From contig CATKZK010000001.1 in assembly GCA_949841325.1 (NCBI GenBank), positions 4,733-68,732 of the forward strand: a DNA stretch of 64,000 nt. The letters run 5' to 3'. How positions within the stretch are numbered: position 1 is the stretch's first letter; each line of letters begins with the position of its first letter. Below the pieces are notes generated by a model. It saw only the letters and a list, made by a program, of their open reading frames with translations. It ran no database searches and was not told where the DNA came from. A program made the position numbers and the translations under genes. The stretch comes from an uncultured Bacilli bacterium. Its GTDB lineage: Bacteria; Bacillota_I; Bacilli_A; RF39; UBA660. This document shows, piece after piece, positions 1-64,000 of this stretch.

Positions 1-13
1 TATTATTTTCTTT

Positions 14-349
14 TTGAATACGGTTATTACAGAAACTACATTTAATATAGAATATATTTTTTCAGAAATCGCAGGGAGCATTTTAGCCATTGTTTTTGTT
101 CTTGCAATATGGTTTCCTTGTATCTATAAGTTTGGAGTAGAAAAAGGACGTATTATATTATTTGTAGGAGTATTTAGTGTTGCCTTACTAGGATCATTAG
201 CATCAGAAATTTTTCAATTTTCTTCACTTCTAAATGTCTTAGCTCCTCTAGAAAATAGTTGGTATGCCATCACTTTTATTCTTTCCATCATTGTTTTAAT
301 CTCTTCCTATTTCATTTCAAAGAGAATTTATCTCAAGAAAGAGTATTAA
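14..349 (+). CDS. small hydrophobic membrane protein (unknown function)
   Basis: 111-aa ORF with 3 predicted TM stretches; no recognisable motif. Confidence 0.35.
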   Translation: MNTVITETTFNIEYIFSEIAGSILAIVFVLAIWFPCIYKFGVEKGRIILFVGVFSVALLGSLASEIFQFSSLLNVLAPLENSWYAITFILSIIVLISSYFISKRIYLKKEY

Positions 350-436
350 AATTGTCCAATAATTCCTCTTCTTTTTTAGGAAAATAAAAATCCCTTTTAA
401 AATTTGCAAATTGTGGTAAAATAGAATGGAATTTGG

Positions 437-3256
437 GTGATGATTATGGATAAAATTATCGTAAAAGGTGCAAGAGAAAATAATTTAAAAAATATTAATA
501 TTGAGATTCCTAAAAATCAGCTTGTTGTTATAACAGGTGTATCAGGATCAGGGAAAAGTAGTTTAGCTTTTGATACCATCTATGCAGAGGGACAACGAAG
601 ATATGTGGAGAGTCTATCGGCTTATGCGAGACAATTCTTAGGAGGTTCTGAGAAACCAGATGTCGATTCAATTGAAGGGTTAAGTCCCAGTATTTCAATT
701 GATCAAAAGACGACAAATAATAATCCACGTAGTACCGTAGGAACGGTAACAGAAATCTATGATTATCTGCGACTCTTGTTTGCTCGTATTGGAACACCTT
801 ATTGTCCTAATCATCATATTCCTATTAATAGTCAAAGTATTGAAGAAATGACAAATCGTATTATGGAATATGATGAGGGAACGAAACTAGAGGTTTTATC
901 ACCTGTTGTTCATGGAGAAAAAGGAACACATAAGGATTTATTTGATCAATTGCGAAAAGACGGTTTTACGCGTGTAAGAGTAAACGGTACAGTGCAAGAT
1001 TTAAACGGAGAAATTATACTAGAAAAGAATAAAAAAGACAACATTGAAGTTGTTGTAGACCGTATTGTTTTATCTGATACAGAGAGGAGTCGTCTTTTTG
1101 AAGCGATAGAAACAGCAACAAAAATGGCAGATGGAAAAGTATTGATCAATATTATTGGTGAAAAAGAAATTCTCATGAGTGAAAAATATGCTTGTCCAGA
1201 TTGTGATTTTTCTCTTCCTGAATTAGAACCAAGAATATTTTCGTTTAATGCCCCTTATGGAGCTTGTACAATGTGTAAGGGACTTGGAATTACAAAACAT
1301 ATATCCCTAGATTTATTGATTCCTGATAAATCTTTATCAATTTTAGATGGTGCTATTAAGACTATGACTATTGATGATAATATAGAAACCAAACGTTTAT
1401 TTACGATTGCAAAGTCTTTAAAAATTGATTTAACAAAACCCATTAAAGATTTGAAAAAAGACCAACTAGATATTATTCTTTTTGGAACCAATCAAGAATT
1501 TAATTTTGAATATACTTCTAAAAATGGAAATAAACGATATACGACAGAAAGCTATGAAGGAGTTGTAGTCAATCTAGAGAGAAGATATATTGAAACCAAT
1601 AGTGCTTGGATACGTGATTGGATTGATGGTTATATGGAAGAAACTACGTGTCCGATTTGTAAAGGCTCAAGACTACAAGAAGCAGTTTTAACTGTAATGG
1701 TTGGAAAAAAGAATATCTACGAAGTGACGAATTTGTCCATCAAAGAGTTAATTTTATTTTTTGAACAATTAAAACTAAATAAAACACAGATGGAGATAAG
1801 CAATTTAATTGTTAAAGAGATTAAATCGCGCTTAAACTTTTTAGATAATGTGGGACTCAATTATTTAACTCTTTCACGTCCAGCATCAACTTTATCAGGA
1901 GGAGAAGCTCAGCGTATTCGTTTAGCTACCCAAATTGGTTCTCAGTTAAGTGGCGTTTTATATGTACTTGATGAACCAAGTATTGGACTTCATCAAAAAG
2001 ACAATGACCGTTTAATTGCCAGCTTGAAGAATATGCGTGATTTAGGAAATACACTTATTGTTGTAGAACATGATGAAGATACCATGAGAGAAGCAGATTA
2101 TTTAGTAGATATTGGTCCTGTTGCAGGAGCAGCTGGAGGATATGTTGTTGCTGCAGGAACACCAAAAGAAGTGATGAAAAATGAACAGTCAATAACAGGA
2201 AGATATTTAGCAGGAAAAGAATGTATTGAAGTTCCTAAAAAGCGTCGTAAAGGAAATGGTAATTTTATCAAAATTAAAGGTGCTAAAGAGAATAATTTAA
2301 AAAATATCAATGTTAAATTTCCTTTGGGAACATTTACCTGTGTTACGGGTGTATCAGGTTCGGGAAAATCCTCTTTAGTAAATGAAATTTTATGTAAAGC
2401 CTTACAGAAAAGTGTCTATCATTCAAAAGTGACAATTGGAAAACATAAGAGTATAGAAGGATTAGAATTAGTCGATAAAGTGATTCAAATTACGCAAGAC
2501 CCAATTGGAAGAACACCTAGAAGTAATCCAGCAACATATACAGGAGTATTTGATGACATTCGTTCTGTTTTTGCCGAGATGAAAGAATCTAAAATTCGCG
2601 GATATGATAAGGGAAGATTTTCTTTTAACGTCAAAGGCGGAAGATGCGAAGCTTGTTGGGGAGATGGAGTTAAAAAAATAGAGATGCATTTTTTACCAGA
2701 TGTCTATGTGCCTTGTGATGTTTGTCACGGAACACGTTTTAACTCGGAGACGCTAGATATTAAATTTAAAGGAAAAAATATTGCGGAAGTTTTAGATATG
2801 CGAGTAGAGGAAGCGATTGATTTCTTTGCCAGTGTACCTAAAGTAAAAAACAAATTGCAAATCTTAATGGATGTTGGTCTTTCTTATGCTAAATTAGGAC
2901 AATCTGCTCCTACTCTTTCTGGAGGAGAAGCAGGTCGTGTAAAACTTGCTAAAGAATTACAAAAAAAACCTACAGGGAAATCAGTCTTTATCTTAGATGA
3001 ACCGACAACAGGTCTTCATGCTGAAGATATCAAAAAATTATTACATATTCTTAAGAGAATTGTTGACAATGGAGATACTGTAGTTGTCATTGAACATAAT
3101 TTAGATGTGATAAAAGTGGCTGATTATATTATCGATTTAGGGCCAGATGGTGGAGATGGAGGAGGAACGATTGTTGCAACAGGGACTCCAGAAGCTATTG
3201 TTAAAACAAAAGAGTCTTATACGGGAGAATTCTTAAAACGTGTTTTAAATAAATAA
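437..3256 (+). CDS. uvrA: excinuclease ABC subunit A (UvrA)
   Basis: two ABC ATPase modules (GVSGSGKSSL twice; LSGGEAQRIRLA / LSGGEAGRVKLA), Zn-finger cysteines and a typical UvrA N-terminus; true start probably the ATG at 446. Confidence 0.95.
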   Translation: MMIMDKIIVKGARENNLKNINIEIPKNQLVVITGVSGSGKSSLAFDTIYAEGQRRYVESLSAYARQFLGGSEKPDVDSIEGLSPSISIDQKTTNNNPRSTVGTVTEIYDYLRLLFARIGTPYCPNHHIPINSQSIEEMTNRIMEYDEGTKLEVLSPVVHGEKGTHKDLFDQLRKDGFTRVRVNGTVQDLNGEIILEKNKKDNIEVVVDRIVLSDTERSRLFEAIETATKMADGKVLINIIGEKEILMSEKYACPDCDFSLPELEPRIFSFNAPYGACTMCKGLGITKHISLDLLIPDKSLSILDGAIKTMTIDDNIETKRLFTIAKSLKIDLTKPIKDLKKDQLDIILFGTNQEFNFEYTSKNGNKRYTTESYEGVVVNLERRYIETNSAWIRDWIDGYMEETTCPICKGSRLQEAVLTVMVGKKNIYEVTNLSIKELILFFEQLKLNKTQMEISNLIVKEIKSRLNFLDNVGLNYLTLSRPASTLSGGEAQRIRLATQIGSQLSGVLYVLDEPSIGLHQKDNDRLIASLKNMRDLGNTLIVVEHDEDTMREADYLVDIGPVAGAAGGYVVAAGTPKEVMKNEQSITGRYLAGKECIEVPKKRRKGNGNFIKIKGAKENNLKNINVKFPLGTFTCVTGVSGSGKSSLVNEILCKALQKSVYHSKVTIGKHKSIEGLELVDKVIQITQDPIGRTPRSNPATYTGVFDDIRSVFAEMKESKIRGYDKGRFSFNVKGGRCEACWGDGVKKIEMHFLPDVYVPCDVCHGTRFNSETLDIKFKGKNIAEVLDMRVEEAIDFFASVPKVKNKLQILMDVGLSYAKLGQSAPTLSGGEAGRVKLAKELQKKPTGKSVFILDEPTTGLHAEDIKKLLHILKRIVDNGDTVVVIEHNLDVIKVADYIIDLGPDGGDGGGTIVATGTPEAIVKTKESYTGEFLKRVLNK

Positions 3257-3315
3257 GTATAGCGGTTGTCTATGCTTTTTATTTTTGTTATACTTATTGT
3301 AATGGAGGGTAAGGT

Positions 3316-4029
3316 ATGGAACAACCAAGACAGAACAGTTTATTTTATTTTCAAATGGAGGATAAGATTGCCAAATTATTCATACATATAAATATCGCTG
3401 GATTAGAAGAAATTATCGAGCAAATGGTACTAAATTGTAGTAGGATAATACGCGTAGAAAATGCTTTAGAGACTACGTATTGTTTCAGAAATTATGATAA
3501 GGATTCTCATTATAGAGATGTAAGTGAACATGTTTTAACACGACCTTATTATGATAAGGACGATGTAGATATTTATTGTCCAGGAAAACGAATTGTTTCC
3601 TATACACATTATGAATATCCTTATTTTATAGATCATTTAATGGACATTGTAAATAGAGTAAAAAGAGGTGAAAGCGTAAAGCTTAATCTCAAATTCCCCG
3701 AAGAAAGCAAAGAAGATTATTTAGAAAAAATAAGAAAAGGTACAATGAAAATAAGAGAGGAAACAGCAAATGTGATTGAGTTTCCTAAAAAGGACTTATG
3801 TGAATATTATGATCAAATTCTAAATTGTATATCCGTTTTCGGAGTTGAAATAATGCCCATAGAAATCGTTCGAGATTTCATGCAATACTTTGAGTTTATT
3901 CGACAAGAAAATTTGGAGTTTCCTCAAAACGTTTTGCAAATGGAAAGTATGGATCCTCTATTAAGAGAACATTTCATTCGTCAAATGAAAGCGCTTGAAG
4001 GTAAATCAAAGAAATATGATATTTATTAA
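3316..4029 (+). CDS. hypothetical protein
   Basis: 237-aa ORF, no recognised motif. Confidence 0.45.
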   Translation: MEQPRQNSLFYFQMEDKIAKLFIHINIAGLEEIIEQMVLNCSRIIRVENALETTYCFRNYDKDSHYRDVSEHVLTRPYYDKDDVDIYCPGKRIVSYTHYEYPYFIDHLMDIVNRVKRGESVKLNLKFPEESKEDYLEKIRKGTMKIREETANVIEFPKKDLCEYYDQILNCISVFGVEIMPIEIVRDFMQYFEFIRQENLEFPQNVLQMESMDPLLREHFIRQMKALEGKSKKYDIY

Positions 4030-4049
4030 AAGATTGAAAGATTGTTTAG

Positions 4050-4085
4050 TAGTATCGGCTTTATATGGTTGATACTATTTTTATT
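4050..4085 (+). terminator. candidate rho-independent terminator
   Basis: TAGTATC-N14-GATACTA stem followed by TTTTTA. Confidence 0.4.
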
Positions 4086-4175
4086 AGATGAAAGATACTT
4101 TTAGTAGAAAAATATCCTGTGATAATTGAAATTCGATGGGGAATACTTTATAATGTATGCTAGGAGAGTGATATA

Positions 4176-4991
4176 ATGAATCCCGTATTATTTACGTATG
4201 GAAACTTTGAAATTCGATGGTATTCTGTATTAATACTAATAGCTGTTTTTTTATCTTATTTCTTTATAAAGAAAGAGGCAGGACGTTTTGGCGTAAAAAA
4301 AGATTTTACTTTTAATCTTATGTTTTGGACCTTAATCTTTGGTATTATAGGGGCACGACTTTATTATGTTTTATTTAATTGGAGTGAATATGCAATCAAT
4401 CCAATTAGTATTTTAAAAATATGGGAAGGAGGACTTGCCATTCATGGTGGTTTGATTGCAGGTTTAATTACTGTACTTTTATACACCAAAAAATATCATA
4501 TGCGTACCATTAGAATTCTTGATTTTATTGTAGTACCTTTGTTATTAGCTCAAGCGATTGGAAGATGGGGGAATTTCTTTAATGGGGAAGCTCATGGAGC
4601 AGCAACGACAGTAGAAGCTTTAAAGAGTCTTTTTGTTCCTGATTTTGTTATTAAAGGAATGGTTATTGACAATATTGTCTATATGCCAACTTTCTATTTT
4701 GAATCTCTTGTTTGTTTTGGAGCTTTTATAATTCTTTTAATTATTAGAAGACTTAAATATTTAAAAGTCGGAACTTTAACGGCAGCTTATCTTCTGATTT
4801 ATGGCGTTTTAAGATTCTTTATCGAGTTTAGTAGAACAGATGCACTACTATTAGGAGGATTTAAGATAGCCCAGATTGTATCGGTTATCATGGCATTAGT
4901 CGGACTTTCTATCCTTATGTTTAATAGTCGTAAAGGAAGATTTGAAGATTTATATAATGACAATGCAAATGTAAGCGATATAAAATTTTAA
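4176..4991 (+). CDS. lgt: prolipoprotein diacylglyceryl transferase
   Basis: multi-TM protein with the conserved Lgt signature GRWGNFFNGEAHG and HGGLIAG. Confidence 0.85.
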   Translation: MNPVLFTYGNFEIRWYSVLILIAVFLSYFFIKKEAGRFGVKKDFTFNLMFWTLIFGIIGARLYYVLFNWSEYAINPISILKIWEGGLAIHGGLIAGLITVLLYTKKYHMRTIRILDFIVVPLLLAQAIGRWGNFFNGEAHGAATTVEALKSLFVPDFVIKGMVIDNIVYMPTFYFESLVCFGAFIILLIIRRLKYLKVGTLTAAYLLIYGVLRFFIEFSRTDALLLGGFKIAQIVSVIMALVGLSILMFNSRKGRFEDLYNDNANVSDIKF

Positions 4992-5059
4992 ATAAAACGA
5001 TTAAATTTCATTGAATAACATTTTGTTATTTGATAAGATAATGATAAGGAGATAAGAAT

Positions 5060-5311
5060 ATGACAGTACAAGAAAAAATTAATTTATTAACAGCAAACTT
5101 ATCCGCTTCAGAGATAGACTTGCCACAAGAAGAATACGAAGAGATGAAGCGCATAACAGAGATCGCTTCAGAATATTTTATCGACGGAGTTATTTCATCT
5201 ATTGATCCAGAAATGTTATTGGAGACTTATGAGAAGTATGATTCTATTTTAGATGAAAAGTTAGCACTATTAAAGAAAAGAGAAGAAAACCAAATACATC
5301 AAATGATATGA
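5060..5311 (+). CDS. small acidic hypothetical protein
   Basis: 83-aa ORF preceded by an AAGGAG RBS. Confidence 0.4.
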   Translation: MTVQEKINLLTANLSASEIDLPQEEYEEMKRITEIASEYFIDGVISSIDPEMLLETYEKYDSILDEKLALLKKREENQIHQMI

Positions 5312-5416
5312 TGTGTTTTTTTTTGAGAAAATCTGTAAATGTTACTTCTTTTAAGACAAACGTTGATACTTTTTCTGTTAATATTCATAGATTATACTAG
5401 AAAGGAAAGTGAAAAA

Positions 5417-6340
5417 ATGAATAATTGTCAATGTGGAAGATGTAATTCATGTTGCAATCCAAAACAAGGGCCGACAGGACCAACAGGAGCAAGAGGTGCT
5501 ACGGGTGCAACAGGCGCTACAGGATCAATCGGAGCAACAGGACCACAAGGAATTCAAGGACTTCAAGGAGTTCCAGGAGTAATGGGTGCAACAGGGCCAC
5601 AAGGAATTCAAGGTATTCAAGGGCCAACAGGACCAGTTGGACCAATTGGAGCAACAGGAGAAATCGGAGCAACAGGAGCAACGGGTGCAACAGGCGCAAC
5701 GGGAGCCACAGGAGAAGCAGGACCACAAGGAGTCCAAGGGCCAACAGGAGCCACTGGAGCAACAGGAGCAACAGGAGCCACTGGATTACAAGGAATCCAA
5801 GGTATTCAAGGACCAACAGGACCACAAGGTGAAGCTGGAGAAATAGGACCAGCTGGACCAACGGGAGCAACAGGAGCAACAGGAGCTACTGGAGCAACAG
5901 GAGCTACTGGAGCAACAGGAAGTGCACCAAATTTAACCATTGGAACAGTAACAACAGGAGTAAATGCTGCAGCTACTATCACAGGAACATCACCTAATTT
6001 TGTTCTAAATCTAGTATTACCTCAAGGGCCAACAGGACCAACAGGAGCAACAGGATCAACAGGAGCCACGGGTGCAACAGGAGCAACAGGTGCAAGTGAT
6101 ACAATCACAGTAAGAAATACAACAACTGGAGCTGCAGGAACCAATGCAACTGTAACCGATACTACAGGAAGTCCTAACCATATTTTAGACTTTGTCATTC
6201 CTCGTGGATATGATGGAGTAGATGGAGAAATTGGACCACAAGGAATCCAAGGTATTATTGGACCAACAGGACCAGTAGGTGCAACAGGAGCAACAGGTGC
6301 ATCTGGAAGATGTCGTTGCTGTAACAATGAAAATGAATAA
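5417..6340 (+). CDS. collagen-like triple-helix repeat protein with Cys-rich N- and C-terminal caps and two Thr-rich non-collagen insertions
   Basis: long runs of [12 protein letters not shown] (Gly-X-Thr/Gln) triplets; N-terminus [17 protein letters not shown]; C-terminus [11 protein letters not shown]; start chosen at the ATG at 5417, which has an AAAGGAAAG RBS. Confidence 0.85.
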
Positions 6341-7406
6341 ACTAAAAGTAGTAGTTTATGCTATTTCTAAAAATGAAAGTGCTTTTGTAGAACGATGGGT
6401 TCAATCGATGTCTGAAGCTGATGAAATTTATGTATTAGATACAGGATCAACCGATGATACTGTATCTAAATTAAAAGCATTAGGTGTTCACGTTTTCGTG
6501 AAAGAAATCAAACCTTGGAGATTTGATGTCGCTCGTAATGCTAGTTTAGATTTAGTTCCTATGGATACAGATGTCTGTATCTGTACAGACTTAGATGAAA
6601 TCTTAGAAAGTGGATGGCGTGAAAAGATAGAAAAGTGTTGGAATCAATCTAATCGATTGCGTTATAAATACAATTGGTCGATAGATGACCAGGGAAAGCC
6701 AGTCGTCACTTTTCTATATGAAAAAATTCATGACCGTAAACATTATAGATGGATCTATCCCGTTCATGAAGTACTGGAGTGCTCTTTAGAGAATGAAAAA
6801 GTAGAAGTAAATGAAGAAATTGTTCTAAACCATTATCCAGACAAAACAAAATCACGTGCATCATATTTACCATTACTCGAATTATCTGTTAAAGAAAATC
6901 CAAACAATGACCGAAATCTTCATTACCTTGGTCGGGAATATATGTACTATCAAGAATGGAATAAATCAATTGATACATTACTAAAACATCTAAAACTCGA
7001 AACGTCCACTTGGAAAGAAGAACGTTCTGCCTCTATGCGCTTTATTTCAAGATGCTATTTAAACTTAGGTCGTTCTGATGAAGCTAAATATTGGCTAAAT
7101 AAAGCGATAGAAGAAAGTCCACATCAAAGAGAAGGATACGTAGAATTAGCACTACTAGAATTTTCTAATCACAATTATTTTGAAGTGATTATCAATTGTC
7201 TTAAGGCAAAGCAAATTCTAAAAAACGAAATGATTTATATTAACGAACCATTTTGTTGGAATGAAACTATTGATGATTTATTGTCTATTAGCTACTATTA
7301 TTTAGGGCTACGTGATTTAGCTATTTATCATGTCAATAAAGCTTTAGAGTATAATCCTCAAGATAAACGTTTGCAAAAAAATAAAGAGATTTTTGAATTA
7401 ATTTAA
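6327..7406 (+). CDS. family-2 glycosyltransferase with C-terminal TPR repeats
   Basis: GT2 N-terminal fold ([10 protein letters not shown]...[11 protein letters not shown]), TPR-like helical C-terminus; the start overlaps the collagen gene's stop. Confidence 0.75.
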
Positions 7407-8764
7407 TTCAATATCTCTTTTTTTAATTGTTTTTCTATCTTGCTTGAATATAGTGCATGTAGCAAATGATAAATAACATGTAGTTGAGGCCAGGTGTAAT
7501 ATTCTCTTTCTTCTATTGAAGAATTAAGTGATAAGTTTTCATTCAGCCTATGTTTAAAGTATTCTCTTATTTTGGTCTTTTCATTCGGGGTCAGCTCGCT
7601 TAAAAAATCATGATGTATATTGATAAACTTTTTATAGTGTTCCCCATTTAATTTTACAAAAAAATCATTTAACTTTTCCATTTCAAAATCTTGTTCAGCA
7701 TCAATCGAGAAAAGCTGTGCACCATATTCATTTAATACGGTATTTTTAAAAAGAAGAAATTCTTCTTGCTCCAATGTTTGCTCTATATGTTTGATTATTC
7801 TTGGTAAAATATCTTTTTCTTCTTCACAAATAGAAGTATCTGTTGTTAAGAGATAGTGCTTTAAAATTTCCAATTCAATTGGATCTTTGTATTGATTTTT
7901 TAAATAAAGATAAAGGATTAATTGTATTGGCTGAGTGGGTTTTAGAAGATCCCAAGAAATAGTTTTAGGAACCTCGCATTTTTTTCCCAAAAAGTCTGAT
8001 GCTACAAGATTCCTTACATGTATTATTGTATCTGACTCTATATTTGAAATATATGTATGACTTATGTGAAATTCATTGGCAATCTCTCTCATTGTCTTTT
8101 GCTCTATAATTCTTGAAAAAAGGATATAATATTCAAATGGCAAAAGCGTTTTCTTTAAAGTATAAAGAAGAGGAAGAATAGTTTCAGAATCAATGACTTT
8201 TTCCGTAAAATCTTCATTATCAGGAATTCTCTTTGTTTTTTTGTTTTTCTTTGCAAATTCATAAGATAATACTTGAAGATGATTATAGTAACACAAATGA
8301 TTGAACACAGAATCCTTCACTTTGAGTTCTTTTTTTAGTTCTTCGTCTGTTAATAGAGACTCTGTCTTCTTTCTCTTTATTCCCTCAAAAGAGAGTAATT
8401 TATCAAAGATGTTAACGGGAAAAGAAAAATCATAATCAAGGATTTCTAATTCTTTTCTAATTTTTCTATGAATCAACAAAGCTGCGAGTGTCGAAAATGC
8501 GCCTTTTTCTGGATCAAAATGCATAATAGCTTTCATCAAACCTTCAATACCTGCAAAAGTAATATCCATTTTATCTTGACTATTTCGATTCTTGAAATAA
8601 GGAGATGCACAATGTTCAACAAGATGAAGATTGTGTTTAATCAGCTTTTTATAAGCTTCTTTATCTCCGTTTTGTGCTTTTTCAAATAAAAGAGCTGATT
8701 CTTTTGGTTTTAAAGGAGGAAACCTTTTTATTTCTCTTAAATAGTTTGCATAGATATCTTTCAT
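7403..8764 (-). CDS. sigma-70 family RNA polymerase sigma factor with a ~190-aa C-terminal extension (paralog B)
   Basis: region 2 (HNLHLVEHCA...; DITFAGIEGLMKAIMHFDPEKGAFSTLA) and region 4 HTH (TMREIANEFHISHTYISNIE); 453 aa. Confidence 0.7.
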   Translation of the reverse strand: MKDIYANYLREIKRFPPLKPKESALLFEKAQNGDKEAYKKLIKHNLHLVEHCASPYFKNRNSQDKMDITFAGIEGLMKAIMHFDPEKGAFSTLAALLIHRKIRKELEILDYDFSFPVNIFDKLLSFEGIKRKKTESLLTDEELKKELKVKDSVFNHLCYYNHLQVLSYEFAKKNKKTKRIPDNEDFTEKVIDSETILPLLYTLKKTLLPFEYYILFSRIIEQKTMREIANEFHISHTYISNIESDTIIHVRNLVASDFLGKKCEVPKTISWDLLKPTQPIQLILYLYLKNQYKDPIELEILKHYLLTTDTSICEEEKDILPRIIKHIEQTLEQEEFLLFKNTVLNEYGAQLFSIDAEQDFEMEKLNDFFVKLNGEHYKKFINIHHDFLSELTPNEKTKIREYFKHRLNENLSLNSSIEEREYYTWPQLHVIYHLLHALYSSKIEKQLKKEILN

Positions 8765-10149
8765 TTTAATTTCTTCTCTTTCTTATTTTTTTGAATAGGC
8801 TTTAAATCAAGAAGTAGAATATTACATGCTTGATTTAATTTTTTCCATTTTATACCATTTCTTTCTTCTAAAGTTGAATGCAAGGTAAGAGGTAAAAAAG
8901 CTTCGGCAAGGACCACTTTAAGAATTCTTTTTTGATCATCACGAACTTTATATTTTTCTGTTAATGTCGTTATATTTAGTGGAGCATATTGTTCTAGCAA
9001 CTGATTCATCAAATCAATATCAAAGTCATAATCTACGTTAATACCTATAATTTCTGTTTTATATTCATCAATTAATTGATTGTGGAATGCTTGATAAAGA
9101 GGATCCTTAGAAAGTGTAGAACAAAGCTCTTTAAAATAAGCAAGCTTGCTTTGGTATAAAGAAAAAGGAAGATTAAAGTAATTCGCATATTCTTTTGGAC
9201 TACAATCATAAGTAGGAATCAAATATTCTCTTAACATTTTTACATCATCCCCATTTAAATTGAGATTTTTTAAATAAAGGTAAAGTGTAATATTTCTAGG
9301 ATTTGGTGGTACAACAGAAAGAGAGGGTGAACAGTCTTTTATTCCATTGTTTTTAATATACTCTTGTATTCTTTTTCTCGTGCGATTTGCTTTTTGCTCT
9401 ATTGCCTGTCTTTCAATACCATTAAATTCTTGCGCAATTACCTCATATCGCTTTTCTAATAAGAAGTGATGGTAAAAGCAATAATAGTAGTGTGGCTCTA
9501 CAATCTTTTTAATCGTATGTAAAATATTTCTAACGTGATAAGAAGAGATGATATCATGACAAATATCTGTATCATTGGCAATGATATTTTCAAGAGAATC
9601 ATCATTTCCTTCTAATACTTCATCGAAACTTAGACCACGAGAAAGACGATCTCCTTTAAAAGTATCAAGTATTTCTTTTGAAACACATATTTCTTTCATC
9701 ATTTCTTGATCATTTAATTCAGGCAAACGTAGATTTTCGCGATTCTCTTTAATCCCATTATATACGTTAAACTTTTTCCATTTATCTATAGGCATATAAA
9801 GTGTCGTGTGGATAAGTTTTAATTGTTCTTCTAATTCTTGTTTTATTGATGGATAGGCATAAGTTGTAAATGCGCCTTTTTCAGGATTATAACTGTTGAT
9901 TGCATTTGTAAGTCCTAAGTTAGCTGCATTCACTAGATCCATTCGTTGATGTCTTTGTACTTTTGAAAAAACATCAACGGCCATTTTCCATGCAAGTCGT
10001 AAATTATGATAAAGAAGTTTATCCTTTGCTTCTTCTGCTTCTTCTTTATCTCCTGCTATCATCTTGCAAGCCAACTCATATTGTTGACTTGGTTCTAACA
10101 ATGGTATACTTTTAACTAGCTTTTTATATTCTTCATAAATATCGGTCAT
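8761..10149 (-). CDS. sigma-70 family RNA polymerase sigma factor with a ~190-aa C-terminal extension (paralog A)
   Basis: region 2 (LLYHNLRLAWKMA...; MDLVNAANLGLTNAINSYNPEKGAFTTYA) and region 4 (VIAQEFNGIERQAIEQKANRTRKRI); shares the LYLYLKN motif with paralog B; 4-nt overlap with the downstream paralog. Confidence 0.7.
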   Translation of the reverse strand: MTDIYEEYKKLVKSIPLLEPSQQYELACKMIAGDKEEAEEAKDKLLYHNLRLAWKMAVDVFSKVQRHQRMDLVNAANLGLTNAINSYNPEKGAFTTYAYPSIKQELEEQLKLIHTTLYMPIDKWKKFNVYNGIKENRENLRLPELNDQEMMKEICVSKEILDTFKGDRLSRGLSFDEVLEGNDDSLENIIANDTDICHDIISSYHVRNILHTIKKIVEPHYYYCFYHHFLLEKRYEVIAQEFNGIERQAIEQKANRTRKRIQEYIKNNGIKDCSPSLSVVPPNPRNITLYLYLKNLNLNGDDVKMLREYLIPTYDCSPKEYANYFNLPFSLYQSKLAYFKELCSTLSKDPLYQAFHNQLIDEYKTEIIGINVDYDFDIDLMNQLLEQYAPLNITTLTEKYKVRDDQKRILKVVLAEAFLPLTLHSTLEERNGIKWKKLNQACNILLLDLKPIQKNKKEKKLK

Positions 10150-10251
10150 AAAAACACCCCTTTGCGTTACATATTATACAGATTTTAGAAAAAATTGCAA
10201 ATAAGCACTCTTTTTTTGTTATACTTAAATAGAGAAAAGGATGTGTTAAAG

Positions 10252-11001
10252 ATGAGATTATCTTCATGGAATGTTGCAGGATATCGTTCTATCTGTAAGA
10301 AAGGATTTGAAGAATCTTTTAAATTGTTACAATGTGATATTTTGTGTTTACAAGAAGTAAAATGTGAAGAAGATGAGATTCCATATATTCCTCAAGGTTA
10401 TCAAATGTATTTAAACCCAGCAGAGAAAAAAGGCTATGCAGGTACATTGGTTTTTTCAAGAGTAAAACCGATTCAAGTAACTTATGATATGGGGATTTCA
10501 GAACATGATCACGAAGGACGTTTAATTACCTTAGAGTACGAGGAATTTTATCTAGTCAATGCCTATGTACCAAATAGCAAAAGAGAATTAGTAAGACTTG
10601 ATTATCGCATGTGCTGGGAAAAAGACATGTTAAACTATTTAAAAGAATTGGAAAAGAATAAACCTGTTATTCTCTGTGGAGATTTAAATGTAGCTCATCA
10701 AGAAATAGATATAAAAAATGCTGCTTCAAATAAAAGAAGTGCAGGATTTACGATAGAAGAAAGAAATAAATTTACAGAACTTTTAGAAAATGGCTTTATC
10801 GATACATTCCGCTATTTACATCCAAATGAAGTAAAATATTCTTGGTGGAGTTATTTATTTCATGCCCGAGAGAAAAACTCTGGGTGGCGTCTTGATTACT
10901 TTGTTGTATCCTCTTCTCTTATTGAAAGAGTTTTGGAAAGTGATATAAGAACAGAAATAATGGGAAGTGATCATGCACCTATTATACTTGAATTAAAATA
11001 A
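10252..11001 (+). CDS. xth: exodeoxyribonuclease III (AP endonuclease)
   Basis: LCLQEVK, NAYVPN, GDLNVAHQEID and SDHAPI motifs of the ExoIII/Xth family. Confidence 0.85.
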   Translation: MRLSSWNVAGYRSICKKGFEESFKLLQCDILCLQEVKCEEDEIPYIPQGYQMYLNPAEKKGYAGTLVFSRVKPIQVTYDMGISEHDHEGRLITLEYEEFYLVNAYVPNSKRELVRLDYRMCWEKDMLNYLKELEKNKPVILCGDLNVAHQEIDIKNAASNKRSAGFTIEERNKFTELLENGFIDTFRYLHPNEVKYSWWSYLFHAREKNSGWRLDYFVVSSSLIERVLESDIRTEIMGSDHAPIILELK

Positions 11002-11061
11002 AGGAAGGGAGATAGACTTGTCAAGTCTCTTTTTTTATGGTACTCTTTAGGCGGTGAGAAA

Positions 11062-11418
11062 ATGAATAACTTAGTAAGTGCTTATTTAGGAGATGCTGTA
11101 TATGAATTGCATATTCGATCTTTTTTAATCAACTCGGGTATTGCAAAAGTAAATGAATTATCTAAAAAAAGTCTTTTCTATGTCACTGCTAAGAGTCAAA
11201 GAAGAATATTAGAGACTTTGATTGAAAGAAATATCTTAACAGAAGAAGAAATAGAAATTGTAAATCGAGGACGAAATGCATCAAGTCATCGAAATAAATC
11301 AACTGATATTATTACGTATAAAAAAGCAACAGGTTTAGAATGTTTAATAGGGGTACTTTATCAAAATAACAGAGAAAGATGTAATGAAATATTACATTAC
11401 ATAACAGGTGAATTATGA
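11062..11418 (+). CDS. mrnC: mini-ribonuclease III
   Basis: AYLGDAVYELHIR signature, 118 aa. Confidence 0.85.
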   Translation: MNNLVSAYLGDAVYELHIRSFLINSGIAKVNELSKKSLFYVTAKSQRRILETLIERNILTEEEIEIVNRGRNASSHRNKSTDIITYKKATGLECLIGVLYQNNRERCNEILHYITGEL

Positions 11419-12092
11419 GAGTTTGTGGAAAAAATATATTAAGAGAAGTAAATCCCAAAAAGGTACGTAAAGTGCTTTTATCTAGTCACTTTAGTGACCA
11501 AGAATTAATGAATAAAATAAAGAATGAAAAGTTAAAATATATGATAATGGATCAAAAAACGATGGATGCGATGATGCCTCATAATCAAGGGGTTATTATC
11601 GAAATGGATGATTATGAATATGCGTCAATAGAGGATATACGTGGAGATTTTATAGTTGTTTTAGATCATTTAGAAGATCCTCATAACTTCGGTGCCATTA
11701 TTAGAACCTGCGAAGCGAGAGGAATAAAGGAGATTATTATTCCTAAAGATCGAGGAGTACTAGTAAATGATACCGTTATGAAGACAAGTGCTGGAGCTCT
11801 TAATCATGTACATATTATTTTAGTAACAAATTTGCACAATACGATTGAAAAACTAAAGGATCAAGGCTATTTTATTTATGGAGCAGAGGCTGATGGTGTA
11901 AATTATCAACAAGTAAATTATGCTAAAAAACGTGTATTAGTCATTGGAAGTGAGGGGAATGGTTTATCAAGACTTGTTAAAAAAGATTGTGATGAAATCA
12001 TTTCTATCCCTATGAAAGGGAAGGTTAATAGTTTAAATGCCTCTGTAGCAAGTGCTATATTAATCTATGGAATAGGTGATGAAGATGCCTGA
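11415..12092 (+). CDS. rlmB: 23S rRNA 2'-O-methyltransferase, SpoU/TrmH family (RlmB-like)
   Basis: SPOUT motifs (LDHLEDPHNFGAIIRT; VLVIGSEGNGLS) and conserved position after mrnC. Confidence 0.8.
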   Translation: MRVCGKNILREVNPKKVRKVLLSSHFSDQELMNKIKNEKLKYMIMDQKTMDAMMPHNQGVIIEMDDYEYASIEDIRGDFIVVLDHLEDPHNFGAIIRTCEARGIKEIIIPKDRGVLVNDTVMKTSAGALNHVHIILVTNLHNTIEKLKDQGYFIYGAEADGVNYQQVNYAKKRVLVIGSEGNGLSRLVKKDCDEIISIPMKGKVNSLNASVASAILIYGIGDEDA

Positions 12093-12681
12093 TTATCCTG
12101 ACAATGAACTTGTGAATATGGTATGCGAAGACAGCGAAGATGCTAGAGATATCCTATATAAAAAATATGTTGGCATCGTGGATTATCTTGTGTATAAATA
12201 TCGAAATATTGCTAAAGCTATTGGCATTGATAGTCAAGAATTGCGTCAAGAAGCCATGGTAGGGTTTTCACATGCTATTGTTAGTTATAATCAAAATAAG
12301 GAGACTTCTTTATCTACTTTTATCTCTTTATGTGTTGAAAGAAGAATTCGCAATATTGTAAGAAATTTTGATTCGCAAAAGACTAAATTATTTAAAGATA
12401 CGTATTCTCTTGATGAACCTCTTACAAATGATGAAAACACTTTAACTGATTTTCTAGGAGATTCCAAAACGGATCCTCAAGTGTTAATGGAAAATGAAGA
12501 AGAAAGAAAGCGATTAATTAATCAAGCGCATGATGTATTAAGTCCAAGTGAAAAAGATGTTTTCGATTTGTTAATCAATGGTTTTACTTATCGAGATATA
12601 GAATCTATTTTACAAATTGATACAAAACAACTTTATAATTTTATCAGTCGTATTCGTAGTAAGCTGAAAAAATGGATGTAA
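12076..12681 (+). CDS. sigH: sigma-H-like sigma-70 family factor
   Basis: sigma regions 2 and 4 in a 201-aa protein, in the mrnC-rlmB-sigH order conserved in Firmicutes. Confidence 0.75.
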   Translation: MMKMPDYPDNELVNMVCEDSEDARDILYKKYVGIVDYLVYKYRNIAKAIGIDSQELRQEAMVGFSHAIVSYNQNKETSLSTFISLCVERRIRNIVRNFDSQKTKLFKDTYSLDEPLTNDENTLTDFLGDSKTDPQVLMENEEERKRLINQAHDVLSPSEKDVFDLLINGFTYRDIESILQIDTKQLYNFISRIRSKLKKWM

Positions 12682-12715
12682 AGCTACGTTTCCTCCGAAT
12701 AATTAACAATATAAG

Positions 12716-12748
12716 AAAAATGAAGAAAAAACGCTTCATTTTTTTCTA
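12716..12748 (+). terminator. rho-independent terminator after sigH
   Basis: ATGAAG-aaaaaacg-CTTCAT followed by a T7 run. Confidence 0.6.
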
Positions 12749-12794
12749 TGTTTCCTTTATAATACTTCCTTGAGAAAGAGATAGAAAGGAAACT

Positions 12795-14705
12795 ATGATT
12801 GTACTAGATCACATTTGTTTGCAGTATAAAGGCAGTACCCGAAATATCTTAAATGACATAGAACTTATTTTACCTGATAAAGGACTTGTGATGATTGTAG
12901 GGCCATCAGGCTCTGGAAAATCAAGTTTGCTTCATGTCATTGCCCAATTTATAAAACCTTCAAAAGGAAGAATGTATTTTTATACACAAGATGTAACTGA
13001 TTTAAAAGGAAAAGAATTAGATGAATACCATCGGAATATAGGATTTGTTTTTCAAAATTATAATTTGATTCCTTACCTAAATGTAGAAGAGAACATTTGC
13101 CTATCTAGAAACATTTGCTTTTTAAATGAAATTTTAGAAGCTTTAGGACTAGCAAAATATAAAAAGAAAAAAGTGAATCGATTATCAGGAGGAGAATGTC
13201 AACGTGTTGCTGTTGCAAGAACCATTACAAGTGATAGCAAGATTTTATTATGTGATGAACCAACAGGTGCATTAGATGTAAAGACAGGAAATGAACTTAT
13301 GAAGTTATTGCACTCTATTGCTCAAGATAAACTTGTCATTGTTGTAACCCATAATAAAGAACATGCTAAAAAATTTGGAGATCGTATCATTACTTTAGAA
13401 GATGGATGTATCATAAAGGATACGGATCCTAATCCAATGTGTTCGTTTGATCATCCCTTTTCTGAACAAAGGAAGACGTGTTCTCTTTTTAAAATAGTGA
13501 ATATTGTGAAAAATAATTTAGTTTACAAATGGAAACGGAATGTTTTAGCAATCGTTGCTTTTAGTATTGGCCTTTTAACTCTTTTATTTGTTTTAGGCAT
13601 TAGTAGTGGATTTAAAGAGGCTATACTTTTAGAAGAGAAAAACTCCTTGAGTGAATATCCTCTTTATATATCAAAAGACAGTCAAGATTTGAATACAGAG
13701 ATAAAACAAATATTTAAAACAAAGAAAGTGCATGAAAATAGCATTGAAGTAAAAGAGGGATTTCATGAAAATAAATTAACGAATGCTTTTATAAAAGAAC
13801 TTGCCTCTTTAGAAACATATACCCATACGATTGACTTTACTTTCTTTTATGATGAAGTTTGTTTAAAGCAGATTGGTACATCTTCCTTTTTTGACGAACA
13901 AGTTGAAGTGTTGAAGGGAAGTAAGGAAACAAAAGAAGATGAACTCTTACTTTTAGTAAATCAAGATAATACGATTCCTTTGGAGTATATCCATTTTCTA
14001 GGACTAAAAAAAGGAAATTATTCTTATGATGATTTTTTAAATAGGAAGGTCAACATAGGAAAGAAAACTTATAAAATCATAGGACTTGTTAAAGGAAAAG
14101 AGGATTCTTATTATCAAGATGTCGTGGGGTTAATGACAAAACAGAAAACAAAGATAAACAAAAAACCAATTGAAGTTTATATATATCCTAAAGATTATGA
14201 AAGTAAACAATTCATTTTAAAACATTTAAAAAACTATCCTGATATTTTCTTTACAGATTATTCTGAAACGATAAAAAATGTAACAACAACGATAATAGAT
14301 GGAATACGTATCGTTTTACTAATCTTTAGTTTTGTTTCTCTTTTTGTGACGATGTTCATGATTGCAATTATTACCTATATCGCGGTGATTGAAAGAATGC
14401 ATGAAATTGGATTACTTCGATCTTTAGGATATTCTAAAAGCGCGATTAAGCTTATTTTCTATCTTGAAAATGGAATCGTTTCAAGTATTGCTTTTTTAGT
14501 AAGCTTTATTATTCTAAGTGGATTAAAGTATCCTTTGAATCACCTCCTTTTTCAACTAATCGGAATGGATTCCATTTTTAAATTAGACCAGCATACACTT
14601 CTTTTAGTATTCTCTTTCAGTATTTTAATTAGTATGATGGGAAGCTTTATTCCGATTCGTAAAATCAAAAAAATGAGTATCATTGATACTTTAAAATATG
14701 AATAA
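12795..14705 (+). CDS. fused ABC transporter ATPase / FtsX-like permease (MacB-type)
   Basis: Walker A GPSGSGKSSL, LSGGECQRVAVAR signature, Walker B LLCDEPTG, then 4 C-terminal TM segments. Confidence 0.8.
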   Translation: MIVLDHICLQYKGSTRNILNDIELILPDKGLVMIVGPSGSGKSSLLHVIAQFIKPSKGRMYFYTQDVTDLKGKELDEYHRNIGFVFQNYNLIPYLNVEENICLSRNICFLNEILEALGLAKYKKKKVNRLSGGECQRVAVARTITSDSKILLCDEPTGALDVKTGNELMKLLHSIAQDKLVIVVTHNKEHAKKFGDRIITLEDGCIIKDTDPNPMCSFDHPFSEQRKTCSLFKIVNIVKNNLVYKWKRNVLAIVAFSIGLLTLLFVLGISSGFKEAILLEEKNSLSEYPLYISKDSQDLNTEIKQIFKTKKVHENSIEVKEGFHENKLTNAFIKELASLETYTHTIDFTFFYDEVCLKQIGTSSFFDEQVEVLKGSKETKEDELLLLVNQDNTIPLEYIHFLGLKKGNYSYDDFLNRKVNIGKKTYKIIGLVKGKEDSYYQDVVGLMTKQKTKINKKPIEVYIYPKDYESKQFILKHLKNYPDIFFTDYSETIKNVTTTIIDGIRIVLLIFSFVSLFVTMFMIAIITYIAVIERMHEIGLLRSLGYSKSAIKLIFYLENGIVSSIAFLVSFIILSGLKYPLNHLLFQLIGMDSIFKLDQHTLLLVFSFSILISMMGSFIPIRKIKKMSIIDTLKYE

Positions 14706-14737
14706 GTATGTTAAAATGAAATAAACGAGGTGAAATC

Positions 14738-15307
14738 ATGAAAGTAGAAGTAAAAGTTGGTGTTAGTAAAAAGCATGTCCATTTGACAGAAGAACTTTGG
14801 AATGCTTTATTTCCTAATAAAGAAATGGAGAAGAGAAACGATTTAAGTCAACCAGGGAAATTCGCGACAACGACAACAGTAAATGTAAGCATATTTGGTA
14901 AAGTCATTCAGGATGTACGTGTAGTAGGGCCTTTTTGTTCTTATAATCAATTCGAGATTTCAAATATCGAAGTAGGAGAGGATAAATCTCTTCCTGTTAG
15001 AAAAAGTGGCGATGTATTTAATTCTCCATCTTTTACAATCATGAGTGAGAATCGACAAGTTGAATGTATGGAAGGAACTATAAAAGCTCAAAATCATATT
15101 CATATAACGCCTGATCTTGCAGAGAAGTATCAATTAAAAGAGGATGAAAAAATTGCTTTCTTTACAAAAAGTAATGAAAGGGGTTATGCGTATATTAAAA
15201 TAAGCAATCCTGCTGAATTTGAACTTCATCTTGATGTAGAGGAAGCTTTGAAATATCAATTGAAAAATGGGGAAAGTGTCTATATTGAAGTAGAAGCAGG
15301 TGAGTGA
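14738..15307 (+). CDS. pduL: PduL-type phosphate acyltransferase
   Basis: two PduL repeats (VGVSKKHVHLT...; NHIHITPDLA), SQPGKF and RKSGD motifs. Confidence 0.7.
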   Translation: MKVEVKVGVSKKHVHLTEELWNALFPNKEMEKRNDLSQPGKFATTTTVNVSIFGKVIQDVRVVGPFCSYNQFEISNIEVGEDKSLPVRKSGDVFNSPSFTIMSENRQVECMEGTIKAQNHIHITPDLAEKYQLKEDEKIAFFTKSNERGYAYIKISNPAEFELHLDVEEALKYQLKNGESVYIEVEAGE

Positions 15308-16310
15308 AAATATGGGTTTTAAAATAGGAAATATTGAAATAAAAAATCGTATTGTTTTAGCCCCTATGGCAGGAATAAGCAATACCTCATATCGTAAAAT
15401 CATTAAAGAAATGGGAGCAGGCCTTATTTTTGCTGAAATGGTGAGTGATAAAGCGATTATGTATGGGAATAAAAAAACAATGGATTTACTTAAGATGAGT
15501 GAAAGTGAACGTCCTATTGCGCAACAAATATTTGGAAGTGATGTTGAATCATTTGTCAGTGCTGCGAAAACGATACTACAAGAGATGAAACCAGATATCA
15601 TTGATATTAATATGGGATGTCCTGTACCTAAAATCGCGATTAAGTCTCAAGCAGGAGCCTCTCTTCTTAAAAATCCCAAAAAGATATACGAGATTGTCAA
15701 AGCAGTTAAGGATGCTGTCTCTGTTCCTGTTACCGTTAAGATTAGAAGTGGATGGGATGCTAATAGTATTAATGCAAAAGAAGTAGCGTTAGAAGTCGAA
15801 AGAGCAGGTGCCAGTGCAATTACTGTACACGGAAGAACGAGGGCACAAGGATATTCGGGAAAAGCGAATTGGGATATCATTAAAGAAGTAAAAGAGGCAG
15901 TTTCTATTCCTGTTATAGGGAATGGGGATGTAACGGACTGCTTTCTTGCTAAAAAGATGCTTGAGGAAACGGGATGTGATGCTGTCATGATTGGAAGAGG
16001 AGTGCTTGGAAATCCTTGGTTAATTAAAGAGTGTATAGATTATTTAGAAGATGGAAAACTTCCTGTGCCTAAAAACGCTGTTGAAAAGATTGAAATGCTA
16101 AAAAGACATTTTAGTCTACTTGTAGAAGATAAGGGAGAAAAAGTAGCTCTTTTAGAAATTCGTATGCATGCCTTATGGTATATAAAAGGTCTTCCAGGAA
16201 ATGCAGCAATAAAAAATGAAATTTGTGCTTCTAAATCAGTAGATGAATTATTTAATATTTTAGAAAATTACCTTTTAACATTAAAGGATCAAAAAGAAAA
16301 AGACAACTAG
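15300..16310 (+). CDS. dusB: tRNA-dihydrouridine synthase
   Basis: LAPMAGISN, INMGCPVPKI and HGRTRAQ motifs; likely ATG start at 15312. Confidence 0.85.
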   Translation: MSENMGFKIGNIEIKNRIVLAPMAGISNTSYRKIIKEMGAGLIFAEMVSDKAIMYGNKKTMDLLKMSESERPIAQQIFGSDVESFVSAAKTILQEMKPDIIDINMGCPVPKIAIKSQAGASLLKNPKKIYEIVKAVKDAVSVPVTVKIRSGWDANSINAKEVALEVERAGASAITVHGRTRAQGYSGKANWDIIKEVKEAVSIPVIGNGDVTDCFLAKKMLEETGCDAVMIGRGVLGNPWLIKECIDYLEDGKLPVPKNAVEKIEMLKRHFSLLVEDKGEKVALLEIRMHALWYIKGLPGNAAIKNEICASKSVDELFNILENYLLTLKDQKEKDN

Positions 16311-16378
16311 GAGTAAGTGTTGCCTTTTTTGTTTCTATTAAATAAATGAATTCATTTCCTAAATGAGAAAAAAAGGAC

Positions 16379-16407
16379 TTGTAAAAACAAGTGAAATAAC
16401 ATAAAAT
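16379..16407 (+). promoter_or_regulatory. candidate sigma-A promoter for a short (+) transcript (TTGTAA-17-TAAAAT)
   Basis: hexamers with 17-bp spacing; a terminator lies about 45 nt downstream. Confidence 0.3.
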
Positions 16408-16413
16408 ATAAGT

Positions 16414-16477
16414 AGGAACACACATTTTGTGAGTGCCTAAGTTTTTTAGACTACCCAACAAGGTAGTTTTTTTACAT
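16414..16477 (+). ncRNA. candidate ~65-nt antisense sRNA (putative type I antitoxin)
   Basis: bracketed by the promoter above and the intrinsic terminator at 16449-16477; its 3' end overlaps the 3' end of the convergent small-peptide gene. Confidence 0.3.
16449..16477 (+). terminator. rho-independent terminator
   Basis: ACTACC-caacaa-GGTAGT followed by a T7 run. Confidence 0.65.
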
Positions 16478-16549
16478 TAAATGTAGGATAACCACAATTA
16501 ACATAAAAATAATAGTTAATAAAGAGGATATAAGAATATCTTTCTTCAT
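16472..16549 (-). CDS. 25-aa hydrophobic peptide MKKDILISSLLTIIFMLIVVILHLM (candidate type I toxin)
   Basis: strong GGAGGTGG RBS 6 nt upstream of the ATG; single TM helix with a KK N-terminus; missing from the supplied ORF track. Confidence 0.35.
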   Translation of the reverse strand: MKKDILISSLLTIIFMLIVVILHLM

Positions 16550-16749
16550 CAAACCACCTCCATTTTGTCAACTTGTAATGAATTAAATCCAAAACCCCCT
16601 GACGAAATGGCAACTACAAAAAACATATGTTCCTACTTCTTATATACACATAAAAAAGCTTGATTACTCGTGAGTGAGTGAAATTATTTAGAAAATTGTT
16701 CATAAATAGTAAATTATGAACATAAAATTATGGAAAACACTAAAAAGAG

Positions 16750-16778
16750 TTGTTTTTTTTAAGTATTTGTGTTAGTAT
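16750..16778 (+). promoter_or_regulatory. candidate promoter for rplK-rplA (TTGTTT-17-TAGTAT)
   Basis: hexamers with 17-bp spacing, about 85 nt upstream of rplK. Confidence 0.3.
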
Positions 16779-16865
16779 CTTAAGTGCTAAAGTTTATTTT
16801 AGTATGTGGGAGGGAACGCGGATTAGCCCAAAACCACAAGCGAAAATACGAAAGGAGTGTTTTAC

Positions 16866-17453
16866 GTGGCAAAAGAAGTCGTTAAGAAGATTAAATTACA
16901 AATTCCTGCTGGAAAAGCAACACCAGCTCCACCAGTTGGTACAGTTTTAGGACCTGCAGGGATTAATTTACAAGAGTTCTGTACAAAATATAATGACGCA
17001 ACAAGAGATAAAATGGGGGATATTGTCCCAGTAGAAATCTCAGTTTATGAAGATAGAACTTTTGATTTTATCCTTAAAACTCCACCAACAGCAGAATTAA
17101 TCAAGAAGTATGCTAAGATTAAATCTGGATCTAAAAAAGGTGCTCACGAAATTGTAGCAACTTTATCAAAAGATGATGTAAAAGCGATTGCTGAAATCAA
17201 GCTACCAGATTTAAATGCCTATAATGTTGAAGCTGCTATGGATATTGTAGCAGGAACTGCTAGAAATATGGGAGTTGCAATTAAGGGAATGAATGATGCG
17301 GAGTTAGCTGAAGAAGCAGCTCAAGCGGCAGAAGCTGAAAAAGAAGCAGAGAAACGTGAAGCTAAATTAGAAGCAATGGAAGAATCTGCTAAAGAAGAAG
17401 CAACTGAAGTTGAAGTCATTACTGAAAAAGCAGCTGACGAAACTGAAGAATAA
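16866..17453 (+). CDS. rplK: 50S ribosomal protein L11 with an unusual ~55-aa Ala/Glu-rich C-terminal extension
   Basis: L11 core ([23 protein letters not shown]...); probable GTG start at 16866 after an AAAGGAG RBS; the tail [27 protein letters not shown]... is absent from canonical L11. Confidence 0.9.
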
Positions 17454-17501
17454 AATAAGTAAAATTATATCCGCTAATAAACCACGATTGGAGGTATAGA
17501 A

Positions 17502-18200
17502 ATGAGAAAGTCAGGAAAGAAATATGTGGAAGCTTCTAAAAAAGTTGAAAAGAATAAAAACTATTCTTTAGTAGAAGCAATTAAGTTAGCTAAAGAGACA
17601 AGCATTACTAAATTTGATAGTTCTGTTGAGTTAGCAGTAAAACTTAATATCGACACGAAGAAAGCTGATCAACAATTAAGAGGTTCTCTTGTATTACCTA
17701 ATGGTAATGGTAAAACAAAAAGAATTTTAGTTTTAGCAAAGGGAGCTCAAGCTGAAGCAGCAAAGAACGCTGGTGCAGATTATGTTGGTGAACAAGAAAT
17801 GATTGATAAAATCGCGAATGAAAATTGGTTTGATTTCGATTGTTTAATTGCAACGCCAGAAATGATGCCTGCTTTAGGAAAAATTGGTAAAATTTTAGGA
17901 CCAAAAGGACTAATGCCAAATCCTAAGACAGGAACAGTAACACCTACGCCTGAGCGTGCTGTTGAAGACGTAAAAAAAGGAATGATCGAATATCGTGCAG
18001 ATGCTTATGGAAATATCCATTGCTCTGTTGGTAAAGTATCTTTCGATGATAAAGCTTTATTAGAAAATATTCAATATGTTCTTACAACTTTAGTGAGAGT
18101 AAAACCCGCTACAGTAAAAGGAAAATATATTAAGAATATTTCTGTTTCAACAACTATGGGTCCTGGAATCCATGTTGACCAAGAAACAGTTGACATGTAA
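17502..18200 (+). CDS. rplA: 50S ribosomal protein L1
   Basis: typical L1 sequence throughout, 232 aa. Confidence 0.95.
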   Translation: MRKSGKKYVEASKKVEKNKNYSLVEAIKLAKETSITKFDSSVELAVKLNIDTKKADQQLRGSLVLPNGNGKTKRILVLAKGAQAEAAKNAGADYVGEQEMIDKIANENWFDFDCLIATPEMMPALGKIGKILGPKGLMPNPKTGTVTPTPERAVEDVKKGMIEYRADAYGNIHCSVGKVSFDDKALLENIQYVLTTLVRVKPATVKGKYIKNISVSTTMGPGIHVDQETVDM

Positions 18201-18214
18201 TAAAAACATGTGTT

Positions 18215-18358
18215 ATATTAATTGAAATAAAAAACGAGTACCGAAGACAGTAGGGGACAACATTGTCTTAATTATCCTACCGAGGGAGAGTTATATTCTT
18301 TTTAAAAGTATAGAACTTTCCTTTTGTGGAAAGTTTTTTATATAAAATAAGGAGGACA
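18215..18358 (+). promoter_or_regulatory. ribosomal protein L10 leader with attenuator hairpin
   Basis: ~145-nt untranslated leader ending in AACTTTCC-ttttgt-GGAAAGTT plus a T run, just upstream of the rplJ RBS. Confidence 0.45.
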
Positions 18359-18361
18359 TAT

Positions 18362-18859
18362 ATGGCAAGCGAGAAGATTCTTAATGCAAAAAAAGAAGTC
18401 GTAGCAGAAATTACAGATAAGGTAAAGAATTCTGAAAGTGTTATTCTTTTCCAATATGCTGAAAGTTCAGTTGCTGACATGCAAGAATTACGTAGAGACT
18501 TAAAAAAAGTCGACAGTGAAGTAAAAATCCATAAGAATACTCTTGTAAAAAGAGCCTTAGATGACTTGAACATTGATTTAGCAGAGTATCTAGAAGGACC
18601 AAATGCCATCGTTTTTGGTAAAACTTTATTAGAGCCTATTAAGGCAATTGATGAGTTTGCTAAAAAACACAATAATATTAAGCTTGTTGCTGGTATTATA
18701 AATGGCGAAGTTGTTACACTTGATACAATTAAAGAATATGCATCAATTCCATCTATGGAAGGATTACTTACAATGTTTGCTGGTGGATTGATAGAACACG
18801 TAAAAAATCTATCTATTGCACTTAATTTATATGCCGAAAAATTAGGTGAAGAAAATTAA
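18362..18859 (+). CDS. rplJ: 50S ribosomal protein L10
   Basis: L10 family sequence; start at the ATG after AAGGAGGA. Confidence 0.9.
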   Translation: MASEKILNAKKEVVAEITDKVKNSESVILFQYAESSVADMQELRRDLKKVDSEVKIHKNTLVKRALDDLNIDLAEYLEGPNAIVFGKTLLEPIKAIDEFAKKHNNIKLVAGIINGEVVTLDTIKEYASIPSMEGLLTMFAGGLIEHVKNLSIALNLYAEKLGEEN

Positions 18860-18874
18860 TAGGAGGAGATTATA

Positions 18875-19243
18875 ATGGCAAAATTATCTACAAATGAAAT
18901 TATTGACGCAATTAGTGAAATGACTATTTTAGAGGTTAAAGATCTAGTTGATGCAATGAAAGAAAAATTTAATGTTGACCCTAGTGCTGTTGCTGTAGCA
19001 GCTGCACCTGCTGCAGGAGCTGGAGCTGAAGAATCAAGCACAAAAACTGTTGTATTAAAAGATGCTGGAGCATCTAAGATTGCAGTTATCAAAGTGGTTC
19101 GTGAAATTACTGGTCTAGGATTAGTAGAAGCGAAGGCTTTGGCTGATAATGGTGGAAACATTAAAGAAAACGTTTCTGCTGATGAAGCAAATGAAATTAA
19201 AGCTAAATTAGAAGAAGCAGGAGCTACTGTAGAATTAGCTTAA
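18875..19243 (+). CDS. rplL: 50S ribosomal protein L7/L12
   Basis: Ala-rich hinge followed by the conserved C-terminal domain ([19 protein letters not shown]). Confidence 0.95.
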
Positions 19244-19249
19244 TACGAA

Positions 19250-19274
19250 AGACTCACATTGGTGAGTTTTTTTG
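19250..19274 (+). terminator. rho-independent terminator after rplL
   Basis: GACTCAC-attg-GTGAGT followed by a T7 run. Confidence 0.7.
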
Positions 19275-19335
19275 TGGAAACCTTTACAAAAAACAAATAA
19301 AATGCTAGGATAGGGCGACGAAGGGGCAAGAAAGT

Positions 19336-20106
19336 ATGAAAATAGAACTGATTGATGGAAAGACCGCTGTTGTTTTTGAGAATATAGGAGAGCATTGTAT
19401 CATCAAAAATAGTGATGGAGCCATGGTTGTCCGAAATGAAAAAATGGGAATGACAATTACGATGAATCCGATAGTTAATGCTCAAGAATCAATTGAACAG
19501 ATAAATAAGGCAACAGAAAACTTCATGGAAGTTTCAAAAGAAGAAATAATAAAGATATGTGATACTTGGTTTAAACTGTTTGAAGATATATTTGAAAGTT
19601 ATTATCTCTTGTCAGAAGAGACATATAACCAATCAAAAATATATATAAAATTTATAACAGATGAAGACAAATACGAAAAAATAGCAATAAGGATGTCTTT
19701 AGAGGAAGAAGAAAGCCAATATAGTATGCAACTTAGAATTCCTGATTGTAATATAGGAGCATATCTAATGCTTAAAGTTTTTTCCTTTCTGCAAGAAAGT
19801 TTTGAAGAAGAATTCACATTAGAAGAGGGAGAATATATTGCTACAGTCGATTCAGTTGAACGCGTGATTTTGCATATTCAAGATGAGTATTATGGCTTCA
19901 AACAATTGATGATGATTCTTTATGCAAGTTGCCTTAATTCCCTACAAGTTGATAGAAGTCAAGCATGCTTTATTCTTATGAATTGTCGTGAATTGATAAA
20001 GAGTCAGACGATTGGAATTTCTTTTAGAGAAGATATCGAAAATGCTATAAATCACCAAAAACAGTTAAAGGAAAAAATAAAACAACTTTATTTAAAAGAA
20101 AACTAA
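19336..20106 (+). CDS. hypothetical protein (acidic, 256 aa)
   Basis: ORF with AAGGGG RBS; sits where rpoB/rpoC lie in most Firmicutes. Confidence 0.45.
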   Translation: MKIELIDGKTAVVFENIGEHCIIKNSDGAMVVRNEKMGMTITMNPIVNAQESIEQINKATENFMEVSKEEIIKICDTWFKLFEDIFESYYLLSEETYNQSKIYIKFITDEDKYEKIAIRMSLEEEESQYSMQLRIPDCNIGAYLMLKVFSFLQESFEEEFTLEEGEYIATVDSVERVILHIQDEYYGFKQLMMILYASCLNSLQVDRSQACFILMNCRELIKSQTIGISFREDIENAINHQKQLKEKIKQLYLKEN

Positions 20107-20190
20107 TTGCTAAAGAGAATGGATAATTGATTCTCTTTCTTTTGTTTACAATGCTTGTAAACCTTGTTAAAATAAAAGTAATAATAGGAA

Positions 20191-20550
20191 GTGATCTGTT
20201 TGAAAAAAATGATGTTGGCTTGGATGTTCTTAGTTGTCCTTTTAGTTGGAGGATTGTTGTTTATTGGTGTGCGATTTAAAGATTCGATTCGCGAGTATGA
20301 AATTTTAGAAATTGATATGAATGAATCAGCGAATGCCTTTTTAAAATTGAGAGAAATTAACCTTAATCCTGGAGAAAGTATGAAAATATCCGCTAATGAA
20401 TTGATAGAAAGTGGTCTTTTAAAGTCAATGGAGGTAGGAAGTGATACTTGTGAGGGCTATGTTTTTGTGAAAAAACAGGGCAAAAATATGAATATAGAAT
20501 CGAAGATAAAATGCTCTCAGTATACTTCTTTGGAATACGAAGAAGAGTAA
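20191..20550 (+). CDS. hypothetical membrane-anchored or secreted protein
   Basis: N-terminal TM/signal stretch, 119 aa. Confidence 0.4.
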   Translation: MICLKKMMLAWMFLVVLLVGGLLFIGVRFKDSIREYEILEIDMNESANAFLKLREINLNPGESMKISANELIESGLLKSMEVGSDTCEGYVFVKKQGKNMNIESKIKCSQYTSLEYEEE

Positions 20551-20719
20551 ATACATATAATAGGTAGTAAACAGATGTAAAAATGCGTTTTATATATTGA
20601 CTTTTTAAGAAATGATTGATATATTATAAGCGCGTTTGAAATTAGGTTCTGCTTAGGTGGAACCTAGTTTTAAGGGGAATTTGATACACCGGGAAGTGTG
20701 TATATAGAAAGGAAATGTT

Positions 20720-21133
20720 ATGACGACTATAAACCAATTAGTAAGAAAGAAAAGAGCTAAGAAAACTCGTAAGGGAAAAAGTCCAGTATTAAATGTTGGA
20801 TTTAACTCAATGGAAAGAAAAGCTACGAAGACTGACCATCCACAAATGCGTGGTGTTTGTACTCGTGTAGGAACAAAGACACCAAAGAAACCTAACTCAG
20901 CTTTGCGTAAATATGCTCGTGTACGTCTATCAAATGGCCGTGAAGTCGATACATACATTCCAGGAGAAGGACATAACTTACAAGAACATAGTGTTGTACT
21001 TATTCGTGGAGGACGTGTTAAAGACTTAATCGGTGTTCGTTATCATGTAATTCGTGGTGCATTAGATACACAAGGTGTTAATGAACGTAAAAAAGGTAGA
21101 AGTAAATATGGTACAAAGAAACCTAAAAATTAA
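20720..21133 (+). CDS. rpsL: 30S ribosomal protein S12
   Basis: canonical S12 sequence ([11 protein letters not shown]...[10 protein letters not shown]). Confidence 0.95.
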
Positions 21134-21158
21134 AAATATATAAGGAGGAAAGAAAAAT

Positions 21159-21626
21159 ATGCGTAAAAGACGTGCTGAAAAGCGTGACGTTTTACCAGAT
21201 CCTATATATAAATCAAAAGTTGTTACGAAATTAATTAACACCATTATGAAAGATGGAAAAAAGGGAACAGCAGAAAAGATTTTATATGGGGCATTTGATA
21301 TCGTTCGTGAAAAATTGAACGAAAATCCAATGGACGTATACACTCGTGCGCTTGAAAATATTAAACCAGTGTTAGAAGTAAAATCTCGTCGTGTAGGTGG
21401 AGCGAATGTTCAAGTTCCAATCGAAGTAAGCGAAGAGAGAAGCCAAGCACTTGCATTGCGCTGGTTAGTAAATTATGCTAGAAATGGTCATGGAAGAACA
21501 ATGGCTGAAAAATTAGCAAATGAAATTATAGATGCAGCAAATGGAACAGGCGGAGCTGTTAAAAAACGTGAGGATACTCACAGAATGGCAGAAGCAAATA
21601 AAGCATTTGCTCATTATAGATGGTAG
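21159..21626 (+). CDS. rpsG: 30S ribosomal protein S7
   Basis: canonical S7 sequence. Confidence 0.95.
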
Positions 21627-21637
21627 GTGGTTTTTAA

Positions 21638-23710
21638 ATGGCTAGAGACGTTACAATCGATAAAATTAGAAATATTGGTATCATGGCTCATATTGATGCT
21701 GGTAAAACTACAACTACAGAGAGAATTCTATACTTAACTGGTAGAACTCACAAAATTGGTGAAACACACGATGGTGCTTCACAAATGGACTGGATGGAAC
21801 AAGAGCAAGAAAGAGGTATCACAATTACTTCTGCTGCTACCACATGTCATTGGAATGGTTATAGGTTAAATATCATAGATACTCCAGGACACGTAGACTT
21901 CACAATCGAAGTACAAAGAAGTTTAAGAGTACTTGATGGAGCAATTGCCCTAATCGATGCTCAAGCTGGAGTAGAGCCTCAAACAGAAAATGTTTGGAGA
22001 CAAGCAAATGAATATAAAGTTCCAAGAATGATTTGTGCTAACAAGATGGAAAAAATGGGAGCAGATTTCTATTTCAGTTTAGGAACAATCAAAGATAGAT
22101 TAGGAGCGAATGCAGCGCCTATCATGTTACCAATCGGTGCAGAACAAGATTATATTGGTTATGTTGACTTGGTTACAATGAAAGCATACAAATATGATGG
22201 AACTGATAAACAAGAATTAGAGGAAATTGAAATTCCTGCAGATATGACTGCTAAGTCAGAAGAATACAGATCTAAATTAATTGAAGCTGTAGCTGACTTT
22301 GATGAAGAATTAATGATGACTTACCTTGATGGTGGAGAAATCACAGTAGATACATTAAAGAAAGCGATTCGTACTGCTACATTGTCTGTTGGCTTCTTCC
22401 CAGTATTATGTGCTGATGCCTTAGGAAATAAAGGTACTCGTACATTACTTGATGCTGTTATTGATTACTTACCAGCACCAACTGATATCGAAGCTATTGA
22501 ATGTACAGATAAGAATGGAAACGATGTTAAGCGTCATCCAAGTGATTCTGAACCGTTTACTGCCTTAGCATTTAAGATTATGACAGATCCATTCGTTGGA
22601 AGACTTTCATTCTTCCGTGTTTACTCAGGTAAATTAACTAGTGGTTCTTATGTTCTAAACTCTACAAAGGGAGAAAAAGAAAGAATCGGACGTATCCTTC
22701 AAATGCATGCTAATAATCGTACAGAAATTACAGAAGTATATGCTGGAGAAATAGCTGCTGCTGTTGGACTTAAGAATACAACAACTGCTGATACATTGTG
22801 TGATGAAAAGAACTTCTGTATCATGAAAGGTATGGAATTCCCAGAGCCAGTTATCGATATTGCAGTAGAACCAAAGAGTAAAAATGATCAAGACAAGATG
22901 GCTATTGCTATTCAAAAACTTGTTGAAGAAGATCCAACATTAAAAGTTAAAACGGATTCTGAAACTGGACAAACTGTATTATCTGGTATGGGAGAGTTAC
23001 ACTTAGATATCATTGTGGATCGTATGAAACGTGAATTTGGTGTTGAAGTAAATAAAGGTAGACCACAAGTTCAATATCGTGAAACGATTACACAAGCTGC
23101 GGATTGTGAAGGTAAATATATTAAACAATCTGGTGGACGTGGACAATATGGGCATGTTTGGGTTAAATTTGAACCTAATCCAGGTAAAGGATATGAATTT
23201 GTTGATGGAATTGTAGGTGGAGTTGTTCCTCGTGAGTATATTCCGGTAACAGATAAAGGATTACAAGAAGCAATGCAAGGTGGTATTCTTGCTGGATATC
23301 CAATGGTTGATATCAAAGCAACATTATTTGATGGATCATACCATGATGTAGACTCATCAGAAATGGCCTTCAAGATTGCAGCTTCAATGGCTTTGAAAGA
23401 AGCTAAGAACAAATGTCAAACCGTTCTTCTAGAACCAATCATGAAAGTTGTTGTTGATGTTCCAGAAGAATATATGGGAAATGTCATGGGAGATTTAACT
23501 TCTCGCCGTGGTAGACCACTTGGACAAGAATCTATAGGAAATACCTTAAGAATTATCGCTATGGTACCATTATCTGAAATGTTTGGATATGCAACCGATT
23601 TAAGAAGTAATTCTCAAGGACGTGGAACTTTCCAAATGGAAAAAGATCACTATGAAGAAGTTCCAAAATCAATCGCTGAAGAAATTATTAAGAAAAACAG
23701 CGTAAATTAA
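21638..23710 (+). CDS. fusA: elongation factor G
   Basis: G-domain motifs [18 protein letters not shown]; 690 aa. Confidence 0.97.
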
Positions 23711-23785
23711 TGAATAATTACTTGATTTAATATCAAGAATTAGATAAAATAAATTTGTTATAAGAAAAGAAAGGAAAGAAAAATT

Positions 23786-24955
23786 ATGGCAAGAGAAAAA
23801 TTTGATCGTAGTAAACCACATGTTAATATTGGTACTATTGGACACGTTGACCATGGTAAAACAACATTAACGGCTGCTATTTCTAAAGAGTTCTCAAAAG
23901 AAGCATTAGCTTATGCTGATATTGATAAAGCTCCAGAAGAAAGAGAACGTGGTATTACTATTAATACTGCACACGTTGAGTATGAAACTGAATCTAGACA
24001 TTATGCTCACGTAGATTGTCCAGGACATGCTGACTATGTTAAAAACATGATCACAGGTGCTGCACAAATGGATGGTGCTATCTTAGTTGTATCTGCAGCT
24101 GATGGTGCTATGCCACAAACAAGAGAACATATCTTACTATCTAGACAAGTTGGTGTTCCAAAAATCGTTGTTTACATGAATAAATGTGACCAAGTTGATG
24201 ATAAGGAAATCCTTGAATTAGTAGAAATGGAAATCAGAGAATTATTAGGAGAATACGGATTTGATTCTGAATGTCCTATAATCAAAGGTTCAGCTCTTAA
24301 AGCACTTGAAGGAGATGCTGATGCTGTTAAATCTATCCACGACTTAATGGATGCTGTTGATAGCTATATTGATACTCCTGAAAGAGATACAGACAAACCA
24401 TTCTTAATGAGTGTTGAAGATGTATTCACTATCTCAGGACGTGGAACAGTTGCTACTGGACGTGTTGAACGTGGTAGATTAAATCTTAATGACGAAGTTG
24501 AAATCGTTGGATTAAGAGATACTAGAAAAACTGTTGTAACTGGTATTGAAATGTTCAGAAAATCATTAGATTATGCTGAATCAGGAGATAACGCAGGTGT
24601 ATTACTTCGTGGTATCGCTAGAGAAGATATTGAACGTGGACAAGTATTAGCTAAACCAGGTTCAGTTACTCCTCATCATAAATTCAAAGCTGCAGTTTAC
24701 GTTCTAACAAAAGAAGAAGGTGGACGTCATACTCCATTCTTCACAAACTACAGACCTCAATTCTATTTCCGTACAACTGATGTTACAGGTGTTGTTGAAT
24801 TACCTGCAGGTGTAGAAATGGTTATGCCAGGTGATAACGTAGATATGACAGTTGAATTAATTTCAACAGTTGCTATTGAACAAGGAACTCAATTCTCAAT
24901 CCGTGAAGGTGGTAGAACAGTTGGTTCTGGTGTAGTATCTGAAGTTATTGAATAA
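23786..24955 (+). CDS. tuf: elongation factor Tu
   Basis: [22 protein letters not shown] motifs. Confidence 0.97.
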
Positions 24956-24960
24956 TACTA

Positions 24961-24990
24961 AAAAAGCTCACAATTACTTGTGAGTTTTTT
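24961..24990. terminator. bidirectional rho-independent terminator between tuf and the convergent regulator gene
   Basis: AAAAAAGCTCACAA-ttac-TTGTGAGTTTTTT, flanked by A and T runs. Confidence 0.7.
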
Positions 24991-25003
24991 AATGTTTATC
25001 TAT

Positions 25004-27067
25004 TTAAAAATTAGTTTTTAAATGCAAATGTTTTTCTTTTCTATGTTCATTTATCATATTCAGTGTCTTTTGTTTAAAGTGCAATACAGTTTCATAATCA
25101 GTAGCGAAAGAGATAAAGGTACACAATGTCTTTTCAGCTCTTTCAAAATCATCAATGTTTAAATAATGCGTAATCACTAATGAAATATTGTCTTGTGTGT
25201 GTAGTGGGTCAGTATATAAAACGACATAGCACAATATATCGATTTCTTGTTTGTCAAAGGCATAACCCATCGTAGATAGTTTTTGAAATTTTTCAAAATA
25301 GGAATGACATACATCTTCACTAGGGACCTTCCCCCAATACATCTTAAGAAATCTTTTTTTCTCTTCTAAAAAGTCTTTTTTTCCTTTTTCCAATTCTAAG
25401 TTTTGTTTATTTTGGATAGCTTCTTGGGCAGATTTGCGTAAGTTTTCTAATTCATTAATACTTAAATTTCTATGTTGACAAATGCCTACAATTCGTTTTT
25501 TTACGTATGCAATAGATGAATTAATCTTGTTAGCAATCTGATGATTAGAAAGCCCATGACGAGTGATGTAATTCCAAATCTCTTTATCTTCTTTAAATTT
25601 TTTTTGTCTGCTTAATTTTTTTAATCTTTTCTTTTGATATTTAAAAATTTCTTCCTTTGTTATTTGCTTATCAGCAATTAAACGAGCTTTACTTCGACGA
25701 ACACGACTTTCAGTTAACATTCCTGATGCATCTGATGCGATTATTTCCTTAACAGTTAATCCATCTTTTAAAAGAGGTAATATACGAGCGTCAATCGCTG
25801 TATAACTATCGTGATTGGCATCGACCACTTGTTTAACTGACTCGTCATCAATTAAGCCTTCATATTTTAAAGCTTGAATAATTCTATAAATGCTTGTCTC
25901 AGAAATTTCATCTATATCATCTTTATTTATCGTTCGATAAATTTCGCATGTCCCCATTCCAAGATTATATAACTCCTTAGTTGTTTCCCTATAATATAAA
26001 CGTCTATTGTTAAGTGCTTCATTGATAATCTTTTGAGAAATGTAGTGATTTAGTTTTAAATATGTAATTTTTTCCATCAAATCTTTTTGAAGAAGTTTTG
26101 TTTTCTTACTAATATAGGTATATGAATATCCTGCTTTAAGATAGTTAATAATGTGTACTTCCGCTTCCGTTAATTTATCATCAATCTCTTTTATTTCTAT
26201 ATCTTTTTTCTTTCTTTTTCTTTCATTCTTAGACGTTTTTGTATATTTGCGCTTTATACCCGCGATCGCGTTAATACTTATGTCGAAAATGGCGGAAATC
26301 ACTTTATAAGGGACATTAAATTCGATTAAGGCTAATATCTTTTCATTACGTAAACGAATCTCTTCCGATTTATCATCAAAATCTCTTTTTATCCGTTCAA
26401 TACTAGAAACAGTTATATTAAATATTGCTCCAATAATGTCATAAGGAATATTGAACTCAACTAAAGCGAGAATAATTTCATCTCTCCTTTTTAACTCCTC
26501 TTGTAATTCTAATTTGCCATTTATTATTTCACTTCTTTGTATTTCATTATTTTCGATTAATATTTCAAAATATCGAGCAATTGTAGTCATAGGAATTCCT
26601 GTAATGTTACTAATTTCAGTCTTTGTTTTTTTATCTTTAACTAGCTTTTTAATTATGTTCAATTTTTCGATTTTCTCTTGCTCTTCTAAAGGAATAACGT
26701 TTAGATTGGCAAGTCTATCTTGTATTCTTTCGATCGAGGCATTTATATCCGCATACTGATAATGATAAACCTTATTAAGATAGCTCCTGCTTTTTCCCGT
26801 TGATAAGGCTTGATAGGTACGTTCATCAAGAATTAAATCTACATCTCTTTGTGCTTTCTTTTTTGCATCATCAATCTCTTTTTGTGTAATTTTACCCATT
26901 TGAATTAATTTCTTTTTTATATTACAACAATACTGACGTGATCGACCTAAATGTTCACTCATTTTTGTATAAGACCAGCCAGTTCTCAACATGTTTTCTA
27001 TTTCCTTATAATCTTCTTGTTTTTCCTCTTTGCTAAATCTAACATTCGACATTTTGCATCCCCTCAA
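25004..27067 (-). CDS. large protein built of at least six repeated helix-turn-helix-like modules (putative transcription regulator)
   Basis: recurring HTH-like segments (ILALVEFNIPYDIIGAIFNITVSSIERIKRDF / ILALIEFNVPYKVISAIFDISINAIAGIKRKY, plus four more); 687 aa. Confidence 0.55.
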   Translation of the reverse strand: MRGCKMSNVRFSKEEKQEDYKEIENMLRTGWSYTKMSEHLGRSRQYCCNIKKKLIQMGKITQKEIDDAKKKAQRDVDLILDERTYQALSTGKSRSYLNKVYHYQYADINASIERIQDRLANLNVIPLEEQEKIEKLNIIKKLVKDKKTKTEISNITGIPMTTIARYFEILIENNEIQRSEIINGKLELQEELKRRDEIILALVEFNIPYDIIGAIFNITVSSIERIKRDFDDKSEEIRLRNEKILALIEFNVPYKVISAIFDISINAIAGIKRKYTKTSKNERKRKKKDIEIKEIDDKLTEAEVHIINYLKAGYSYTYISKKTKLLQKDLMEKITYLKLNHYISQKIINEALNNRRLYYRETTKELYNLGMGTCEIYRTINKDDIDEISETSIYRIIQALKYEGLIDDESVKQVVDANHDSYTAIDARILPLLKDGLTVKEIIASDASGMLTESRVRRSKARLIADKQITKEEIFKYQKKRLKKLSRQKKFKEDKEIWNYITRHGLSNHQIANKINSSIAYVKKRIVGICQHRNLSINELENLRKSAQEAIQNKQNLELEKGKKDFLEEKKRFLKMYWGKVPSEDVCHSYFEKFQKLSTMGYAFDKQEIDILCYVVLYTDPLHTQDNISLVITHYLNIDDFERAEKTLCTFISFATDYETVLHFKQKTLNMINEHRKEKHLHLKTNF

Positions 27068-27197
27068 ATTAGTTAATCCTATTATAATAAAATTATAGTA
27101 AAAATCAAGTAAAATAGGGTATAGTTTTTATGAAAAAAAATTGTATTTTTTTACACAAAGCCTTTATTTTGAAGCATATAAGTAAGATTTTAAAGTT

Positions 27198-27221
27198 AAT
27201 TTACTACCAATTTACTACTTT
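27198..27221. repeat. 24-bp repeat AATTTACTACCAATTTACTACTTT, copy 1 (internal tandem TTTACTAC-CAA-TTTACTAC)
   Basis: identical 24-mer at 28929-28952; possible operator site. Confidence 0.6.
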
Positions 27222-27463
27222 ATATAGACGACATATTTTAATAATTCTTTTTTCATTATCGAATATGTAGTATAATTTTATTAGTTAAGAAATCTTCTTG
27301 GAGTTAATAATACTAAACTTTAAAGAAACTAAATGTTATCAGTTACATTAAATAATACTGATACATTTTCACTTATACCATATTAACTTGATTTTTATTT
27401 TTTTTCAAATAATTAGGTTAATGTTAAAATTAATATAATTTGTAAAAATTATGGAGGTAAAAA

Positions 27464-28696
27464 ATGGAGTATAAAAAAGAATATAAAAAATATTTAATTT
27501 CTTCTACATTAGACACTGCTAATAACAGAATTGCTAGTGCTTCTTTCATATCTGCATTTGCCATATATTTAGGTTTGTCTGATTTAGTTTTGGGAATATA
27601 TGCAGTTTTAGATACAATGACTAATGTAATTCAAGTTTTGGCAGCACCATTATTTTCTAAAATTGGACAATCCAAAAAAATCGTATTAACTAACTATTCA
27701 ATATATAGAATTTCTTCTGTTTCTATGGCATTTATACCATTTTTATCAAACGATATAGGCATTAGAACTATATTATTCTTGATATTAGCAACAATTTATG
27801 CAGTTACTGGTGAAATGGGGTATATAACTTTTGTTAATTGGAGAATGACTTTAATAAAGAAAGAAGATAGAACTAAATTTGCCGTCAAAAGAAACTTTCT
27901 AAAAAATACAATTGTATTATCATTTAGTTTAATTATGGGAATTGTTCTTGATAAATTTGCAGCTTCTGGATATGAATTATATGGTTTTATTATATTATTC
28001 GTGATAGTATTTATCATTGCATTTATAGATATTGCAATTAGAGTAAAGACCTATAAGCCAGAAATAATTCAAGAAAAAATCAGTATAAAAGATAATATAA
28101 TTATACCAGCAAAAGACAAAAAATTTAGAAGCGTTCTTATAACAGGTGCTTTGAATAGATTTGCTTATGGTATTGGGACAATGTATTTAAATGTATTTTT
28201 ATTAAGATATTTAAATATTAACTATTTATATTATAGTGTCTTAAATATACTAGTGAATTTATCAGAGGCTTTTTCTAGTAAATATTGGGGAAAGAAATCT
28301 GAAAGTAGAAATTGGTCTAAAATTATAATACCTATGTGTGTAATATTTATTATTGTGTTTGTAATATTATTATCATTTAATAACGAACAACTTTTATATT
28401 CATTGCCTATAATATATATACTCATAGGATTTGGGAATGCTTCTTATGAAATGTATGATCATATTGCAATATATGAAACAGCAAAGGATAAATTACAAAC
28501 TTCTTATGTGACATTTGAAAGATTTATTGAGGGAATAGTAACTATGATACTTCCAATGTTATCATATACAATCTTTAAAGAAAGTAATAATGCAATAAAA
28601 GTCACTTTTATAATTGCAATATTCAGTTACATAGTCTTATTTGTATATTATAAGTTAAAAAAAGATAAATTAATGAAATCATTGGGAAATAATTAA
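27464..28696 (+). CDS. polytopic membrane protein, MFS-like transporter (very AT-rich gene)
   Basis: 410 aa with ~12 hydrophobic segments; composition deviates from neighbouring genes. Confidence 0.45.
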   Translation: MEYKKEYKKYLISSTLDTANNRIASASFISAFAIYLGLSDLVLGIYAVLDTMTNVIQVLAAPLFSKIGQSKKIVLTNYSIYRISSVSMAFIPFLSNDIGIRTILFLILATIYAVTGEMGYITFVNWRMTLIKKEDRTKFAVKRNFLKNTIVLSFSLIMGIVLDKFAASGYELYGFIILFVIVFIIAFIDIAIRVKTYKPEIIQEKISIKDNIIIPAKDKKFRSVLITGALNRFAYGIGTMYLNVFLLRYLNINYLYYSVLNILVNLSEAFSSKYWGKKSESRNWSKIIIPMCVIFIIVFVILLSFNNEQLLYSLPIIYILIGFGNASYEMYDHIAIYETAKDKLQTSYVTFERFIEGIVTMILPMLSYTIFKESNNAIKVTFIIAIFSYIVLFVYYKLKKDKLMKSLGNN

Positions 28697-28928
28697 AGTC
28701 ATGACTAATACTTATATTTTAGATAAGAATAACTTTGATAATTAAGAAATAAAATATTCTGCTACATGCTTCATGCTACATAATAAGGGTAATACTATCC
28801 TTATTATGGCGAAGACTTTAGTGGCTACGCCACTAGTCTCGCTCATGTATATTTTTAAATACTACGCAATCTCATAGTATTTTTTATTTGAACTTATAAA
28901 ATTAATAATACAAACTAATTTTTCTAAA

Positions 28929-28952
28929 AATTTACTACCAATTTACTACTTT
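28929..28952. repeat. 24-bp repeat AATTTACTACCAATTTACTACTTT, copy 2
   Basis: identical to 27198-27221. Confidence 0.6.
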
Positions 28953-29165
28953 TGAAAGTTAAAATATAAGAAATTATAAAAATATATGTGAGAATCTTCC
29001 AAAACAAGAAAAGCTACAAACCATTGTAAAATCAAGTTATAGTAGCATTCAAAAATTTATAAAAAGTTATTAAAAAAAGATGTACTATTTTCTCTCTAAA
29101 AAAGTAAGTTATACTTTGACTAAAAAGTCTAATAATAGTAAAATAAATTTAGGAGAATAGAGAAA

Positions 29166-30059
29166 ATGAAAATATTAAATGATAATATCTTAGAACATAT
29201 AAGAAAGAAAAATAGAATGATGCGCATTATGGCTCTTGCGATAGGTGCATTTATTGTTGCTTTTATGTATAATGCCTTTATTGTTCCAAATAATCTTGTC
29301 TATGGAGGCATGGGAGGTCTTGCGATTATTATTCATAATCTATTTGGAATCTCAACCACCTTCGTATTAAACATCATTACCATTTTTTTAATTATTATAT
29401 CTTTACTAATCATTGGATTAAAAAAGACAAGTTATGCAATTGTTGGGTATGGCATGTATACTTTGATGATTAATGTCACAGCTCCGCTTGTTAAATTTAC
29501 AAATTTAAACTTAGATAGCTTTCTTTTTTCCGTTGTCATTTATAGTGTCATTATGGGAATTGGATATGGTCTTATATATAAAGCAGGCTTTAATACAGGA
29601 GGATCGGATACGATTATTGCTATTATTCAACATTTTAAAAAATCTCCAGTTGGTAAAATTTCAAATGTCATCAATGGAATTATCATTTTAATTGGAGCTA
29701 CTAATTTTGGTATAACAAAATCCTTATACGCTTTAATCTTTTTAAAAATGAATAACTTTATTTCTGATGCTATTATCTTAGGAATTTCTAATTCAAAAAT
29801 ATGTTTTATTAGAACGAAAAAATGGATGCAAATAGAAAACTATTTAGAAAGCGAATTTGAGATTGGCTATACTGTTTTAGAATCAACAAATGGAGTTGGT
29901 ATTCTAAAGAAACCGCTTTTATTTGTCGTTATTCCAAGTGATCGTTTTTACGATTTAAAAAAGGAACTATTGAATATTGATAGAAAAATAGAACTCTTAT
30001 CAACAGATTGTTATACAGTGGAAAATGGACATACAAATCGTCTCATAAATATAACGTAA
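29166..30059 (+). CDS. YitT-family membrane protein (DUF161 + DUF2179)
   Basis: N-terminal YitT/YqfU-type TM core (FIVPNNLVYGGMGGLAIIIHNLFG) and a C-terminal soluble domain. Confidence 0.75.
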   Translation: MKILNDNILEHIRKKNRMMRIMALAIGAFIVAFMYNAFIVPNNLVYGGMGGLAIIIHNLFGISTTFVLNIITIFLIIISLLIIGLKKTSYAIVGYGMYTLMINVTAPLVKFTNLNLDSFLFSVVIYSVIMGIGYGLIYKAGFNTGGSDTIIAIIQHFKKSPVGKISNVINGIIILIGATNFGITKSLYALIFLKMNNFISDAIILGISNSKICFIRTKKWMQIENYLESEFEIGYTVLESTNGVGILKKPLLFVVIPSDRFYDLKKELLNIDRKIELLSTDCYTVENGHTNRLINIT

Positions 30060-30106
30060 TTTACTTCTTTTGCCTAACATGATACAATTTAATTAGGTGA
30101 AAATAA

Positions 30107-31054
30107 ATGATTGAAAATAATGAATTAGCGAAAACAAATAGAATAAGTATGATTGATACCTATGGCGAAATTTTAACAGATAAGGAGTATGTTACAAATC
30201 CTGCAATTGCTAGAGATACAGAGATTGATCAAATGATACTTGCTTTAATTACGCCAGATAAAAGTGCGCTTTTAGTAGGAAAACCAGGAATAGGTAAAAC
30301 TGCATTGGTAGAAGGTCTTGCTTATCGAATTCATACGAACCAAGTACCAGATGTTATCAAGGGATGGAAGATTATAAAGATTAATCTTCCTGCTTTACTT
30401 GGGAAAGTAAATGTTGATGGAACAGAAGTAACAAAGTTACAACTTTTAATTGAAGAGATTGATAATATAGAAAAGACCATTCTTTTTATTGATGAAGTGC
30501 ATCTTCTTGTTGCCAAAAATAATAGTTCTCTTGATGTTGACTTTGCCAACATGTTAAAACCATATCTTGATAGGGGAAGAATTTTAATGATAGGTGCGAC
30601 AACTTCTGAGGAATATGAAGCATATATTTTAAGAGATCGAGCTTTTGTACGTCGCTTCTTAAAAATTGATATTGCAGAGTCAGAAGGGGAAGATGTCGTA
30701 AGAATAATGATGGGAACACTTCCTAAATTTGAGAAAAAAATGAATGTAAGATTTCCATATGCTGATTTTCAGCAAGAGAGATTATTTGCTTGGATAGTGG
30801 AATACACGAGCGAATACAAACGAATTTACGAAATTCAAAGTCGTTATCCAGATATATGTTTGACTTTATTGTCGAGTGCATTTAGCTATGCCGTATTTGA
30901 AAATAGTGAAACTGTAACTTTAAAGCATCTTTATTTAGCAATGAAAAACACGAATGCGATTTATGATGATGCCAAAACAAAAGCCTTACTTGACTTTAAA
31001 GATCGGTTTAATGATATGTTAATAAAAGAGGGAATAGAGCTAGATACCTTATAA
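30107..31054 (+). CDS. stand-alone AAA+ ATPase resembling the first nucleotide-binding domain of ClpA/ClpB/ClpC
   Basis: ARDTEIDQMILAL...LVGKPGIGKTALVEGLAYRI; Walker B ILFIDEVHLL; DFANMLKPYLDRGRILMIGATTSEEYE...AFVRRF parallels Clp D1; no Clp N-domain or second ATPase domain. Confidence 0.65.
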   Translation: MIENNELAKTNRISMIDTYGEILTDKEYVTNPAIARDTEIDQMILALITPDKSALLVGKPGIGKTALVEGLAYRIHTNQVPDVIKGWKIIKINLPALLGKVNVDGTEVTKLQLLIEEIDNIEKTILFIDEVHLLVAKNNSSLDVDFANMLKPYLDRGRILMIGATTSEEYEAYILRDRAFVRRFLKIDIAESEGEDVVRIMMGTLPKFEKKMNVRFPYADFQQERLFAWIVEYTSEYKRIYEIQSRYPDICLTLLSSAFSYAVFENSETVTLKHLYLAMKNTNAIYDDAKTKALLDFKDRFNDMLIKEGIELDTL

Positions 31055-31083
31055 AGAAGTTATCCAAAAGATAAACTTTTTCA

Positions 31084-32046
31084 TTGAAAAGAAAGGAAGA
31101 AGAGCAGATGCAAAAAATGATTGAGGTAAAACATTTAACAAAGTATTACAAAGATTTTAAGGCAATAGATGATTTATCTTTTTTTGTAAAAGAAGGGGAG
31201 ATACTTGGCCTTCTCGGACCTAATGGTAGTGGAAAATCGACGACAATTAACTGTCTTTTATCCTTGCTTCATTTTAAGAATGGAAGTATTCAAATTTTAG
31301 GAAGAGAAATGAAACCAGAGTCCTATGATATAAAAAAACAAATTGGTGTCGTATTTCAAGAAGTCGCTGTATTTGAAGAATTAAATGTCTATGAAAATAT
31401 TGATTACTTTTGTGGTCTTTATATTGAAGATGAGGAGACACGCAAAAAATATGTAGAAGAGGCTATTTCGTTAGTTGGGTTAGAACGTTATAGAAAGTTT
31501 TATCCTAAACAGTTGTCAGGCGGACTTTTAAGAAGACTTAATATTGCCTGTGGAATTGCTCATAAACCTCGTCTCATTTTTCTTGATGAACCAACTGTTG
31601 CTGTTGATCCTCAAAGTCGAAATAATATTTTAGAAGGAATAGAGAAATTAAGAGAAAAAGGAGCTACAATTGTATATACAACTCACTATATGGAAGAAGT
31701 AGAAATATTGTGCGATCGAATTATTATTTTAGATAAAGGACATATTATTGCAGAAGGAACGGCTACTGAATTAAAGGAACATGCAAACATTGAAGAAAAG
31801 ATAACCGTAGAAGGTTTGAAATTGACAAAAGATCAGTTTGAAAATATTCGAAATTTAAAAAATGTAGACAAGGTACGATTTGTTGAAAATGTATTAACGA
31901 TTACGTATAAAAGCGGACAAAATAATATAAGTGTACTTATTGAGTTTTTAAGAAATCACAATATTACTTACCAAAGTATTTTCTCAGAACGCCCAACTCT
32001 AAATGATGTTTTCTTAAATTTAACAGGAAAGGAATTGAGAGATTGA
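31084..32046 (+). CDS. ABC transporter ATP-binding protein (ABC-2 type)
   Basis: GPNGSGKST, LSGGLLRRLNIA, LIFLDEPT; probable start at 31108. Confidence 0.85.
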   Translation: MKRKEEEQMQKMIEVKHLTKYYKDFKAIDDLSFFVKEGEILGLLGPNGSGKSTTINCLLSLLHFKNGSIQILGREMKPESYDIKKQIGVVFQEVAVFEELNVYENIDYFCGLYIEDEETRKKYVEEAISLVGLERYRKFYPKQLSGGLLRRLNIACGIAHKPRLIFLDEPTVAVDPQSRNNILEGIEKLREKGATIVYTTHYMEEVEILCDRIIILDKGHIIAEGTATELKEHANIEEKITVEGLKLTKDQFENIRNLKNVDKVRFVENVLTITYKSGQNNISVLIEFLRNHNITYQSIFSERPTLNDVFLNLTGKELRD

Positions 32047-33215
32047 TGTTTTGGCATAATTTTAAATACTCAGTAAAAACTCTTTTAAAAAATAAAATCC
32101 TTCTTTTTTGGGTCTTTGCCTTTCCTATCGTATTAGGTGTCTTCTTTCATCTTGCTTTTCAAAATATTGAAAAGAATGAAAAGTTGAAGATTATTGATAT
32201 TGGAGTAGTCGATGATTTGCAATTTCAAAATAGAAGTATTTTTAAAGAAGCATTGAACACTTTAAGTGAAAAGGGCGAAAATCAGATGTTTTCTATCACA
32301 TATGGAGATGAAGAAGAACTGCATGAACAATTAGAAAAGAAAGAAATTACAGGATATGTTTCCTTTGGAAAAGATGATGTCTATCTTTTTGTTAGAAAAA
32401 GCGGTATTAATGAGACTATTTTTCGATATGTTATTGATGAGATCGCAAGTAATGAAAAAATAATTAATCACTATATATCAGATGGAATGTCCTATGTTGG
32501 GAATGAAAATGTAGATTTCAATATGATGATTCAAAATATGATGCAAACTATAGAAAGTAGTCAAGGAAATATTGAGAATGTTTCAAATGAAAATTTGAGT
32601 TATACGATGATTGAATATTATACATTAATTGCCATGGCTTGTCTTTATGGAGGAATTTTTGCTATGGTCATAATGAATAGTAAATTAGCTAATATGAATG
32701 CGACAGGAAAAAGAACCGCAATCTCTTCTTTATCGAAAGGGAAGTTGATTATCAGTAGTTTACTTGCGAGCTATATTGTTCAATTGCTAGGAATTGTTTT
32801 GTTATTTTTATTTACTATCATCTGTTTAAAAGTAGATTATGGACATCATTTACCATTTGTTATTTTGCTTTCATTTGTAGGATGTTTGGGAGGACTTTCA
32901 TTAGGTATTTTTGTCTCAGCGATGTTTAAGAAAAATGAAAATACAAAGACAGGTATTTTAATTGCCTTCACTATGTTAGGTTGTTTCTTATCGGGAATGA
33001 TGGGGATTACAATGAAGTATACTATCGATAAGTATATTCCTATTTTAAATAAAATCAATCCAGCAAGTATGATTACAGATGGCTTTTATTCTCTCTATTA
33101 CTATGGTCCAAATAAGAGATTTTTCTTTAATATCATCAGCATACTTCTCTTTACTATAGTTTTAACAGCAGTTTCTATTAGAGAAATAAGGAGGCAAAAA
33201 TATGACAGTATTTAA
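32043..33215 (+). CDS. ABC-2 family permease
   Basis: N-terminal TM, then a large extracytoplasmic loop and 5 C-terminal TM segments; coupled to the ATPase gene. Confidence 0.6.
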   Translation: MMFWHNFKYSVKTLLKNKILLFWVFAFPIVLGVFFHLAFQNIEKNEKLKIIDIGVVDDLQFQNRSIFKEALNTLSEKGENQMFSITYGDEEELHEQLEKKEITGYVSFGKDDVYLFVRKSGINETIFRYVIDEIASNEKIINHYISDGMSYVGNENVDFNMMIQNMMQTIESSQGNIENVSNENLSYTMIEYYTLIAMACLYGGIFAMVIMNSKLANMNATGKRTAISSLSKGKLIISSLLASYIVQLLGIVLLFLFTIICLKVDYGHHLPFVILLSFVGCLGGLSLGIFVSAMFKKNENTKTGILIAFTMLGCFLSGMMGITMKYTIDKYIPILNKINPASMITDGFYSLYYYGPNKRFFFNIISILLFTIVLTAVSIREIRRQKYDSI

Positions 33216-34347
33216 GACGTTTTGGAAAGTCGTAAATCATTATAAAGGGACTATTATTCTTTATACTGTACTGCTTATAGTATTTGGTGGAATGAATATG
33301 AAATCGAATAATCAAATGGATTTTGTTGATAGTAAACCTGATGTTTTTATTGTAAATAAGGATGTATCAAATAAGATAACAGATAATTTGATTTCGTATA
33401 TGGAAAAGAATAGTCATATTGTTGACTTACAAGAAAAAGAGGAAAAGATTAAAGATGCTCTTTTTTATCGAGATGTAAATTATGTCATTTATATTCCCGA
33501 AAATTATGGCTCTTTGGTTTTAAATGGTCAAAATCCCAAAATCGAAATTGAATCGACAGGGGACTATCAGGCTTCTCTTGCGGAAATGCTATTAAATCGT
33601 TATTTAAAAATACAAAATCTTGAGCAAATGGCGTATATGGAACAAAATGAATTGATCAATGCTATTAATGAAAATTTAGGACATCAAGCGAGTATTACTT
33701 CAATTTCATCATTAGATGAAGTTGGTTTAACAAACGCTAGTAATTATTTTAATTTTGCAAGTTATAGTATATTAGCTGTTGTTATTTTAGTCATTGGTTT
33801 AGTTTTAGCAAGTTTTAATGAACTAAATATTCGTAAGAGAACGGTAACGAGTCCTATGCCTTATCAAAAGTATAATTTTCATCTATTACTTTCAAGTTTA
33901 CTTTATGCAGGTTGTGCTTGGTTTCTTTTTTGCTTTTTAGGAATATGTCTATTAGGTAAAACCGTTCTTTCTATAAGAGGAATATGGTATATGTTAAATG
34001 CCTTATTTTTTACAGTAAGTGCTTTAGCATTAGCGTTACTAATTAGTACTTTAACAAAAAATAAGAATGCTATGAATGGCATTGTCAATGTTGTTGCTCT
34101 AGGTTCTGCCTTTTTATGTGGGGCTTTTGTTCCTGCAGAATGGTTGCCTAATTTTGTATTGAAAATTGCTCATATATTACCAGCTTATTGGTACATTAAT
34201 ACAAATAACTGTTTAAAAGAAATAGAGAATCTTTCCTTTGGAACTTTAAAGCCTATTTTATTTAATTTTTTCATTCTAATACTGTTCACTGTTGGTTTTA
34301 TTTTAATTAATAATTACCTATCAAGAAGAAAACAAAGAATAGATTAA
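33202..34347 (+). CDS. ABC-2 family permease (second subunit)
   Basis: same topology as the preceding gene; overlapping starts. Confidence 0.6.
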   Translation: MTVFKTFWKVVNHYKGTIILYTVLLIVFGGMNMKSNNQMDFVDSKPDVFIVNKDVSNKITDNLISYMEKNSHIVDLQEKEEKIKDALFYRDVNYVIYIPENYGSLVLNGQNPKIEIESTGDYQASLAEMLLNRYLKIQNLEQMAYMEQNELINAINENLGHQASITSISSLDEVGLTNASNYFNFASYSILAVVILVIGLVLASFNELNIRKRTVTSPMPYQKYNFHLLLSSLLYAGCAWFLFCFLGICLLGKTVLSIRGIWYMLNALFFTVSALALALLISTLTKNKNAMNGIVNVVALGSAFLCGAFVPAEWLPNFVLKIAHILPAYWYINTNNCLKEIENLSFGTLKPILFNFFILILFTVGFILINNYLSRRKQRID

Positions 34348-34355
34348 AAGCAAAG

Positions 34356-34387
34356 AAAAAGTCATTTTTATATGACTTTTCTTTTGT
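34356..34387. terminator. bidirectional terminator between convergent genes
   Basis: AAAAAGTCAT-tttta-TATGACTTTTT. Confidence 0.6.
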
Positions 34388-34401
34388 ATAAATGGAGTAT
34401 T

Positions 34402-35409
34402 TTAATTATCCAATTTTTTCAATTGATCAGAAAATAAGATAAGAAGAGCAATTCCTACGAAGATGAGTCCATAACCACCTATTAATAAATAGTCTTTCCG
34501 CTTTGTTTCCTTTTTCTTTTCATTGGAAGTTTTTTCTATTTCTTCATTTTTACGCGTGATGGTTAAATTGTACTGTTTCATTGTTCCATCTTCTGCTGAA
34601 ACATTCACTTGTATTGTATTTACTCCTATTGCCAATTTCTGTTCTTCTAACGTTTCTGTCTTTGCCTTTATATCTTCTGTTTTTGCAGTAATTGTAATGC
34701 TTTCTGTTTCATATGGCACTTCTGCTGTATAGTCAAATATTTCTTTTTTAAGCTCTACTTTTTTATCATTGATAAGAAGTTCACTTAAGTAAGCATTATT
34801 GGACATCTTTATTGATGGTGTTGTCGAAGTTATAGTTGTTTTTGTTGTAGAAAGAGTCGTTGTTGTCATCTTTTGGGTTGTAGTTGTTTTAGGAATATTA
34901 TCTAAATAAATATAACCGATTAAATCACCTGGAGATATCCAATAACTCGCATTTTTTTCACAGGCAATGGATTTAGCATATTTACTGCAAGCTCGACTAG
35001 ATTCTTCATCAACTGCAAGATCATTGCACTCTTTCCACTTCTCATCGCTTTCATCAATACATGATGAATCAGAATCCCATACATAAATTTTATTTCCACT
35101 TACACGTTCGACATAACCAACATGTCCATACTTATCCCATTCCCAAACGACAATAGATTTTGCTTTGGGTGTTTTTCCTACCTCAAATCCGGCTTTCTTT
35201 GCTGAGGCATACCAAGTTCTTGCATTTCCCCATCCTGGAAGCGAAACTCCTGCTTTATCATGTGCCTGTTGCCAAGCATACCAAGTACAATTTGTTCCCC
35301 ACTGTGTTGCCTTCTTATAGGGATTCTTATCTGCATATACAGTGGAAATATTTACAATGCTTATAATTAATATTAAGGCAATAAAAAGTAAAAAGCTTTT
35401 CTTTTTCAA
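34402..35409 (-). CDS. secreted CHAP-domain peptidoglycan hydrolase with a cadherin-like beta-sandwich domain and a C-terminal membrane anchor
   Basis: signal peptide; CHAP motifs (CTWYAWQQ...; HVGYVERV); Thr-rich linker; C-terminal TM. Confidence 0.7.
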   Translation of the reverse strand: MKKKSFLLFIALILIISIVNISTVYADKNPYKKATQWGTNCTWYAWQQAHDKAGVSLPGWGNARTWYASAKKAGFEVGKTPKAKSIVVWEWDKYGHVGYVERVSGNKIYVWDSDSSCIDESDEKWKECNDLAVDEESSRACSKYAKSIACEKNASYWISPGDLIGYIYLDNIPKTTTTQKMTTTTLSTTKTTITSTTPSIKMSNNAYLSELLINDKKVELKKEIFDYTAEVPYETESITITAKTEDIKAKTETLEEQKLAIGVNTIQVNVSAEDGTMKQYNLTITRKNEEIEKTSNEKKKETKRKDYLLIGGYGLIFVGIALLILFSDQLKKLDN

Positions 35410-35546
35410 AATAGACTCACTCCTCTAAAAACTATATTGATATCTTTAAATAGCTTGTAAACTAAAACAAGTATAGCATTATTTGTTTTCTACGGCAATG
35501 GGAAAACGTATTCTTTTAAAGCAAAAAAAGCAAGTGATTTTAACTA

Positions 35547-36500
35547 CTATCGCCCGCTTTTTTCACTTTGTACATACAACAACTGTTTTGGAATATCCCT
35601 CTCAGCTTCTTCTTTAATTTCCACTTTTTCTCCAAAGAGGACATCAAAAATATGATGGTAATCTTCATTTGTTAGTTTCACGATTCCATTATTTCTTTTA
35701 TAAATAATGATACTGATTAAAACTTTTGCAATATAGGAATCAAATGGATGAATGGTAAAATCAAAGACATCTTTAATCCCTTTAATATTATAGCCACCAG
35801 CATAATTTAAATGAGATGATAAATAAGAGCTAAATACTTGTTTCTCTGAGGATAACGGCAATGTCATATATTCGCTATAGCCTTCATTATAATAATTGAT
35901 AAGACCCTCTCTATCCCAAAAGCGATGAGTTGGACATTCGATTCCTAATGTATTTTTACTGTTTTTATCTGCTTCTATACAAAGTAAGTTTTTTCCTTTC
36001 GCATATAAATCAATCTTTGTATTTACTTTATCGGAATTGATATACTTTCCATTAAACTCTTTAAATGGAGCTAGCGTAAATGCATTTCCTACTAAAAAAT
36101 ATAGATGTGCTACATTACTAAAAGTTTGACCTCCATATACGGGCATTCCCTTTAATTCAGTAGCGCCTACTGTTAAGATTTCAAATTCTTGATCTGCTCT
36201 AAATTGATATAGATGCTTGACTATTTCTGCAAGTTCTTTTACATTTAATTCTCCATCTTGTTGTAGTGGGAAAGACCCTCTTCTAGAGACATAAATCTGT
36301 AATGCATCCATATTTGGAAATCTTTCATATAAAACAAATTCTTTATTCCTTTTTCTATTATAGAAATTTTCATAGGCATCGGCAATATATCCATAAATAT
36401 CATTTTGTAATGTATTTACTTTTTTTAGAAAATGATTTGCTTCTTTTCTTTTTTCTTCTAAAGACTGTATTTCTTTTTGTAATGTTTTTATTTTATCCAT
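35547..36500 (-). CDS. hypothetical protein (N-terminal coiled coil)
   Basis: 317-aa ORF, no recognised motif. Confidence 0.45.
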   Translation of the reverse strand: MDKIKTLQKEIQSLEEKRKEANHFLKKVNTLQNDIYGYIADAYENFYNRKRNKEFVLYERFPNMDALQIYVSRRGSFPLQQDGELNVKELAEIVKHLYQFRADQEFEILTVGATELKGMPVYGGQTFSNVAHLYFLVGNAFTLAPFKEFNGKYINSDKVNTKIDLYAKGKNLLCIEADKNSKNTLGIECPTHRFWDREGLINYYNEGYSEYMTLPLSSEKQVFSSYLSSHLNYAGGYNIKGIKDVFDFTIHPFDSYIAKVLISIIIYKRNNGIVKLTNEDYHHIFDVLFGEKVEIKEEAERDIPKQLLYVQSEKSGR

Positions 36501-36524
36501 AGTATATCCTCTTTTCCGATTCGT

Positions 36525-38045
36525 TTAATTGTGATAACTCTTTATTTTATCGTCAGTACTCTGCGTTTTTTGTCTCTTCTCGATCGTTTCTAACGTATTG
36601 ATGATGTACTGCTGTTTATAAGGCGTTGCATTTATATAGTCTTCTTTTACTTTTTGTTCTCCGCCATAACGATCGATCGTTTCAGTAGAATATACTTTTA
36701 AACTTTCTGGTAGCTTGTAATCATTTTGGTAAAAGGAGAATAACGCCTCTTCATCATCTATTTTTACGATTTCTTCATTTTCAAGTTCATTTGATGAAGC
36801 AAGTGCCTCTAATGCTTTTTTCATATGTTCTTTTGTCCACTTCATCACATAAAGTGCATCTGTTGGTCCTAGTTTACATACTAAATCTTTAAGTGTTTGT
36901 TGAATCATTTGATGTAATTCTCTTAAAATTGGTTTCATTTTTTGTTTAAAAGATGGAGTAAAATATTGCCAACTAAAGTAAAGTGCGACTGTGTGAATCC
37001 ATAAATCAATACAGTCATTTTCTTTTGCTAAATAAAGACGTGTATTAAATGGTTTGCTTTTCATTTCGTGATAAAAACGATTTGGTATTTTAAATAATTC
37101 ATTTGGCAAAATGTGATTATATAATTCTTTAGGAAAGTTTCCTTTTGCATTGAGATGCCATCCTACATACATTCTCTTAGCACGGTTTATTTTTTCAATC
37201 AAGTCTAAACTTTGAAAAGAGAGGGGGAGTGTAATAATAACACCATTTTTATTAAAAGAACCAAATTTGATTTCATTTTCTTTAGAAATATTTGATGCAA
37301 TCAAAACACTAGAACCAATCAGTAATATATCGTTTGTCATAAATCCTACTGTTCTTTCTTTTGGATAGGGGCTTACTAAAGCATCTTGTTTTGTAAGATA
37401 CATCGTTTTCTTCTTTGGAATGCATTCAATAAGCTTAATAGTAGCAGATCCATTAAAGAGCATTTGTTCATGAATGGTTAAATCAACACCATTGTTGATT
37501 TCTGTAATTGTGTAATATCCTTCCTGAAAACCTTTTATATAGAGAAGATATTGCTTAAATAAATTACAAGGCAATTCGTGGAGTTTTTCTTTTTCTAATT
37601 TTTTTAATTCTTCGTATGCAGATTCAATTGATTTGTGTTGAACAAATAAAGGAAGCGCACGAATGTCATTGCCAAATATACTATTTTTTGTATATTCAAG
37701 TTCAGAAATATCATGTAGAGAAATTTTACCTGTACGGTCAATCGCTTGATAAAGACAAGGTTCATTTTCATTTTTATAGTAAACTGTTAAAATTTGAAAG
37801 TCTCTTTCTTTGTCTTTTTTATTCTTTTCAGTTACTAGAAGTTTAGACGTATCAAAATTGCCTTTCATATATTCCAGTGGATATTGCCTAGGATTTTTAT
37901 AATTGCAAACATTAATATTCTGACATTCTTTTAGAATGTGACTATTCACAAGCTGACTATGCACAGTCTCCTTTTTATGTTCAGTATCTACCATATCCAC
38001 ATAATACTCTCTATTTTTCTTATATATACTTAATAGTAAAATCAT
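36525..38045 (-). CDS. hypothetical protein
   Basis: 506-aa ORF, no recognised motif. Confidence 0.45.
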   Translation of the reverse strand: MILLLSIYKKNREYYVDMVDTEHKKETVHSQLVNSHILKECQNINVCNYKNPRQYPLEYMKGNFDTSKLLVTEKNKKDKERDFQILTVYYKNENEPCLYQAIDRTGKISLHDISELEYTKNSIFGNDIRALPLFVQHKSIESAYEELKKLEKEKLHELPCNLFKQYLLYIKGFQEGYYTITEINNGVDLTIHEQMLFNGSATIKLIECIPKKKTMYLTKQDALVSPYPKERTVGFMTNDILLIGSSVLIASNISKENEIKFGSFNKNGVIITLPLSFQSLDLIEKINRAKRMYVGWHLNAKGNFPKELYNHILPNELFKIPNRFYHEMKSKPFNTRLYLAKENDCIDLWIHTVALYFSWQYFTPSFKQKMKPILRELHQMIQQTLKDLVCKLGPTDALYVMKWTKEHMKKALEALASSNELENEEIVKIDDEEALFSFYQNDYKLPESLKVYSTETIDRYGGEQKVKEDYINATPYKQQYIINTLETIEKRQKTQSTDDKIKSYHN

Positions 38046-38109
38046 GGCCTCACACTCCTAGATGTATATTTATTATATCACATTCAAAAGTATTTAAAAT
38101 ACAAAAATA

Positions 38110-38676
38110 TTATTTCTTTTTTGCAACAAAGTCAAAGTAATGCCACTTTTTATTTTCTAAGTCTTTTATATACTCTTGTTCTTTCCATTTTATAATTTCA
38201 TAATCTTTTAATAACTCTAAAACTTCTTCTTTGGTAAAGGTAGAAACCTCTTTATTTTCTTTATGAAAACATCTATCTCCAAAAAGATTTGCGGCGAAAA
38301 TTCCTCCTGAAGGAAGAACCTCATAGATAGTATTCCATAAATCATTAAACTTAGAAGGAGAACAAAATGGCTATGCAAAAGTTGTTAAGATGCAATCTGT
38401 TTTTGGTAGCTTTATTTCCTCAAACTTTCCTTTTTGCATTACTAATGCCTTTTTTTCTTCTTCTGTTATTCTATCTAAAATATATTCTTCTTTTAAAAAA
38501 GCATTTAATCGCGATTACTTTTTTTCCTTTTTTAGCATATAAACCGTATTATTACCGCTTCCGCAACCTAAGTCAATAATCGATTGAAAAGACAATTTAT
38601 TTGCTAGAAAAACGGCTAAATAATTGGGCTTTGTTCGATAGGTACTTTCTTGATATTCCTCCCATTTCAACTTCAT
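38110..38676 (-). pseudogene. class I SAM-dependent methyltransferase disrupted by two in-frame stop codons
   Basis: minus-strand translation gives MKLKWEEYQESTYRTKPNYLAVFLANKLSFQSIIDLGCGSGNNTVYMLKKEKK*SRLN...ILTTFA*PFCSPSKFNDLWNTIYEVLPSGGIFAANLFG...; motif I and a post-I-like segment in one frame, interrupted by a TAA and a TAG. Confidence 0.5.
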
Positions 38677-38711
38677 TACCTCATAAACTATTCTATATTA
38701 TTCATAATAAA

Positions 38712-39644
38712 TTACTTAACTTGATAAGATTTCATCGGATCTTTTATTAATTCTCTTTGATAACCAAGTACTCTAGTCCCTTCATGACGAACTTGACTAT
38801 CTTCATATATTAAAAAATTTTTATAATCTTTAGCTGTATAATTTGTTTCATATCGTAAGTCTTTATCTTCATAGTATAAAGCATTACGATAACTTAAAGC
38901 AAATCCATCTAAGTAAGCTTTTAGCACATCGTCAGTTAATTCAATCCACCCATATTTATTAATAACTGTAGCTACTTGAGTGCGCAAATGATCTAAAGTC
39001 ATATAGATACCTGCAAGTGGTGGGAAAACATACGGAACTCCCATTCTTTCCAATCGCGTATCATTTTCTATAAAAAATTGTTTATAAGATACATCGACTA
39101 AATAATAAGTATTCCCATGTTCAATAATATTGAAATAATGGTAGCCATTTCCATCAAATAGAGTTGCCTCTTCATCAAATCCAGGATCTATTCTTACTAC
39201 ATGACATTTTAAATCACATCGTTTAGCAGCTTCCTTAACGTGATTAGAAGCAACCTCACACATATTCATTACATCATATTTATCATAGTGTTTGCGAAGA
39301 TCTAGATTTCCAATTAATCTTTTCCTCGTATAGTAAACGACATAATCCAAATAGTCTAAAACGGAATAAGTGGTTCTATTTTTACTATAGTTAACGTTAT
39401 TATTAACGCCTCGTAAATCTCTAAAAAAACCTTTAGTATCACAAATATAGTCAGTTCGCAAGTTTATCAGTTCAACATTTAATTTTCTTATATACTGACG
39501 ATACTCATCATTCATTTTTATTCCATCATAATAATATGGTGCTACTATTTTTATTTTCCTTAGTATTTTATCTAAATTCTCATATCGTTTATAAGGTTTA
39601 ACTAATACAGCTTTTGCTTCCTTTATAATTTCTTCCACAGTCAT
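38712..39644 (-). CDS. transglutaminase-like / papain-fold cysteine protease domain protein
   Basis: Cys-His-Asp arrangement (MCEVASNHVKEAAKRCDLKCHVV ... GYHYFNIIEH ... YYLVDVS) matching the transglutaminase core pattern. Confidence 0.45.
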   Translation of the reverse strand: MTVEEIIKEAKAVLVKPYKRYENLDKILRKIKIVAPYYYDGIKMNDEYRQYIRKLNVELINLRTDYICDTKGFFRDLRGVNNNVNYSKNRTTYSVLDYLDYVVYYTRKRLIGNLDLRKHYDKYDVMNMCEVASNHVKEAAKRCDLKCHVVRIDPGFDEEATLFDGNGYHYFNIIEHGNTYYLVDVSYKQFFIENDTRLERMGVPYVFPPLAGIYMTLDHLRTQVATVINKYGWIELTDDVLKAYLDGFALSYRNALYYEDKDLRYETNYTAKDYKNFLIYEDSQVRHEGTRVLGYQRELIKDPMKSYQVK

Positions 39645-39862
39645 TTCTTCCTTTTTTTATAGAGTATTATATATTATTTTGAGGAAGTTCGCAAACTTTA
39701 ATAGTTAAAGATGTTATTTCCAAAGTTAGGAGAAATAAAAGGCATATAAATAAAAAGGTTAAAATCTAAAAAATGCTTTATAATTGAATTGTAACTAAAC
39801 AATGGAAGCAGGCTTTAACCCTATGAAATGCATATTAGTTTTCTAATCGTCTAATCTACTCA

Positions 39863-41581
39863 TTATTTTATAGTTATTGTCCCTTCATCCCCGTCAAGCA
39901 CTACTTCTAATTCATCTTGAAGAGAAAGTTTTTTTACCACTTCACCACCAACACCAGTAATACATGGTATTCCCAATTCTCTAGATACTATTCCTGCGTG
40001 ACACAAGAAACCGCCACTTGCAGTGATTACGCCTTTTGCTTTCATCATATGAGGAATCCAATCAGGATCTGTAACCCAAGCAAGTAATATATTTCCCGTT
40101 TTAAATTTTTCTGTTGGAGAATTTAAAAATTGTATTTTACCTTCCACTTTTCCACTAGAACATGCAAGTCCTTTGATCGTATGATTAGAAACGGATTTTG
40201 TTTTACGTAATTGTTTTTTTACCTTTACAGTTACTGGTCTAAATTGAAGCATAACAAGTTTATCATTTAATACCATCCATTCAAAATCGGAAATCGTTTT
40301 TAATTTCTTTTGCATGTTCGTCAGTTGTTTTCCTACTGAATTTCCATTAATTGTTAAACAATTATTTAATTCATTCATAGAATTTTTAAAAAATTCATTT
40401 TTAGGAATGACCTTCCCTGATACTAGTTTTTCTCCATTTCCTTCTGTATATTCTAATAAACCACTGGTTAAGTTATTTCCCATCCAAACGCCTGAAAGTT
40501 GTGGTTCAATAAATTCTTGTATAATGACTGCCATATGTGGTTTTTCCAAATTGTTTTTCTTAATATAACTTTTTAAACGAGCATTTTTTACTGAATCTTT
40601 TACTTTTTTTATATTTTCAATTAGCATTTTTCTTTCTACATTTAAATATGAATCAAACATTCCAGCAAAGGAATAATTTTCCCCATCTTCAATATCGGCA
40701 GAACTTCGAACCGAAAAAAATCTTATTTCTTGAGGGATATTTGCATCTATTTCTTCATAGGTAATATTTTTACCGATAGGAATGATGACAGTCCAAGGAA
40801 TTGTGGCGCCTATGGTTTTTAATTTTGCGAGACCATAACTTTTTCCACCAAACAAACTTAAAGCCTCTTTTTTCATATCTAAATTTACTAATAAACTTAT
40901 GATTTCGATATCCACAATTTTCTTTTTACTTATTCTTTCTAAAACAATTTTAGTCAATATGGCATTTTCTAAATCTTCCTTTTCTGAAAATTCGGCATAA
41001 CATTGTTTTAAATAGGAAAAAGAAAATTTTTCCAATGTATTATAATAAAAATGATGTTGTTTGTCTTGCCATTCTTTAAAAAGAATATATTTTTTTAAAC
41101 ATTCCACATTTTCAATGGATAATAGATCATCCGTTTTTTTAGTTGCTTGTATTTTTTGAATATCATCGGATAAATAAATTTGATCAACAAGTGCAATTGT
41201 ATTTAAATAATTACTACCATACATTTTCTGTAGTTCTCTTAATGTCTTATCGTTTAATTTACAATGTTCATCAAAAGCTTCTAGCAGATAGAAATAGGAT
41301 AGACTTAATAATACATGATTTCCAATAGAACGAGTTGGCAAAGAATTCTTTTGAGCCAATTTTAAATGCATGACTGTTTTTTCATGAAGGTTTGTAAAAA
41401 TCGTATTTATTGTTTCTGCTTTTATTTTTTTATTTAACTGTTGAATTAATTCTAATACAGTAGCATTAAATTCGGTATCGACAAAACATTGTAATAGTAT
41501 TCTCTTTTGTAAGTATTCATCTGTAATGAACTTAAATATTTCGTTTGCTGTTGTTAAAATTTCATTTTTATTATTTTTCAT
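39863..41581 (-). CDS. PEP-utilising enzyme family phosphotransferase (unknown N-domain + ATP-grasp-like nucleotide-binding domain + phospho-His swivel domain)
   Basis: LFGGKSYGLAKL resembles the PpsA/PPDK N-terminal nucleotide-binding motif; C-terminal GGFLCHAGIVSRELGIPCITGV is the PEP-utilisers mobile-domain signature. Confidence 0.6.
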   Translation of the reverse strand: MKNNKNEILTTANEIFKFITDEYLQKRILLQCFVDTEFNATVLELIQQLNKKIKAETINTIFTNLHEKTVMHLKLAQKNSLPTRSIGNHVLLSLSYFYLLEAFDEHCKLNDKTLRELQKMYGSNYLNTIALVDQIYLSDDIQKIQATKKTDDLLSIENVECLKKYILFKEWQDKQHHFYYNTLEKFSFSYLKQCYAEFSEKEDLENAILTKIVLERISKKKIVDIEIISLLVNLDMKKEALSLFGGKSYGLAKLKTIGATIPWTVIIPIGKNITYEEIDANIPQEIRFFSVRSSADIEDGENYSFAGMFDSYLNVERKMLIENIKKVKDSVKNARLKSYIKKNNLEKPHMAVIIQEFIEPQLSGVWMGNNLTSGLLEYTEGNGEKLVSGKVIPKNEFFKNSMNELNNCLTINGNSVGKQLTNMQKKLKTISDFEWMVLNDKLVMLQFRPVTVKVKKQLRKTKSVSNHTIKGLACSSGKVEGKIQFLNSPTEKFKTGNILLAWVTDPDWIPHMMKAKGVITASGGFLCHAGIVSRELGIPCITGVGGEVVKKLSLQDELEVVLDGDEGTITIK

Positions 41582-41828
41582 ATCTTCTTTTCCTTTTCTT
41601 ATTTCTTCCTAATGCTATTATAACATATATGTTCATATTGTTTCTCTTGAATGTGTGGATAGTATCCCAAAGAGTTTTCTTTTTTAATTATCAAATGACT
41701 TACTCGTAATTATTTTTAGATTATATTTAAAATAATTAAAAATTTATACCCAAAAGAAAAAGGTAAATTTTTAAAACTTACCTTTTCTAATAAAGGAATA
41801 TATTTAATATAACCTTCATTCAATTAAT

Positions 41829-42965
41829 TTACTTTATTATTTTCTTTTCTAAATGAATGTGTTTAATTTTTTCATCTGTTTTTATTATACTCGGATTAAG
41901 TCCAAAGAACCTGTTATTATTGTTTCTAGTTGTTTTTCCAGGAATAATGATTTCTTTATCGATTAACGGTTCTAGTACTTCTTGATATATCTTTTGAGGA
42001 TTCCTTCTAGGATTTAAATGATTATAAAAAGTTGTGAAATCATAGTATGTAAGAATACCTTGCATTGATAAGATATAGTATAATGTTTGTAAATTTGCAT
42101 CGGATAATTCAAATCTAGCACTATCAGATATTATTTCCATCGCGTATTCTTTTTCAAGTTCAATTAATACATTTCTTAACATGTAATTTAGGAAATAAGT
42201 GACATTATGATATTTTCTACCATCTCTAATGACAAGATAATATTTGCTTTTGTCCAGTTGAATAGCACGATTAAATATTATATATGGGTAGGCTTGATTT
42301 TTTAGCAAGTACCACATAGCTGTCGTTCTTGCTGCTCGTCCATTTAGATCATAATATGGATGAAGGTATGCAAAATAAAAATGGGCAACTTGTGAACGAA
42401 TAAAATAATCCGTCATGCAAGTAATATTATTTGAACTATTTAAGTATTCTATTAAAATATTCATTTTCTCGTCAAGTTCACTTGCTTCAACTCCTAAGTC
42501 TGGTTCTTTGGTAATTAAACTTGAATAGAAAATGTACACGGGATTTTTTCGATAATATTCTCCCATATTAGATTTATCCTCTTCACTTAACAATTGATCT
42601 GAGAGTATACTATATAATTCTTTTAAAGTGTCTTTATTTATCTCTTTATTCTGTAGGATAAATTTATATCCATAATATAAATTTAAAATCCTGCGTTGTT
42701 GTTCTTCATCTAACTCGGCTGTAGGATGTTTGATGATTCGTTTTACTTGAGTAATATCATCTAAATATCCTTCTATTGTATTATTTGATTTTATTTCTTG
42801 ACCAAACAATACTCTTTTTGAAAAATCTCTATTATTCATATAATTGATATCTTCTAAAAATTTTTCTAATTCTTCTTTATATTTATTTAAGTCATCTGCT
42901 ATTAAATAAAGTCTACTCGATTCTAGTGGTAATGGTAAATAACTTCTACTCTTTATTACTTGCAT
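41829..42965 (-). CDS. Fic/Doc family protein with a variant Fic motif
   Basis: HPYYDLNGRAARTTAMWYLL matches HPFx[DE]GNGRxxR except Gly->Leu at motif position 6. Confidence 0.6.
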   Translation of the reverse strand: MQVIKSRSYLPLPLESSRLYLIADDLNKYKEELEKFLEDINYMNNRDFSKRVLFGQEIKSNNTIEGYLDDITQVKRIIKHPTAELDEEQQRRILNLYYGYKFILQNKEINKDTLKELYSILSDQLLSEEDKSNMGEYYRKNPVYIFYSSLITKEPDLGVEASELDEKMNILIEYLNSSNNITCMTDYFIRSQVAHFYFAYLHPYYDLNGRAARTTAMWYLLKNQAYPYIIFNRAIQLDKSKYYLVIRDGRKYHNVTYFLNYMLRNVLIELEKEYAMEIISDSARFELSDANLQTLYYILSMQGILTYYDFTTFYNHLNPRRNPQKIYQEVLEPLIDKEIIIPGKTTRNNNNRFFGLNPSIIKTDEKIKHIHLEKKIIK

Positions 42966-43026
42966 TCTGAATCCCCCTTAAATTGGGGTATATGATACCA
43001 TGAATTCCCTTATTTTTCAAATTGTT

Positions 43027-43284
43027 CTAAAAATATATTAGTATTAGTTTTTTACCCTTTTTAGTAACATCTACTTTATGTGGCTCTATAAAACTAATAT
43101 TAGTACCTGCTATATAAAGAATTCTTCCTTGCCTAAACTCACACGTAGCATTATTAAAACTACACGTAGTTCTTATTCTTTTTTCTAGTTCTTCTGATTT
43201 TATAAATTTTTCTCTAAAAAATCTCCATTTTTTACACCATTTTTTAGTAAAAACAAAAACCGTGGATTTTCCTTTTATTTCCAC
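43027..43284 (-). CDS. small basic hypothetical protein
   Basis: 85-aa ORF directly upstream of the Fic gene. Confidence 0.3.
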   Translation of the reverse strand: MEIKGKSTVFVFTKKWCKKWRFFREKFIKSEELEKRIRTTCSFNNATCEFRQGRILYIAGTNISFIEPHKVDVTKKGKKLILIYF

Positions 43285-43330
43285 GGCTTTCTCTATGTTT
43301 TAACTCCATTTTTTGAAGCGTATTTGCACT

Positions 43331-43404
43331 TGGCAGAGGATGAGAGAATCGAACTCCCAGCAAAAGTTTTGGAGACTCCTATGTTACCATTACACCAATC
43401 CTCT
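43331..43404 (-). tRNA. trnW: tRNA-Trp (anticodon CCA)
   Basis: reverse complement AGAGGATTGGTGTAATGGTAACATAGGAGTCTCCAAAACTTTTGCTGGGAGTTCGATTCTCTCATCCTCTGCCA: 7-bp acceptor stem, GTTCGATTC T-loop, CUCCAAA anticodon loop, encoded 3'-CCA. Confidence 0.7.
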
Positions 43405-43507
43405 ATGTCCGACGACAAAACTATTCTATCACAATTTATTCTGTAATTCAATAAATATTCTAAAAATCTAATACGTATGTTATACTAAACAAAGAAAGAG
43501 AGAAATC

Positions 43508-44035
43508 ATGATTATAATTAGTAAAGAGTTAGGTAGCGAATTTTCTTGTATGACATCTTGTATAGAGGAATATAATGCTGGAAATAAAGACTTAATTGAC
43601 TATATGTATTATGTAGTAAGCGAATTAGAGGAATGTAAAAATAGAGGACTAAAGTCATACTATAAATATCTTCTTTCTGTTTCTTTCTTTTCTCTTTTTT
43701 ATAAGAAAGCTTCTCTTCAACCTTTACTTGAGTTAAGTAAAAAAGAATTAAAACTTTTTAAGGAGTGGGTAAAATTATTATCTCATTATATAAAAAAAGT
43801 AAAGAAAAGTGAGGATTATACTTATCTAAATACAGTGAATCTACTTCTTTTAGGGAATGATTCATTAGATAAAGTTAGCGAATATGTTAAGTATTTTACT
43901 TCTATTCAAGAAGATAGAGAAATACATATAGGAAATACGTATTACTTAGAGCAGAAAGAACATCAAAAGGAGATAGAAAAGAACTTAAAAATAATGAAAT
44001 CAATTACAATGAGTGGAGGTAAAGAAAATGATTAA
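43508..44035 (+). CDS. hypothetical protein
   Basis: 175-aa ORF. Confidence 0.4.
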   Translation: MIIISKELGSEFSCMTSCIEEYNAGNKDLIDYMYYVVSELEECKNRGLKSYYKYLLSVSFFSLFYKKASLQPLLELSKKELKLFKEWVKLLSHYIKKVKKSEDYTYLNTVNLLLLGNDSLDKVSEYVKYFTSIQEDREIHIGNTYYLEQKEHQKEIEKNLKIMKSITMSGGKEND

Positions 44036-44110
44036 AAACTTGTTATTTTCTTACATATATGTATAATCTTTTTCTTTTTAACGATATGGACATGGCTTAG
44101 TTGGAAATAT

Positions 44111-44320
44111 GTGGCTATTTTTGGCCTTTTCTATATTGCTTTTGAAGAAACTTGCAATGGCTGTGTACTTTCACATTACCAATTTTTAGGAAAATTAGGC
44201 ATAAAGAACTATAATCGTGACCATTTATTTATTTTTATACGTTACTACTTGCCTTTATTACTTGTTATGATGGGCATTTTATTTCAAGACATTTTATCTA
44301 TTATTAAACCGATTATTTAA
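44111..44320 (+). CDS. small hydrophobic hypothetical protein
   Basis: 69-aa ORF, weak support. Confidence 0.25.
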   Translation: MAIFGLFYIAFEETCNGCVLSHYQFLGKLGIKNYNRDHLFIFIRYYLPLLLVMMGILFQDILSIIKPII

Positions 44321-44334
44321 AGGAGCAAAAAGAG

Positions 44335-45024
44335 ATGAAAAAGTACTATAAGTTTCAACTTAATATGAAAGTAATGAATGTTTTATGTATTGTGCTATTT
44401 ATTTTAGCTTTTTTTCTTTTTGCCTTGTTAGATATTCAAATCAATGCAATTTTACCAAATAATTCTTCCTTTTTCTTTTGGATTATCTTGATTTTTTATT
44501 TGTTTCTTCACGAAATATTTCATGGAATTGGTTTTTCTCTTTTTTCCAAATATAAAAAAAATATAAAATTTGGTGTCATGTTAGAAAAAGGTGTTTTTTA
44601 CGCGATGTGTCAAGAGAAAATTTCTAAAGTAGGAAGTTTAGTCTCTTTAGTATTTCCTTTATTTTTCTTAACAATACTGCCTTTGTTCGTTTGGATTATT
44701 GTTCCAATAGATCTTTTCTTTGTTCTAGCTATCTTTAATTTAATAGGTGCGATTGGTGATATTTCTCTTTGCCTACTCGTCTTAAAACTTCCTAAAGGAA
44801 TTCAATATATCGACTATGATAATGCCGTTGGTGCGTACTTTTTAAGTGATGAAGATTTATCTAAAATAACAAGTATTGGTCTTAGATGTACAGAAGTGGG
44901 TGTAGACAATGAAAGTTTAGTAAATCAAAATATTCCAATGATTTATATTTCTAAACCATCGAAGATCCTTGGAATTGTTTTGATTCTTGTCGTTTTGATT
45001 AATATCATTATAAATTATATTTAA
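44335..45024 (+). CDS. membrane protein with HExxH motif (DUF3267-like putative zincin)
   Basis: HEIFHG embedded between TM segments; 229 aa. Confidence 0.5.
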   Translation: MKKYYKFQLNMKVMNVLCIVLFILAFFLFALLDIQINAILPNNSSFFFWIILIFYLFLHEIFHGIGFSLFSKYKKNIKFGVMLEKGVFYAMCQEKISKVGSLVSLVFPLFFLTILPLFVWIIVPIDLFFVLAIFNLIGAIGDISLCLLVLKLPKGIQYIDYDNAVGAYFLSDEDLSKITSIGLRCTEVGVDNESLVNQNIPMIYISKPSKILGIVLILVVLINIIINYI

Positions 45025-45040
45025 AGGAGGAAGAAGATAT

Positions 45041-47098
45041 ATGTTAAAAAAATCAAGTGCGATTGATCGTTTATTAAGAGAAAATCCTCAATTAGGAGAG
45101 AGGAGATTTGGTTTGCCAGATATTGGCTTACGATTAGATGGAGAATACTTCAATCCAACTGTTCAAGCGATAGCGGATGCGATTGATTTTTATGGTTTTG
45201 AAGTAAGAGATGAGAATATTACGACGATTCCCGATATTGATTTAGGAAATGGAAATCCAACAAACTTTAAACCATTTCCATTATCCATCGATCGTATGAA
45301 AGCATCATTGGATTCTAAAAAGTTGTATAAATATCCTTATACAGAAGGTGATGATGAATTACGCACTATTCTTCTTGATTATGTTGAAAAGTTAGGATTT
45401 ATCAACACCCAGCCTTATAATTATGAAGACATTGATGAAAGAGGATTGACCGTTCATAATTTGACATTCTTACCGTCTACATCGATTGCCTTTAATATGA
45501 TTGTTGATATCATTTCAAAACCAGGGGATGTCATCATCGTTCCAGGACCAAACTATGGTTTATTTACAATACGCGCAGAAAGAGCGGGTGCCGAGGTTGA
45601 GATATTAGATTTAGATGAACGTGATGAATGGCTTGTTAACCCAGAAAAATTGGCAAATAAAATAGATGAAATTAATGATTCTTTACAAAAAGTATATCAT
45701 CGTCGAAAAGGATATGTTCCTCGTGTTGTTGCTTTCTTAAATATGAATCCAAGTAATCCAACGGGAAAAATCATGAGTGAAAAAGATACAGAATTACTTA
45801 CTCAAATTGCTGATGTTTGTCAGGAAAGAGGCGTTTTCATCATTGATGATTTAGTATATCGTGATTTAGCCTTTGATGAAGAAAATGTAGCAAAACCTAT
45901 AGCTACTATACCTGGATATTTTAGAAATACAATTTCAATGTTTGGCTTATCAAAAAGTTATGGAATGGCAGCTTTACGTGCGGGTTTTGTCGTAGCTGAT
46001 GAAATCATTATTCGTGAACTTATTAATCGTATTTTTCAAGAAATGGATTCTGCTCCTGATATTGTAGGACAAGCTTTAGTAGGAGCTTTTAATACGAGTG
46101 AAGAAAGAGAAAAAGTATACCAAGAGTACTTTACAGAACTAAGAGGTATTTATTCTTTTAAATACAATTTATTAAAAGCCTTAGTTGATGGGATTGGGGC
46201 AGCAGATAGAAGTTTACAAAATAAAATAAAAGAAACTGTTTTAAAAGTAATAGGTGATGAAGACCTTACAAACAAACTATTAACGGGTCTTCCTTATGTA
46301 ACATTTCCTAAGAATTTAGTGCCTGATGCGGCATTCTTCTGTATTCTTGATTTTACAAAAATTAAGGGAATGAAATACAAAGGGAATATGATTAATTCAG
46401 AAAAAGATTTATTAAAGTTTTTTTATAAAACAGGACGTATACGCTTTTTAGTAGGTCAATCCATCAGTTGGCCTTATAAAGATGAACTTGTTGGTAGAAT
46501 CACTTATGCATTAGATGATGTTATTACTATCAATGCTTTAAAACAGATGCATCTATCTTTGGAAAAATTATCACCTAAGGATGAATACGTCATAAGAAAA
46601 AATCGCCTAGAAGATCAAGAACAAATGGCTAGGATTAAAGTTGATGGTTGGCGAAATGCTTATGACAATATTGTCTCTTCTAAATATTTAAAGAAGTTAA
46701 ATTACGAAGAACAAACAAGAAGATATATAGCCTCTTTTGATGAATATAAAGATCTTGTTTTAGTCGCTGTAAAGAATAAAGAAGTATTGGGATATTCTTG
46801 TTTTAATCCTCAAAATGAGAAGTATGATGCTGAACTTGTGAGTCTTTATATAAAACCAAACTATTTAAATCAGGGAATAGGAACTACTTTATTTAAAGAA
46901 ACGGCTAAAGAGTTAGGAGAACAAAATAAAAAGAATATGATTGTTTGGTGTTTTAAAGATAATCAAAATGCTCGAGTGTTTTATGAGGATTTAGGAGGAA
47001 AAGTAGTCGAAGAAAAAATCGTGACGATAGGCGATGAGACTTACGGAGAAGTAGGATATTATTTTGATATAAATAGATTAAATGAAAATCCCTTTTAA
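45041..47098 (+). CDS. class I/II PLP-dependent aminotransferase fused to a C-terminal GNAT acetyltransferase domain
   Basis: PLP-Lys motif FGLSKSYGMAALRAGFVVA; C-terminal GNAT core (LGYSCFNP...LYIKPNYLNQGIGTTLFKE). Confidence 0.7.
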   Translation: MLKKSSAIDRLLRENPQLGERRFGLPDIGLRLDGEYFNPTVQAIADAIDFYGFEVRDENITTIPDIDLGNGNPTNFKPFPLSIDRMKASLDSKKLYKYPYTEGDDELRTILLDYVEKLGFINTQPYNYEDIDERGLTVHNLTFLPSTSIAFNMIVDIISKPGDVIIVPGPNYGLFTIRAERAGAEVEILDLDERDEWLVNPEKLANKIDEINDSLQKVYHRRKGYVPRVVAFLNMNPSNPTGKIMSEKDTELLTQIADVCQERGVFIIDDLVYRDLAFDEENVAKPIATIPGYFRNTISMFGLSKSYGMAALRAGFVVADEIIIRELINRIFQEMDSAPDIVGQALVGAFNTSEEREKVYQEYFTELRGIYSFKYNLLKALVDGIGAADRSLQNKIKETVLKVIGDEDLTNKLLTGLPYVTFPKNLVPDAAFFCILDFTKIKGMKYKGNMINSEKDLLKFFYKTGRIRFLVGQSISWPYKDELVGRITYALDDVITINALKQMHLSLEKLSPKDEYVIRKNRLEDQEQMARIKVDGWRNAYDNIVSSKYLKKLNYEEQTRRYIASFDEYKDLVLVAVKNKEVLGYSCFNPQNEKYDAELVSLYIKPNYLNQGIGTTLFKETAKELGEQNKKNMIVWCFKDNQNARVFYEDLGGKVVEEKIVTIGDETYGEVGYYFDINRLNENPF

Positions 47099-47221
47099 TT
47101 TACTGTAGAAGAACGATAGTTCTTCTTTTTTGTGATAAAAAGCGCATTTTATATTCCACTATTTTCTATTGAAAAATACCTTCTGATTTGCTATGATAAG
47201 ACCTAAATGTGAGGGATTAAA

Positions 47222-48319
47222 ATGGAATATTACAAGATGGATGAAGTGGAACTGCGAATAAGACGTATAAAGAATTTAAAAAGCATTCATGCCTTCTTTC
47301 TTCAAAATCAAGAAAAATTTGTTCTTTCTGTAACAACAGAAACAGATAATATCATTGTTGATAATCATCATCCTCATTTTATGCTTTTTCTCACCTCTCT
47401 TGCCAATGCTTATTTTGATGAATGTGATACACGTAGAATTTTAGTGCTTAATCCTGATGTTATTAGTCTCTTAAAAGAAAATAAACAAAATCAAATAACA
47501 AGATCATCTTTTATACCTGTTGAAAAAATAGAGTATCAAAGTAATGAACTTCGTTTTTTCACTACCTTTATTTATGAAGCTTTAGCAGTTGTCTTTGGAT
47601 GTAATGGAGTAGAAATTACTCGTTTTAGCCCGATGAAAGGTATGCGTACTTTCTTTCATATGTTTGCAGAAACAAAGGGCAATACGTATATCTTACCTAT
47701 AAAGTATAGTAAAAAAAGTGAAAATAAAATTGTCCTTGAGATTGGCAATGTTGTAGGAACCTCTCTTCATTTGGAAATTCGTTATTCTCCTTCAGGTGTA
47801 CGTATTTATTTCCATGGAGGATCTATTCCTTTAGTAGGTACCATTATATATGAACTAGACCAGGAACCTACTCATGAAGTAGAAGTGATGTATGAAAATC
47901 AAATGAGTTTTTATAATCGTGAGAGTCTAGTAGGCGAAGAAATGAATGGGAAAATGGCTTACTCGCTTTCTCCAGAATTTACGATACTTTATCAGGAAGA
48001 AGAAAGTACAAAGGATACTGAATATCGATTGGAAACAGAAGAATTTAAAAAGTGTGTTCATTTAAAAGAAAAGTGGCGTTTCATTGGAGAAATAAAGTGT
48101 CCTGTCTACACCGATTACGAAGGCTATGAAGAATATAAAATAGGTAATAATTTTTCTCTTGTTCAAAAATATAATATCGATAATCAATATAGTATTGACG
48201 ATATTCATTTGATCTTAAAAGAGGGGGAAAAAGAGATTATTCCTCCTAAAGGCATGACAGAAGAGCTAAAGAGTTTAGATGAACGAGTTATTCGTTTACG
48301 ATTAGAAAGGAAAGAGTAA
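47222..48319 (+). CDS. hypothetical protein
   Basis: 365-aa ORF; translationally coupled to the next gene (3-nt gap). Confidence 0.45.
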   Translation: MEYYKMDEVELRIRRIKNLKSIHAFFLQNQEKFVLSVTTETDNIIVDNHHPHFMLFLTSLANAYFDECDTRRILVLNPDVISLLKENKQNQITRSSFIPVEKIEYQSNELRFFTTFIYEALAVVFGCNGVEITRFSPMKGMRTFFHMFAETKGNTYILPIKYSKKSENKIVLEIGNVVGTSLHLEIRYSPSGVRIYFHGGSIPLVGTIIYELDQEPTHEVEVMYENQMSFYNRESLVGEEMNGKMAYSLSPEFTILYQEEESTKDTEYRLETEEFKKCVHLKEKWRFIGEIKCPVYTDYEGYEEYKIGNNFSLVQKYNIDNQYSIDDIHLILKEGEKEIIPPKGMTEELKSLDERVIRLRLERKE

Positions 48320-48321
48320 CA

Positions 48322-50454
48322 GTGGCAAATAAATTTAAAATTCCATTTCTTAATAAAAAAGAAGAGAGTGAAGAAAAGCAAACATTTAGCAATGCTTTTG
48401 AATCTCTATACGCACTAGCAGAAACTAAAAGAGCAACATCCATTATGGAACATATGAATAGAATAAAAGGGCATTCTGAAAATTGTTATTTTGAAAGTGA
48501 AGAAGCTTACTTAGAATTTGTAGAAACTGTTTTAAATAATCCTGTTTTGATAACAAAAGATTTTAAAACTCTTTACGAAGAAGGAGAAGGTATTTATCGC
48601 AGTTTAAAAGAACATAAGAAACTATTTAAGCACTTTTATCAAACCAAAGGACTTTATGAAAATGGTGCTGTTTTAAAAGAATGCCTTTCATTATTTGAAG
48701 ATCCTACCAATTATATGGCAATTATGGAAGCCCTTCTCTACAAAGGGTATCCTTTTAAAGATCGAAAGACTTTAATCGAGTTATTTACCAATATAGCTAT
48801 CTATACAGTAGGCGATAATGATTACTGTGCCGCCTTACTTTACTTTGCTAACCATGCGGAGATGAAGGGAGACTATCAAAAGACAGCAGATGAAATTATC
48901 GGAATTGCAAAGAAAAAGATTGGTTTATATGATGAATTAGATGAAAAAACACTTGCTAAATGGCAAACAATCATCAAAGAGGCTGCTAAACCAATTGTTG
49001 ATTTAGAAAAATCCCGCAAAGAAATTGCCTCTTTAATGCAAGATCTTGCAAGCTATAAAACGGAAGCACAAATTGTTGATAAAACAATTAATGAAAAATT
49101 AAATCAATTTGAAGATTATGTTGATCATTCTATTTTAAAACATCAAGAAGAAATGAAAGCTGCTTATGTCGAACTTGTAGCTAAACTTCGTAATGTTTCG
49201 TTCACTTTAGAGGGAGAACTTAGTCGTTCGGCGGAAAGAAAAGCTTTAGATATTGCCAATCGAACACTTGAGAAAATGCAAAATGAGGCGCATGAACTTT
49301 CCTCTGTTTCAACTAATGTAAAATCTTCTATGCAAGATCTTGAGAAATTAAAAGCAGAACTGGAAACAAAATTAGAAGAAGGTTTAAAATCTATTGAAAA
49401 GTCCTTGTTAGGTTCAGAAAATGTTGATTTTAGTAAAATAAAAGAGCTTATTTCAACGAATTCTAATGAAGGTAAAACAACGGAAAAAATTATTCTTCCA
49501 AGTGCGCCTATCACTTTCCAAGGAGAGATATTTGCCAAAGAAGAAACGGAAGTGCCAAAAGTTTTGCCTTGCTTTGATCCAACAATCCCTTTTAAAGAAA
49601 GATACCAACAATTGATGAAGATAAAGAAAAAGCAGCAAGAAAAAGGCATTATTTATAATGAACGTTTAGAAGATTGCCTTTATGCCATTCTAGCCAATAG
49701 AACCATTTATCTTTATGGACCGACAGGAGCTGGGAAATCGACTTTAATTAAACAACTTGAAGATTTCTTTCCTGTTCCGTTTATTCCTGTTGATTATATC
49801 GATGATAAGTTTGAAGTGAGCGGAGGAAATACGGCTAATGGAGGATATTCTCGTTCAAAAATATATGATTGTTATCGTCTAGGGTATATTGCTTATTATG
49901 ATGAAATAGATAACGGTTCCGCTAAATCTACGATTAAACTTCATCCTTTTATGGATGGATTAAGAGATTCGTATTCATTTCCTGTTGTTGGAAAAGTAAA
50001 TCGTCACCCAAATTTTCGCGTTATTGTTGCGGGTAACACTTCTGGTATGGGAGCAACAAGCGCCTATAATACGCGTGCCAAATTGGATGAAGGTACTATC
50101 CGTCGAGTTGAATATATTCCCATTGATTACGATACGAAATATGAAAAATTCATTTTAAAAGAATATCCAGAATGGTTTGCTTTTGTCATGTTATATCGCA
50201 AAGCAGTTAAGAACTATTGGATCGAACAAGATGATCAAATTCGTGGGCAAATATCAACAGCACATGTATCACATTTAGCCTTTGATTTAAGTCAAAATAT
50301 TCGCAGTGAAGAGAAAATTTTAGAAAGAATGTTTGTTGAGCCAAAATCTGATGATTATCTAAATTTCATTACTAAGTATATGGAAAATCACAATGATGAA
50401 AAAGCAAAAAAATTAGTAAAAGAGTTTGCCTCTTTAGTAGAGAAGCGATCATGA
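48322..50454 (+). CDS. coiled-coil protein with C-terminal AAA_5 / MoxR-type ATPase domain
   Basis: Walker A YLYGPTGAGKSTL, Walker B AYYDEID, sensor FRVIVAGNTSG; ~450-aa helical/coiled-coil N-terminal region. Confidence 0.65.
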   Translation: MANKFKIPFLNKKEESEEKQTFSNAFESLYALAETKRATSIMEHMNRIKGHSENCYFESEEAYLEFVETVLNNPVLITKDFKTLYEEGEGIYRSLKEHKKLFKHFYQTKGLYENGAVLKECLSLFEDPTNYMAIMEALLYKGYPFKDRKTLIELFTNIAIYTVGDNDYCAALLYFANHAEMKGDYQKTADEIIGIAKKKIGLYDELDEKTLAKWQTIIKEAAKPIVDLEKSRKEIASLMQDLASYKTEAQIVDKTINEKLNQFEDYVDHSILKHQEEMKAAYVELVAKLRNVSFTLEGELSRSAERKALDIANRTLEKMQNEAHELSSVSTNVKSSMQDLEKLKAELETKLEEGLKSIEKSLLGSENVDFSKIKELISTNSNEGKTTEKIILPSAPITFQGEIFAKEETEVPKVLPCFDPTIPFKERYQQLMKIKKKQQEKGIIYNERLEDCLYAILANRTIYLYGPTGAGKSTLIKQLEDFFPVPFIPVDYIDDKFEVSGGNTANGGYSRSKIYDCYRLGYIAYYDEIDNGSAKSTIKLHPFMDGLRDSYSFPVVGKVNRHPNFRVIVAGNTSGMGATSAYNTRAKLDEGTIRRVEYIPIDYDTKYEKFILKEYPEWFAFVMLYRKAVKNYWIEQDDQIRGQISTAHVSHLAFDLSQNIRSEEKILERMFVEPKSDDYLNFITKYMENHNDEKAKKLVKEFASLVEKRS

Positions 50455-51431
50455 GAGATTATCTAAACATTTATGAAGATAAAGAAGGCTATCGCCATTT
50501 TGACTATTATTTTCCTTCACTATCTTCCTTTGTAAAATATACAAGAGAAGCCCCAATTAATGAAAAGATTTTTACGCGTTTTAAAAGAGCTTCAGAGAGT
50601 ACTTTGCTTGCTTATGGGGCTGACACCTTAGAAGAAACTTTTGATCATCTAATCAGTGGATATCACAATCAATATCCTGAATATCGGAGGATTAGCCAAA
50701 TAAAAAACATCTCTTTTTATCGTCCTATAGAAGAGATAAATGAAACAACGGTTCTAAGTTATGATGGTGGATATGTTGATATAAATGCTTATTTAGCAGG
50801 AGAGGCAAAATGTATGCGTAAGACAGTTTATCAAGAAACAAGGAGCTTTATCAATTTTTATATTCAATTGCTTTTTTCGTCCGATGTAACAGAAAAGGAA
50901 AATATTCATCGCGGAATTATTGCTTTAGAAATTATTAGAGCATTAGAACAATCGGGAGTTTCTGTAAATATTATAGGAATTGCAGGATTGGTTACTCAAA
51001 ATGATAATTACAGAGAAGAAATGATGCTTAAGATTAATTTAAAATCGTCTAATATGCCATTTAATGAGTCAAAATGTATTGGACCTTTAACTCGTATTGA
51101 ATTTCCAAGGAGAGCTATAATGCGACTTGTCGAGACAACTCCATTTGACTTTAGTTTAGCTGACGATTTGAGATTAACATATGGAAGAGCGAAAGAATTT
51201 GATGATTTAAAACCAATTCTTCCTTTGAAACAAGGAGATATCTATTTAGGAAATCCTCGTTATCTAGGAATAAGACCAGGATATACAATTGAGAAAAAAG
51301 AGCGTTTTAAAAAGTCAAGTGAAGCCAAGCGATATATAATTCGTGGAGAAGACATCTATAAAGATTTTGAAACTACTTTAGAATGCCTCCAATTGGAGAA
51401 TGTAATAAAGTTAAAAAAAAGATTGAAATAA
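50451..51431 (+). CDS. hypothetical protein
   Basis: 326-aa ORF overlapping the previous stop by 4 nt. Confidence 0.45.
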   Translation: MRDYLNIYEDKEGYRHFDYYFPSLSSFVKYTREAPINEKIFTRFKRASESTLLAYGADTLEETFDHLISGYHNQYPEYRRISQIKNISFYRPIEEINETTVLSYDGGYVDINAYLAGEAKCMRKTVYQETRSFINFYIQLLFSSDVTEKENIHRGIIALEIIRALEQSGVSVNIIGIAGLVTQNDNYREEMMLKINLKSSNMPFNESKCIGPLTRIEFPRRAIMRLVETTPFDFSLADDLRLTYGRAKEFDDLKPILPLKQGDIYLGNPRYLGIRPGYTIEKKERFKKSSEAKRYIIRGEDIYKDFETTLECLQLENVIKLKKRLK

Positions 51432-51476
51432 AGAAAAAATAAGGTATAATAAATTCTTAAGAAAGAGGGCCTATAC

Positions 51477-52649
51477 ATGACAGATATTGAAATAAAGCCA
51501 CCAGTATTACAAAAACAAGAAACAGAAGTTACGATAACTGCTCCTGTATTTAGTGAAGAAGATGAAAAGGAAATCACAGAATTAGCAAGTCTTATTGATT
51601 TTAATGACAGTACATCTGTTTTAGAATATGGTGTTGATTTTATGCAAACTTTTGGAAAATTTTCTAATGAGGCATTAAAGAAACATCGTTCAAAAGACTT
51701 GGGAGATATTGAAAAGGAACTTTTAGAGTTTTCAACTTCATTAGTCGTAAATGAAGAGGAAGACTTATCGAAAAATATCATTATTCGTCTCTTTCAAAAG
51801 GGGAAACAAAAAGGGAAAGAGTCGGCTACAAAAGTTGCATTGTCACAAATTTCTATAGAAAAGCTTCTAAATCAAGCAAGCGAAAAATTCTTAGATAAAA
51901 AAGAATGGCTCCTTTCTAGTATTAGTGGGATTGATACTTTTTATGAGTATAATCTTCAATATCACAATATGATAGAAAAATATACCGAAGCAGCGAAAAG
52001 AGAGTTAGAAAAAGGAAGAAGAGAATTACCAACTATGGTTGAGAATGCAAAAATATCTGGTGACCAAATGGAAGTGCAGAGAGTGCGAGACTTTGCTGAG
52101 AGAATGAACGATTTAGAACAAAAAGTGATTAACTTTAATTCATTAAAAGTACTTTCGGAAACACTTTCATATGAGTTACGAATTGAGCAAAAGGCATTTA
52201 AAGATGTGGCTGGGGGTATTAACGAAATTATTACAACTAGTATTCCTCATTGGAAATTATATCTTCAAATGCAACTTGTGGCAGAAGAAGGAAAAGAAGC
52301 AGCAAGAATTTTAAAAGGTGCTCAAGAGTTGACGCAAACACTTGCTAAAAAGAATGCTGACACGATTCACGATTTATATATTGATGCAGTTGATATGAAA
52401 GGAAAGCCAACTTTTGAACATGAGACAGTAGAATATGTTATAGAGCGATTACAAGATGCTATTCAATATGAAATTGAAAAGACTAGAATTCGATTGGCAG
52501 ACTTAAGAGAAGGAGAGTCAAGATTAGAAACTAAGTATGAAGAATTTCAAAATGTATTGATAAACTATTCAGATGAAATGGGAAAAACGACAATTGACAG
52601 TGCTTTAGATGGCGAAAAAAAATATAAATTACCAACAAAAAAAGTGTAA
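51477..52649 (+). CDS. TelA-like (toxic anion resistance / YaaN family) coiled-coil protein
   Basis: size (390 aa), N-terminal region (DFNDSTSVLEYGVDFMQTFGKFSNEAL) and all-helical character resemble the TelA/KlaA family; assignment from memory, not verified. Confidence 0.45.
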   Translation: MTDIEIKPPVLQKQETEVTITAPVFSEEDEKEITELASLIDFNDSTSVLEYGVDFMQTFGKFSNEALKKHRSKDLGDIEKELLEFSTSLVVNEEEDLSKNIIIRLFQKGKQKGKESATKVALSQISIEKLLNQASEKFLDKKEWLLSSISGIDTFYEYNLQYHNMIEKYTEAAKRELEKGRRELPTMVENAKISGDQMEVQRVRDFAERMNDLEQKVINFNSLKVLSETLSYELRIEQKAFKDVAGGINEIITTSIPHWKLYLQMQLVAEEGKEAARILKGAQELTQTLAKKNADTIHDLYIDAVDMKGKPTFEHETVEYVIERLQDAIQYEIEKTRIRLADLREGESRLETKYEEFQNVLINYSDEMGKTTIDSALDGEKKYKLPTKKV

Positions 52650-52703
52650 AGAATATTCTGCACTTTTTTTGTGTGGTATAATGTAAAAAAGGATTGATGA
52701 ATA

Positions 52704-53897
52704 ATGGAATTGAATTTTGACGAACAAGAGATGTTAAAATATTTCCTTTTAAGATGTATCCCCGATTTTTATGATGAAAAATATGCAATGAGTTTCTTAA
52801 AATTTGCTTTTAAAGAAGAAGACTTTGAAAAGATTATGCTTTATTTAACGAAGTTAAAAGAAGAACGTAAAGCGATATTTCTAAATTTGAAAACAGAGGT
52901 TTCCAATCGTACCATTATGGTATCTGAATTTGACCAGATATATGATTTTATCCAAGAGTTACAAAAAGAGGCAGAGACACCGCGTGATGAAGATATCTAT
53001 ATTTTCATTCCAGATTATCATAAATTTTTTTCTCTTCTGCACAAGATGATGATGGCGTTTGATACCAAGTCGCGAAATTACGAATTTAATGCAGCAGACT
53101 TATTACATAGTGTGTGGCTTCGGATGGGATCAAAGGATATAGAAGATGTCTTTTCCTTTTTAAGAAAACAAATTGCTTTTATTAAAAATGATGATAAGCT
53201 AAGTTTTGAAGATACTTTCATTGGAAAAATGGGAGAACTTGAAGTGTCTTGTGAAAATGCTGCAAATGACAATTTCTTTGAAACAAATCGTCATTTAGCA
53301 ATACGCTTAAATGTTTCTTCATTATATAGTTGGTATAGTCTTCCTGTTATTCACTATGGATTCGCGATGGAAGATGAGCCTACTTGTTATATTTATGGTC
53401 TACAATCATTAGATAAATATCATTGTGATCAGAGAGTAGGCGAGTACATAAAGCCATATAAGCGAAAACTTCGAAATAAATATGTTTCAGCTGATTTTAT
53501 TTTAGCTTTAAAAATCGCGATTGATTTTTTGCGAAAGAAGGGCTTTACGCGTATTAAAGTTCCGCTGTTACAAGTTTACAATTATGCCTATCATCAAAAC
53601 TTAGGAGCGCTTACAAAAAAAAGAATGGACGCTTATTCTCCTGAAATGGTAGAACGTATAGAAAATATGGAAGTATCAGAATATATTATAGAAAAATATG
53701 AACGTGATAAAGAACAGTATAATAGATTCTTCCATAAAGAAGATCTCATCAGTGAAAATAAAACAGAAAGACTCTTGCAAATATTTTCTTGTGTAGCTCT
53801 ATTTTATGGTGATATTGAACTAATAAGTGACCCTTTTATAGAAGATGATATCCTTATCTATAGAGTTAAGCAAAAAGAAGTGGATAAAACGTTATAG
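52704..53897 (+). CDS. hypothetical protein
   Basis: 397-aa ORF. Confidence 0.45.
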   Translation: MELNFDEQEMLKYFLLRCIPDFYDEKYAMSFLKFAFKEEDFEKIMLYLTKLKEERKAIFLNLKTEVSNRTIMVSEFDQIYDFIQELQKEAETPRDEDIYIFIPDYHKFFSLLHKMMMAFDTKSRNYEFNAADLLHSVWLRMGSKDIEDVFSFLRKQIAFIKNDDKLSFEDTFIGKMGELEVSCENAANDNFFETNRHLAIRLNVSSLYSWYSLPVIHYGFAMEDEPTCYIYGLQSLDKYHCDQRVGEYIKPYKRKLRNKYVSADFILALKIAIDFLRKKGFTRIKVPLLQVYNYAYHQNLGALTKKRMDAYSPEMVERIENMEVSEYIIEKYERDKEQYNRFFHKEDLISENKTERLLQIFSCVALFYGDIELISDPFIEDDILIYRVKQKEVDKTL

Positions 53898-53986
53898 AAA
53901 ATCCCTTCTTTTTTTGTTAAAGATTTTACTGCAATTTACTCTTATTTTTGATATAATAAACAAATAAAGAAAGAAAGTGATTTATT

Positions 53987-54424
53987 ATGAAAGTAATTTT
54001 GCTAACAGATGTAAAAAAACAAGGAAAAAAAGATCAAGTCATCGATGTTTCAGATGGCTATGCAAATAACTTTTTAATTAATAAAGGTCTTGCAGTTCCC
54101 TATAATGAACAAAATAGAAAAAAGTTAGAACATGACCTTAAAACACGAGAGGAAGAAGAAGACGCTCTTATAAAAGAATGCGAAGAGAAGAAGAAAAAAA
54201 TAGAAAAAGAAACAATTAAATTTAAAGTAAAAACAAGCAAAGATGGCAGAATGTTTGGAACCATTTCCAATAAACAAATTGCTGAAGAATTAAAAAAATT
54301 AGGGTATGAAATAGATAAAAAAATAATAGAAAGTGATCATACGATTGATTCCCTAGGAACGCATATAGTCAAGGTGAATCTTCATAAAAAAGTCGTAGCA
54401 GAAGTAAAAGTAATCGCAGAATAA
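53987..54424 (+). CDS. rplI: 50S ribosomal protein L9
   Basis: MKVILLTDVKKQGKKDQVIDVSDGYANNFLI, typical L9. Confidence 0.9.
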   Translation: MKVILLTDVKKQGKKDQVIDVSDGYANNFLINKGLAVPYNEQNRKKLEHDLKTREEEEDALIKECEEKKKKIEKETIKFKVKTSKDGRMFGTISNKQIAEELKKLGYEIDKKIIESDHTIDSLGTHIVKVNLHKKVVAEVKVIAE

Positions 54425-54437
54425 AGGAAGTGAAAAT

Positions 54438-55793
54438 ATGCCTGAAATAAAAAGAGATGAACCAAAGAATTTAGAAGCAGAGATGAACGCTTTAGGTTGT
54501 GGCTTTTTATCAAGTGTGGCTCTTGAAAAAATTACAGAAGAGTTAACTTCAGACATGTTTTATGATAAAAAAAATGGAATAATCTTTAGTGCAATGACGG
54601 ATATTCATAAACGTCATGAGCCAATGGATTCGACCATTCTTAGAAATGAAATTGAAAAAACGACCCCGCTTAATACAATTGGGGGTTATGAATACGTGAG
54701 TGAGGTTATTGATTCAGTAGTCTCTGCTTCTAATGTAGATACTTATATTACGATTATTCGAGATAAGGCACTAAGAAGAAAGTTAATTCATGCATGTGAA
54801 AAAATAGAAACAACCGCTAGAGATGAAAGTGACGAAACTGGAAGTGTTATTGAAAGTGCAGAAAAACAAATCTTTTCCGTAACGAAGGCAAGAAAAGCGG
54901 GGGAGTTTAAATCCAGTGCAGAAGTTGTTAAATCAGCAAGAGAACAATTGGAAGCTTTGTCGAAAAATAATCAAGAGGTGACAGGAATTGCCACTGGCTT
55001 TTATGATTTTGATAAAATGACAAGCGGGCTTCATGCCAATGAACTTATTATTATTGCGGCAAGACCAGCCATGGGAAAAACGGCTTTTGTTTTAAATGTT
55101 GCTGTTAATGCTGCTTTGACAAGTGGGAAAAGTATTGCTTTGTTCAACTTAGAGATGTCAGCAGAACAACTCATGTTTCGTATGATTTCTTCACAAGGAG
55201 CGGTAGAAGGAAGTAAGTTGCGTACAGGAAAACTTACTCATGATGATTGGAAAAAGGTCAATGAAGCGATGAGTGAACTTGCAGATGCTCCTATTTATAT
55301 TGAGGATACTCCAGGAATTACAATAGGGGAGATAAGGGCAAAATGTCGTAGATTAGATTCTCAAGGAAAAGGATTAGGACTTGTTTTAATCGATTACTTA
55401 CAATTAGTAAGTGGAGGACCTGGATATGGAAATAATCGTCAACAGGAAGTATCTGATATTTCTCGTAGTTTAAAGACAATGGCTATGGAGTTGAAAGTTC
55501 CTGTCATTGCCTTGTCCCAACTTTCTCGTAATGTTGAGGCTCGTGAAAATAAACGACCAATAATGTCTGATTTACGTGAGTCTGGGTCAATCGAGCAAGA
55601 TGCCGATATTGTAGCTTTCCTATATCGTGATGATTATTACAATAAACAACCAGGAACAGAAGAGAGCAATGTTTCTGTTTCAGAACTTATTATTGGAAAA
55701 CACAGGAGTGGAGCAACAGGAACAATTGAATTATTATTTGAAAAAAATATCAGTAACTTTAGAAATTATGTAAAAAATGTTCAAGAGAATTAA
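54438..55793 (+). CDS. dnaB: replicative DNA helicase (DnaB family; DnaC in Firmicutes nomenclature)
   Basis: Walker A AARPAMGKTAF, DYLQL and RecA-like motifs; conserved position after rplI. Confidence 0.95.
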   Translation: MPEIKRDEPKNLEAEMNALGCGFLSSVALEKITEELTSDMFYDKKNGIIFSAMTDIHKRHEPMDSTILRNEIEKTTPLNTIGGYEYVSEVIDSVVSASNVDTYITIIRDKALRRKLIHACEKIETTARDESDETGSVIESAEKQIFSVTKARKAGEFKSSAEVVKSAREQLEALSKNNQEVTGIATGFYDFDKMTSGLHANELIIIAARPAMGKTAFVLNVAVNAALTSGKSIALFNLEMSAEQLMFRMISSQGAVEGSKLRTGKLTHDDWKKVNEAMSELADAPIYIEDTPGITIGEIRAKCRRLDSQGKGLGLVLIDYLQLVSGGPGYGNNRQQEVSDISRSLKTMAMELKVPVIALSQLSRNVEARENKRPIMSDLRESGSIEQDADIVAFLYRDDYYNKQPGTEESNVSVSELIIGKHRSGATGTIELLFEKNISNFRNYVKNVQEN

Positions 55794-55802
55794 GGTGATT
55801 AT

Positions 55803-57317
55803 ATGAAAAGTAAAATAATAGGATTTTTTATAACAGTACTATTAGCAGCTGTTATGTTCTTTGTAGGAACAGATAAGCGAATGGCAGGAACGCCAGTAGA
55901 AGGGTACCAAGTATATTTAAATGGAAATAAAATTGGTCTCATCCAATCGAAAAATGAATTATATAAACTTATTGATACAGAACAAAAAGAAATTAAAGAG
56001 GAATACGATGCTGATACAGTATATCCACCAAATGGTTTAGATATCGAAAAAGTATATACCTATAATAATGAAATGGTCTCAGCAGAATCGATTTATAATG
56101 AGATTAAAGACATTGAACCATTTACGATTGAAGGATATACAGCAACCATTAAGTATACAGAAAAGCAGATTATGAACGACGGAGATGTGATTGAACCAGG
56201 GCCACCTGTAAGTGTATATCTTAAAGAAAAAGATATTATGAAAGAGGCCTTATATAAAGTAGCTTCTGCTTTTATAGGAAAAGAAAATTTAAAAGATTAT
56301 GAAAATAAGACCCAAGTAGAGATTACAGATGTTGGTGAGCGAATTAATTCTGTTTATTTTGAAGAGACCATTACTGTAAAAAAAGATTTAGTTTCTACAG
56401 AAGAATTTATTTTCCAAGACGCAGATACTCTTTCTCGTTACTTATTATTTGGTACATTAGAAAAACAAAAAAGCTATATCACCAAAGAGGGAGAAGATTT
56501 GGAAAAAATCGCGGATGCCAATAGCTTAAATATAGAAGAACTTTTAATTGCCAATCCTCAATATCCATCAGGAAGTGTTTTGTTAAGTGCAGGGGAGGAA
56601 ATTAATGTTGGATTGATTAAACCACTTGTACGTGTTGTTTATCGTACAACGGTTATTAAAGATGAAAGTGTGCCATATAAGAGCAAGACAGTAAAAGATA
56701 GTTCTAAATATATGAGTTATCGAGAAGTGACGCAAGAAGGAAAAAATGGAATTTCAAGATTGACGCAGGAAATTAAATTTATTAATGGTGAAATTCAATC
56801 TCTAGATATCTCAAATGCTGAGGAGTTAGTTGCTCCAGTTGATGAAATTATCACAAGAGGATCTAAAAAAGAACAATCTTACTGGGGTACATATGAAAAT
56901 ACAGGAAATGAAACTTGGAGTTGGCCAACCTTGACACCTTTTTATATTACTTCACGTTATAAATGGCGTTGGGGAAGACAGCATCAGGGAATCGATATTG
57001 CCATTTCTAATGGGCATGGGTCTCCTATCTATGCTGTTAAAAGTGGTGTTGTAACTAAAGTAAATTATGATAAAAATAAAAACGAAGGATTGTCTGTAAC
57101 TATTAATCATCGTGATGGATGGTATACAATTTACATGCATCTATCAAAGATTAATGTCAAAGAAGGTCAAGAAGTCTCTAAGGAACAAAAGATTGGTGGA
57201 ATGGGATGTACAGGATCATGTACAGGAACTCACTTGCATTTAGGAGTTTACAAGGGAGAACCTTATCGTGGTGGACAAGTTGTAGATCCATGTAATAAGG
57301 AAGTATACGGATGTTAG
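55803..57317 (+). CDS. membrane-anchored M23 family metallopeptidase
   Basis: N-terminal TM; C-terminal M23 motifs (HQGIDIA...; GCTGSCTGTHLHLGV). Confidence 0.8.
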   Translation: MKSKIIGFFITVLLAAVMFFVGTDKRMAGTPVEGYQVYLNGNKIGLIQSKNELYKLIDTEQKEIKEEYDADTVYPPNGLDIEKVYTYNNEMVSAESIYNEIKDIEPFTIEGYTATIKYTEKQIMNDGDVIEPGPPVSVYLKEKDIMKEALYKVASAFIGKENLKDYENKTQVEITDVGERINSVYFEETITVKKDLVSTEEFIFQDADTLSRYLLFGTLEKQKSYITKEGEDLEKIADANSLNIEELLIANPQYPSGSVLLSAGEEINVGLIKPLVRVVYRTTVIKDESVPYKSKTVKDSSKYMSYREVTQEGKNGISRLTQEIKFINGEIQSLDISNAEELVAPVDEIITRGSKKEQSYWGTYENTGNETWSWPTLTPFYITSRYKWRWGRQHQGIDIAISNGHGSPIYAVKSGVVTKVNYDKNKNEGLSVTINHRDGWYTIYMHLSKINVKEGQEVSKEQKIGGMGCTGSCTGTHLHLGVYKGEPYRGGQVVDPCNKEVYGC

Positions 57318-58075
57318 TTTCTGTTTTGGCAAGTGGATCAGAGGGAAATTGTACACTGATTCAGACAAAGTATAAAAAAATATTAATTGATTTAGGAATG
57401 AATAACAAATATATTGTAAGTCAATTATCTGAACTTAATATATTACCAAGTCAAATAGATTGTGTGTTAATTACTCATACACATTCTGATCACACGGGTG
57501 CCATGAAAACTTTTTTCAAGAAGAATACGCCGATGATATGTTTAGATCCAAAGATGATGAGTGAACTTGATTTTCTTGAAAATTATTCATTCCTTTGTTT
57601 TGATGAAACTCCCATCTATTTGGGAGATGCTGTTATTGAAAGTTTTAAAACAAGTCATGATGCTCCAGGGAGTCGTGGGTATATTATAAGAGAGGGAGAA
57701 TCCTCTTTTGTATATGTAACAGATACAGGATATATTAACTATAAACTTTTTGATAAACTTTCTAATCACTCCCTTTATGTATTTGAAAGCAATCATGATA
57801 TAGAACTTTTAATGCATGGAAAATATCCCGCTTGGTTAAGATCTCGTATCTCAAGTGACGTTGGACACTTATCAAATGGGCAAGCAGGGTTTTATTTAAG
57901 TAGATTGATTGGTCCCAAAACAAAAGAAGTCGTTCTTGCCCATCTTTCAAAAGAAAATAATGATCCTGATATTGCCTTAGAAACTGTTAAAGAGAGTTTA
58001 AAAGAAAATCATGTGGATTTTCATAATATTGTCATTGCTAAGCAAAGAGAAAGAACGGATTGTGTAGAGATATGA
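57311..58075 (+). CDS. walJ: MBL-fold metallo-hydrolase (WalJ/YycJ-like)
   Basis: HTHSDHTG metallo-beta-lactamase motif, 254 aa. Confidence 0.75.
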   Translation: MLVSVLASGSEGNCTLIQTKYKKILIDLGMNNKYIVSQLSELNILPSQIDCVLITHTHSDHTGAMKTFFKKNTPMICLDPKMMSELDFLENYSFLCFDETPIYLGDAVIESFKTSHDAPGSRGYIIREGESSFVYVTDTGYINYKLFDKLSNHSLYVFESNHDIELLMHGKYPAWLRSRISSDVGHLSNGQAGFYLSRLIGPKTKEVVLAHLSKENNDPDIALETVKESLKENHVDFHNIVIAKQRERTDCVEI

Positions 58076-58506
58076 TTACAATACTATGTGTGGGAAAGAT
58101 TAAAGAATCATATTTATGTGAAATGGTAAATGATTATTCTAAAAGAATAAAAAAATACCACAAATTGGAAATAATTGAATTAAAAGATAGTCACAAGAAG
58201 GAAGAGGGAGTATTGCTTCTAAAACATATACAAAAGCATTCATTTGTTGTAACATTGGAACTTGATGGGGAACAATTAAGTTCACCCGAGTTTGCCAAAC
58301 AGATGGATGAGTGGCTGATGCATTATGCGAATATAACATTCATTATTGGAGCCTCAGAAGGCTTAGACGAAATCGTGAGCAATCGTGCCAATAAGAAGAT
58401 TTCTTTTGGAAAAAACACTTTTCCACATGGATTATTTCGTGGGATTTTACTAGAACAAATTTATCGTGGATTTAAAATTAACAATAATGAAACTTATCAT
58501 AAGTAA
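58072..58506 (+). CDS. rlmH: 23S rRNA (pseudouridine1915-N3)-methyltransferase RlmH
   Basis: SPOUT family; MITILCVGKIKE start and size typical of RlmH/YbeA. Confidence 0.8.
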   Translation: MITILCVGKIKESYLCEMVNDYSKRIKKYHKLEIIELKDSHKKEEGVLLLKHIQKHSFVVTLELDGEQLSSPEFAKQMDEWLMHYANITFIIGASEGLDEIVSNRANKKISFGKNTFPHGLFRGILLEQIYRGFKINNNETYHK

Positions 58507-58520
58507 AGGAAGTGTAATAA

Positions 58521-59189
58521 ATGATAGGAAATGACTGGGATACTGTTTTGTCCGTTATTTGGGATAGTGATGGATTTAAAAAGTTTATGGAGAAAATTGA
58601 TTCAGAATATAAAACAAAAACGATTTATCCAACAAAAGAAAACATTTTTAATGCTTTGAAATTAACTCCTTTTAAAGATGTAAAAGTAGTCATCATGGGA
58701 CAAGATCCTTATCATGGCGAGGGAGAAGCTCATGGACTTTCATTTTCTGTTCAAGAGGGAATCAAGTTACCACCAAGCTTACAAAATATTTATAAAGAAT
58801 TAGAAAGCGATTTGGGAATTCCACCATCTTCTAAAGGAGATTTAACAAAATGGACAAAAGAAGGAGTTTTGCTTCTAAACAGTACGCTTACTGTCGTAAA
58901 GGACACGCCAAACTCTCATAAAGATTTGGGGTGGGCTCTTTTTACTGATTATATTATTAAAGTATTGAATGCACGAGAAGAACCCGTTGTCTTTATCCTT
59001 TGGGGAAATTTTGCGAAATCTAAAAAGGCTTTTATCACAAATCCGAATCACTATATCATTGAAAGTGCGCACCCCTCTCCTTTCAGCGCTCGTTATGGAT
59101 TTTTTGGTAGTAAACCATTTTCTAAATGCAATGAATTCTTAAAAAGCAAAGGAATAACGGAAATTGATTGGAACTTAGATAAAGAATAA
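58521..59189 (+). CDS. ung: uracil-DNA glycosylase (family 1)
   Basis: VVIMGQDPYHGEGEAHGLSFSV and HPSPFSA motifs. Confidence 0.9.
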   Translation: MIGNDWDTVLSVIWDSDGFKKFMEKIDSEYKTKTIYPTKENIFNALKLTPFKDVKVVIMGQDPYHGEGEAHGLSFSVQEGIKLPPSLQNIYKELESDLGIPPSSKGDLTKWTKEGVLLLNSTLTVVKDTPNSHKDLGWALFTDYIIKVLNAREEPVVFILWGNFAKSKKAFITNPNHYIIESAHPSPFSARYGFFGSKPFSKCNEFLKSKGITEIDWNLDKE

Positions 59190-59401
59190 AGTTTTTTATG
59201 AAATAACTCATCAAAAAGAATAGAAAATGTTGTTTTTTTCAACATGCTCGCATATAATATTAAATGGATTTGCGCGTTGGGGTGATTTGTTGTATTAAAA
59301 TTTTGTTACAAATGATATGTCTATTAGAGTGTAAAGGTGCGCTTTTCTTTACATAGAAAGTGCCAAACTGTTGTAAAATAAAAACAGTAGAGGTGAATGC
59401 T

Positions 59402-59827
59402 ATGAAAGAGAAGATTAATAGTTATCAAAGTGAATTAGATAAAATTCAGACAGTTTTAGATAAGCTAGTAACTAAACAAAATTCAAGTGTATGTGATAAA
59501 CTTTGTGTTATGACAAATTCCCTCTTTGAAAGAATCATTGACTATAAAGAAGTGGAGTTAACAAATGAGATACGTAGTGGCTTAATAGAGCTATTAAAAA
59601 GACTCCGCGAAATTTGTGTACAACTTAAGCATTATCAAGATTATTTGATTGTAACAATAAATGATAATATCGAAAATCTTCAAAATAAAGAAGCCATTCA
59701 AAATGAACCTACGGGACAACAAACGCAAAACATGTCAAGGCAATTGCAATACACGAGTACTCCTCGCGCTTCAGTAATGCCAATAAATACAAACTTAAAA
59801 GAAAATCAAGAAAAAAATGCCGCATAG
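59402..59827 (+). CDS. hypothetical coiled-coil protein
   Basis: ORF with GAGGTG RBS; lies upstream of the Abi gene. Confidence 0.4.
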   Translation: MKEKINSYQSELDKIQTVLDKLVTKQNSSVCDKLCVMTNSLFERIIDYKEVELTNEIRSGLIELLKRLREICVQLKHYQDYLIVTINDNIENLQNKEAIQNEPTGQQTQNMSRQLQYTSTPRASVMPINTNLKENQEKNAA

Positions 59828-59906
59828 GTGTTTTTTTCATATATTCTTCACAAACTTTTTATATATTTTTACCGGGAGATGTGATAGAATTTAATAAGGT
59901 GAGACT

Positions 59907-60839
59907 ATGGGAAAGAAGATTTTTAAGACCCTAGATGAACAGATAGAAATCTTAAAAGAAAAAGGACTCATTATAGACGATATTCAATATACGAAAGAAG
60001 TCATTCTTCGTGAAAATTACTTTTTCTTAATGGGATATAGGCATTTGTTTATGCAAAGTGATCATGCGAAATGTTTTTTGCCAAATACAAAATTTCGTGA
60101 ACTGTATTCGCTTTTTTACTTCGATAGGCAGCTTCGAAATATTCTTTTTAAAAATATTTTAATTATCGAAAATAATGCAAAGAGTATCTTCTCTTATGCT
60201 TTATCTCAAAAATATGGATTTCGCGAAGTTGATTACTTAAAACCAAGTAATTTTAATCAACATCCAGAAAAGGTAAGACAAGTTAATGACTTGCTTAGAA
60301 AAATGAAAAGACAAATTCGCGTGAATGGTGCTCAGCATGAAGCGACAAAACACTATATGAATAATTATGGCTACATCCCTCTGTGGATTGTCGTAAAAGT
60401 GTTATCTTTTGGAATTACTAGTGAGCTTTATACTATTTTAAAAGAAACTGATCAAAAGGAAATTGCTAATTACTATCAAGTTTCTTCTGATGAATTACTT
60501 GTCTTTTTACCAATACTCTCGAATTATCGAAATCTCTGTGCTCATGAAGATATTCTATTTGAACATCAAACACAGAAAAAGATTCCTGATAATGTATATC
60601 ATGAGGCATTGAATATTCCACTTATAAATGGGGAATATATTTATGGAAAGGGAGATGTGTTTTCGGTTGTATTAATTTTTAAGTATCTTTTATCAAAAGA
60701 TGATTTCCGTTTGTTTATGAATGAAATATCGTATGAGATAGATCGCTTAAGTGGACGCTTGGAAGTCATTTCGATAGATAAAGTCTTGGATAGAATGGGG
60801 TTTCCTAAAAATTATAAAACAATATTAGAAATGGATTAG
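59907..60839 (+). CDS. Abi_2 (AbiD/AbiF-like) abortive-infection phage-resistance protein
   Basis: N-terminus LDEQIEILKEKGLIIDD...LRENYFFLMGYRHLF and a 310-aa length typical of the Abi_2 family. Confidence 0.7.
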   Translation: MGKKIFKTLDEQIEILKEKGLIIDDIQYTKEVILRENYFFLMGYRHLFMQSDHAKCFLPNTKFRELYSLFYFDRQLRNILFKNILIIENNAKSIFSYALSQKYGFREVDYLKPSNFNQHPEKVRQVNDLLRKMKRQIRVNGAQHEATKHYMNNYGYIPLWIVVKVLSFGITSELYTILKETDQKEIANYYQVSSDELLVFLPILSNYRNLCAHEDILFEHQTQKKIPDNVYHEALNIPLINGEYIYGKGDVFSVVLIFKYLLSKDDFRLFMNEISYEIDRLSGRLEVISIDKVLDRMGFPKNYKTILEMD

Positions 60840-61979
60840 GTGAGAACTATGGAAAACAAGAAAAATAACAAAAGTATACAAGTATTGATTATTTTACTCG
60901 TCATTGTATTAGTGGCAGTAGTAGCAATTGATTTAATTGCAAATTATGTTCCTTTAAAAGAGATTTTCTCAAACACTGTGAATTATACGTCTTCAAAAGA
61001 AGTCACTGTAACAGATAAAGGAATAGCTGACGCTGTTGATAAGCTATATAATGCAACCGTTATTGTAAAAATTGAGGCGAATGGAAAAACGACAGGATGG
61101 GGAAGTGGTGTTGTCTATAAAAAGGATAAAAAATATGGATATATTTTAACCAATCACCATGTAGTGGAAAAAGCAAACAGTATTAAAATTGGATTCCCTG
61201 ATGAAAGTGAAGTAGATGGAGAAGTTATTGGAAGTGATGAATATGCAGATGTTGCATTAGTTCGTATTCCTGTCAATTCAGTTTTAGAAGTCGCTGAAAT
61301 TGGAAAAAGTGAAGATGTTCGTGCAGGAGATACTGTATTTGCTATCGGAACACCAGTAGGCCTTGAATATTCTTTTACCGTAACGCGAGGAATTTTAAGT
61401 GGTAAAAATAGAATGGTAGAAATGTCAAGTAGCTCAGGAAATAACTTCTTCAATCAAACGTCTGATTCATGGGTAATGAAACTTTTACAAATTGATGCTT
61501 CAATCAATCAAGGAAATAGTGGTGGTCCTTTAGCGAATTCAAATGGGGAAGTTATTGGTATAACTAATAGTAAACTTTCAAGTTCTTATTCTTCAGCAAG
61601 TATTGAAAACATGGGATTTGCTATTCCTATAGAAGATGCTGTTAGTGTGGCTGAGAAAATATCTGAAAATAATGGTAAAGTAAAATATCCTGTATTAGGT
61701 GTTAAAACATATACAGTAGAAGGTGCTAAGTATAATAAATTGCCAATTGATGATGATGTAACGTATGGGGCAGTTATTGCTGAAGTCATCAGTGGTTCAG
61801 CTGCAGCTAAGGGTGGACTTAAAGAAAATGATGTAATCATTAGTATTGAAGATAAAAAAGTGGAAAATACGCTTTATTTAAAATACTATTTAAATCGCTA
61901 TAGTGTTGGTGATAAAGTCACTTTAACAGTCATTCGTGATGGAAAAGAGAAAAAAATAAGTGTAACCTTAAAAGATTAG
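60840..61979 (+). CDS. htrA: HtrA/DegP-family serine protease with PDZ domain
   Basis: N-terminal TM; trypsin-fold triad region (TNHHVV...; GNSGGPL); C-terminal PDZ domain. Confidence 0.9.
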   Translation: MRTMENKKNNKSIQVLIILLVIVLVAVVAIDLIANYVPLKEIFSNTVNYTSSKEVTVTDKGIADAVDKLYNATVIVKIEANGKTTGWGSGVVYKKDKKYGYILTNHHVVEKANSIKIGFPDESEVDGEVIGSDEYADVALVRIPVNSVLEVAEIGKSEDVRAGDTVFAIGTPVGLEYSFTVTRGILSGKNRMVEMSSSSGNNFFNQTSDSWVMKLLQIDASINQGNSGGPLANSNGEVIGITNSKLSSSYSSASIENMGFAIPIEDAVSVAEKISENNGKVKYPVLGVKTYTVEGAKYNKLPIDDDVTYGAVIAEVISGSAAAKGGLKENDVIISIEDKKVENTLYLKYYLNRYSVGDKVTLTVIRDGKEKKISVTLKD

Positions 61980-62001
61980 TTTAAAACTAATTCTTTTTTT
62001 G
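61976..62001 (+). terminator. rho-independent terminator after htrA
   Basis: ATTAGTTT-AAACTAAT palindrome followed by TCTTTTTTT. Confidence 0.5.
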
Positions 62002-62034
62002 TTATAATAACAAATAAGAAAGAGGGAACTAGGG

Positions 62035-63135
62035 ATGTCTTTAAAAGCGGGAATTGTAGGTTTGCCAAATGTTGGAAAGTCTACCTTATTTAATGCAATT
62101 ACGAAAAAAAATATATTGGCGGCGAACTACCCATTTGCAACGATTGATCCAAATGTAGGTGTCGTTACTGTTCCAGATAGTAGGTTAGATTTTTTAGAAG
62201 AGTTATATAAACCAAAGAGTTTAGTGCCAACAGCTTATGAATTCATCGATATTGCAGGACTTGTAAAAGGTGCTAGTAATGGAGAGGGACTCGGAAATAA
62301 ATTCTTAAGTCATATTCGTGAAGTAGATGCGATTGTTGAAGTTGTAAGATGTTTTGATGATAAAGATATTACACATGTGGAAGGTTCAGTAGATCCTATA
62401 AGAGATATAGAAATATTAAATGTAGAATTGATCTTATCCGATTTAGAAATTGTCAATAATCGATTAAATAAATTAGGCAAGAAAGTGACGATGACAAAAG
62501 ATAAACAGGAACTTCTTGAAATCAATACATTAAAAAAGTGTATTGAAAATCTTGAGAAGAATATTCCGTTGAGGCTTGTTTCTTTTGATGAGGCAGAACA
62601 AACCGTTTTAAAAGCATTCTCATTTATCACAGCTAAACCTTTAATTTATGCTGCGAATGTTTCTGAAGATACGATTGCTGTAGGGAAAAATGAATATACG
62701 GAAATGGTGGCAGAATATGCAGCGAAAGAACAAGCTGGAGTTATTGTGATGTCAGCTAAGATAGAAGCTGAACTTGCCGCTTTGAGTGAAGATGAGAAAA
62801 TCTTATTTATGGAAGATTTAGGAATTCAAAATAGTGGACTTGATAAGCTTATCTATGCCACTTATCATTTACTAGGACTTAAAACTTTTTTTACAGCAGG
62901 TACAGATGAATGTCGTGCATGGACTTTTAAGACAGGAATGAAAGCACCTCAATGTGCAGGTATTATTCATACTGATTTTGAAAGAGGATTTATCAAAGCT
63001 GAAGTTATGAGTTTTGAACATTTAAAAGAATTTGGATCAGAATTGCGTGTAAAGGAAAATGGTAAGGTGCGATTAGAAGGCAAAGAATACGAGATGCAAG
63101 ATGGGGATATTGTCTATTTTAGATTTAATGTCTAA
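62035..63135 (+). CDS. ychF: ribosome-binding ATPase YchF
   Basis: GLPNVGKSTLFNA, the Obg-family YchF signature, and a C-terminal TGS domain. Confidence 0.95.
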   Translation: MSLKAGIVGLPNVGKSTLFNAITKKNILAANYPFATIDPNVGVVTVPDSRLDFLEELYKPKSLVPTAYEFIDIAGLVKGASNGEGLGNKFLSHIREVDAIVEVVRCFDDKDITHVEGSVDPIRDIEILNVELILSDLEIVNNRLNKLGKKVTMTKDKQELLEINTLKKCIENLEKNIPLRLVSFDEAEQTVLKAFSFITAKPLIYAANVSEDTIAVGKNEYTEMVAEYAAKEQAGVIVMSAKIEAELAALSEDEKILFMEDLGIQNSGLDKLIYATYHLLGLKTFFTAGTDECRAWTFKTGMKAPQCAGIIHTDFERGFIKAEVMSFEHLKEFGSELRVKENGKVRLEGKEYEMQDGDIVYFRFNV

Positions 63136-63153
63136 AGCATAATCGGGTGGTTT

Positions 63154-63828
63154 ATGGAAAGAACAATATGTGAATTAGTCATAAGTGTTAAAATCTATTC
63201 GTTTTTTAATACCACAATAGAATATGTCTTTAAAAGAGATTCACTAGATAAACTTGATGAAATGACGTATTTTAACCAAGATGCCAAGACCTTCTTTGAA
63301 AAATATAAAAAGGAAGTATATGTAGGAGTGCGACCTCAATATGAAAGAGAGTATGTTAGTGCAATTACTGATATAGCGTTAGGAGAAAATGGCATTTATA
63401 TACGAAAAAGGACAAAAAAGATTCGAGCATTATTTAAAAAGATAGATTATGGCAACCGTCAGTTTGATTTAGAATCGGTGGTCTTAAGTCGTCTTTACAA
63501 ACAAAATCTAACCGTTCTTTTTGCCTGTGATCAATACAGAAAAAGAATAGAGGATTATGATTCCTTTTTTGAAGACTTTTCAGATGATTTTTTAAAAAGA
63601 GCTCAGTTTGTTCAGTATAGTGAAGAGGACGTTTTATTCTTTTGGGAATATATCAAAGGTTTTAAAAGATTTTATCCATTACTTCGTTTTTTACTCGAAG
63701 ATTATAGTCATTATGATGGAGATATAAGTGAGTTTTTTATCAGAGAAGTTCCTGCAAAAGAGATTCAGTTATCAGAAAGAAAACCATCAAAAGAATTAAC
63801 GTATAGATTACCGTATAAAGATAATTAG
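63154..63828 (+). CDS. hypothetical protein
   Basis: 224-aa ORF; start uncertain. Confidence 0.4.
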   Translation: MERTICELVISVKIYSFFNTTIEYVFKRDSLDKLDEMTYFNQDAKTFFEKYKKEVYVGVRPQYEREYVSAITDIALGENGIYIRKRTKKIRALFKKIDYGNRQFDLESVVLSRLYKQNLTVLFACDQYRKRIEDYDSFFEDFSDDFLKRAQFVQYSEEDVLFFWEYIKGFKRFYPLLRFLLEDYSHYDGDISEFFIREVPAKEIQLSERKPSKELTYRLPYKDN

Positions 63829-63886
63829 AAGTAATTCCTCTTTTTATACTATTGATAGAAAGAAAAATAGTAAGGAGGGTATAAAG

Positions 63887-64000
63887 ATGTATAAAAGAAA
63901 TATTAATTTGAACCTTTATAAAACTTTCTATGATGTTGCACTTTATGGCAATATTTCGTTAGCTGCAAAAAAAACGTATACTTCACAACCAGCAATAAGC
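63887..64000 (+). CDS. LysR-family transcriptional regulator (5' fragment; continues beyond the window)
   Basis: N-terminal HTH LYKTFYDVALYGNISLAAKKTYTSQPAIS. Confidence 0.55.
   Translation, partial: MYKRNINLNLYKTFYDVALYGNISLAAKKTYTSQPAIS

Follow-up and report, generated by a model that had tools for sequence, protein, structure and literature searches.

The two adjoining genes described here, which encode a collagen-like protein and a glycosyltransferase, are a distant, rearranged version of BclA3/SgtA, the spore-hair system of C. difficile, and by analogy with it the enzyme probably adds sugar to its collagen-like partner. They lie in a 64,000-nucleotide stretch of DNA, referred to as the window, from an uncultured gut bacterium of the Bacilli with a small genome. 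We consider it fairly probable that the pair consists of a BclA-family surface fibre and a dedicated SgtA-type O-glycosyltransferase, most likely expressed late in the mother cell and assembled at the spore surface. This extends the SgtA/BclA3 pairing, known from experiment only for C. difficile in the literature consulted, to uncultured small-genome gut Bacilli.

The first gene (5417..6340, + strand) encodes a collagen-like protein of 307 aa with 78 Gly residues, counted from the ATG at 5417. The sequence-only reading had described it as a Gly-X-Y protein, which is borne out by 71 triplets in three runs (aa 18–170, 204–227 and 264–299) and by a Pfam Collagen (PF01391) match of 112.1 bits (cut-off 27.2, E 1e-32). 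The runs form collagen block 1 (5468..5926, +, 51 triplets), block 2 (6026..6097, +, 8 triplets) and block 3 (6206..6313, +, 12 triplets). The DNA of block 1 is made of tandem repeats of 9 bp, 54 bp and 72 bp, and the length of this block differs between orthologues in whole-triplet steps. Thr occupies the Y position in 37 of the 71 triplets, and the protein contains 36 G-[PA]-T triplets.

Judged from conservation, the real start of the gene is the ATG at 5417, since its ribosome-binding site AGAAAGGAAAG (5399..5409, +; tagaaaggaaagtga in the orthologous loci) and the MNNC... beginning of the protein are kept in orthologues, while a 26-aa extension is not. This extension, a hydrophobic leader, comes with the ATG at 5339 chosen by the gene callers; we discarded that start, as the extension lacks conservation and overlaps the conserved promoter and ribosome-binding site.

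The Cys residues are confined to the two ends (residues 4, 6, 9, 12, 13, 299, 301 and 302), with five before the first triplet and three at or just after the last, in agreement with the eight terminal Cys counted earlier. The N-terminal cap (5417..5467, +; 5 Cys in 17 aa) abuts the first triplet, and its Cys cluster is kept in orthologues, in relatives of 80–190 aa and in C. difficile BclA3. The C-terminal cap (6308..6337, +; Cys 299, 301 and 302) starts inside the last triplet and is kept in loci L008 (GRSCCDCNNE), L009 (NCCRCGEE) and L013 (RCRCCNNDNE); orthologues with a globular C-terminal domain do not have it. Neither a signal peptide nor a membrane span nor an LPXTG motif was found in the protein, whose maximal Kyte-Doolittle average over 19 residues is 1.0. 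In the NCBIfam scan it matched SclA, SclB, Lcl and HxsA4 only, all below threshold, and no exosporium leader; the models of Scl1/Scl2-type LPXTG adhesins reached 88–101 bits against cut-offs of 325–400, and the N-terminus is not hydrophobic. Moreover, Pfam gave no match to the BclA_C/C1q-like head (PF18573), and the C-terminal domain of BclA3 (AIIPFASG...GYASAGI) is absent. The missing head domain and the C-terminal Cys cap are the unusual traits of the window protein.

The second gene (6327..7406, +) encodes a soluble enzyme of 359 aa, a predicted SgtA-like protein glycosyltransferase. That this neighbour is a GT2 enzyme with TPR repeats, and hence related to glycosyltransferases, was upheld by its Pfam matches to Glycos_transf_2 (29.9 bits, cut-off 23.3) and TPR_2 (33.2 bits, cut-off 27). 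A GT-A/GT2 domain occupies about aa 7–170 and a helical TPR domain about aa 180–358; the motifs DTGSTDD and D-L-D (at residue 88) are present, and the confident AF2 model (pLDDT 92.6) shows a TPR solenoid C-terminal to a GT-A domain. C. difficile SgtA, taken from locus L101 (3846–4922), aligns with it at 25% identity over 351 columns (E 2e-21, residues 6–356 of the window enzyme against 2–352), by which the two enzymes are homologous along their full length. SgtA is a 358-aa enzyme with a GT-A domain and four TPR that places beta-O-GlcNAc onto Thr of BclA3 G-P/A-T peptides (PMC7157674). By extrapolation, the window enzyme would use UDP-GlcNAc to place GlcNAc on Thr/Ser in peptides of the collagen region, the donor sugar and the acceptor residue both being extrapolated given an identity of just 25%.

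Among solved structures, the top matches of the window enzyme are SunS/ThuS (Foldseek E 3.5e-15, TM 0.66, 17% identity), in which a GT2 catalytic domain is likewise followed by TPR repeats and whose peptide substrate is encoded nearby. These enzymes glycosylate peptide Cys, and the presumed substrate in the window carries two dense Cys clusters, so that the window enzyme might be an S-glycosyltransferase acting on the cap Cys, alone or besides Thr, and governing the disulfide-capable Cys. We regard this as very unlikely. The identity to SunS/ThuS is 17% versus 25% to SgtA, a proven Thr/Ser O-GlcNAc transferase, and the Cys content differs among the partner proteins of enzyme homologues (Cys clusters being checked in the non-phage partners): several are without the C-cap, and all partners are rich in G-x-T. 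SunS and ThuS act on small bacteriocin precursors, whereas no glycocin-like gene is present at the window locus, where the pair is neighboured by sigma-like genes and xth and not by glycocin precursor, immunity or export genes.

The two genes adjoin on the + strand with an overlap of 14 nt (ATG 6327 against the collagen stop TAA at 6338–6340), as noted before; the ATG at 6333 is equally possible as the enzyme start. In orthologues the genes overlap by as much as 20 nt or lie as much as 46 nt apart, which confirms their tight linkage, and we infer that the window pair is one transcription unit. A collagen-like gene lies directly 5' of the enzyme homologue in L002, L005, L008, L009, L012, L013 and the high-GC locus L001, and in L011 an inserted transposase alone parts the two. 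Of the 80 best viral-contig homologues, 29 have a run of at least 8 triplets within 4 kb, on the enzyme's strand in 27 cases; neither of two control loci, L097 and L098 (near-identical assemblies of one region that together span 40 kb), contains such a run. Across the partners of enzyme homologues, Thr is found at 56% of Y positions (2202 partner triplets). The pair was found again in the independent assemblies L099 and L100, and at least seven further genomes carry a diverged form of it; it is therefore not an assembly artefact. For its Gly-X-Y region, a low-complexity sequencing artefact had been raised as a possibility.

If the adjacency were meaningless, the enzyme would act elsewhere, for example on a wall polymer (cf. 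TarS/TarP) or on flagellin (cf. GmaR), and structural matches to TarP, TarS, RmlT and GmaR, weaker than those to SunS/ThuS, point in this direction. This explanation is extremely improbable, as the pairing of enzyme and collagen-like protein recurs across wide sequence and GC distances, the genes overlap in the window, the enzyme is homologous to SgtA, and a Pfam survey of most larger window ORFs showed no flagellar genes. Enzyme and collagen-like substrate travel jointly across Bacilli genomes, high-GC contigs and phages.

The closest known counterpart is the C. difficile sgtA-bclA3 unit (CD3350-CD3349), also a two-gene unit encoding a G-P/A-T-rich collagen-like protein and a GT-A/TPR enzyme of about 358 aa. 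The enzymes are homologous end to end, and neither protein of either pair carries an export signal; in the window none was found on the enzyme, as on its partner. BclA3 has CDCHHCCPPSC just before its collagen region. For this comparison, CDCHHCCPPSCV-GPT of P0300, which we take to be C. difficile BclA3 (its N-terminus was matched in the protein collection), was set by eye against the window N-cap. The gene order is reversed, however, with the collagen gene leading in the window. BclA3 differs further by a 45-aa N-terminal region, as opposed to 17 aa in the window protein, and by a C-terminal domain of about 170 aa, where the window protein has two phage-tail-like modules of about 36 aa and the C-terminal Cys cap. 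The hosts differ as well, C. difficile belonging to the Clostridia and the window to a small-genome Bacilli lineage that is uncultured.

BclA, L-BclA and F-BclA (ENA tip fibrillae) of B. anthracis/B. cereus are collagen-like, Thr-rich, glycosylated spore hairs, and the window protein is likewise collagen-like and Thr-rich. A BclA_C head is present on the L005 protein from the same genomic slot (Pfam 42.9 bits, cut-off 38), whereas the window protein has neither this BclA_C/C1q head nor the exosporium leader peptide. B. anthracis bclA is neighboured by a rhamnose-synthesis (rml) operon, and no GT2-TPR enzyme is known to adjoin it. The view that Cys caps and partner enzyme make the locus distinct is borne out for B. 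anthracis BclA but not for C. difficile BclA3: since the latter has a pre-collagen Cys cluster and SgtA, there is no novelty in the N-cap or in the partner enzyme. The broader analogy with exosporium collagen proteins and their dedicated glycosyltransferases holds.

The collagen blocks are separated by two Thr/Asn-rich segments, at 5927..6025 (+; aa 171–203) and 6098..6205 (+; aa 228–263). The sequence-only reading had placed them close to these coordinates but had taken them for loose insertions; from their sequences, they are instead two copies of one conserved module of about 36 aa. Copy 1 matches phrog_21962 ('tail protein', E 1.4e-6). Copy 2 is nearly invariant in four orthologues and hardly varies among them, whereas the lengths of the collagen blocks shift. 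The module matches phage minor-tail PHROGs with E-values from 3e-14 to 1e-6. Pfam gave no match to the two segments, and a PDB sequence search returned nothing meaningful for them or for a 35-sequence module profile. A tblastn search of the module region against GenBank phages gave no match either, probably owing to low-complexity masking, although PHROG profiles did match.

The same segments had been proposed as O-glycosylation targets, that is, as flexible interruptions bearing the main glycosylation sites. They are indeed Thr-rich and contain N-L-T, N-T-T and N-A-T, and the title of a study cited in PMC12357932 speaks of domain-dependent glycosylation in BclA of the B. cereus group. We nevertheless find this proposal quite improbable, as the segments are module copies with a fixed pattern, nearly invariant among orthologues in the case of copy 2, the module is common to phage tail proteins, and its N-X-T sequons are missing from the family consensus. 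The proven acceptors of SgtA, the characterised homologue, are Thr within collagen-region G-P/A-T triplets, and sgtA adjoins bclA3 (PMC7157674). The window protein has 36 triplets of this kind.

The preceding 83-aa gene closes with a terminator-like hairpin (ACATCA-7 nt-TGATGT, then a T run; 5296..5324, +), which parts it from the collagen operon. The hairpin was missed by the consensus scan because of its AT-rich stem, and a hairpin with T-run in the same place is clearer and GC-richer in L002, L005, L008 and L009. Downstream of the hairpin lies a sigma-K-type promoter-like motif, AC-N16-CATAGATTA (5368..5394, +), which ends 23 nt before the ATG. CATAnnnTA is found at -22 to -32 in all ten related loci, with AC 15–18 nt upstream of it in seven of them, and at that position in none of the 64 other ORF starts in the window. 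The full AC-N16 motif has a chance expectation of about 2.4 per spacing over 128 kb (both strands); it is low in information, overlaps a TATACT/TATAAT-like hexamer and is not separable from a sigma-E motif with certainty. No sigma-70-type promoter was found upstream of the ribosome-binding site in 5312–5416, the sole match (5398–5425) covering that site and the start codon. The C. difficile sgtA-bclA3 operon likewise carries a sigma-K-type motif upstream, AC-N17-CATATATTA, and bclA1-3 and CD3350 depend on sigma-K (PMC3789822). Such a promoter before a spore-hair-like operon is a testable marker of late mother-cell expression in lineages whose sporulation is inferred from gene content only.

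Several observations speak against a role at the spore surface. The window protein has neither BclA_C nor a BclA3-type C-terminal domain nor a Bacillus exosporium leader, and both the enzyme family and the module of about 36 aa are frequent in phages. The window enzyme matches phrog_13126 (E 5e-112) and has homologues in jumbo phages as well as in no fewer than 552 IMG/VR stretches. In L029, a homologue lies between a collagen-like tail-fibre protein of 779 aa and an endolysin, the phage family members being 41–52% identical. The pair could therefore be a fibre module of phage origin, made up of a domesticated protein of the tail-fibre type and its glycosyltransferase, which in a non-sporulating host would have its place on a phage-like particle, vegetative cells or some other non-spore structure. 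Phage loci in which a GT2-TPR enzyme lies near collagen-like tail fibres (phrog_13126; L029, for instance) do share the enzyme family with the window, and their collagen-like neighbours are Thr-rich as well. Moreover, no sporulation genes were found in 84 kb (a Pfam survey of most larger window ORFs and of 10 kb past each end). This null result says little, since the genome probably exceeds 1 Mb, as suggested by a homologue on a contig of 1.4 Mb. In favour of the spore reading, uncultured small-genome Bacilli orders are predicted to have retained sporulation genes in reduced sets; against it, spo0A is missing from some small-genome Bacilli families (PMC10868615).

On balance, a phage-derived module outside the spore appears rather unlikely. 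The pair occupies a conserved core-genome slot in several species (uvrA-lgt-...-xth-mrnC-rlmB-sigH-secE-nusG) with no phage genes alongside, and the motif conserved upstream of it belongs to the sigma-K type known from sporulation. Partners in sister genomes carry domains known from spore surfaces, namely the BclA_C head of L005 and, in L011, a C-terminal domain that shares 57% identity with its counterpart in C. difficile BclA3 (E 3e-57). A protein without an export signal, furthermore, would reach the surface only through cell lysis or assembly in the mother cell, and the absence of a signal peptide, membrane span and LPXTG motif fits proteins assembled inside the mother cell.

For the spore-surface fibre that we favour, we propose the following sequence of events. 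The TPR domain would grip the unfolded or trimerising collagen chain, while the DXD site of the enzyme, with a UDP-sugar (by analogy UDP-GlcNAc, with Mn2+), would O-glycosylate Y-position Thr of G-P/A-T triplets in the cytoplasm, a location that fits the absence of an export signal on both proteins. The chains would then wind into a triple helix some 40–60 nm long, in which the two modules may act as register-setting trimeric beta-knots, providing nucleation points in place of a C1q-like head. At the C-terminus, C-x-CC could form an interchain cystine knot. In the GPCCG of vertebrate type III collagen, Cys just after the last triplet lock three chains in register; the window protein similarly has adjacent Cys right after its last triplet, although its putative knot reads GRCRCC and belongs to a bacterial protein without hydroxyproline. 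The N-terminal C-x-C-xx-C-xx-CC might anchor the fibre at its base through cross-links to Cys-rich proteins of the outer spore layers. A comparable coupling to Cys-containing partners has been proposed for L-BclA on ENA fibres and for a Btk homologue, whose N-termini are rich in Cys and carry a CC motif (PMC11362473, PMC12357932).

A bolder proposal, which we think unlikely, is that the headless rod with reactive Cys clusters at both ends becomes an end-to-end covalent polymer or a staple of two spore layers, and not a free hair, after glycosylation by an SgtA-like enzyme that possibly also caps some Cys with sugar as SunS does, all in a small-genome gut Bacilli lineage whose sporulation is predicted from gene content only. 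If this were true, the locus would both mark and give access to an unseen type of spore surface that uncultured gut bacteria assemble from components common to phage tail fibres.

Finally, close relatives have exchanged what the fibre carries at its outer end, be it a C1q-like head, a BclA3-type domain, or phage-tail-like modules that in some cases come with a Cys knot and in others lack it, a pattern expected of a surface structure under host or phage selection. The headless, double-capped form may also interest bacterial-collagen engineers, as it suggests a minimal way of setting the register and locking the trimer without a globular domain.

The collagen-like open reading frame lies on the + strand and closes with a TAA stop at 6338-6340. 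With the ATG at 5417 as start codon, the product is 307 aa long and matches Pfam Collagen at 112 bits. A Cys-rich piece of 17 aa precedes the first Gly-X-Y triplet, and the collagen part follows in three blocks: 51 triplets (aa 18-170), 8 triplets (aa 204-227) and 12 triplets (aa 264-299) that run into the C-terminal Cys piece. Two non-collagen segments separate the blocks (aa 171-203, 33 aa; aa 228-263, 36 aa), and all eight Cys are confined to the two end pieces. Thr occupies 37 of the 71 Y positions, and X positions are mostly Ala (30) and Pro (18). The ATG at 5339 chosen by gene callers, which adds a hydrophobic 26-aa leader, was rejected; we take 5417 as the true start because the ribosome-binding site and an MNNC start are conserved in orthologues, where the extension is missing. 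Read from 5417, the product lacks a signal peptide, a membrane span and an LPXTG motif. The second gene begins at ATG 6327 (or 6333), within the 3' end of the collagen gene, and ends at 7406. The open reading frames, the Pfam matches and this 14-nt overlap bear out the sequence-only reading, which had described a Cys-capped collagen-like protein coupled to a GT2-TPR gene.

The enzyme matches Pfam Glycos_transf_2 and TPR_2, both above threshold. Its AlphaFold2 model, resting on 40 homologues, is confident (pLDDT 92.6), with a GT-A domain at residues ~7-170 and, after it, a TPR solenoid at 180-358; residues invariant among homologues include DTGS.D and D-L-D-E. Among solved structures it matched best SunS and ThuS, which glycosylate glycocin peptides (E 3.5e-15, TM 0.66, 17% identity), ahead of pure TPR proteins, TarP/TarS and GmaR. 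The C. difficile locus was located through the BclA3 N-terminus and the two enzymes were compared directly: residues 6 to 356 align with 2 to 352 of SgtA (25% identity, E 2e-21). They are distant homologues that share one architecture. SgtA (358 aa, a GT-A domain plus four TPRs, encoded beside bclA3) transfers beta-O-GlcNAc from UDP-GlcNAc, with Mn2+ preferred, to Thr and also Ser in peptides of the BclA3 collagen region (PMC7157674). The G-x-T triplets that recur in collagen-like partners are a known SgtA target. The earlier analogy with BclA-type proteins and their dedicated glycosyltransferases was right: this is a distant relative of the sgtA-bclA3 unit of C. difficile, rearranged and carried by an uncultured gut Bacilli member, and its collagen-like fibre is very probably glycosylated on the Thr of G-x-T by the SgtA-like partner.

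The pair recurs in independent assemblies, which shows that it is not an artefact. Close enzyme relatives (54-90% identity) derive from gut metagenome bins, and three related loci (L002, L005 and L008) share a core-genome slot, uvrA-lgt-small gene-[collagen-like gene]-[enzyme]-xth-mrnC-rlmB-sigH-secE-nusG-rplK. In these three and in loci L009 and L013 the gene preceding the enzyme is collagen-like with a Cys-rich N-terminus; in L012 it is collagen-like with two Cys only. Judged by eye, these bacterial partners are Thr-rich, with recurring G-x-T triplets. In the more distant L011, only an inserted transposase parts the two genes; the intervening 468-aa transposase-like frame (within 793-5083, opposite strand) appears to have entered the operon recently. 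No collagen-like partner occurs within the 2.4 kb of sequence of L010. The two genes overlap by as much as 20 nt or lie as far as 46 nt apart, indicating that overlap is dispensable and tight linkage required. The closest GTDB match, L013 (CAZWKF010000045.1, 90% identity), has the same collagen-like gene with identical caps; its bin carries the label Muribaculaceae, probably through misbinning, as every other relative has a Bacilli label. Outside the clade, a high-GC GenBank record of 5.2 kb (MT838491, 'UNVERIFIED: Bacteriophage sp.') carries a collagen-like frame directly 5' of a 51%-identical glycosyltransferase homologue. It also holds a 441-aa frame, aminotransferase-like by eye; no phage gene was apparent among its frames on inspection by eye, and the record may be bacterial rather than viral.

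Partner proteins in sister genomes diverge at their far end. The L005 partner bears a Pfam BclA_C head (42.9 bits, cut-off 38) with weak matches to ExsF/BxpB, and that of L011 ends in a domain 57% identical to the one of C. difficile BclA3 (E 3e-57). Two modules plus a Cys cap at the C-terminus are shared by the window protein and those of L008, L009 and L013; the L002 and L012 partners have the modules and lack the terminal Cys. The Cys caps and the partner enzyme had been thought to set this protein apart from BclA. As a claim of novelty this is not supported: BclA3 carries CDCHHCCPPSC directly ahead of its first GPT triplet, much like the N-terminal piece here, and SgtA is a homologous partner. 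L-BclA and a Btk homologue likewise begin with a Cys-rich stretch that includes a CC motif, and this stretch is proposed to link their fibrils to ENA subunits carrying Cys (PMC11362473, PMC12357932). The N-cap and the enzyme partner were thus known before, and the variation lies in the C-cap and the missing globular head.

Upstream, a hairpin with a T-run, clearer in orthologues, closes the preceding gene. Between it and the ribosome-binding site lies a sigma-K-type motif, AC-N16-CATAGATTA (5368-5394), comparable to AC-N17-CATATATTA upstream of C. difficile sgtA; no sigma-70-type promoter was found 5' of the collagen-gene ribosome-binding site. Each of the ten loci compared, the distant L011 and L012 and the stand-alone genes of L014 and L015 among them, has CATAnnnTA at -22 to -32, and in seven an AC lies 15-18 nt 5' of it, across a spacer of unconserved sequence. 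Over the two strands of the window, the full motif should turn up about 2.4 times per spacing; the probability that CATAnnnTA lands in a 14-nt interval is ~0.6-0.9%, and it occurs at the corresponding position of none of 64 other open reading frame starts in the window. At sigma-K promoters of C. difficile the -35 region is AC and the -10 element resembles that of sigma-E, and bclA1-3 and CD3350 are sigma-K dependent there (PMC3789822). Since the motif is conserved, rare and sigma-K-like, it points to a mother-cell sporulation sigma factor for the collagen operon, which, the motif being short, may also be sigma-E.

No sporulation genes were found in the window or in the 10 kb past each end. 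In a comparative study, RF39, ML615J-28 and part of RFN20, uncultured orders of small genomes, were predicted to retain reduced sporulation gene sets, and other families have lost spo0A (PMC10868615). The missing export signals on both proteins fit mother-cell assembly and also assembly of a phage-like particle. The main rival to a spore-surface fibre is a phage-derived fibre serving outside sporulation, for both the enzyme family and the module are abundant in phages. IMG/VR gave at least 552 matches; in 29 of the 80 best of these viral-contig loci, a run of at least eight triplets lies within 4 kb, on the enzyme's strand in 27; no such run occurs in two control loci (40 kb in total, near-identical assemblies of one region) or in the rest of the window. 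Thr makes up 56% of Y positions in the viral partners (2202 triplets), and SgtA-like enzymes may often glycosylate the collagen-like fibres of phages. In L029, a 46-kb viral contig (IMG/VR 3300029846_000267, 546-6564), a 779-aa collagen-like tail-fibre protein is followed by two small frames, the enzyme homologue, again GT2-TPR, and then an endolysin; other viral loci with a collagen-like run fall in the range L017-L041. With the promoter motif on the other side, we lean towards a spore-surface location.

The two non-collagen segments had been read as Thr-rich insertions for O-glycosylation. This is not upheld: SgtA modifies collagen-region peptides, and the segments are homologous to one another and to a conserved module of hundreds of metagenomic proteins, which hits PHROG profiles for minor tail and tail proteins of phages (E 3e-14 to 1e-6); sequence searches gave no Pfam or PDB counterpart. 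Module 2 is almost invariant among four orthologues, and the collagen blocks vary by whole-triplet indels that mirror the 9-, 54- and 72-bp tandem repeats of the window gene. The modules would form small trimeric beta-domains that set the register of the helix. Many module-bearing proteins (P0177-P0296) form a large family of 80-190 aa, with an N-terminus of 1-7 Cys, short Gly-X-Y runs and two modules, and may be minimal spore-surface fibrils. Members at L014 8001-8414 and L015 8001-8435 stand alone on the chromosome, each with CATAnnnTA ~30 nt ahead of its start, and the latter lies ~8 kb from YlbD_coat/YlbE genes.

Convergent with the glycosyltransferase gene are two paralogous sigma-70-like genes (7403-8764 and 8761-10149, both -; 453 and 462 aa), absent at this position in sister genomes L002 and L005. 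Both products have region 2, a ~200-aa C-terminal extension and a phrog_351 match, and the first adds a weak match to region 4/HTH. In NCBIfam the first comes closest to SigK and the second to RpoS, each at a score far under the cut-off. A 237-aa frame without Pfam or NCBIfam match (3316-4029, +) separates uvrA and lgt, which are directly adjacent in the same sister genomes. At 16857-24955, rplK-rplA-rplJ (with, presumably, rplL) and a 256-aa frame without Pfam matches precede rpsG-fusA-tuf, and rpoB and rpoC are not at their usual site between these clusters. The gene at 25004-27067 (-), whose 687-aa product matches several helix-turn-helix families (HTH_23, HTH_28, Trp_repressor-like), borders a stretch at 26000-30000 of 25-26% GC, against ~31% elsewhere, which may be acquired DNA. 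Finally, scattered genes for Fic/DOC (41829-42965, -), DUF7192 and TelA (50451-52649, +) and Abi_2 (59907-60839, +) may represent defence or stress islands.

Follow-up and report, generated by a model that had tools for sequence, protein, structure and literature searches.

A tandem pair of sigma-70-family genes whose products carry a conserved C-terminal extension in an uncultured Bacilli bacterium

Two adjacent minus-strand genes in a stretch of 64,000 nucleotides from an uncultured Bacilli bacterium (hereafter the window) raise the question of what an unusually long sigma-like protein does with its additional C-terminal part, and whether such a pair of regulators serves the genes next to it. 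A first-pass annotation, made from the sequence, had read the two genes as sigma-70-like paralogs of 462 and 453 aa. Both ORFs are present as it gave them:

8761 to 10149, minus strand: upstream sigma paralog, 462 aa, first ORF in a two-gene operon
7403 to 8764, minus strand: downstream sigma paralog, 453 aa, ORF translationally coupled to the first through an ATGA overlap

The ATGA at 8761-8764 combines the TGA of the 462-aa gene with the ATG of the 453-aa gene. The two proteins align collinearly from end to end, including the extension (27% identity, E 1e-28), which bears out the proposal that they are diverged duplicates and not fusion artefacts. Their reading frames are intact in all assemblies.

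Judged from profile matches, the N-terminal ~265 aa of both proteins are sigma-70-family modules. Pfam Sigma70_r2 (PF04542, cut-off 24) matched the 462-aa protein with 31.3 bits and the 453-aa protein with 28.1 bits, and the three other members of the family with 43-50 bits. The NCBIfam sigma-70 superfamily model TIGR02937 (cut-off 42.9) scored 57.0 bits for the 453-aa protein and 53.6 bits for the 462-aa protein, in which residues 41-264 aligned with model positions 2-164 of 165. Region 2 thus stands as first proposed, whereas region 4 is weaker than claimed. Sigma70_r4 (PF04545) gave 20.6 bits against a cut-off of 24.1 for the 453-aa protein, no match for the 462-aa protein and 18.3 bits for one of the other three members. 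Region 4 lies under the Pfam cut-off in every member, so that DNA recognition by these proteins is at best putative. The region 4 position is nonetheless covered by full-length alignments to the TIGR02937, RpoS, SigB/F/G and RpoD_Cterm models, and the AF2 model has helices there (H206-267). Between sigma2 and sigma4 lie ~90 residues in which all five members conserve the HTH-like, region-3-type pattern 'D-E-L..L.IS...L'; alignments to the RpoS and SigB/F/G models continue across these residues, PF04539 does not match them and AF2 confidence there is low.

These features most resemble the group 3 sigma factors (SigB/F/G, RpoS, RpoH, FliA), with which the pair appears to share the sigma2-sigma3-sigma4 layout in ~265 aa. 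The window proteins align end to end with the RpoS and SigB/F/G models, and the AF2 model of the 462-aa protein matches sigma32, sigmaS and sigmaA over 270-310 columns, folding like sigma32 and sigmaS in holoenzyme structures. The family differs in its divergent region 4 and in a C-terminal extension of 120-260 aa, which those groups lack. Assignment to a described subfamily failed by a wide margin at every cut-off: SigK reached 62.8 bits (cut-off 252), SigG 56.1 (372), the SigB/F/G model 51 (234), SigF 46.6 (321) and SigE 38.9 (339). The best profile match was the phage sigma family phrog_351 (453-aa protein, E 5.5e-28); it extended over the sigma core only, at positions 477-731 of the 928 in the profile. 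SigI-type sigma factors have a distinct C-terminal domain that replaces region 4 and binds the anti-sigma factor RsgI. Like them, the window proteins are Firmicute sigma factors whose C-terminal part departs from the canonical form, but here a region-4-like HTH is kept and the additional module follows it. The pair has no RsgI-like gene beside it, and no SigI model was among the 25 best NCBIfam matches of either paralog. Neither protein has a transmembrane segment. That these are genuine members of the sigma family, carrying a new and conserved extension, is very likely, and they would be expected to bind core RNA polymerase.

The extension comprises ~190 aa in both window proteins and divides into a core and a tail:

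8998 to 9324, minus strand: extension core of the 462-aa protein (residues ~276-384), with the PxxPxxIxxYLYLK signature and a predicted sigma-4-like HTH bundle
7658 to 7945, minus strand: extension core of the 453-aa protein (residues ~274-369), net charge -11, pI 4.4
8764 to 8997, minus strand: tail of the 462-aa protein, placed by alignments, basic (net charge +8), helical, of low confidence (pLDDT below 60)
7406 to 7657, minus strand: counterpart tail in the 453-aa protein, placed by alignments

The extension had been described as a C-terminal domain of unknown function with a local motif common to both paralogs, and on both points the description holds. PxxPxxIxxYLYLK, which spans the two motif sequences quoted at the time, is a signature of the whole small family, and the extension has no Pfam, NCBIfam, PHROG or PADLOC match. 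At E <= 10 no HTH-family, SnoaL, TPR or zinc-finger profile matched it. A weak SWIRM match (19.5 bits against a cut-off of 28.6) can be read only as 'small helical HTH-like'. The suggestion of a built-in anti-sigma or sensor module fared less evenly. No recognisable anti-sigma domain (zf-HC2, RsgI_N, RskA etc.), ligand-binding domain or membrane anchor was found, and structure prediction gave for the first ~95 residues a helix-turn-helix bundle, followed by the low-confidence tail. The closest folds are YlxM/UPF0122 (PDB 1xsv) and sigma region 4. The acidity of the core would still fit a cis-inhibitory or protein-binding role.

The core of the extension is somewhat more likely than not a sigma-4-like HTH. 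The core aligned in register with the protein's own region 4, HTH on HTH (hhalign E 5e-4, at a probability of only 30%), and none of 100 column shuffles reached this score. In HMMER searches the core profile made secondary matches on region 4 of the family members P0019 and P0021. With moderate support from these comparisons, the core probably arose through internal duplication of the protein's own region 4. Isolated sigma region 4 and YlxM/UPF0122 proteins are alike in fold, but the core here is acidic, is preceded by the family-specific PxxPxxIxxYLYLK helix and does not match the YlxM/UPF0122 family profile (PF04297). The tail was also considered as a third sigma-4-like unit and rejected, since hhalign detected no similarity to either region 4 or the core.

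The charge of the core bears on what it might contact. In the window pair its net charge is -5 and -11 (pI 4.4-4.6), and its third helix starts F/L-E/S-E/L-Y-Q, with no conserved Arg or Lys. Since the core is acidic and lacks a basic recognition helix, we infer that it does not read DNA. One member (L003b) has a near-neutral core (net 0), so that the acidity argument is not universal in the family. The very acidic core of the 453-aa protein lacks ~11 residues in the helix-2/turn region; because part of the HTH is lost, this module may be degenerate. The tails of the window proteins carry net charges of +8 and +2. A tail is also present in the 518-aa member of locus L003 and is absent from two members of ~395 aa.

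The extension is, as far as sequence comparison indicates, a conserved feature of a very small family. An exhaustive HMMER scan with the extension over 1.84 billion (1.84e9) representative proteins returned, besides the query itself, only two other bearers, P0019 and P0021, together with one fragment and one spurious repeat protein. The fifth member is the second gene of locus L003. All five known members, 393-518 aa long, come from three uncultured low-GC genomes, two of which have a tandem pair and the third a single gene. Across the three genomes identity is 23-30%, and the motifs are conserved, including those of the extension. The 86 fetched loci contained no additional member; scans of JGI metagenome contigs and IMG/VR with the extension core were empty, and phages and plasmids likewise yielded none. 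A scan of genome contigs keyed on the region-2 pattern recovered mostly generic sigma factors, with L007 the sole family member, and word-indexed searches with each full protein gave near-identical copies and generic sigma factors only. P0020, a low-complexity repeat protein, was treated as spurious, and the 598-aa sigma-like protein P0002 proved to lack the extension. The first-pass annotation had allowed that lengths above 450 aa might be the norm of a family with a known function. More than 390 aa is indeed the norm here, but no known function came with it. Its statement that no such sigma group had been described agrees with our searches, in which neither the profile libraries (Pfam, NCBIfam, PHROGs, PADLOC) nor any paper found covered the extension.

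We then considered the genes that converge on the pair and the signals around both operons:

5368 to 5394, plus strand: AC-N16-CATAgatTA, promoter-like motif of the SigK/SigE type that lies 23 nt ahead of the collagen ATG
5417 to 6340, plus strand: collagen-like (GXT repeat) protein with Cys-rich ends (Pfam Collagen E 1.5e-33), a neighbour, linked to the sigma pair by adjacency only
6279 to 7406, plus strand: GT2 + TPR glycosyltransferase, a neighbour convergent with the sigma operon
7383 to 7420, both strands: bidirectional intrinsic-terminator-like hairpin, a 38-nt interrupted palindrome straddling the overlapping stops
10173 to 10200, minus strand: housekeeping-type promoter-like site (TTGCAA-16-TATAAT) ahead of the sigma operon, with the ribosome-binding site AAAGGGG after it

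For the collagen gene the probable start codon is the ATG at 5417, served by the ribosome-binding site GGAAAG, and the start candidates of the GT2-TPR gene (6279, 6327 and 6333) overlap the end of the collagen gene. Within 7403-7406 the stop of the 453-aa gene (7403-7405, minus strand) overlaps that of the GT2-TPR gene (7404-7406, plus strand), as had been noted. The accompanying claim that no terminator lies between them did not hold. On the plus strand the hairpin at 7383-7420 has a folding energy of -13.4 kcal/mol (z -3.2 against shuffles), and on the minus strand one of -15.1 kcal/mol (z -5.8). An A-run stands before it and a T-run after it on both strands. A consensus terminator scanner did not report it, probably because of its AT-rich stem. 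The hairpin looks like a bidirectional terminator that would separate the two operons. Promoter-like sites similar to that of the sigma operon precede other family genes (L007, TTGCAG-17-TATAAT; L005, TGtTATAAT), so that each sigma gene or operon appears to have a housekeeping-type promoter. Rfam and tRNA scans of 4.9-10.4 kb returned nothing.

Beyond adjacency, nothing links the sigma pair to the collagen-like surface-protein genes. The pairing of regulators and surface module that had been proposed is confined to one species, in which three near-identical assemblies keep the adjacency. The recovered flanks of the family members in the other two genomes are free of collagen and GT genes; one genome has recG and PFOR upstream of the pair (on the recovered side) and the other SWIM/YbbR/Ku/LigD. 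An anti-sigma gene was not recognised beside any family member. By eye, no motif common to the collagen upstream region and nearby intergenic regions was evident. The collagen gene also has a SigK/SigE-like -10 motif of its own, which is a lead only; across the window the pattern occurs 7 times, with 9.6 +/- 3.2 occurrences expected, and so shows no enrichment.

What, then, might the pair control? That it is dedicated to the adjoining collagen/glycosyltransferase operon, the view taken at first, now seems unlikely. The collagen operon has no good housekeeping promoter and would therefore need some alternative sigma factor, the 453-aa protein has its best region 2 score with SigK models, and a SigK-like -10 lies upstream of the collagen gene. 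That score is just marginally above those for RpoS and SigG, however, and far under its own cut-off; such a motif is expected by chance about once per 13 kb; and the convergent arrangement, the hairpin and the differing flanks elsewhere all tell against a dedicated role. A possible, though still rather doubtful, alternative is that the collagen/GT operon is a spore-surface (BclA/SgtA-like) module under mother-cell sporulation sigma factors, the sigma pair being unrelated and having its targets elsewhere. GXT collagen repeats adjoin a glycosyltransferase gene here as in C. difficile BclA3 and SgtA (PMC7157674), a preprint places C. difficile bclA genes under SigE/SigK control (bioRxiv 10.1101/2021.06.21.449304), and the motif at 5368-5394 would suit such control. 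That match could be due to chance, and no sporulation gene was recognised among the profiled window genes or in the 10 kb beyond the window.

The remaining alternatives concern the proteins themselves. If the extension core were a functional second DNA-binding HTH, it could contact a third promoter element upstream of the -35 and confer very narrow specificity. Its predicted fold class and the basic tail that follows it in the window proteins, which could contact DNA, are compatible with this, but the acidic core without a conserved basic residue in its third helix, the missing helix-2/turn segment of the 453-aa paralog and the absence of the tail from two of the five members make it improbable. 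Less probable again is that both genes are sigma-like duplicates in decay or without function, left behind for instance by a mobile element. The rarity of the family, the divergent region 4 and the phage sigma family as best profile match would fit decay, as would 6 non-synonymous against 3 synonymous changes between strains in the 453-aa gene, very small numbers that are too few for dN/dS. The intact frames, the motifs kept at such low identity and the good promoter and ribosome-binding sites speak for maintenance. No phage, plasmid or defence relatives or neighbours were found; the window neighbours are housekeeping genes, no PADLOC system protein matched, and the MzaA model reached 35 bits against a cut-off of 800.

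The explanation we favour, and hold with belief and doubt in equal measure, is a sigma operon with a cis-gating, sigma-4-like extension. The two genes would form one operon, and its products would be paralogous alternative sigma factors of the sigma-70 family, both cytoplasmic, in which residues 1 to ~265 follow a group-3-like sigma2-sigma3-sigma4 plan. They would be members of a tiny family, confined to a few uncultured low-GC bacteria and distinguished by a C-terminal extension made entirely of helices. Of this extension the first ~95 residues are conserved and would be an HTH bundle most like sigma region 4 and probably duplicated from it. Tentatively, we see in the extension a module for regulation or protein binding and not one that reads DNA; its core would more likely gate sigma activity in cis or with a partner protein. 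Given the housekeeping-type promoters of the sigma genes, control would be post-translational. What the analysis itself supports is the sigma identity, the paralogy, the rarity of the family, the predicted fold class of the core, the promoter-like sites and the terminator-like hairpin; the origin by duplication, the cis-regulatory role, binding to core RNA polymerase and any target genes are things we infer. Sigma-70 region 1.1 is an acidic autoinhibitory N-terminal domain. It illustrates that an acidic helical sigma domain need not bind DNA and is the functional analogy behind the favoured mechanism, although it lies at the opposite end of the protein and has a different fold; homology is not claimed. 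A bolder version makes the duplicated, acidified region 4 a built-in anti-sigma decoy and each protein a self-contained sigma/anti-sigma switch; the family would then form a new group-3-type class, and the paralogs would cross-regulate each other and drive the collagen-like glycoprotein operon. This version strikes us as very unlikely.

Cis gating would parallel what is well documented for ECF sigma factors, in some groups of which fused C-terminal extensions replace anti-sigma factors (PMC7826278). In ECF41/42/238 etc., as in the pair, the sigma core bears a fused, conserved C-terminal extension, and an anti-sigma gene is not recognised nearby (PMC7826278). Those ECF factors consist of two domains, sigma2 and sigma4, joined by a short linker, and their extensions are SnoaL-like, TPR or Cys-rich, whereas the pair has the region-3-type HTH stretch between sigma2 and sigma4 and a sigma-4-like bundle, and so falls outside them. 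For an extension on three-domain sigma factors, searches of Pfam, NCBIfam, PHROGs, PADLOC and full-text literature returned no description. If the extension is a cis gate derived from sigma4, it would be a new way to build a sigma switch without a separate anti-sigma factor, and it would show that a sigma factor can be enlarged by duplication of one of its own domains. The family amounts to five proteins in three uncultured genomes, which limits the practical weight of the finding. Sigma factors with this extra module are real but very rare, and the module resembles a second, acidic copy of the DNA-binding domain.

The two sigma-like paralogs are encoded by adjacent genes:

8761..10149, minus strand: ORF of the 462-aa sigma paralog
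7403..8764, minus strand: ORF of the 453-aa sigma paralog

At 8761-8764 the TGA of the 462-aa gene overlaps the ATG of the 453-aa gene in the sequence ATGA, so that the two genes are probably translationally coupled. A third sigma-family gene, SigH-like (12076-12681, plus strand; best NCBIfam match 94.5 bits, cut-off 212), lies less than 5 kb from the pair in the usual mrnC-rlmB-sigH position.

Both paralogs passed the cut-offs of Pfam Sigma70_r2 (28.1 bits for the 453-aa and 31.3 bits for the 462-aa protein, cut-off 24) and of the NCBIfam sigma-70 superfamily model TIGR02937, which aligned end to end (57.0 and 53.6 bits, respectively, cut-off 42.9). By these curated thresholds they are sigma-70-family members and would work like such proteins, and the sigma region 2 that the first-pass annotation had recognised in each was confirmed. 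Its region-4 HTH held only in part: alignments to the RpoS, SigB/F/G and RpoD_Cterm models extended from residues ~3-40 to ~253-271, but region 4 of the 453-aa protein scored under the Pfam cut-off and that of the 462-aa protein was undetected, and the domain was likewise sub-threshold or undetected in the three relatives. Sequence matches in the PDB were to RpoS, SigA, SigK, SigF and RpoH, and the sigma32, sigmaS and sigmaA chains matched the AF2 model of the 462-aa protein across 270-310 columns. Compared with the named sigma subfamilies the pair failed every threshold, and none of the NCBIfam cut-offs was approached (SigK, 62.8 bits vs 252; SigB/F/G, 51 vs 234). Regions 2 and 4 are separated by ~90 residues with a region-3-type HTH pattern kept in all family members, so that, judged from sequence, the layout is group-3-like and not ECF-like. 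The pair is not of the ECF type, nor is it of the SigI type, and its sigma part is ordinary.

The 462-aa and 453-aa proteins are collinear over residues 1 to ~445 (27% identity, E 1e-28), which bears out the proposal that they are diverged duplicates sharing an extension and means that the extension was already there when the gene was duplicated. Residues beyond ~265 gave no above-threshold match in Pfam, NCBIfam, PHROGs or PADLOC, in agreement with the earlier statement that the C-terminal ~190 aa carry no assigned domain, and no transmembrane segment was found in the extension of either protein. An AF2 model of the isolated extension, computed from a 4-sequence alignment, had a mean pLDDT of 69; residues ~10-95 formed a helical bundle (pLDDT 80-93) and the tail was of low confidence. 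When a profile of the core (the first ~95 residues of the extension) was compared with the family's own region-4 profile using hhalign, HTH aligned on HTH with E 5e-4 and a score of 24.2, at a probability of only 30%; shuffling the columns of the region-4 alignment 100 times gave scores of 10.9 +/- 2.7, at most 19.6. The core profile also gave weak secondary HMMER matches on region 4 of two relatives (conditional E 0.003 in P0019 and 0.013 in P0021). There is thus moderate evidence, from alignment and modelling, for a predicted sigma-4-like HTH bundle in the extension core, which may stem from an old internal duplication. The tail is basic, occurs in only 3 of the 5 family members and resembled neither region 4 nor the core.

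A HMMER profile of the two window extensions, searched against 1.84 billion cluster representatives, retrieved no more than five proteins. These were the cluster of the query itself, a 56-aa fragment, a repeat protein rejected as spurious, and two true relatives, P0019 with 393 aa and P0021 with 396 aa. Both relatives are sigma-like, with shorter extensions (~120 aa) that have the signature PxxPxxIxxYLYLK and the next ~90 residues in common with the window pair. In a 'Bacilli bacterium' MAG (JAAWDB010000092), PFOR and recG lie upstream of P0019, and 56 nt after P0019 comes a second member (518 aa). P0021 is encoded by a lone gene with its own terminator in GCA_051872535.1, between a divergent SWIM-domain gene (1241-2275, minus strand, of that locus) and downstream YbbR-like, Ku and LigD genes (5073-8080, plus strand). 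No further members were found in the window, 86 fetched loci, JGI metagenome contigs, IMG/VR, or phage and plasmid records, and the window pair had no link to a phage or defence context. Within the MAG the two members are closest to each other (40% identity). The window pair, 28% identical in pairwise comparison, are about as far apart as from other members; tandem duplication thus seems to have occurred more than once. The family is tiny and comes from uncultured organisms. Full-text literature searches on C-terminally extended sigma factors or a duplicated region 4 returned only ECF cases and, with the extension also absent from the tested profile libraries, the claim that it is undescribed stands. 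Neither the sigma-4-like module appended to these proteins nor their recurrent arrangement in tandem is described.

A housekeeping-type promoter-like site precedes each family gene or operon: TTGCAA-16-TATAAT, together with an AAAGGGG ribosome-binding site, upstream of the 462-aa gene; TATAAT before the 518-aa gene; TGtTATAAT at the P0021 locus; and TTGCAG-17-TATAAT at the locus L007, which carries a family member. No recognisable anti-sigma gene adjoins any of the five members. We propose that the pair would be made constitutively and that sigma activity would be controlled post-translationally by the acidic sigma-4-like module, either acting on the sigma core in cis or binding a partner. A parallel would be the ECF groups that have a C-terminal extension fused to the sigma factor and lack an anti-sigma factor (PMC7826278). 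The extension core is acidic in both window proteins (net -5, pI 4.6 in the 462-aa protein; net -11, pI 4.4 in the 453-aa protein) and near neutral in the other three members (net -3, -2 and 0); its recognition-position helix has no conserved basic residue, and ~11 residues of the helix-2/turn segment are missing from the 453-aa paralog. The main alternative, that the extension is a second DNA-reading module, is rated lower because of the charge of the core and because the HTH of one paralog is degenerate.

The first-pass annotation had also tied the pair to the neighbouring collagen/glycosyltransferase operon. In this plus-strand operon the collagen-like gene (likely ATG 5417) overlaps the GT2-TPR gene, whose stop (7404-7406) does overlap that of the convergent 453-aa gene (minus strand, 7403-7405), as had been claimed. 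The accompanying statement that no terminator separates them was not upheld. A 38-nt interrupted palindrome at 7383-7420 covers both stop codons, and on each strand an A-run precedes it and a T-run follows; its fold energy is -13.4 kcal/mol on the plus and -15.1 kcal/mol on the minus strand (z -3.2 and -5.8, respectively, vs dinucleotide shuffles). A consensus terminator scanner did not report this hairpin, probably because the stem is AT-rich. The two convergent operons are thus separated by a predicted terminator-like hairpin. Their adjacency is kept only in near-identical same-species assemblies, and no collagen or GT genes were found in the recoverable flanks of family members in the other two genomes.

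No good housekeeping promoter was found upstream of the collagen gene. The sequence AC-N16-CATAgatTA at 5368-5394 matches the SigK/SigE-type consensus of B. subtilis; the pattern occurs 7 times in the window, no more often than expected (9.6 +/- 3.2). SigK/SigE-type control through this candidate motif is a lead. The collagen-like BclA proteins of C. difficile spores are controlled by SigE/SigK (bioRxiv 10.1101/2021.06.21.449304), and SgtA glycosylates BclA3 (PMC7157674). Given the hairpin, the one-species adjacency and a motif that is a lead only, regulation of the collagen/GT module by the sigma pair is possible but unsupported.

The collagen-like protein (5417-6340, plus strand) is Cys-rich at both ends and has two non-collagen inserts with the common motif T-G-SPN-hydrophobic-L-x-hydrophobic-V-hydrophobic-P; a longer ORF from 5339 would add a hydrophobic leader that is probably untranslated. 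Just upstream of the operon, lgt is flanked by two orphan genes (3316-4029, 237 aa, and 5060-5311, 83 aa, both plus strand) without a Pfam or PADLOC match; the 83-aa product is acidic, and its gene is followed by a weak hairpin and T-run.

Elsewhere, a 687-aa protein (25004-27067, minus strand) with repeated small HTH units matches HTH_23, HTH_28, Trp_repressor and TrmB at positions spread along its length; its gene lies within a 25-26% GC patch at ~26-30 kb, where GC content falls and GC skew is reversed. Beside this patch is an Rfam ssNA-helicase RNA (RF03070, 28760-28808, minus strand; 47.3 bits, gathering score 41.5), and the segment may be mobile or foreign. ORFs of 317, 506, 310, 365 and 710 aa had no Pfam family at E <= 1e-5; the stretches listed for these large ORFs are 35547-38045 (minus), 38712-39644 (minus) and 47222-50454 (plus). 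The EF-Tu of the source organism is the sole member of its 90% identity cluster, and the lineage is poorly sampled. About 8 kb past the window end, rpsF-ssb-rpsR is followed by genes for a DUF285/LRR_5 surface protein and a PMT_2 glycosyltransferase (17972-20266, plus strand, of the fetched sequence L087); DUF285, a hint at the taxon, is often found in Mycoplasmatota-like lineages and in some Bacilli.

Follow-up and report, generated by a model that had tools for sequence, protein, structure and literature searches.

[quoted passage not shown] In txpA/RatA and bsrG/SR4 of Bacillus subtilis, a convergent antitoxin RNA overlaps the toxin mRNA in its 3′ part, and RNase III cuts the resulting duplex (PMC12390103). 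The T1TAdb descriptors used to search for type I toxin mRNAs comprise SD/anti-SD pairs (SD, Shine-Dalgarno sequence), 5′-3′ long-distance interactions and terminator stem-loops (PMC8594479). Type I systems are badly under-annotated, their toxins being tiny and unrelated to one another in sequence. Many unannotated type I loci are expected by specialists in low-GC Gram-positives. The Fst, TxpA and BsrG toxins have a charged C-terminal tail, and the Ibs peptides are 18-19 aa long; the Ibs/Sib and LDR/QUAD loci are short repeated units present in several contexts.

The window, by which we mean the whole stretch of 64,000 nt from an uncultured Bacilli bacterium that was analysed here, is identical to contig CASSNI010000003.1 of the NCBI MAG GCA_949443625.1, and the closest relatives of its dusB gene (73-81% identity) are found in MAGs of uncultured gut 'Bacilli/Tenericutes/Mycoplasma sp. 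CAG'. Between dusB (15300/15312-16310, plus strand) and rplK (GTG at 16866, plus strand) lies a spacer of 555 nt, in which a preliminary description had placed a minus-strand ORF of 25 codons with a strong ribosome-binding site. Both were borne out, in that an ATG...TAA frame is preceded at a distance of 7 nt by GGAGG (Table 1). The encoded peptide, MKKDILISSLLTIIFMLIVVILHLM, opens with KKD at its N-terminus and continues with a hydrophobic stretch of 21 residues, in agreement with the Lys-Lys N-terminus and single transmembrane helix first proposed for it. Small (<60 aa), hydrophobic, endowed with a membrane helix and preceded by its own ribosome-binding site, the ORF displays the traits of type I toxin genes, and it was the only ATG-initiated hydrophobic small ORF of at least 20 aa among all combinations of GGAGG and a start codon in the 64 kb. 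We propose, with about even confidence, that the locus is an undescribed, chromosomal type I TA-like module. This is the best available reading, credible but unproven, given that the transcripts, their ends, the toxicity of the peptide and the action of the antitoxin are all things that we infer.

Table 1 Features of the dusB-rplK spacer (window coordinates; RNA features are predicted).
Feature	Position	Strand	Remarks
Probable repeated/portable unit, 267 nt	16392-16658	both	from homology breakpoints and contig ends +/- (k-1)
TGTGTATATAAG, possible -10 region (TATATA or TATAAG after TGTG)	16639-16650	minus	found by sequence inspection
Long-distance helix, 5′ arm	16613-16645	minus	contains the inverted motif; probably the first nucleotides of the mRNA
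Upstream ORF (uORF) MFFVVAISSGGFGFNSLQVDKMEVV	16626->16549	minus	UGA overlaps the putative toxin AUG (UGAUG)
5′ UTR hairpin	16560-16610	minus	anti-SD CCAUUU at 16610-16605, paired with AAAUGG (first two G of the SD included)
Shine-Dalgarno sequence GGAGGTGG	16561-16554	minus	7 nt between GGAGG and ATG
25-codon ORF and stop, putative toxin MKKDILISSLLTIIFMLIVVILHLM	16549->16472	minus	ATG...TAA; TAA at 16474-16472
Long-distance helix, 3′ arm	16399-16434	minus	in the mRNA 3′ UTR; read on the plus strand, it would give the putative sRNA its 5′ part
Candidate terminator ACUUGU-UUUU-ACAAGU followed by CCUUUUUUU	16364-16392	minus	weak A-U-rich stem
Promoter-like TTGTAA-17-TAAAAT	16379-16407	plus	9/12 match
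Putative antisense sRNA, ~63 nt	16414-16476	plus	5′ hairpin and intrinsic terminator
Intrinsic terminator	stem 16448-16469, T7 16470-16476	plus	8 pairs, of which 3 G-C

Searches of the Pfam, NCBIfam and PADLOC profiles with the peptide returned no toxin family, the only hit being Pfam DUF3149 (E = 0.057), under the cut-off. The locus had no match in Rfam at permissive or gathering thresholds; tblastn and blastn against plasmid and phage collections gave only short AT-rich chance matches, two pattern scans of viral contigs did not find the locus, and the overlapping 55-aa frame, used as a proxy query in a protein database, retrieved nothing. Since the peptide has neither a toxin-family match nor a charged C-terminal tail, it is not a member of the Fst, TxpA or BsrG families, and what had been taken for the hallmark of Fst/TxpA/BsrG-type toxins comes down to a loose resemblance.

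The candidate may be compared with three groups of systems on the basis of peptide and gene organization. Like txpA/RatA and bsrG/SR4, it combines a small hydrophobic peptide gene with a putative convergent small RNA that has its own terminator and whose sequence is complementary to the toxin mRNA in its 3′ part, it sits in a variable region of the chromosome, and duplex formation followed by RNase III cleavage is proposed for it. It differs from these two in showing no sequence or profile similarity to them, in the length of its peptide (25 aa vs their 38-59 aa), which is devoid of a polar or charged C-terminal tail, and in that the predicted overlap falls wholly in the 3′ UTR and is accompanied by an extra 5′-3′ long-distance helix. 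With Fst/par (RNA I-RNA II of the Enterococcus plasmid pAD1) and the Fst/Ldr superfamily, the locus has in common (putative) convergent RNAs that carry repeat motifs close to each 5′ end, a small peptide with a single helix and an origin in low-GC Gram-positives; the repeats of par are direct, however, and confer complementarity on the 5′ ends of its two RNAs, whereas those of the candidate are inverted and give both RNAs the same sequence. Moreover, the terminator of par is shared and bidirectional while that of the candidate is unidirectional, and no Fst profile was matched. Finally, a very small and almost wholly hydrophobic peptide and a short repeated unit occurring in several contexts recall the Ibs/Sib and LDR/QUAD repeat loci of E. 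coli, although Sib is antisense to the entire ibs ORF, the sequences are not similar and only two to three contexts are available for the candidate.

The feature that most sets the locus apart is the predicted fold of its minus-strand RNA. The 289-nt RNA from 16650 to 16362 folded at -85.4 kcal/mol (z -7.47, 200 dinucleotide shuffles), and in a scan of both strands of the 64 kb by 289-nt windows in 97-nt steps it had the lowest minimum free energy (MFE) of all 1316 despite a GC content of 29%, the runners-up lying within a collagen-like gene of 48-56% GC. The plus strand of the same DNA folded at -58.0 kcal/mol (z -4.67). The resulting advantage of 27 kcal/mol for the minus strand stands 3.4 sd above the mean asymmetry of the 64 kb and is only suggestive, because asymmetries of similar size and opposite direction are common in coding regions. 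In the predicted structure, the ORF is enclosed by an interrupted long-distance helix of 31 bp, made up on the minus strand of 26 Watson-Crick and five G-U pairs, those five being A-C mismatches on the plus strand. The weaker fold of the plus strand and the G-U nature of all five non-Watson-Crick pairs on the minus strand favor a structure formed in RNA, on the strand of the ORF.

Inside this helix, the part of the SD that is left free by the 5′ UTR hairpin was predicted to pair, together with the AUG, with codons 9-13 (the start codon with codons 9-11), the 3′ half of the ORF forming a separate hairpin. Within GGAGG, four of the five bases had a predicted probability of being unpaired of at most 0.23, and for the AUG this value was 0.0; pairing of the SD and AUG was predicted in every form of the transcript tried, whether full-length or truncated and with or without the 3′ arm. 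The RNA thus displays in silico the SD sequestration and/or 5′-3′ interaction that characterize the mRNAs of type I toxins, and the tiny hydrophobic ORF, the compact mRNA paired between its 5′ and 3′ ends and the sequestered SD together match, as modeled, the definition of a type I toxin mRNA. The same two properties, pairing of the mRNA 5′ end with the 3′ region and sequestration of the SD, are found in hok/Sok/mok of plasmid R1 and aapA1/IsoA1 of Helicobacter pylori (PMC8594479). The antitoxins of these systems, in contrast, cover the 5′ UTR or translation-initiation region, and that proposed for the candidate would cover the 3′ UTR; no Hok_Gef or other profile was matched, and the host of the candidate belongs to a Gram-positive-type lineage. 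A possible further likeness to hok is the uORF, which ends in UGAUG at the start of the putative toxin as mok does. Its own AUG lies inside the long-distance helix, its SD is weak (AGGA, with short spacing) and identical alleles retain the uORF; judged by its sequence, it is possibly a mok-like coupling ORF or else a product of chance.

The arms of the long-distance helix also account for the inverted motif that had drawn attention to the locus. Both copies were found where they had been reported, but the repeat proved longer than described, extending over the interrupted helix. The center of the repeat is the 11-mer AAGTAGGAACA, of which the 64 kb contain exactly two copies, at 16410-16420 on the plus strand and at 16628-16638 on the minus strand. 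As inverted repeats, the arms are imperfect, with an exact core of 11 bp and 82% complementarity over 22 nt, and are ~190 bp apart. By ungapped DNA criteria, 12 inverted repeats of similar size, including this one, are present in the AT-rich window, so that the repeat by itself is unremarkable and it is the whole minus-strand RNA fold that stands out. The motif had been put down to two related convergent promoters; a 5′-3′ long-distance helix within the mRNA explains it better, though the two readings are compatible. A chance assembly of an SD-led small ORF with ATG start, an inverted repeat and the terminator of dusB in an AT-rich spacer, with no function of its own, would draw on elements (promoter-like sites, inverted repeats, small ORFs) each of which has a non-negligible frequency. 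We consider it very unlikely nonetheless, in view of the coincidence of these features within 290 nt, the rank of the fold among the 1316 windows, the presence of both copies of the 11-mer at the locus, and the occurrence of the segment, nearly unchanged, in another genomic context.

The signals that would delimit the toxin mRNA are less clear. No convincing sigma-70 promoter was found for it: the -10-like TGTGTATATAAG was missed by the consensus scan, and no -35 element was recognizable upstream of it. The region of TGTGTATATAAG is common to both contexts of the locus up to about 16658-16668, the sequence farther upstream differing by context. At the other end, a minus-strand terminator is absent from the end of the ORF, such that the mRNA would have to continue to about 16364, with the putative sRNA wholly inside its 3′ UTR. 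The candidate minus-strand terminator located there scored below the threshold of the terminator scan, and the -35 hexamer TTGTAA of the plus-strand promoter-like site falls inside its hairpin.

On the plus strand, the promoter announced in the preliminary description is present as a sequence, but its match to the consensus is at chance level, five such sites being found in a 700-nt region where 3.3 +/- 1.8 are expected, and its -35 lies in the hairpin just mentioned. The promoter-like site was 100% conserved in three of the loci recovered from other assemblies (L178, L185 and L189). The terminator, said to be strong, is real but of moderate strength; the spacer contains no other terminator-like site (1 vs 0.2 expected), and this one lies just beyond the stop codon of the ORF and may simply end dusB. 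Its hairpin is flanked on the plus strand by a T-run on either side; as these read as A-runs on the minus strand, it can terminate the plus strand only. An RNA ending at this site was expected to overlap the 3′ end of the peptide mRNA. Complementarity does begin at the stop codon of the putative toxin, but rather than being confined to the tip of the mRNA it would run in full through the 3′ UTR to the 3′ arm. The putative sRNA folded at -16.7 kcal/mol (z -3.0), and co-folding with the mRNA brought a gain of -54.7 kcal/mol and displaced the mRNA 5′ end, the helix of which contributes about 17 kcal/mol. On these models, a convergent plus-strand RNA acting as antitoxin is plausible; it could be an antisense RNA made from its own weak promoter or, equally, the 3′ UTR of dusB.

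Taken together, these elements lead us to the following model. A toxin mRNA of about 250-290 nt would be transcribed from the minus strand, from about 16636-16650 to about 16364, and would encode a 25-residue single-helix membrane peptide. Two locks are predicted to hold its translation, one in which the extreme 5′ end of the mRNA pairs with the 3′ UTR in the 31-bp long-distance helix, and another in which local hairpins hide the SD, part of which pairs with the upstream anti-SD CCAUUU, and the AUG, which pairs with codons 9-11. The antitoxin would be the convergent plus-strand RNA of ~63 nt (16414-16476), complementary to the stop codon and 3′ UTR. Because the sequence of this sRNA is, in its 5′ part, almost that of the mRNA 5′ end, its binding would displace the latter and yield a long perfect duplex; the examples of txpA/RatA and bsrG/SR4 suggest that such a duplex may then be cleaved by RNase III. 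The resemblance between sRNA and mRNA at their 5′ ends would follow from their both pairing with one 3′ arm, and this would explain the motif they share.

To determine how widely the locus is distributed, 160 dusB loci (80 from genomes and 80 from metagenome scans) were fetched and searched by blastn, nhmmer and tblastn. None held the locus or a look-alike of the peptide, and rplK followed dusB in none of the 80 genome loci. As 129 of the 160 dusB loci come from close relatives (49 + 80) and the locus is missing after dusB in all 129, it is accessory. A syntenic scan downstream of dusB in the 49 relatives revealed no credible analogous SD-led hydrophobic small ORF; a candidate in L012 was rejected because it sits within a 206-aa gene. 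No second copy of the locus was present in the 64 kb or in 173 loci of relatives.

The species itself yielded three arrangements of the locus. In the first, shared by the window and JGI 3300006217, the locus lies between dusB and rplK, and over 8 kb the JGI contigs differ from the window solely at 16570-71 (CG vs AA), in the 5′ UTR hairpin. JGI 3300006151 and the Logan runs SRR32261334 and ERR2497917 are further samples in which the MAG is present. In the second, represented by L092 and L191, the locus is found beside a divergent gene for a 381-aa secreted protein, SufB and SSB; this secreted protein had no significant Pfam match and a single sub-threshold one, to DUF3127. L092 matches the window up to 16658, while L191 is an independent assembly with a second allele, allele B. 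The third arrangement, seen in at least six Logan and ENA assemblies, has homology to the rplK side beginning at 16640 and a 2-kb cassette upstream, encoding a YhcG-type PDDEXK nuclease (PADLOC candidate PDC-S02, E = 3e-128) and an Abi_alpha protein. Judging from these assemblies, the locus is accessory and portable, with at least two genomic contexts within the species.

Allele B carries I5V (ATT->GTT), a synonymous GTG->GTA change and a 2-nt insertion that turns the stop codon from TAA to TAG, the ORF being kept. Both substitutions preserve predicted pairs, but only by A-U/G-U transitions (A-U->G-U and G-U->A-U). The 5′ UTR of allele B is that of the window, and, across alleles that are few and near-identical, conservation of the UTRs is no lower than that of the ORF. 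Between alleles A and B the 5′ UTR is the better conserved of the two, a point that weighs against the TA reading and makes selection on the peptide no more than a conjecture.

Upstream of the cassette of the third arrangement, a decayed copy of the locus was found (L082 and L178), in which a 37-nt frameshifting deletion reduces the ORF to MRKNILWLSYI*. The portion corresponding to 16369-16494 of the window, with the putative antitoxin promoter and sRNA and the terminator, is 100% identical in L178 (L082 covers 16411-16494), whereas the half with the SD and 5′ UTR is ~80% identical and the 5′ arm and everything upstream of it, including the putative toxin promoter, are gone. Decay of the toxin first is expected for TA modules. 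ENA assembly ERZ13631974 holds both the decayed L178 and the intact allele B of L191, from which at least two copies probably coexist in one genome. An accessory and probably multi-copy locus at rearrangement breakpoints, one allele of which has lost its ORF and promoter side while keeping that of the complementary RNA and lies beside a defence-type cassette, fits an addiction or defence module and is out of keeping with a small housekeeping protein.

These observations bear on whether the ORF might be a genuine gene for a peptide other than a toxin, namely a small membrane protein or a secreted peptide with a regulatory or signaling role, the mRNA structure being incidental and the terminator that of dusB. 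A strong SD and ATG, the retention of the ORF in allele B and an antisense promoter no better than chance are what such a gene would show, and the candidate peptide resembles both MKK-plus-hydrophobic pheromone precursors and numerous small membrane proteins of orphan status. We nevertheless regard this explanation as unlikely. An elaborate predicted lock on translation, several contexts and a decayed allele are what one expects of a toxin gene rather than of a small housekeeping protein, and the neighbors (dusB, rplK and the gene for the 381-aa secreted protein) include no partner such as an Rgg-type or other regulator or a transporter operon. A pheromone of the SHP/Rgg type (RRNPP) in particular was rejected, none of the genes that adjoin the locus (dusB, rplK, the 381-aa gene or YhcG/Abi_alpha) being an Rgg-, PlcR- or PrgX-type or other regulator.

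The limits of the portable unit could be approached from the assemblies themselves. Homology to the window breaks at 16658 in L092 and L191 and at 16640 in contigs of the L082 type, and short-read contigs end at 16421 in three samples and start at 16629 (Logan) or 16604 (JGI). With an assembly k that we take to be 31 for Logan and presumably 55 for JGI, and on the premise that a contig stops k-1 bases into a repeat, the repeated unit would span 16392-16658, which coincides exactly with the segment that the inverted repeat delimits. Followed from SufB, every Logan contig breaks within the 381-aa gene, short of the flank to the left of the second copy. A unit so bounded, occurring in at least two contexts, with rearrangement breakpoints coinciding with its right end and both strands folding better than shuffled sequences, invites a reading as a non-coding structured RNA or a MITE-like or recombination-prone repeat in which the 25-codon ORF is incidental. 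The degree of conservation of the UTRs is in keeping with such a reading, and an open frame of 25 codons in DNA of 31% GC is not very unlikely (~0.13 per start, by our own estimate). It accounts less well for a consensus SD placed at ideal spacing from an ATG in the center of the fold, for the five G-U pairs and the 27 kcal/mol that favor the strand of the ORF, and for the in-frame stop retained in allele B although the stop codon itself was altered; besides, no further copy was detected in the 64 kb, the 173 loci of relatives or the plasmid, phage and viral collections, and no target-site duplication was seen. On balance we find it improbable. A MITE-like element as such was rejected in view of the few copies, the strand-asymmetric pairing (five G-U on the minus strand only) and the lack of any insertion-specific flanking duplication.

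Inverted repeats ~190 bp apart, with short-read contigs of several samples breaking in or near the arms, could also denote an inverton, that is, a segment whose inversion would flip the peptide gene or a promoter. This we hold to be barely credible, as the arms match exactly over the 11-bp core alone, no contig spanning or entering the segment carried it in reverse orientation, no recombinase gene is adjacent, and the contig ends are offset from the positions that an inversion at the core would produce and fit repeat boundaries +/- (k-1).

The type I TA reading of the locus is thus partly supported. It is strengthened by an exceptional mRNA fold with sequestration of the SD and AUG, by the presence of the locus in at least two contexts and by a decayed allele that keeps the antitoxin side. 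A bolder version of it would see here a new family of type I TA systems in uncultured RF39-like gut Bacilli, combining a 5′-3′ lock in the style of hok and AapA1, and possibly a mok-like uORF, with a 3′ antitoxin in the style of txpA and bsrG, the 5′ end of the antitoxin mimicking that of the mRNA and competing with it for the 3′ arm, and the module marking a recombination and defence-island hotspot beside the rplKAJL operon. Taken as a whole, this combination is quite doubtful.

If validated, the locus would add a new toxin family from an uncultured gut lineage of reduced genome and would open the way to homology-free detection of such loci through mRNA-fold criteria. The predicted arrangement, in which antitoxin and mRNA 5′ end vie for one 3′ arm, is a regulatory variant amenable to testing. 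Should the peptide prove harmless, it would be one more unannotated small membrane protein. On the practical side, the locus marks a strain-variable site, occupied by this module or by the PDC-S02/Abi_alpha defence cassette. An alternative antisense promoter, TTTACA-16-CACAAT, is present within the ORF at 16471-16498, without a terminator, and the synonymous change of allele B converts its CACAAT into a better TACAAT.

Directly upstream of rplK, other strains of the same species carry a 2-kb cassette (L082:272-1956; also in contigs L083, L084 and L178), which, in the arrangement of L082, stands in place of window positions 16495-16639. Because this YhcG/Abi_alpha cassette is found there in other strains, the rplKAJL operon is preceded by a strain-variable, defence-island-like hotspot. 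In related species, dusB was never found to adjoin rplK among 80 genome dusB loci.

The organization of the ribosomal protein genes around rplK was itself unusual, both in the window (16866-21500) and in the JGI contig L081: rplK is not preceded by secE-nusG, and after rplL come two genes (256 and 113 aa) whose function is unknown, leading into rpsL-rpsG-fusA, with rpoB-rpoC missing from the interval between rplL and the latter cluster. The encoded L11, a protein usually of ~141 aa, is extended at its C terminus by ~55 residues, among which Ala, Glu and Lys are abundant.

Comparison of the window with the JGI contigs revealed a sole difference in 8 kb, at 16570-16571, where the window (NCBI MAG) and the independent assembly L191 read AA and the JGI contigs L081, L091 and L092 read CG. 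The polymorphism falls within the 5′ UTR hairpin of the putative peptide mRNA, for which AA versus CG yields a predicted MFE shift of 2.5 kcal/mol; AA, moreover, gives the minus strand an exact TTGACA hexamer shortly upstream of the SD. A plus-strand promoter-like site directed antisense to the 5′ half and SD of the peptide ORF could drive an alternative, 5′-overlapping antisense RNA. The synonymous substitution of allele B, carried by L191, converts the -10 of this site from CACAAT to TACAAT; no terminator was found for it.

Features in the window and in the cassette of other strains
Feature	Position	Strand	Description
Collagen-like ORF, 333 aa	5339-6340	+	Mostly Gly-X-Thr triplets (GATGATGATG...), Cys-rich ends
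Promoter-like site TTTACA-16-CACAAT	16471-16498	+	Within 3′ end of peptide ORF
rplK, ribosomal protein L11, 195 aa	16866-17453	+	
L10 leader, RF00557	18223-18349	+	Rfam gathering-level match, 77.5 bits
ssNA-helicase RNA, RF03070	28760-28808	-	Rfam gathering-level match, 47.3 bits
YhcG/DUF1016 PDDEXK nuclease	L082:272-1956 region		Cassette gene; PADLOC candidate PDC-S02, E = 3e-128
Abi_alpha protein	L082:272-1956 region		Cassette gene

Elsewhere in the window, the collagen-like ORF lies in an island of 48-56% GC inside a 31% GC genome and ranked second for fold stability when the 64 kb were scanned by MFE. Beside the second copy of the locus, all eight SufB-carrying Logan contigs (L192-L199) end at almost one point within the 381-aa secreted-protein gene, and this shared breakpoint suggests a repeat or polymorphism inside that gene.

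Follow-up and report, generated by a model that had tools for sequence, protein, structure and literature searches.

The stretch of DNA analysed here, referred to as the window (64,000 nucleotides, with positions counted from its first letter), belongs to a low-GC Firmicute that is represented by metagenome and MAG assemblies only. On its minus strand, beside a tRNA-Trp gene, lies a block of genes within the variable stretch, about 29 kb long, that separates tuf from rplI-dnaB. ORF calling over the window located the ORFs of the block at the positions where the initial annotation had placed them, and the methyltransferase remnant also lies where it had been described (Table 1). Most of its domain calls stand, and its view that the minus-strand genes are non-housekeeping is supported, as is the variation of the region between relatives. 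Among the eight protein-coding loci it counted, the real genes and the decayed methyltransferase were recovered, whereas the 85-aa basic protein is doubtful. All seven genes share one orientation, opposite to the prevailing strand, and are separated by short spacers, so that some co-transcription is possible; the likeliest pair is that of the 506-aa and 317-aa genes, with 24 nt between them. The GC content of the seven genes is 0.27-0.33 as opposed to a window mean of 0.316 (sd 0.035), and in GC3 and codon usage their z-scores relative to the genes of the window do not exceed about +/-1.5. The arrangement is identical in every same-species contig among those listed. Synteny was examined with one locus of a sister species, L013 (from a MAG), whose right flank reaches 2.7 kb past the Fic gene.

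Table 1. Features of the block and of the adjoining tRNA-Trp gene, in the order of their window positions.
Feature	Position	Strand	Evidence
Surface-anchored CHAP peptidoglycan hydrolase, 335 aa	34402-35409	-	Pfam CHAP E = 2e-18, Cadherin-like E = 2e-9
317-aa protein, uncharacterised rare family	35547-36500	-	24 nt downstream of the 506-aa gene
506-aa protein, uncharacterised rare family	36525-38045	-	14 clusters
TehB-like SAM methyltransferase pseudogene	38113-38676 (about)	-	Translation; four-way DNA alignment; Pfam TehB
3.1-kb species-specific cassette with the 572-aa and 310-aa genes	38688-41825	-	blastn of L013 against the window
310-aa cytoplasmic Cys-His-Asp enzyme, plausible transglutaminase/papain-like fold, rare family	38712-39644	-	Alignment, AF2 model, Foldseek
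572-aa ATP-grasp and swivel-His phosphotransferase	39863-41581	-	Pfam PPDK_N (residues 275-403), PEP-utilizers (493-567)
Class II, SoFic-like Fic protein, 378 aa	41829-42965	-	Pfam Fic 30.6 bits (cut-off 24); PADLOC SoFic E = 2.8e-23
85-aa ORF, probably no gene	43027-43284	-	GTG start within the terminator stem
Intrinsic terminator of tRNA-Trp	43256-43291	-	Stem AAAGCCGUGGA/UCCACGGUUUU, then U-rich tail; read from sequence
tRNA-Trp (anticodon CCA)	43331-43404	-	ARAGORN; Rfam tRNA 56.8 bits

The tRNA-Trp, which ARAGORN and Rfam found exactly where it had been annotated, is a stand-alone gene, for which the promoter scan gave a promoter-like site at 43451-43423. Its terminator has a fold energy of -20.6 kcal/mol (z = -3.6) and was overlooked by a pattern scan because the loop comprises 13 nt. 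Since the GTG start of the 85-aa ORF sits in the 5' arm of this hairpin, the ORF is probably spurious. It showed no Pfam, PADLOC or family match and no tblastn match in L013, and it lies beyond the DNA homology with L013, which stops at 43024.

Gene products of the block

The Fic gene is preceded by a promoter-like site (43020-42992). As initially annotated, the protein has a variant active-site motif, HPYYDLNGRAAR, at residues 202-213, in which H202 is present. In the alignment to the FICD and SoFic structures, an inhibitory IEG was found in cis at residues 64-66, where I64-E65-G66 aligns with the IEGN of FICD. The protein belongs to the class II Fic family (PF02661), with the domain above the Pfam threshold, the catalytic His and the in-cis inhibitory Glu. 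It resembles SoFic (3EQX/3ZCN) and human FICD in its length of about 375 aa, the same layout, the Fic core with the catalytic His, the N-terminal inhibitory helix with IEG and the match to the PADLOC SoFic model. Unlike in SoFic, the loop in the window and in the L013 orthologue (79% identical, motif HPYYDINGRTAR) is D-L/I-N-G-R rather than D-G-N-G-R, there is no downstream AS1-like gene, and the NCBIfam score is far below the cut-off. The SoFic equivalog (NF046030), which is defined by a score above the cut-off and the canonical motif HxFx(D/E)GNGRxxR, was consequently rejected at 34.9 bits against 550 and with Leu in place of Gly in the motif. The enzyme would modify a protein with AMP or a related phospho-group, its activity being blocked by the inhibitory Glu in cis, and like SoFic it may serve in phage defence.

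A Fic toxin/antitoxin pair, to which the initial annotation had likened the Fic gene and its small neighbour, does not fit either the class I VbhT/VbhA or the SoFic-AS1 type, as no conserved small ORF is adjacent. The 85-aa ORF and the tRNA terminator overlap; the ORF is absent from L013 and lacks the [S/T]xxxE[G/N] motif of class I, and the Fic protein already has its IEG in cis. A 35-aa ORF downstream of Fic starts at a TTG codon, and the DNA in which it lies is not conserved.

For the 572-aa protein, the Pfam matches to PPDK_N and PEP-utilizers confirm the original description as a PEP-utilising enzyme. Its N-terminal domain, about 235 aa long, is specific to the family, and a PEP/pyruvate-binding domain is missing. 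Its PDB matches are PEP synthase and RPH entries. It was rejected as a PEP synthase or pyruvate phosphate dikinase because the TIM barrel is missing, PPDK_N is partial and nothing follows the His domain; the corresponding NCBIfam model scored 166 bits against a cut-off of 598. It was also rejected as a rifampin phosphotransferase (RPH), with 104 bits against an NCBIfam cut-off of 999, and its alignment with 5FBS/5HV1 is confined to the C-terminal His domain and a portion of the ATP-grasp domain. Like RPH and PigC/RedH, it consists of an ATP-grasp domain followed by a C-terminal phospho-His domain without the PEP/pyruvate TIM barrel, an architecture that implies the chemistry ATP -> His~P -> acceptor. 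In contrast to RPH and PigC, it is about 300 aa shorter, lacks the RIF-binding and PigC substrate domains, and differs in its N-terminal domain of about 235 aa, in which WQDxxH, E101, E105 and D133 are invariant; its NCBIfam scores are all 5- to 13-fold under the cut-offs. GGK245-247, RSS292-294, C527-H528 and the N-terminal W171-Q-D-x-x-H176 are invariant in the family alignment. The phosphate would pass from ATP via His528 to a small molecule or protein bound by the novel N-terminal domain. The relatives form 717 clusters, the best of about 570 aa, and the family comprises hundreds of clusters from gut and rumen Firmicutes. Homologues stand alone in three contigs (L004, L010, L020) and lie within a radical-SAM/YcaO cluster in four others (L006-L009).

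The 310-aa gene has a promoter-like site at 39694-39666. Its family is rare, with 37 clusters in 5.8 billion proteins, and all of 36 aligned sequences carry C129 and D184, while at least 90% carry H169. In the AF2 model (pLDDT 95.6), the Cys is located at the N-terminus of a helix (129-142) and the His and Asp on a beta-hairpin (strands 169-176 and 179-183), so that the conserved Cys-His-Asp triad occupies the canonical helix and beta-hairpin scaffold. No Pfam or PDB sequence-profile match was obtained, and the Foldseek matches to transglutaminases, arylamine N-acetyltransferases (NAT), vasohibin and the effector SseI are weak and non-significant (E >= 0.06). Taken together, the invariant residues, the model and the thematically consistent Foldseek matches make a transglutaminase-like fold plausible. 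The triad order is the same as in the transglutaminase/papain-like superfamily (TGases, NATs, vasohibins, SseI/PMT deamidases), to which all the best structural neighbours belong, whereas large helical extensions at the N- and C-termini set this family apart from all others. Of the initial description as a transglutaminase-fold cysteine protease, the fold is therefore plausible (invariant C129/D184, model), while the protease label was not borne out; the enzyme would be an amidase, protease, deamidase or acyltransferase.

The methyltransferase remnant is read in a single frame interrupted by two in-frame stops, TAA and TAG, and by a compensated -1/+1 frameshift pair around a poly-A tract. Its conceptual translation matches Pfam TehB (E = 3e-5) and retains motif I, DLGCGSG. 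A functional class I SAM enzyme is rejected, since the stops and the local double frameshift break the frame, in agreement with its earlier designation as a pseudogene. DNA alignment and tblastn of the L013 halves revealed independent lesions in the L013 copy, including an 8-nt deletion.

The 506-aa protein, modelled with AF2 (pLDDT 83, pTM 0.81), showed no fold match in PDB or BFVD at E <= 0.001 and no profile match to PDB sequences. Its homologues occur in three other contexts, from which the 317-aa gene is absent. The 317-aa family has 78 representatives among 1.84 billion; the protein itself has no Pfam match, and one family member matches DUF3965. The CHAP call was confirmed by Pfam, which added a Cadherin-like domain. 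The order along this protein is a signal peptide, the CHAP domain, a Thr-rich linker, the Cadherin-like beta-sandwich and a C-terminal transmembrane helix, of which the signal peptide and the transmembrane helix were read from the sequence. With partial matches to PcsB-type NCBIfam models, it would be a secreted, membrane-anchored cell-wall hydrolase.

Shared backbone and species-specific cassette

In the blastn comparison of L013 with the window, positions 29116-31056, 31087-38687 and 41826-43024 align at 72-79% nucleotide identity, while 38688-41825 and everything past 43024 are unaligned. The order of this backbone is ABC transporter, CHAP, 317-aa gene, 506-aa gene and dead methyltransferase, and it picks up again at Fic. 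Protein identities by tblastn are 78% for YitT, 91% for AAA, 74-86% for the three ABC genes, 58% for CHAP, 63% for the 317-aa protein (in the same position), 60% for the 506-aa protein and 79% for Fic; the 310-aa, 572-aa and 85-aa products found no counterpart in L013. The backbone is shown to be inherited in place and common to the window and the sister species. Upstream of Fic, synteny is lost about 60 nt from the start, where a tRNA-Trp transcription unit of the window's own follows, and the tRNA search of L013, including the 2.7 kb past Fic, found none. A more distant relative, L017, has tuf-YitT-AAA in common with the window and then diverges completely.

The cassette lies exactly from the Fic stop codon to the methyltransferase ribosome-binding site, with one border 3 nt past the stop codon and the other about 11 nt ahead of the ATG of the methyltransferase. 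At this position L013 has two unrelated genes of 256 aa and 227 aa in 1.7 kb, and reciprocal tblastn between the cassette genes of the window and of L013 gave no match. The two species therefore carry different two-gene cassettes in the Fic/methyltransferase slot. The difference may stem from homologous recombination in the conserved flanks, or from replacement or deletion, but presumably not from site-specific integration; it would represent either a gain in the window or a loss in L013.

Origin of the block

Our analysis indicates that the block is probably a mosaic of independent, stand-alone accessory genes in a variable stretch and not one acquired element; the functions of its genes would be separate from one another. 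The initial annotation had instead proposed an old genomic island, inserted at the 3' end of tRNA-Trp, whose integrase and repeats have since been lost. Such an island would account for the position of the tRNA right at the edge of the block and its orientation towards it, for the accessory genes including a pseudogene, and for the differences in the region between relatives; tRNA-targeted islands and integrative conjugative elements likewise carry accessory cargo on the 3' side of a tRNA. However, unlike tyrosine-integrase islands, the block has neither an integrase, nor an attL/attR repeat, nor a compositional signal. The Pfam and NCBIfam scans found no integrase or recombinase among the tested ORFs from 25 to 54 kb, which agrees with the annotators' own remark, and the repeat search found no boundary repeats at the block borders. 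When as many as 3 mismatches were allowed for the 26-mer of the tRNA 3' end and as many as 2 for the 15-mer, both matched the tRNA itself only, in the whole 64-kb window. An intact terminator immediately follows the tRNA, and GC, GC3 and codon usage, whose comparison had been suggested as a check, are normal. Moreover, L013 keeps the backbone, which is most of the block, in collinear order beside the same ABC genes with a different flank past Fic that is tRNA-less over 2.7 kb, so the tRNA junction and the block have separate histories. In this one relative, the block is not present or absent as a unit with the tRNA at its junction, as L013 differs only by the internal 3.1-kb cassette. The island is thus largely refuted, and we consider it very improbable.

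The mosaic corresponds better to a chromosomal variable region (hotspot or "islet"), with which the block shares conserved flanks, alternating cargo, borders at gene edges, accessory content, orphan genes, a pseudogene and the absence of a mobility gene. It departs from a typical region of this kind in that the tRNA gene beside it does not serve as its attachment site, and by a cargo that is not recognisable as defence or mobile-element genes. An alternative is a defence hotspot, in which the SoFic-like Fic and the 310-, 572-, 506- and 317-aa genes would be anti-phage genes that accumulate and are swapped in a variable slot. Defence hotspots typically swap cassettes between conserved flanks, as is seen in the comparison with L013. 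Near the block lie TelA, Abi_2 and a P-loop protein with a weak LeoBC match, and RhuM or RhuM-Fic genes adjoin homologues in L017 and L080. The PADLOC SoFic model matches the Fic protein, and SoFic is an abortive-infection AMPylase (PMC12249575). However, Fic is the only block gene with a PADLOC match; its motif departs from the canonical GNG, its NCBIfam SoFic score is low and a conserved AS1-like small gene is absent nearby. The 310-, 317- and 506-aa families have no viral matches, the 310-aa protein has no match in phage or plasmid records, and many of its relatives sit beside housekeeping genes. A defence hotspot thus appears unlikely. It is quite improbable that the 572-aa protein represents an uncharacterised, widespread, compact phosphotransferase family with a new N-terminal acceptor-binding domain (WQDxxH and acidic residues) that determines what is phosphorylated, and that, in addition, the Fic/methyltransferase slot is a small exchange hotspot for new conflict/defence genes including the Cys-His-Asp enzyme.

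The proposed modification or effector module of the 572-aa phosphotransferase and the 310-aa enzyme, possibly with Fic, is based on two adjacent, co-oriented genes that are jointly present or absent in the comparison with L013, and catalytic residues are intact in both families. Against it, each gene has a long upstream spacer (218 and 247 nt), the 310-aa gene has a promoter-like site of its own, and the two were found together at no other examined locus. In this limited survey, the closest homologues (58-68% identity for the 572-aa and 65-79% for the 310-aa protein) never co-occur, and the 48 loci with 310-aa homologues show no consistent neighbour. As the 572-, 310- and 506-aa genes each occur alone elsewhere in unrelated contexts, nothing speaks for a kinase-plus-protease module, which we regard as extremely doubtful. 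A Fic motif lies within 10 kb of a 310-aa family gene in one of 46 metagenome loci; in three close loci (L017, L021 and the window), 310-aa homologues have a Fic gene no more than 3 kb away, a proximity that might hint at a lineage-restricted link.

Gene layout beside tRNA-Trp

The window has a GC content of about 31% and a positive GC skew, and its + strand carries most genes. Over positions 34402-43404 the gene orientation is reversed relative to this prevailing strand, and six sizeable minus-strand open reading frames (ORFs) lie downstream of a tRNA-Trp gene (see table). The promoters called in this block are matches to consensus only. Immediately 3' of the tRNA, AAAGCCGTGGA-13 nt-TCCACGGTTTT followed by a U-rich tail forms a hairpin (fold -20.6 kcal/mol, z = -3.6), which is the intrinsic terminator of that tRNA. 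The tRNA, the genes and the methyltransferase remnant reported in the initial annotation were borne out, except for an 85-aa ORF, whose GTG start falls within the 5' arm of the terminator stem, for which a family search gave no match, and which lies entirely outside the DNA common to the window and the sister-species contig CAZWKF010000016.1 (L013). We treat this ORF as spurious, so that the small partner proposed for the Fic protein would disappear with it.

The 335-aa CHAP protein has a signal peptide, a Thr-rich linker and a transmembrane helix at its C-terminus. The methyltransferase remnant, translated in one frame, gives a 187-codon TehB-like protein (TehB E = 3e-5) with the motif I IIDLGCGSG, the frame being broken by two in-frame stops, the second of which is TAG. 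In a four-way DNA alignment, the first stop is flanked by the loss of 1 nt from a poly-A run and the gain of 1 nt a few codons on; the copy in L003, a different strain of this species, is free of the poly-A loss and shows a plain frameshift, and the L013 copy has a separate 8-nt deletion of its own. Because of the stops and frameshifts in the window species and the separate deletion in L013, the gene is dead in the lineages of both species through independent lesions.

Features of the block, segments aligned with the single sister-species locus L013, and loci of a cluster containing homologues of the 572-aa protein
Feature	Window position	Strand	Position in other locus	Details
tRNA-Trp(CCA)	43331-43404	-		ARAGORN and Rfam
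Fic	41829-42965	-		378 aa; Pfam Fic, 30.6 bits vs cut-off 24
572-aa protein	39863-41581	-		Pfam PPDK_N (residues 275-403) and PEP-utilizers (493-567)
310-aa protein	38712-39644	-		no Pfam match
Methyltransferase remnant	38676 to 38113	-		between 310-aa and 506-aa genes
506-aa protein	36525-38045	-		no Pfam match
317-aa protein	35547-36500	-		no Pfam match
CHAP protein	34402-35409	-		335 aa; Pfam CHAP and Cadherin-like beta-sandwich
YitT, AAA	29116-31056		L013 1967-3888	78% nucleotide identity
Three ABC genes, CHAP, 317, 506, methyltransferase remnant	31087-38687		L013 4648-12275	72% nucleotide identity
Fic and 60 nt upstream	41826-43024		L013 13957-15155	79% nucleotide identity
Radical-SAM/YcaO cluster with 572-aa homologue			L006 4087-17913; L007; L008 4050-18590; L009	

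Comparison with relatives and the origin of the block

The same-species metagenome contigs shown all have an identical arrangement. In the sister species, where the comparison is with one locus from a MAG (L013, retrieved when a genome collection was scanned once with the flanking ABC permease as anchor), the products of the flanking genes show 74-91% protein identity, the CHAP, 317-aa and 506-aa proteins 58-63% and Fic 79%. This contig is filed under a MAG labelled uncultured Muribaculaceae (Bacteroidota) and is probably mis-binned, since it shares 72-79% DNA identity with a low-GC Firmicute window. The 310-aa and 572-aa genes lie in a cassette (window 38688-41825) that L013 lacks; in its place are genes for a membrane protein of 227 aa and a second protein of 256 aa, both dissimilar to the cassette products. 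On the Fic side the cassette ends 3 nt beyond the stop codon, and on the methyltransferase side it ends about 11 nt upstream of the ATG. Past 43024 the window DNA has nothing in common with L013, which beyond this point encodes 231- and 149-aa ORFs, an anti-sigma/ECF-sigma pair and a CYTH protein; a tRNA search of the L013 contig found none. The tRNA junction is a breakpoint of its own. L017, which is more distantly related, has tuf-YitT-AAA in common with the window and then carries wholly different genes, and core genes return in the window only from rplI-dnaB, at about 54 kb. Because of this divergence and late resumption of core genes, the block is the central part of an extended variable region; most of it predates the split of the two species. 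The block is best described as a mosaic variable region, ordinary as a genomic feature, in which the backbone would have been vertically inherited and one small cassette slot swapped between conserved flanks.

The initial annotation had proposed the remnant of an island integrated at the tRNA gene. No integrase or recombinase was present among the ORFs scanned at 25-54 kb. Allowing up to 3 mismatches for the 26 nt at the 3' end of tRNA-Trp and up to 2 for its final 15 nt, an attL/attR search of the whole 64 kb recovered only the tRNA itself, and a general repeat search of the window gave no repeats at the block borders. Deviant composition or codon usage was likewise rejected, the seven block genes being unremarkable in GC (0.27-0.33 vs a window mean of 0.316, sd 0.035), GC3 (0.18-0.235 vs 0.207, sd 0.036) and synonymous-codon likelihoods (within about 1.5 sd). 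A phage or plasmid origin was also discarded: the 310-, 317- and 506-aa proteins had no match in viral-contig scans, INPHARED and PLSDB protein searches with the 310-aa protein were empty, and the corresponding check of the 572-aa protein gave just generic PpsA matches covering the C-terminal 55%. With no integrase among the scanned ORFs, no tRNA-end repeat and no compositional signal, and with the backbone in place in L013, where no tRNA was seen, the island reading is abandoned; odd genes beside a tRNA are insufficient ground for it, and the general significance of the block for genome biology is slight.

Two further observations concern the DNA to the left of the block. Directly after tuf, a 687-aa protein with repeated helix-turn-helix modules (HTH_23, HTH_28, Trp_repressor, TrmB) is encoded at 25004-27067 (-), followed by a stretch of 23% GC at 27-29 kb; together these form a further relative-specific insertion, L017 having YitT straight after tuf. 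An Rfam ssNA-helicase RNA (RF03070; 47.3 bits vs a gathering score of 41.5) was found at 28760-28808 (-), in a very AT-rich spacer following an MFS transporter gene.

Uncharacterised protein families of the block

The residual interest of the block lies in several uncharacterised protein families. The 572-aa protein has 717 related clusters, the best matches being about 570 aa long and aligned over their full length, and its nearest homologues (58-68% identity) are stand-alone genes, each in a different and unrelated setting (L004, L010, L020). A family alignment (n = 35) revealed invariant GGK245-247, RSS292-294, E298-D299, Q446/R448 and GG..C527-H528..R534-E535, located where the protein aligns with the ATP-grasp and phospho-His carrier domains of PEP synthase/RPH structures. 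The PEP/pyruvate domain is absent, and a domain specific to the family occupies the first approximately 235 residues, with E101, E105, D133, Y165, K169, W171-Q-D and H176 invariant. Most economically, phosphate would pass from ATP to His528 and on to an acceptor held by the N-terminal domain. These short swivel-His phosphotransferases form a large uncharacterised family that could merit biochemistry.

Homologues at 40-43% identity lie within a conserved cluster of a TehB-like methyltransferase, an aminotransferase, three radical-SAM/SPASM enzymes, the phosphotransferase, YcaO and Peptidase_S51 (L006-L009). The cluster rides an element ending in a large serine recombinase and interrupting penicillin-binding-protein genes (Peptidase_S11 in L006/L007, PBP_dimer/Transpeptidase/PASTA in L008/L009), which looks like a skin-type intervening element with a RiPP-like (ribosomally made, modified peptide) biosynthetic cluster. 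A tie between this cluster and the window locus was rejected, as tblastn of four cluster proteins (methyltransferase, aminotransferase, YcaO, S51 peptidase) against the window was empty, and the TehB-like methyltransferase near both is a coincidence.

The 310-aa family comprises 37 clusters. Close homologues occur in a CHAP/SLT/VanZ locus (L018, L021), with a serine recombinase in one version, and beside a RhuM-Fic gene in L017. The former locus (L018 15009-16529 compared with L021) is another small variable slot beside a family member: one segment encodes a large serine recombinase, a 345-aa protein and an HTH protein in L018, and in L021 its place is taken by an ABC ATPase and a Fic of 479 aa. 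A link between the 310-aa family and Fic, hinted at by L017, L021 and the window, was rejected because a Fic motif lies within 10 kb in only 1 of 46 metagenome loci. Neighbour clustering of 48 loci gave no common partner save a VanZ-like protein in six, and many members are placed among housekeeping genes. In no locus examined outside the window's species do the 572-aa and 310-aa genes occur together; each is alone or variably placed elsewhere, which speaks against the phosphotransferase and protease module suggested initially. In the AF2 model of the 310-aa protein (pLDDT 95.6, pTM 0.93), the invariant C129 starts helix 129-142, and H169 and D184 are on the 169-176/179-183 hairpin. The Foldseek hits were non-significant (best E = 0.057), mostly transglutaminases, arylamine N-acetyltransferases, vasohibins, SseI, PMT and factor XIII. 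A transglutaminase/papain-like fold is probable, with protease, deamidase, amidase or acyltransferase as candidate reactions.

The 506-aa family has only 14 clusters; outside L013, homologues follow an FkbH/ACP/MBOAT/Cthe_2159 cluster in L015 and L016 and lie between RhuM and a short-chain dehydrogenase in L080, never together with the 317-aa gene. Its model (pLDDT 83, pTM 0.81) found no match in PDB or BFVD. The 317-aa protein gave nothing in a first metagenome scan; of 1.84 billion proteins, 78 representatives fall into its family, and one family member matches DUF3965. Profile searches of the 310-, 317- and 506-aa families against PDB sequences returned nothing meaningful. The block adds three rare uncharacterised families, one confidently modelled without a fold match and one probably a new branch of the transglutaminase/papain-like superfamily, which could merit biochemistry.

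The Fic protein and possible defence functions

The 378-aa Fic protein matches the PADLOC SoFic model (E = 2.8e-23) and fails the NCBIfam SoFic equivalog (34.9 bits vs 550). Aligned to FICD, it has I64-E65-G66 on the inhibitory helix and H202 within the motif HPYYDLNGRAAR, and it is predicted to be a self-inhibited class II enzyme. In the L013 orthologue (13960-15096) the motif is HPYYDINGRTAR. The loop at residues 202-213 reads HPYYD-L-NGR in the window and HPYYD-I-NGR in L013, the canonical form being D-G-N-G-R. Since the orthologue also departs from Gly, the Gly-to-Leu/Ile change in the anion-hole loop is conserved, and such a bulky residue in the phosphate-binding loop may indicate altered substrate or chemistry; this non-canonical SoFic-like protein could merit biochemical follow-up. 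In the published SoFic system, the antitoxin AS1 is encoded by a 47-aa gene lying downstream of the Fic gene (PMC12249575). An AS1-like antitoxin was rejected here, as the downstream spacer holds only a non-conserved 35-aa ORF with a TTG start. The toxin/antitoxin pair initially proposed for Fic is not upheld.

The SoFic-like protein, the cassette swap between the window and L013, and nearby Abi_2, TelA and P-loop genes would suit a defence hotspot, yet none of the block genes other than Fic matches a known defence family, and we consider this explanation unlikely compared with a mosaic variable region.

To the right of the block, a tightly packed + strand set at 47222-52649 encodes a 365-aa protein, a 710-aa P-loop protein with a weak PADLOC LeoBC match (E = 4e-10), a DUF7192 protein, whose gene has an overlapping start and stop, and TelA; this set could be a defence or stress module. 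The Abi_2 (abortive-infection-like) protein at 59907-60839 (Pfam E = 6e-41) has otherwise housekeeping neighbours (UDG, HtrA-like protease). At 5339-6340 the window encodes a collagen-like protein with long GxT/GPQ triplet repeats and Cys-rich N- and C-termini, which resembles BclA-type exosporium or surface filaments; the gene has a GC content of 0.46 vs a window mean of 0.32, and in L004 a collagen-like gene adjoins the homologue of the 572-aa protein.
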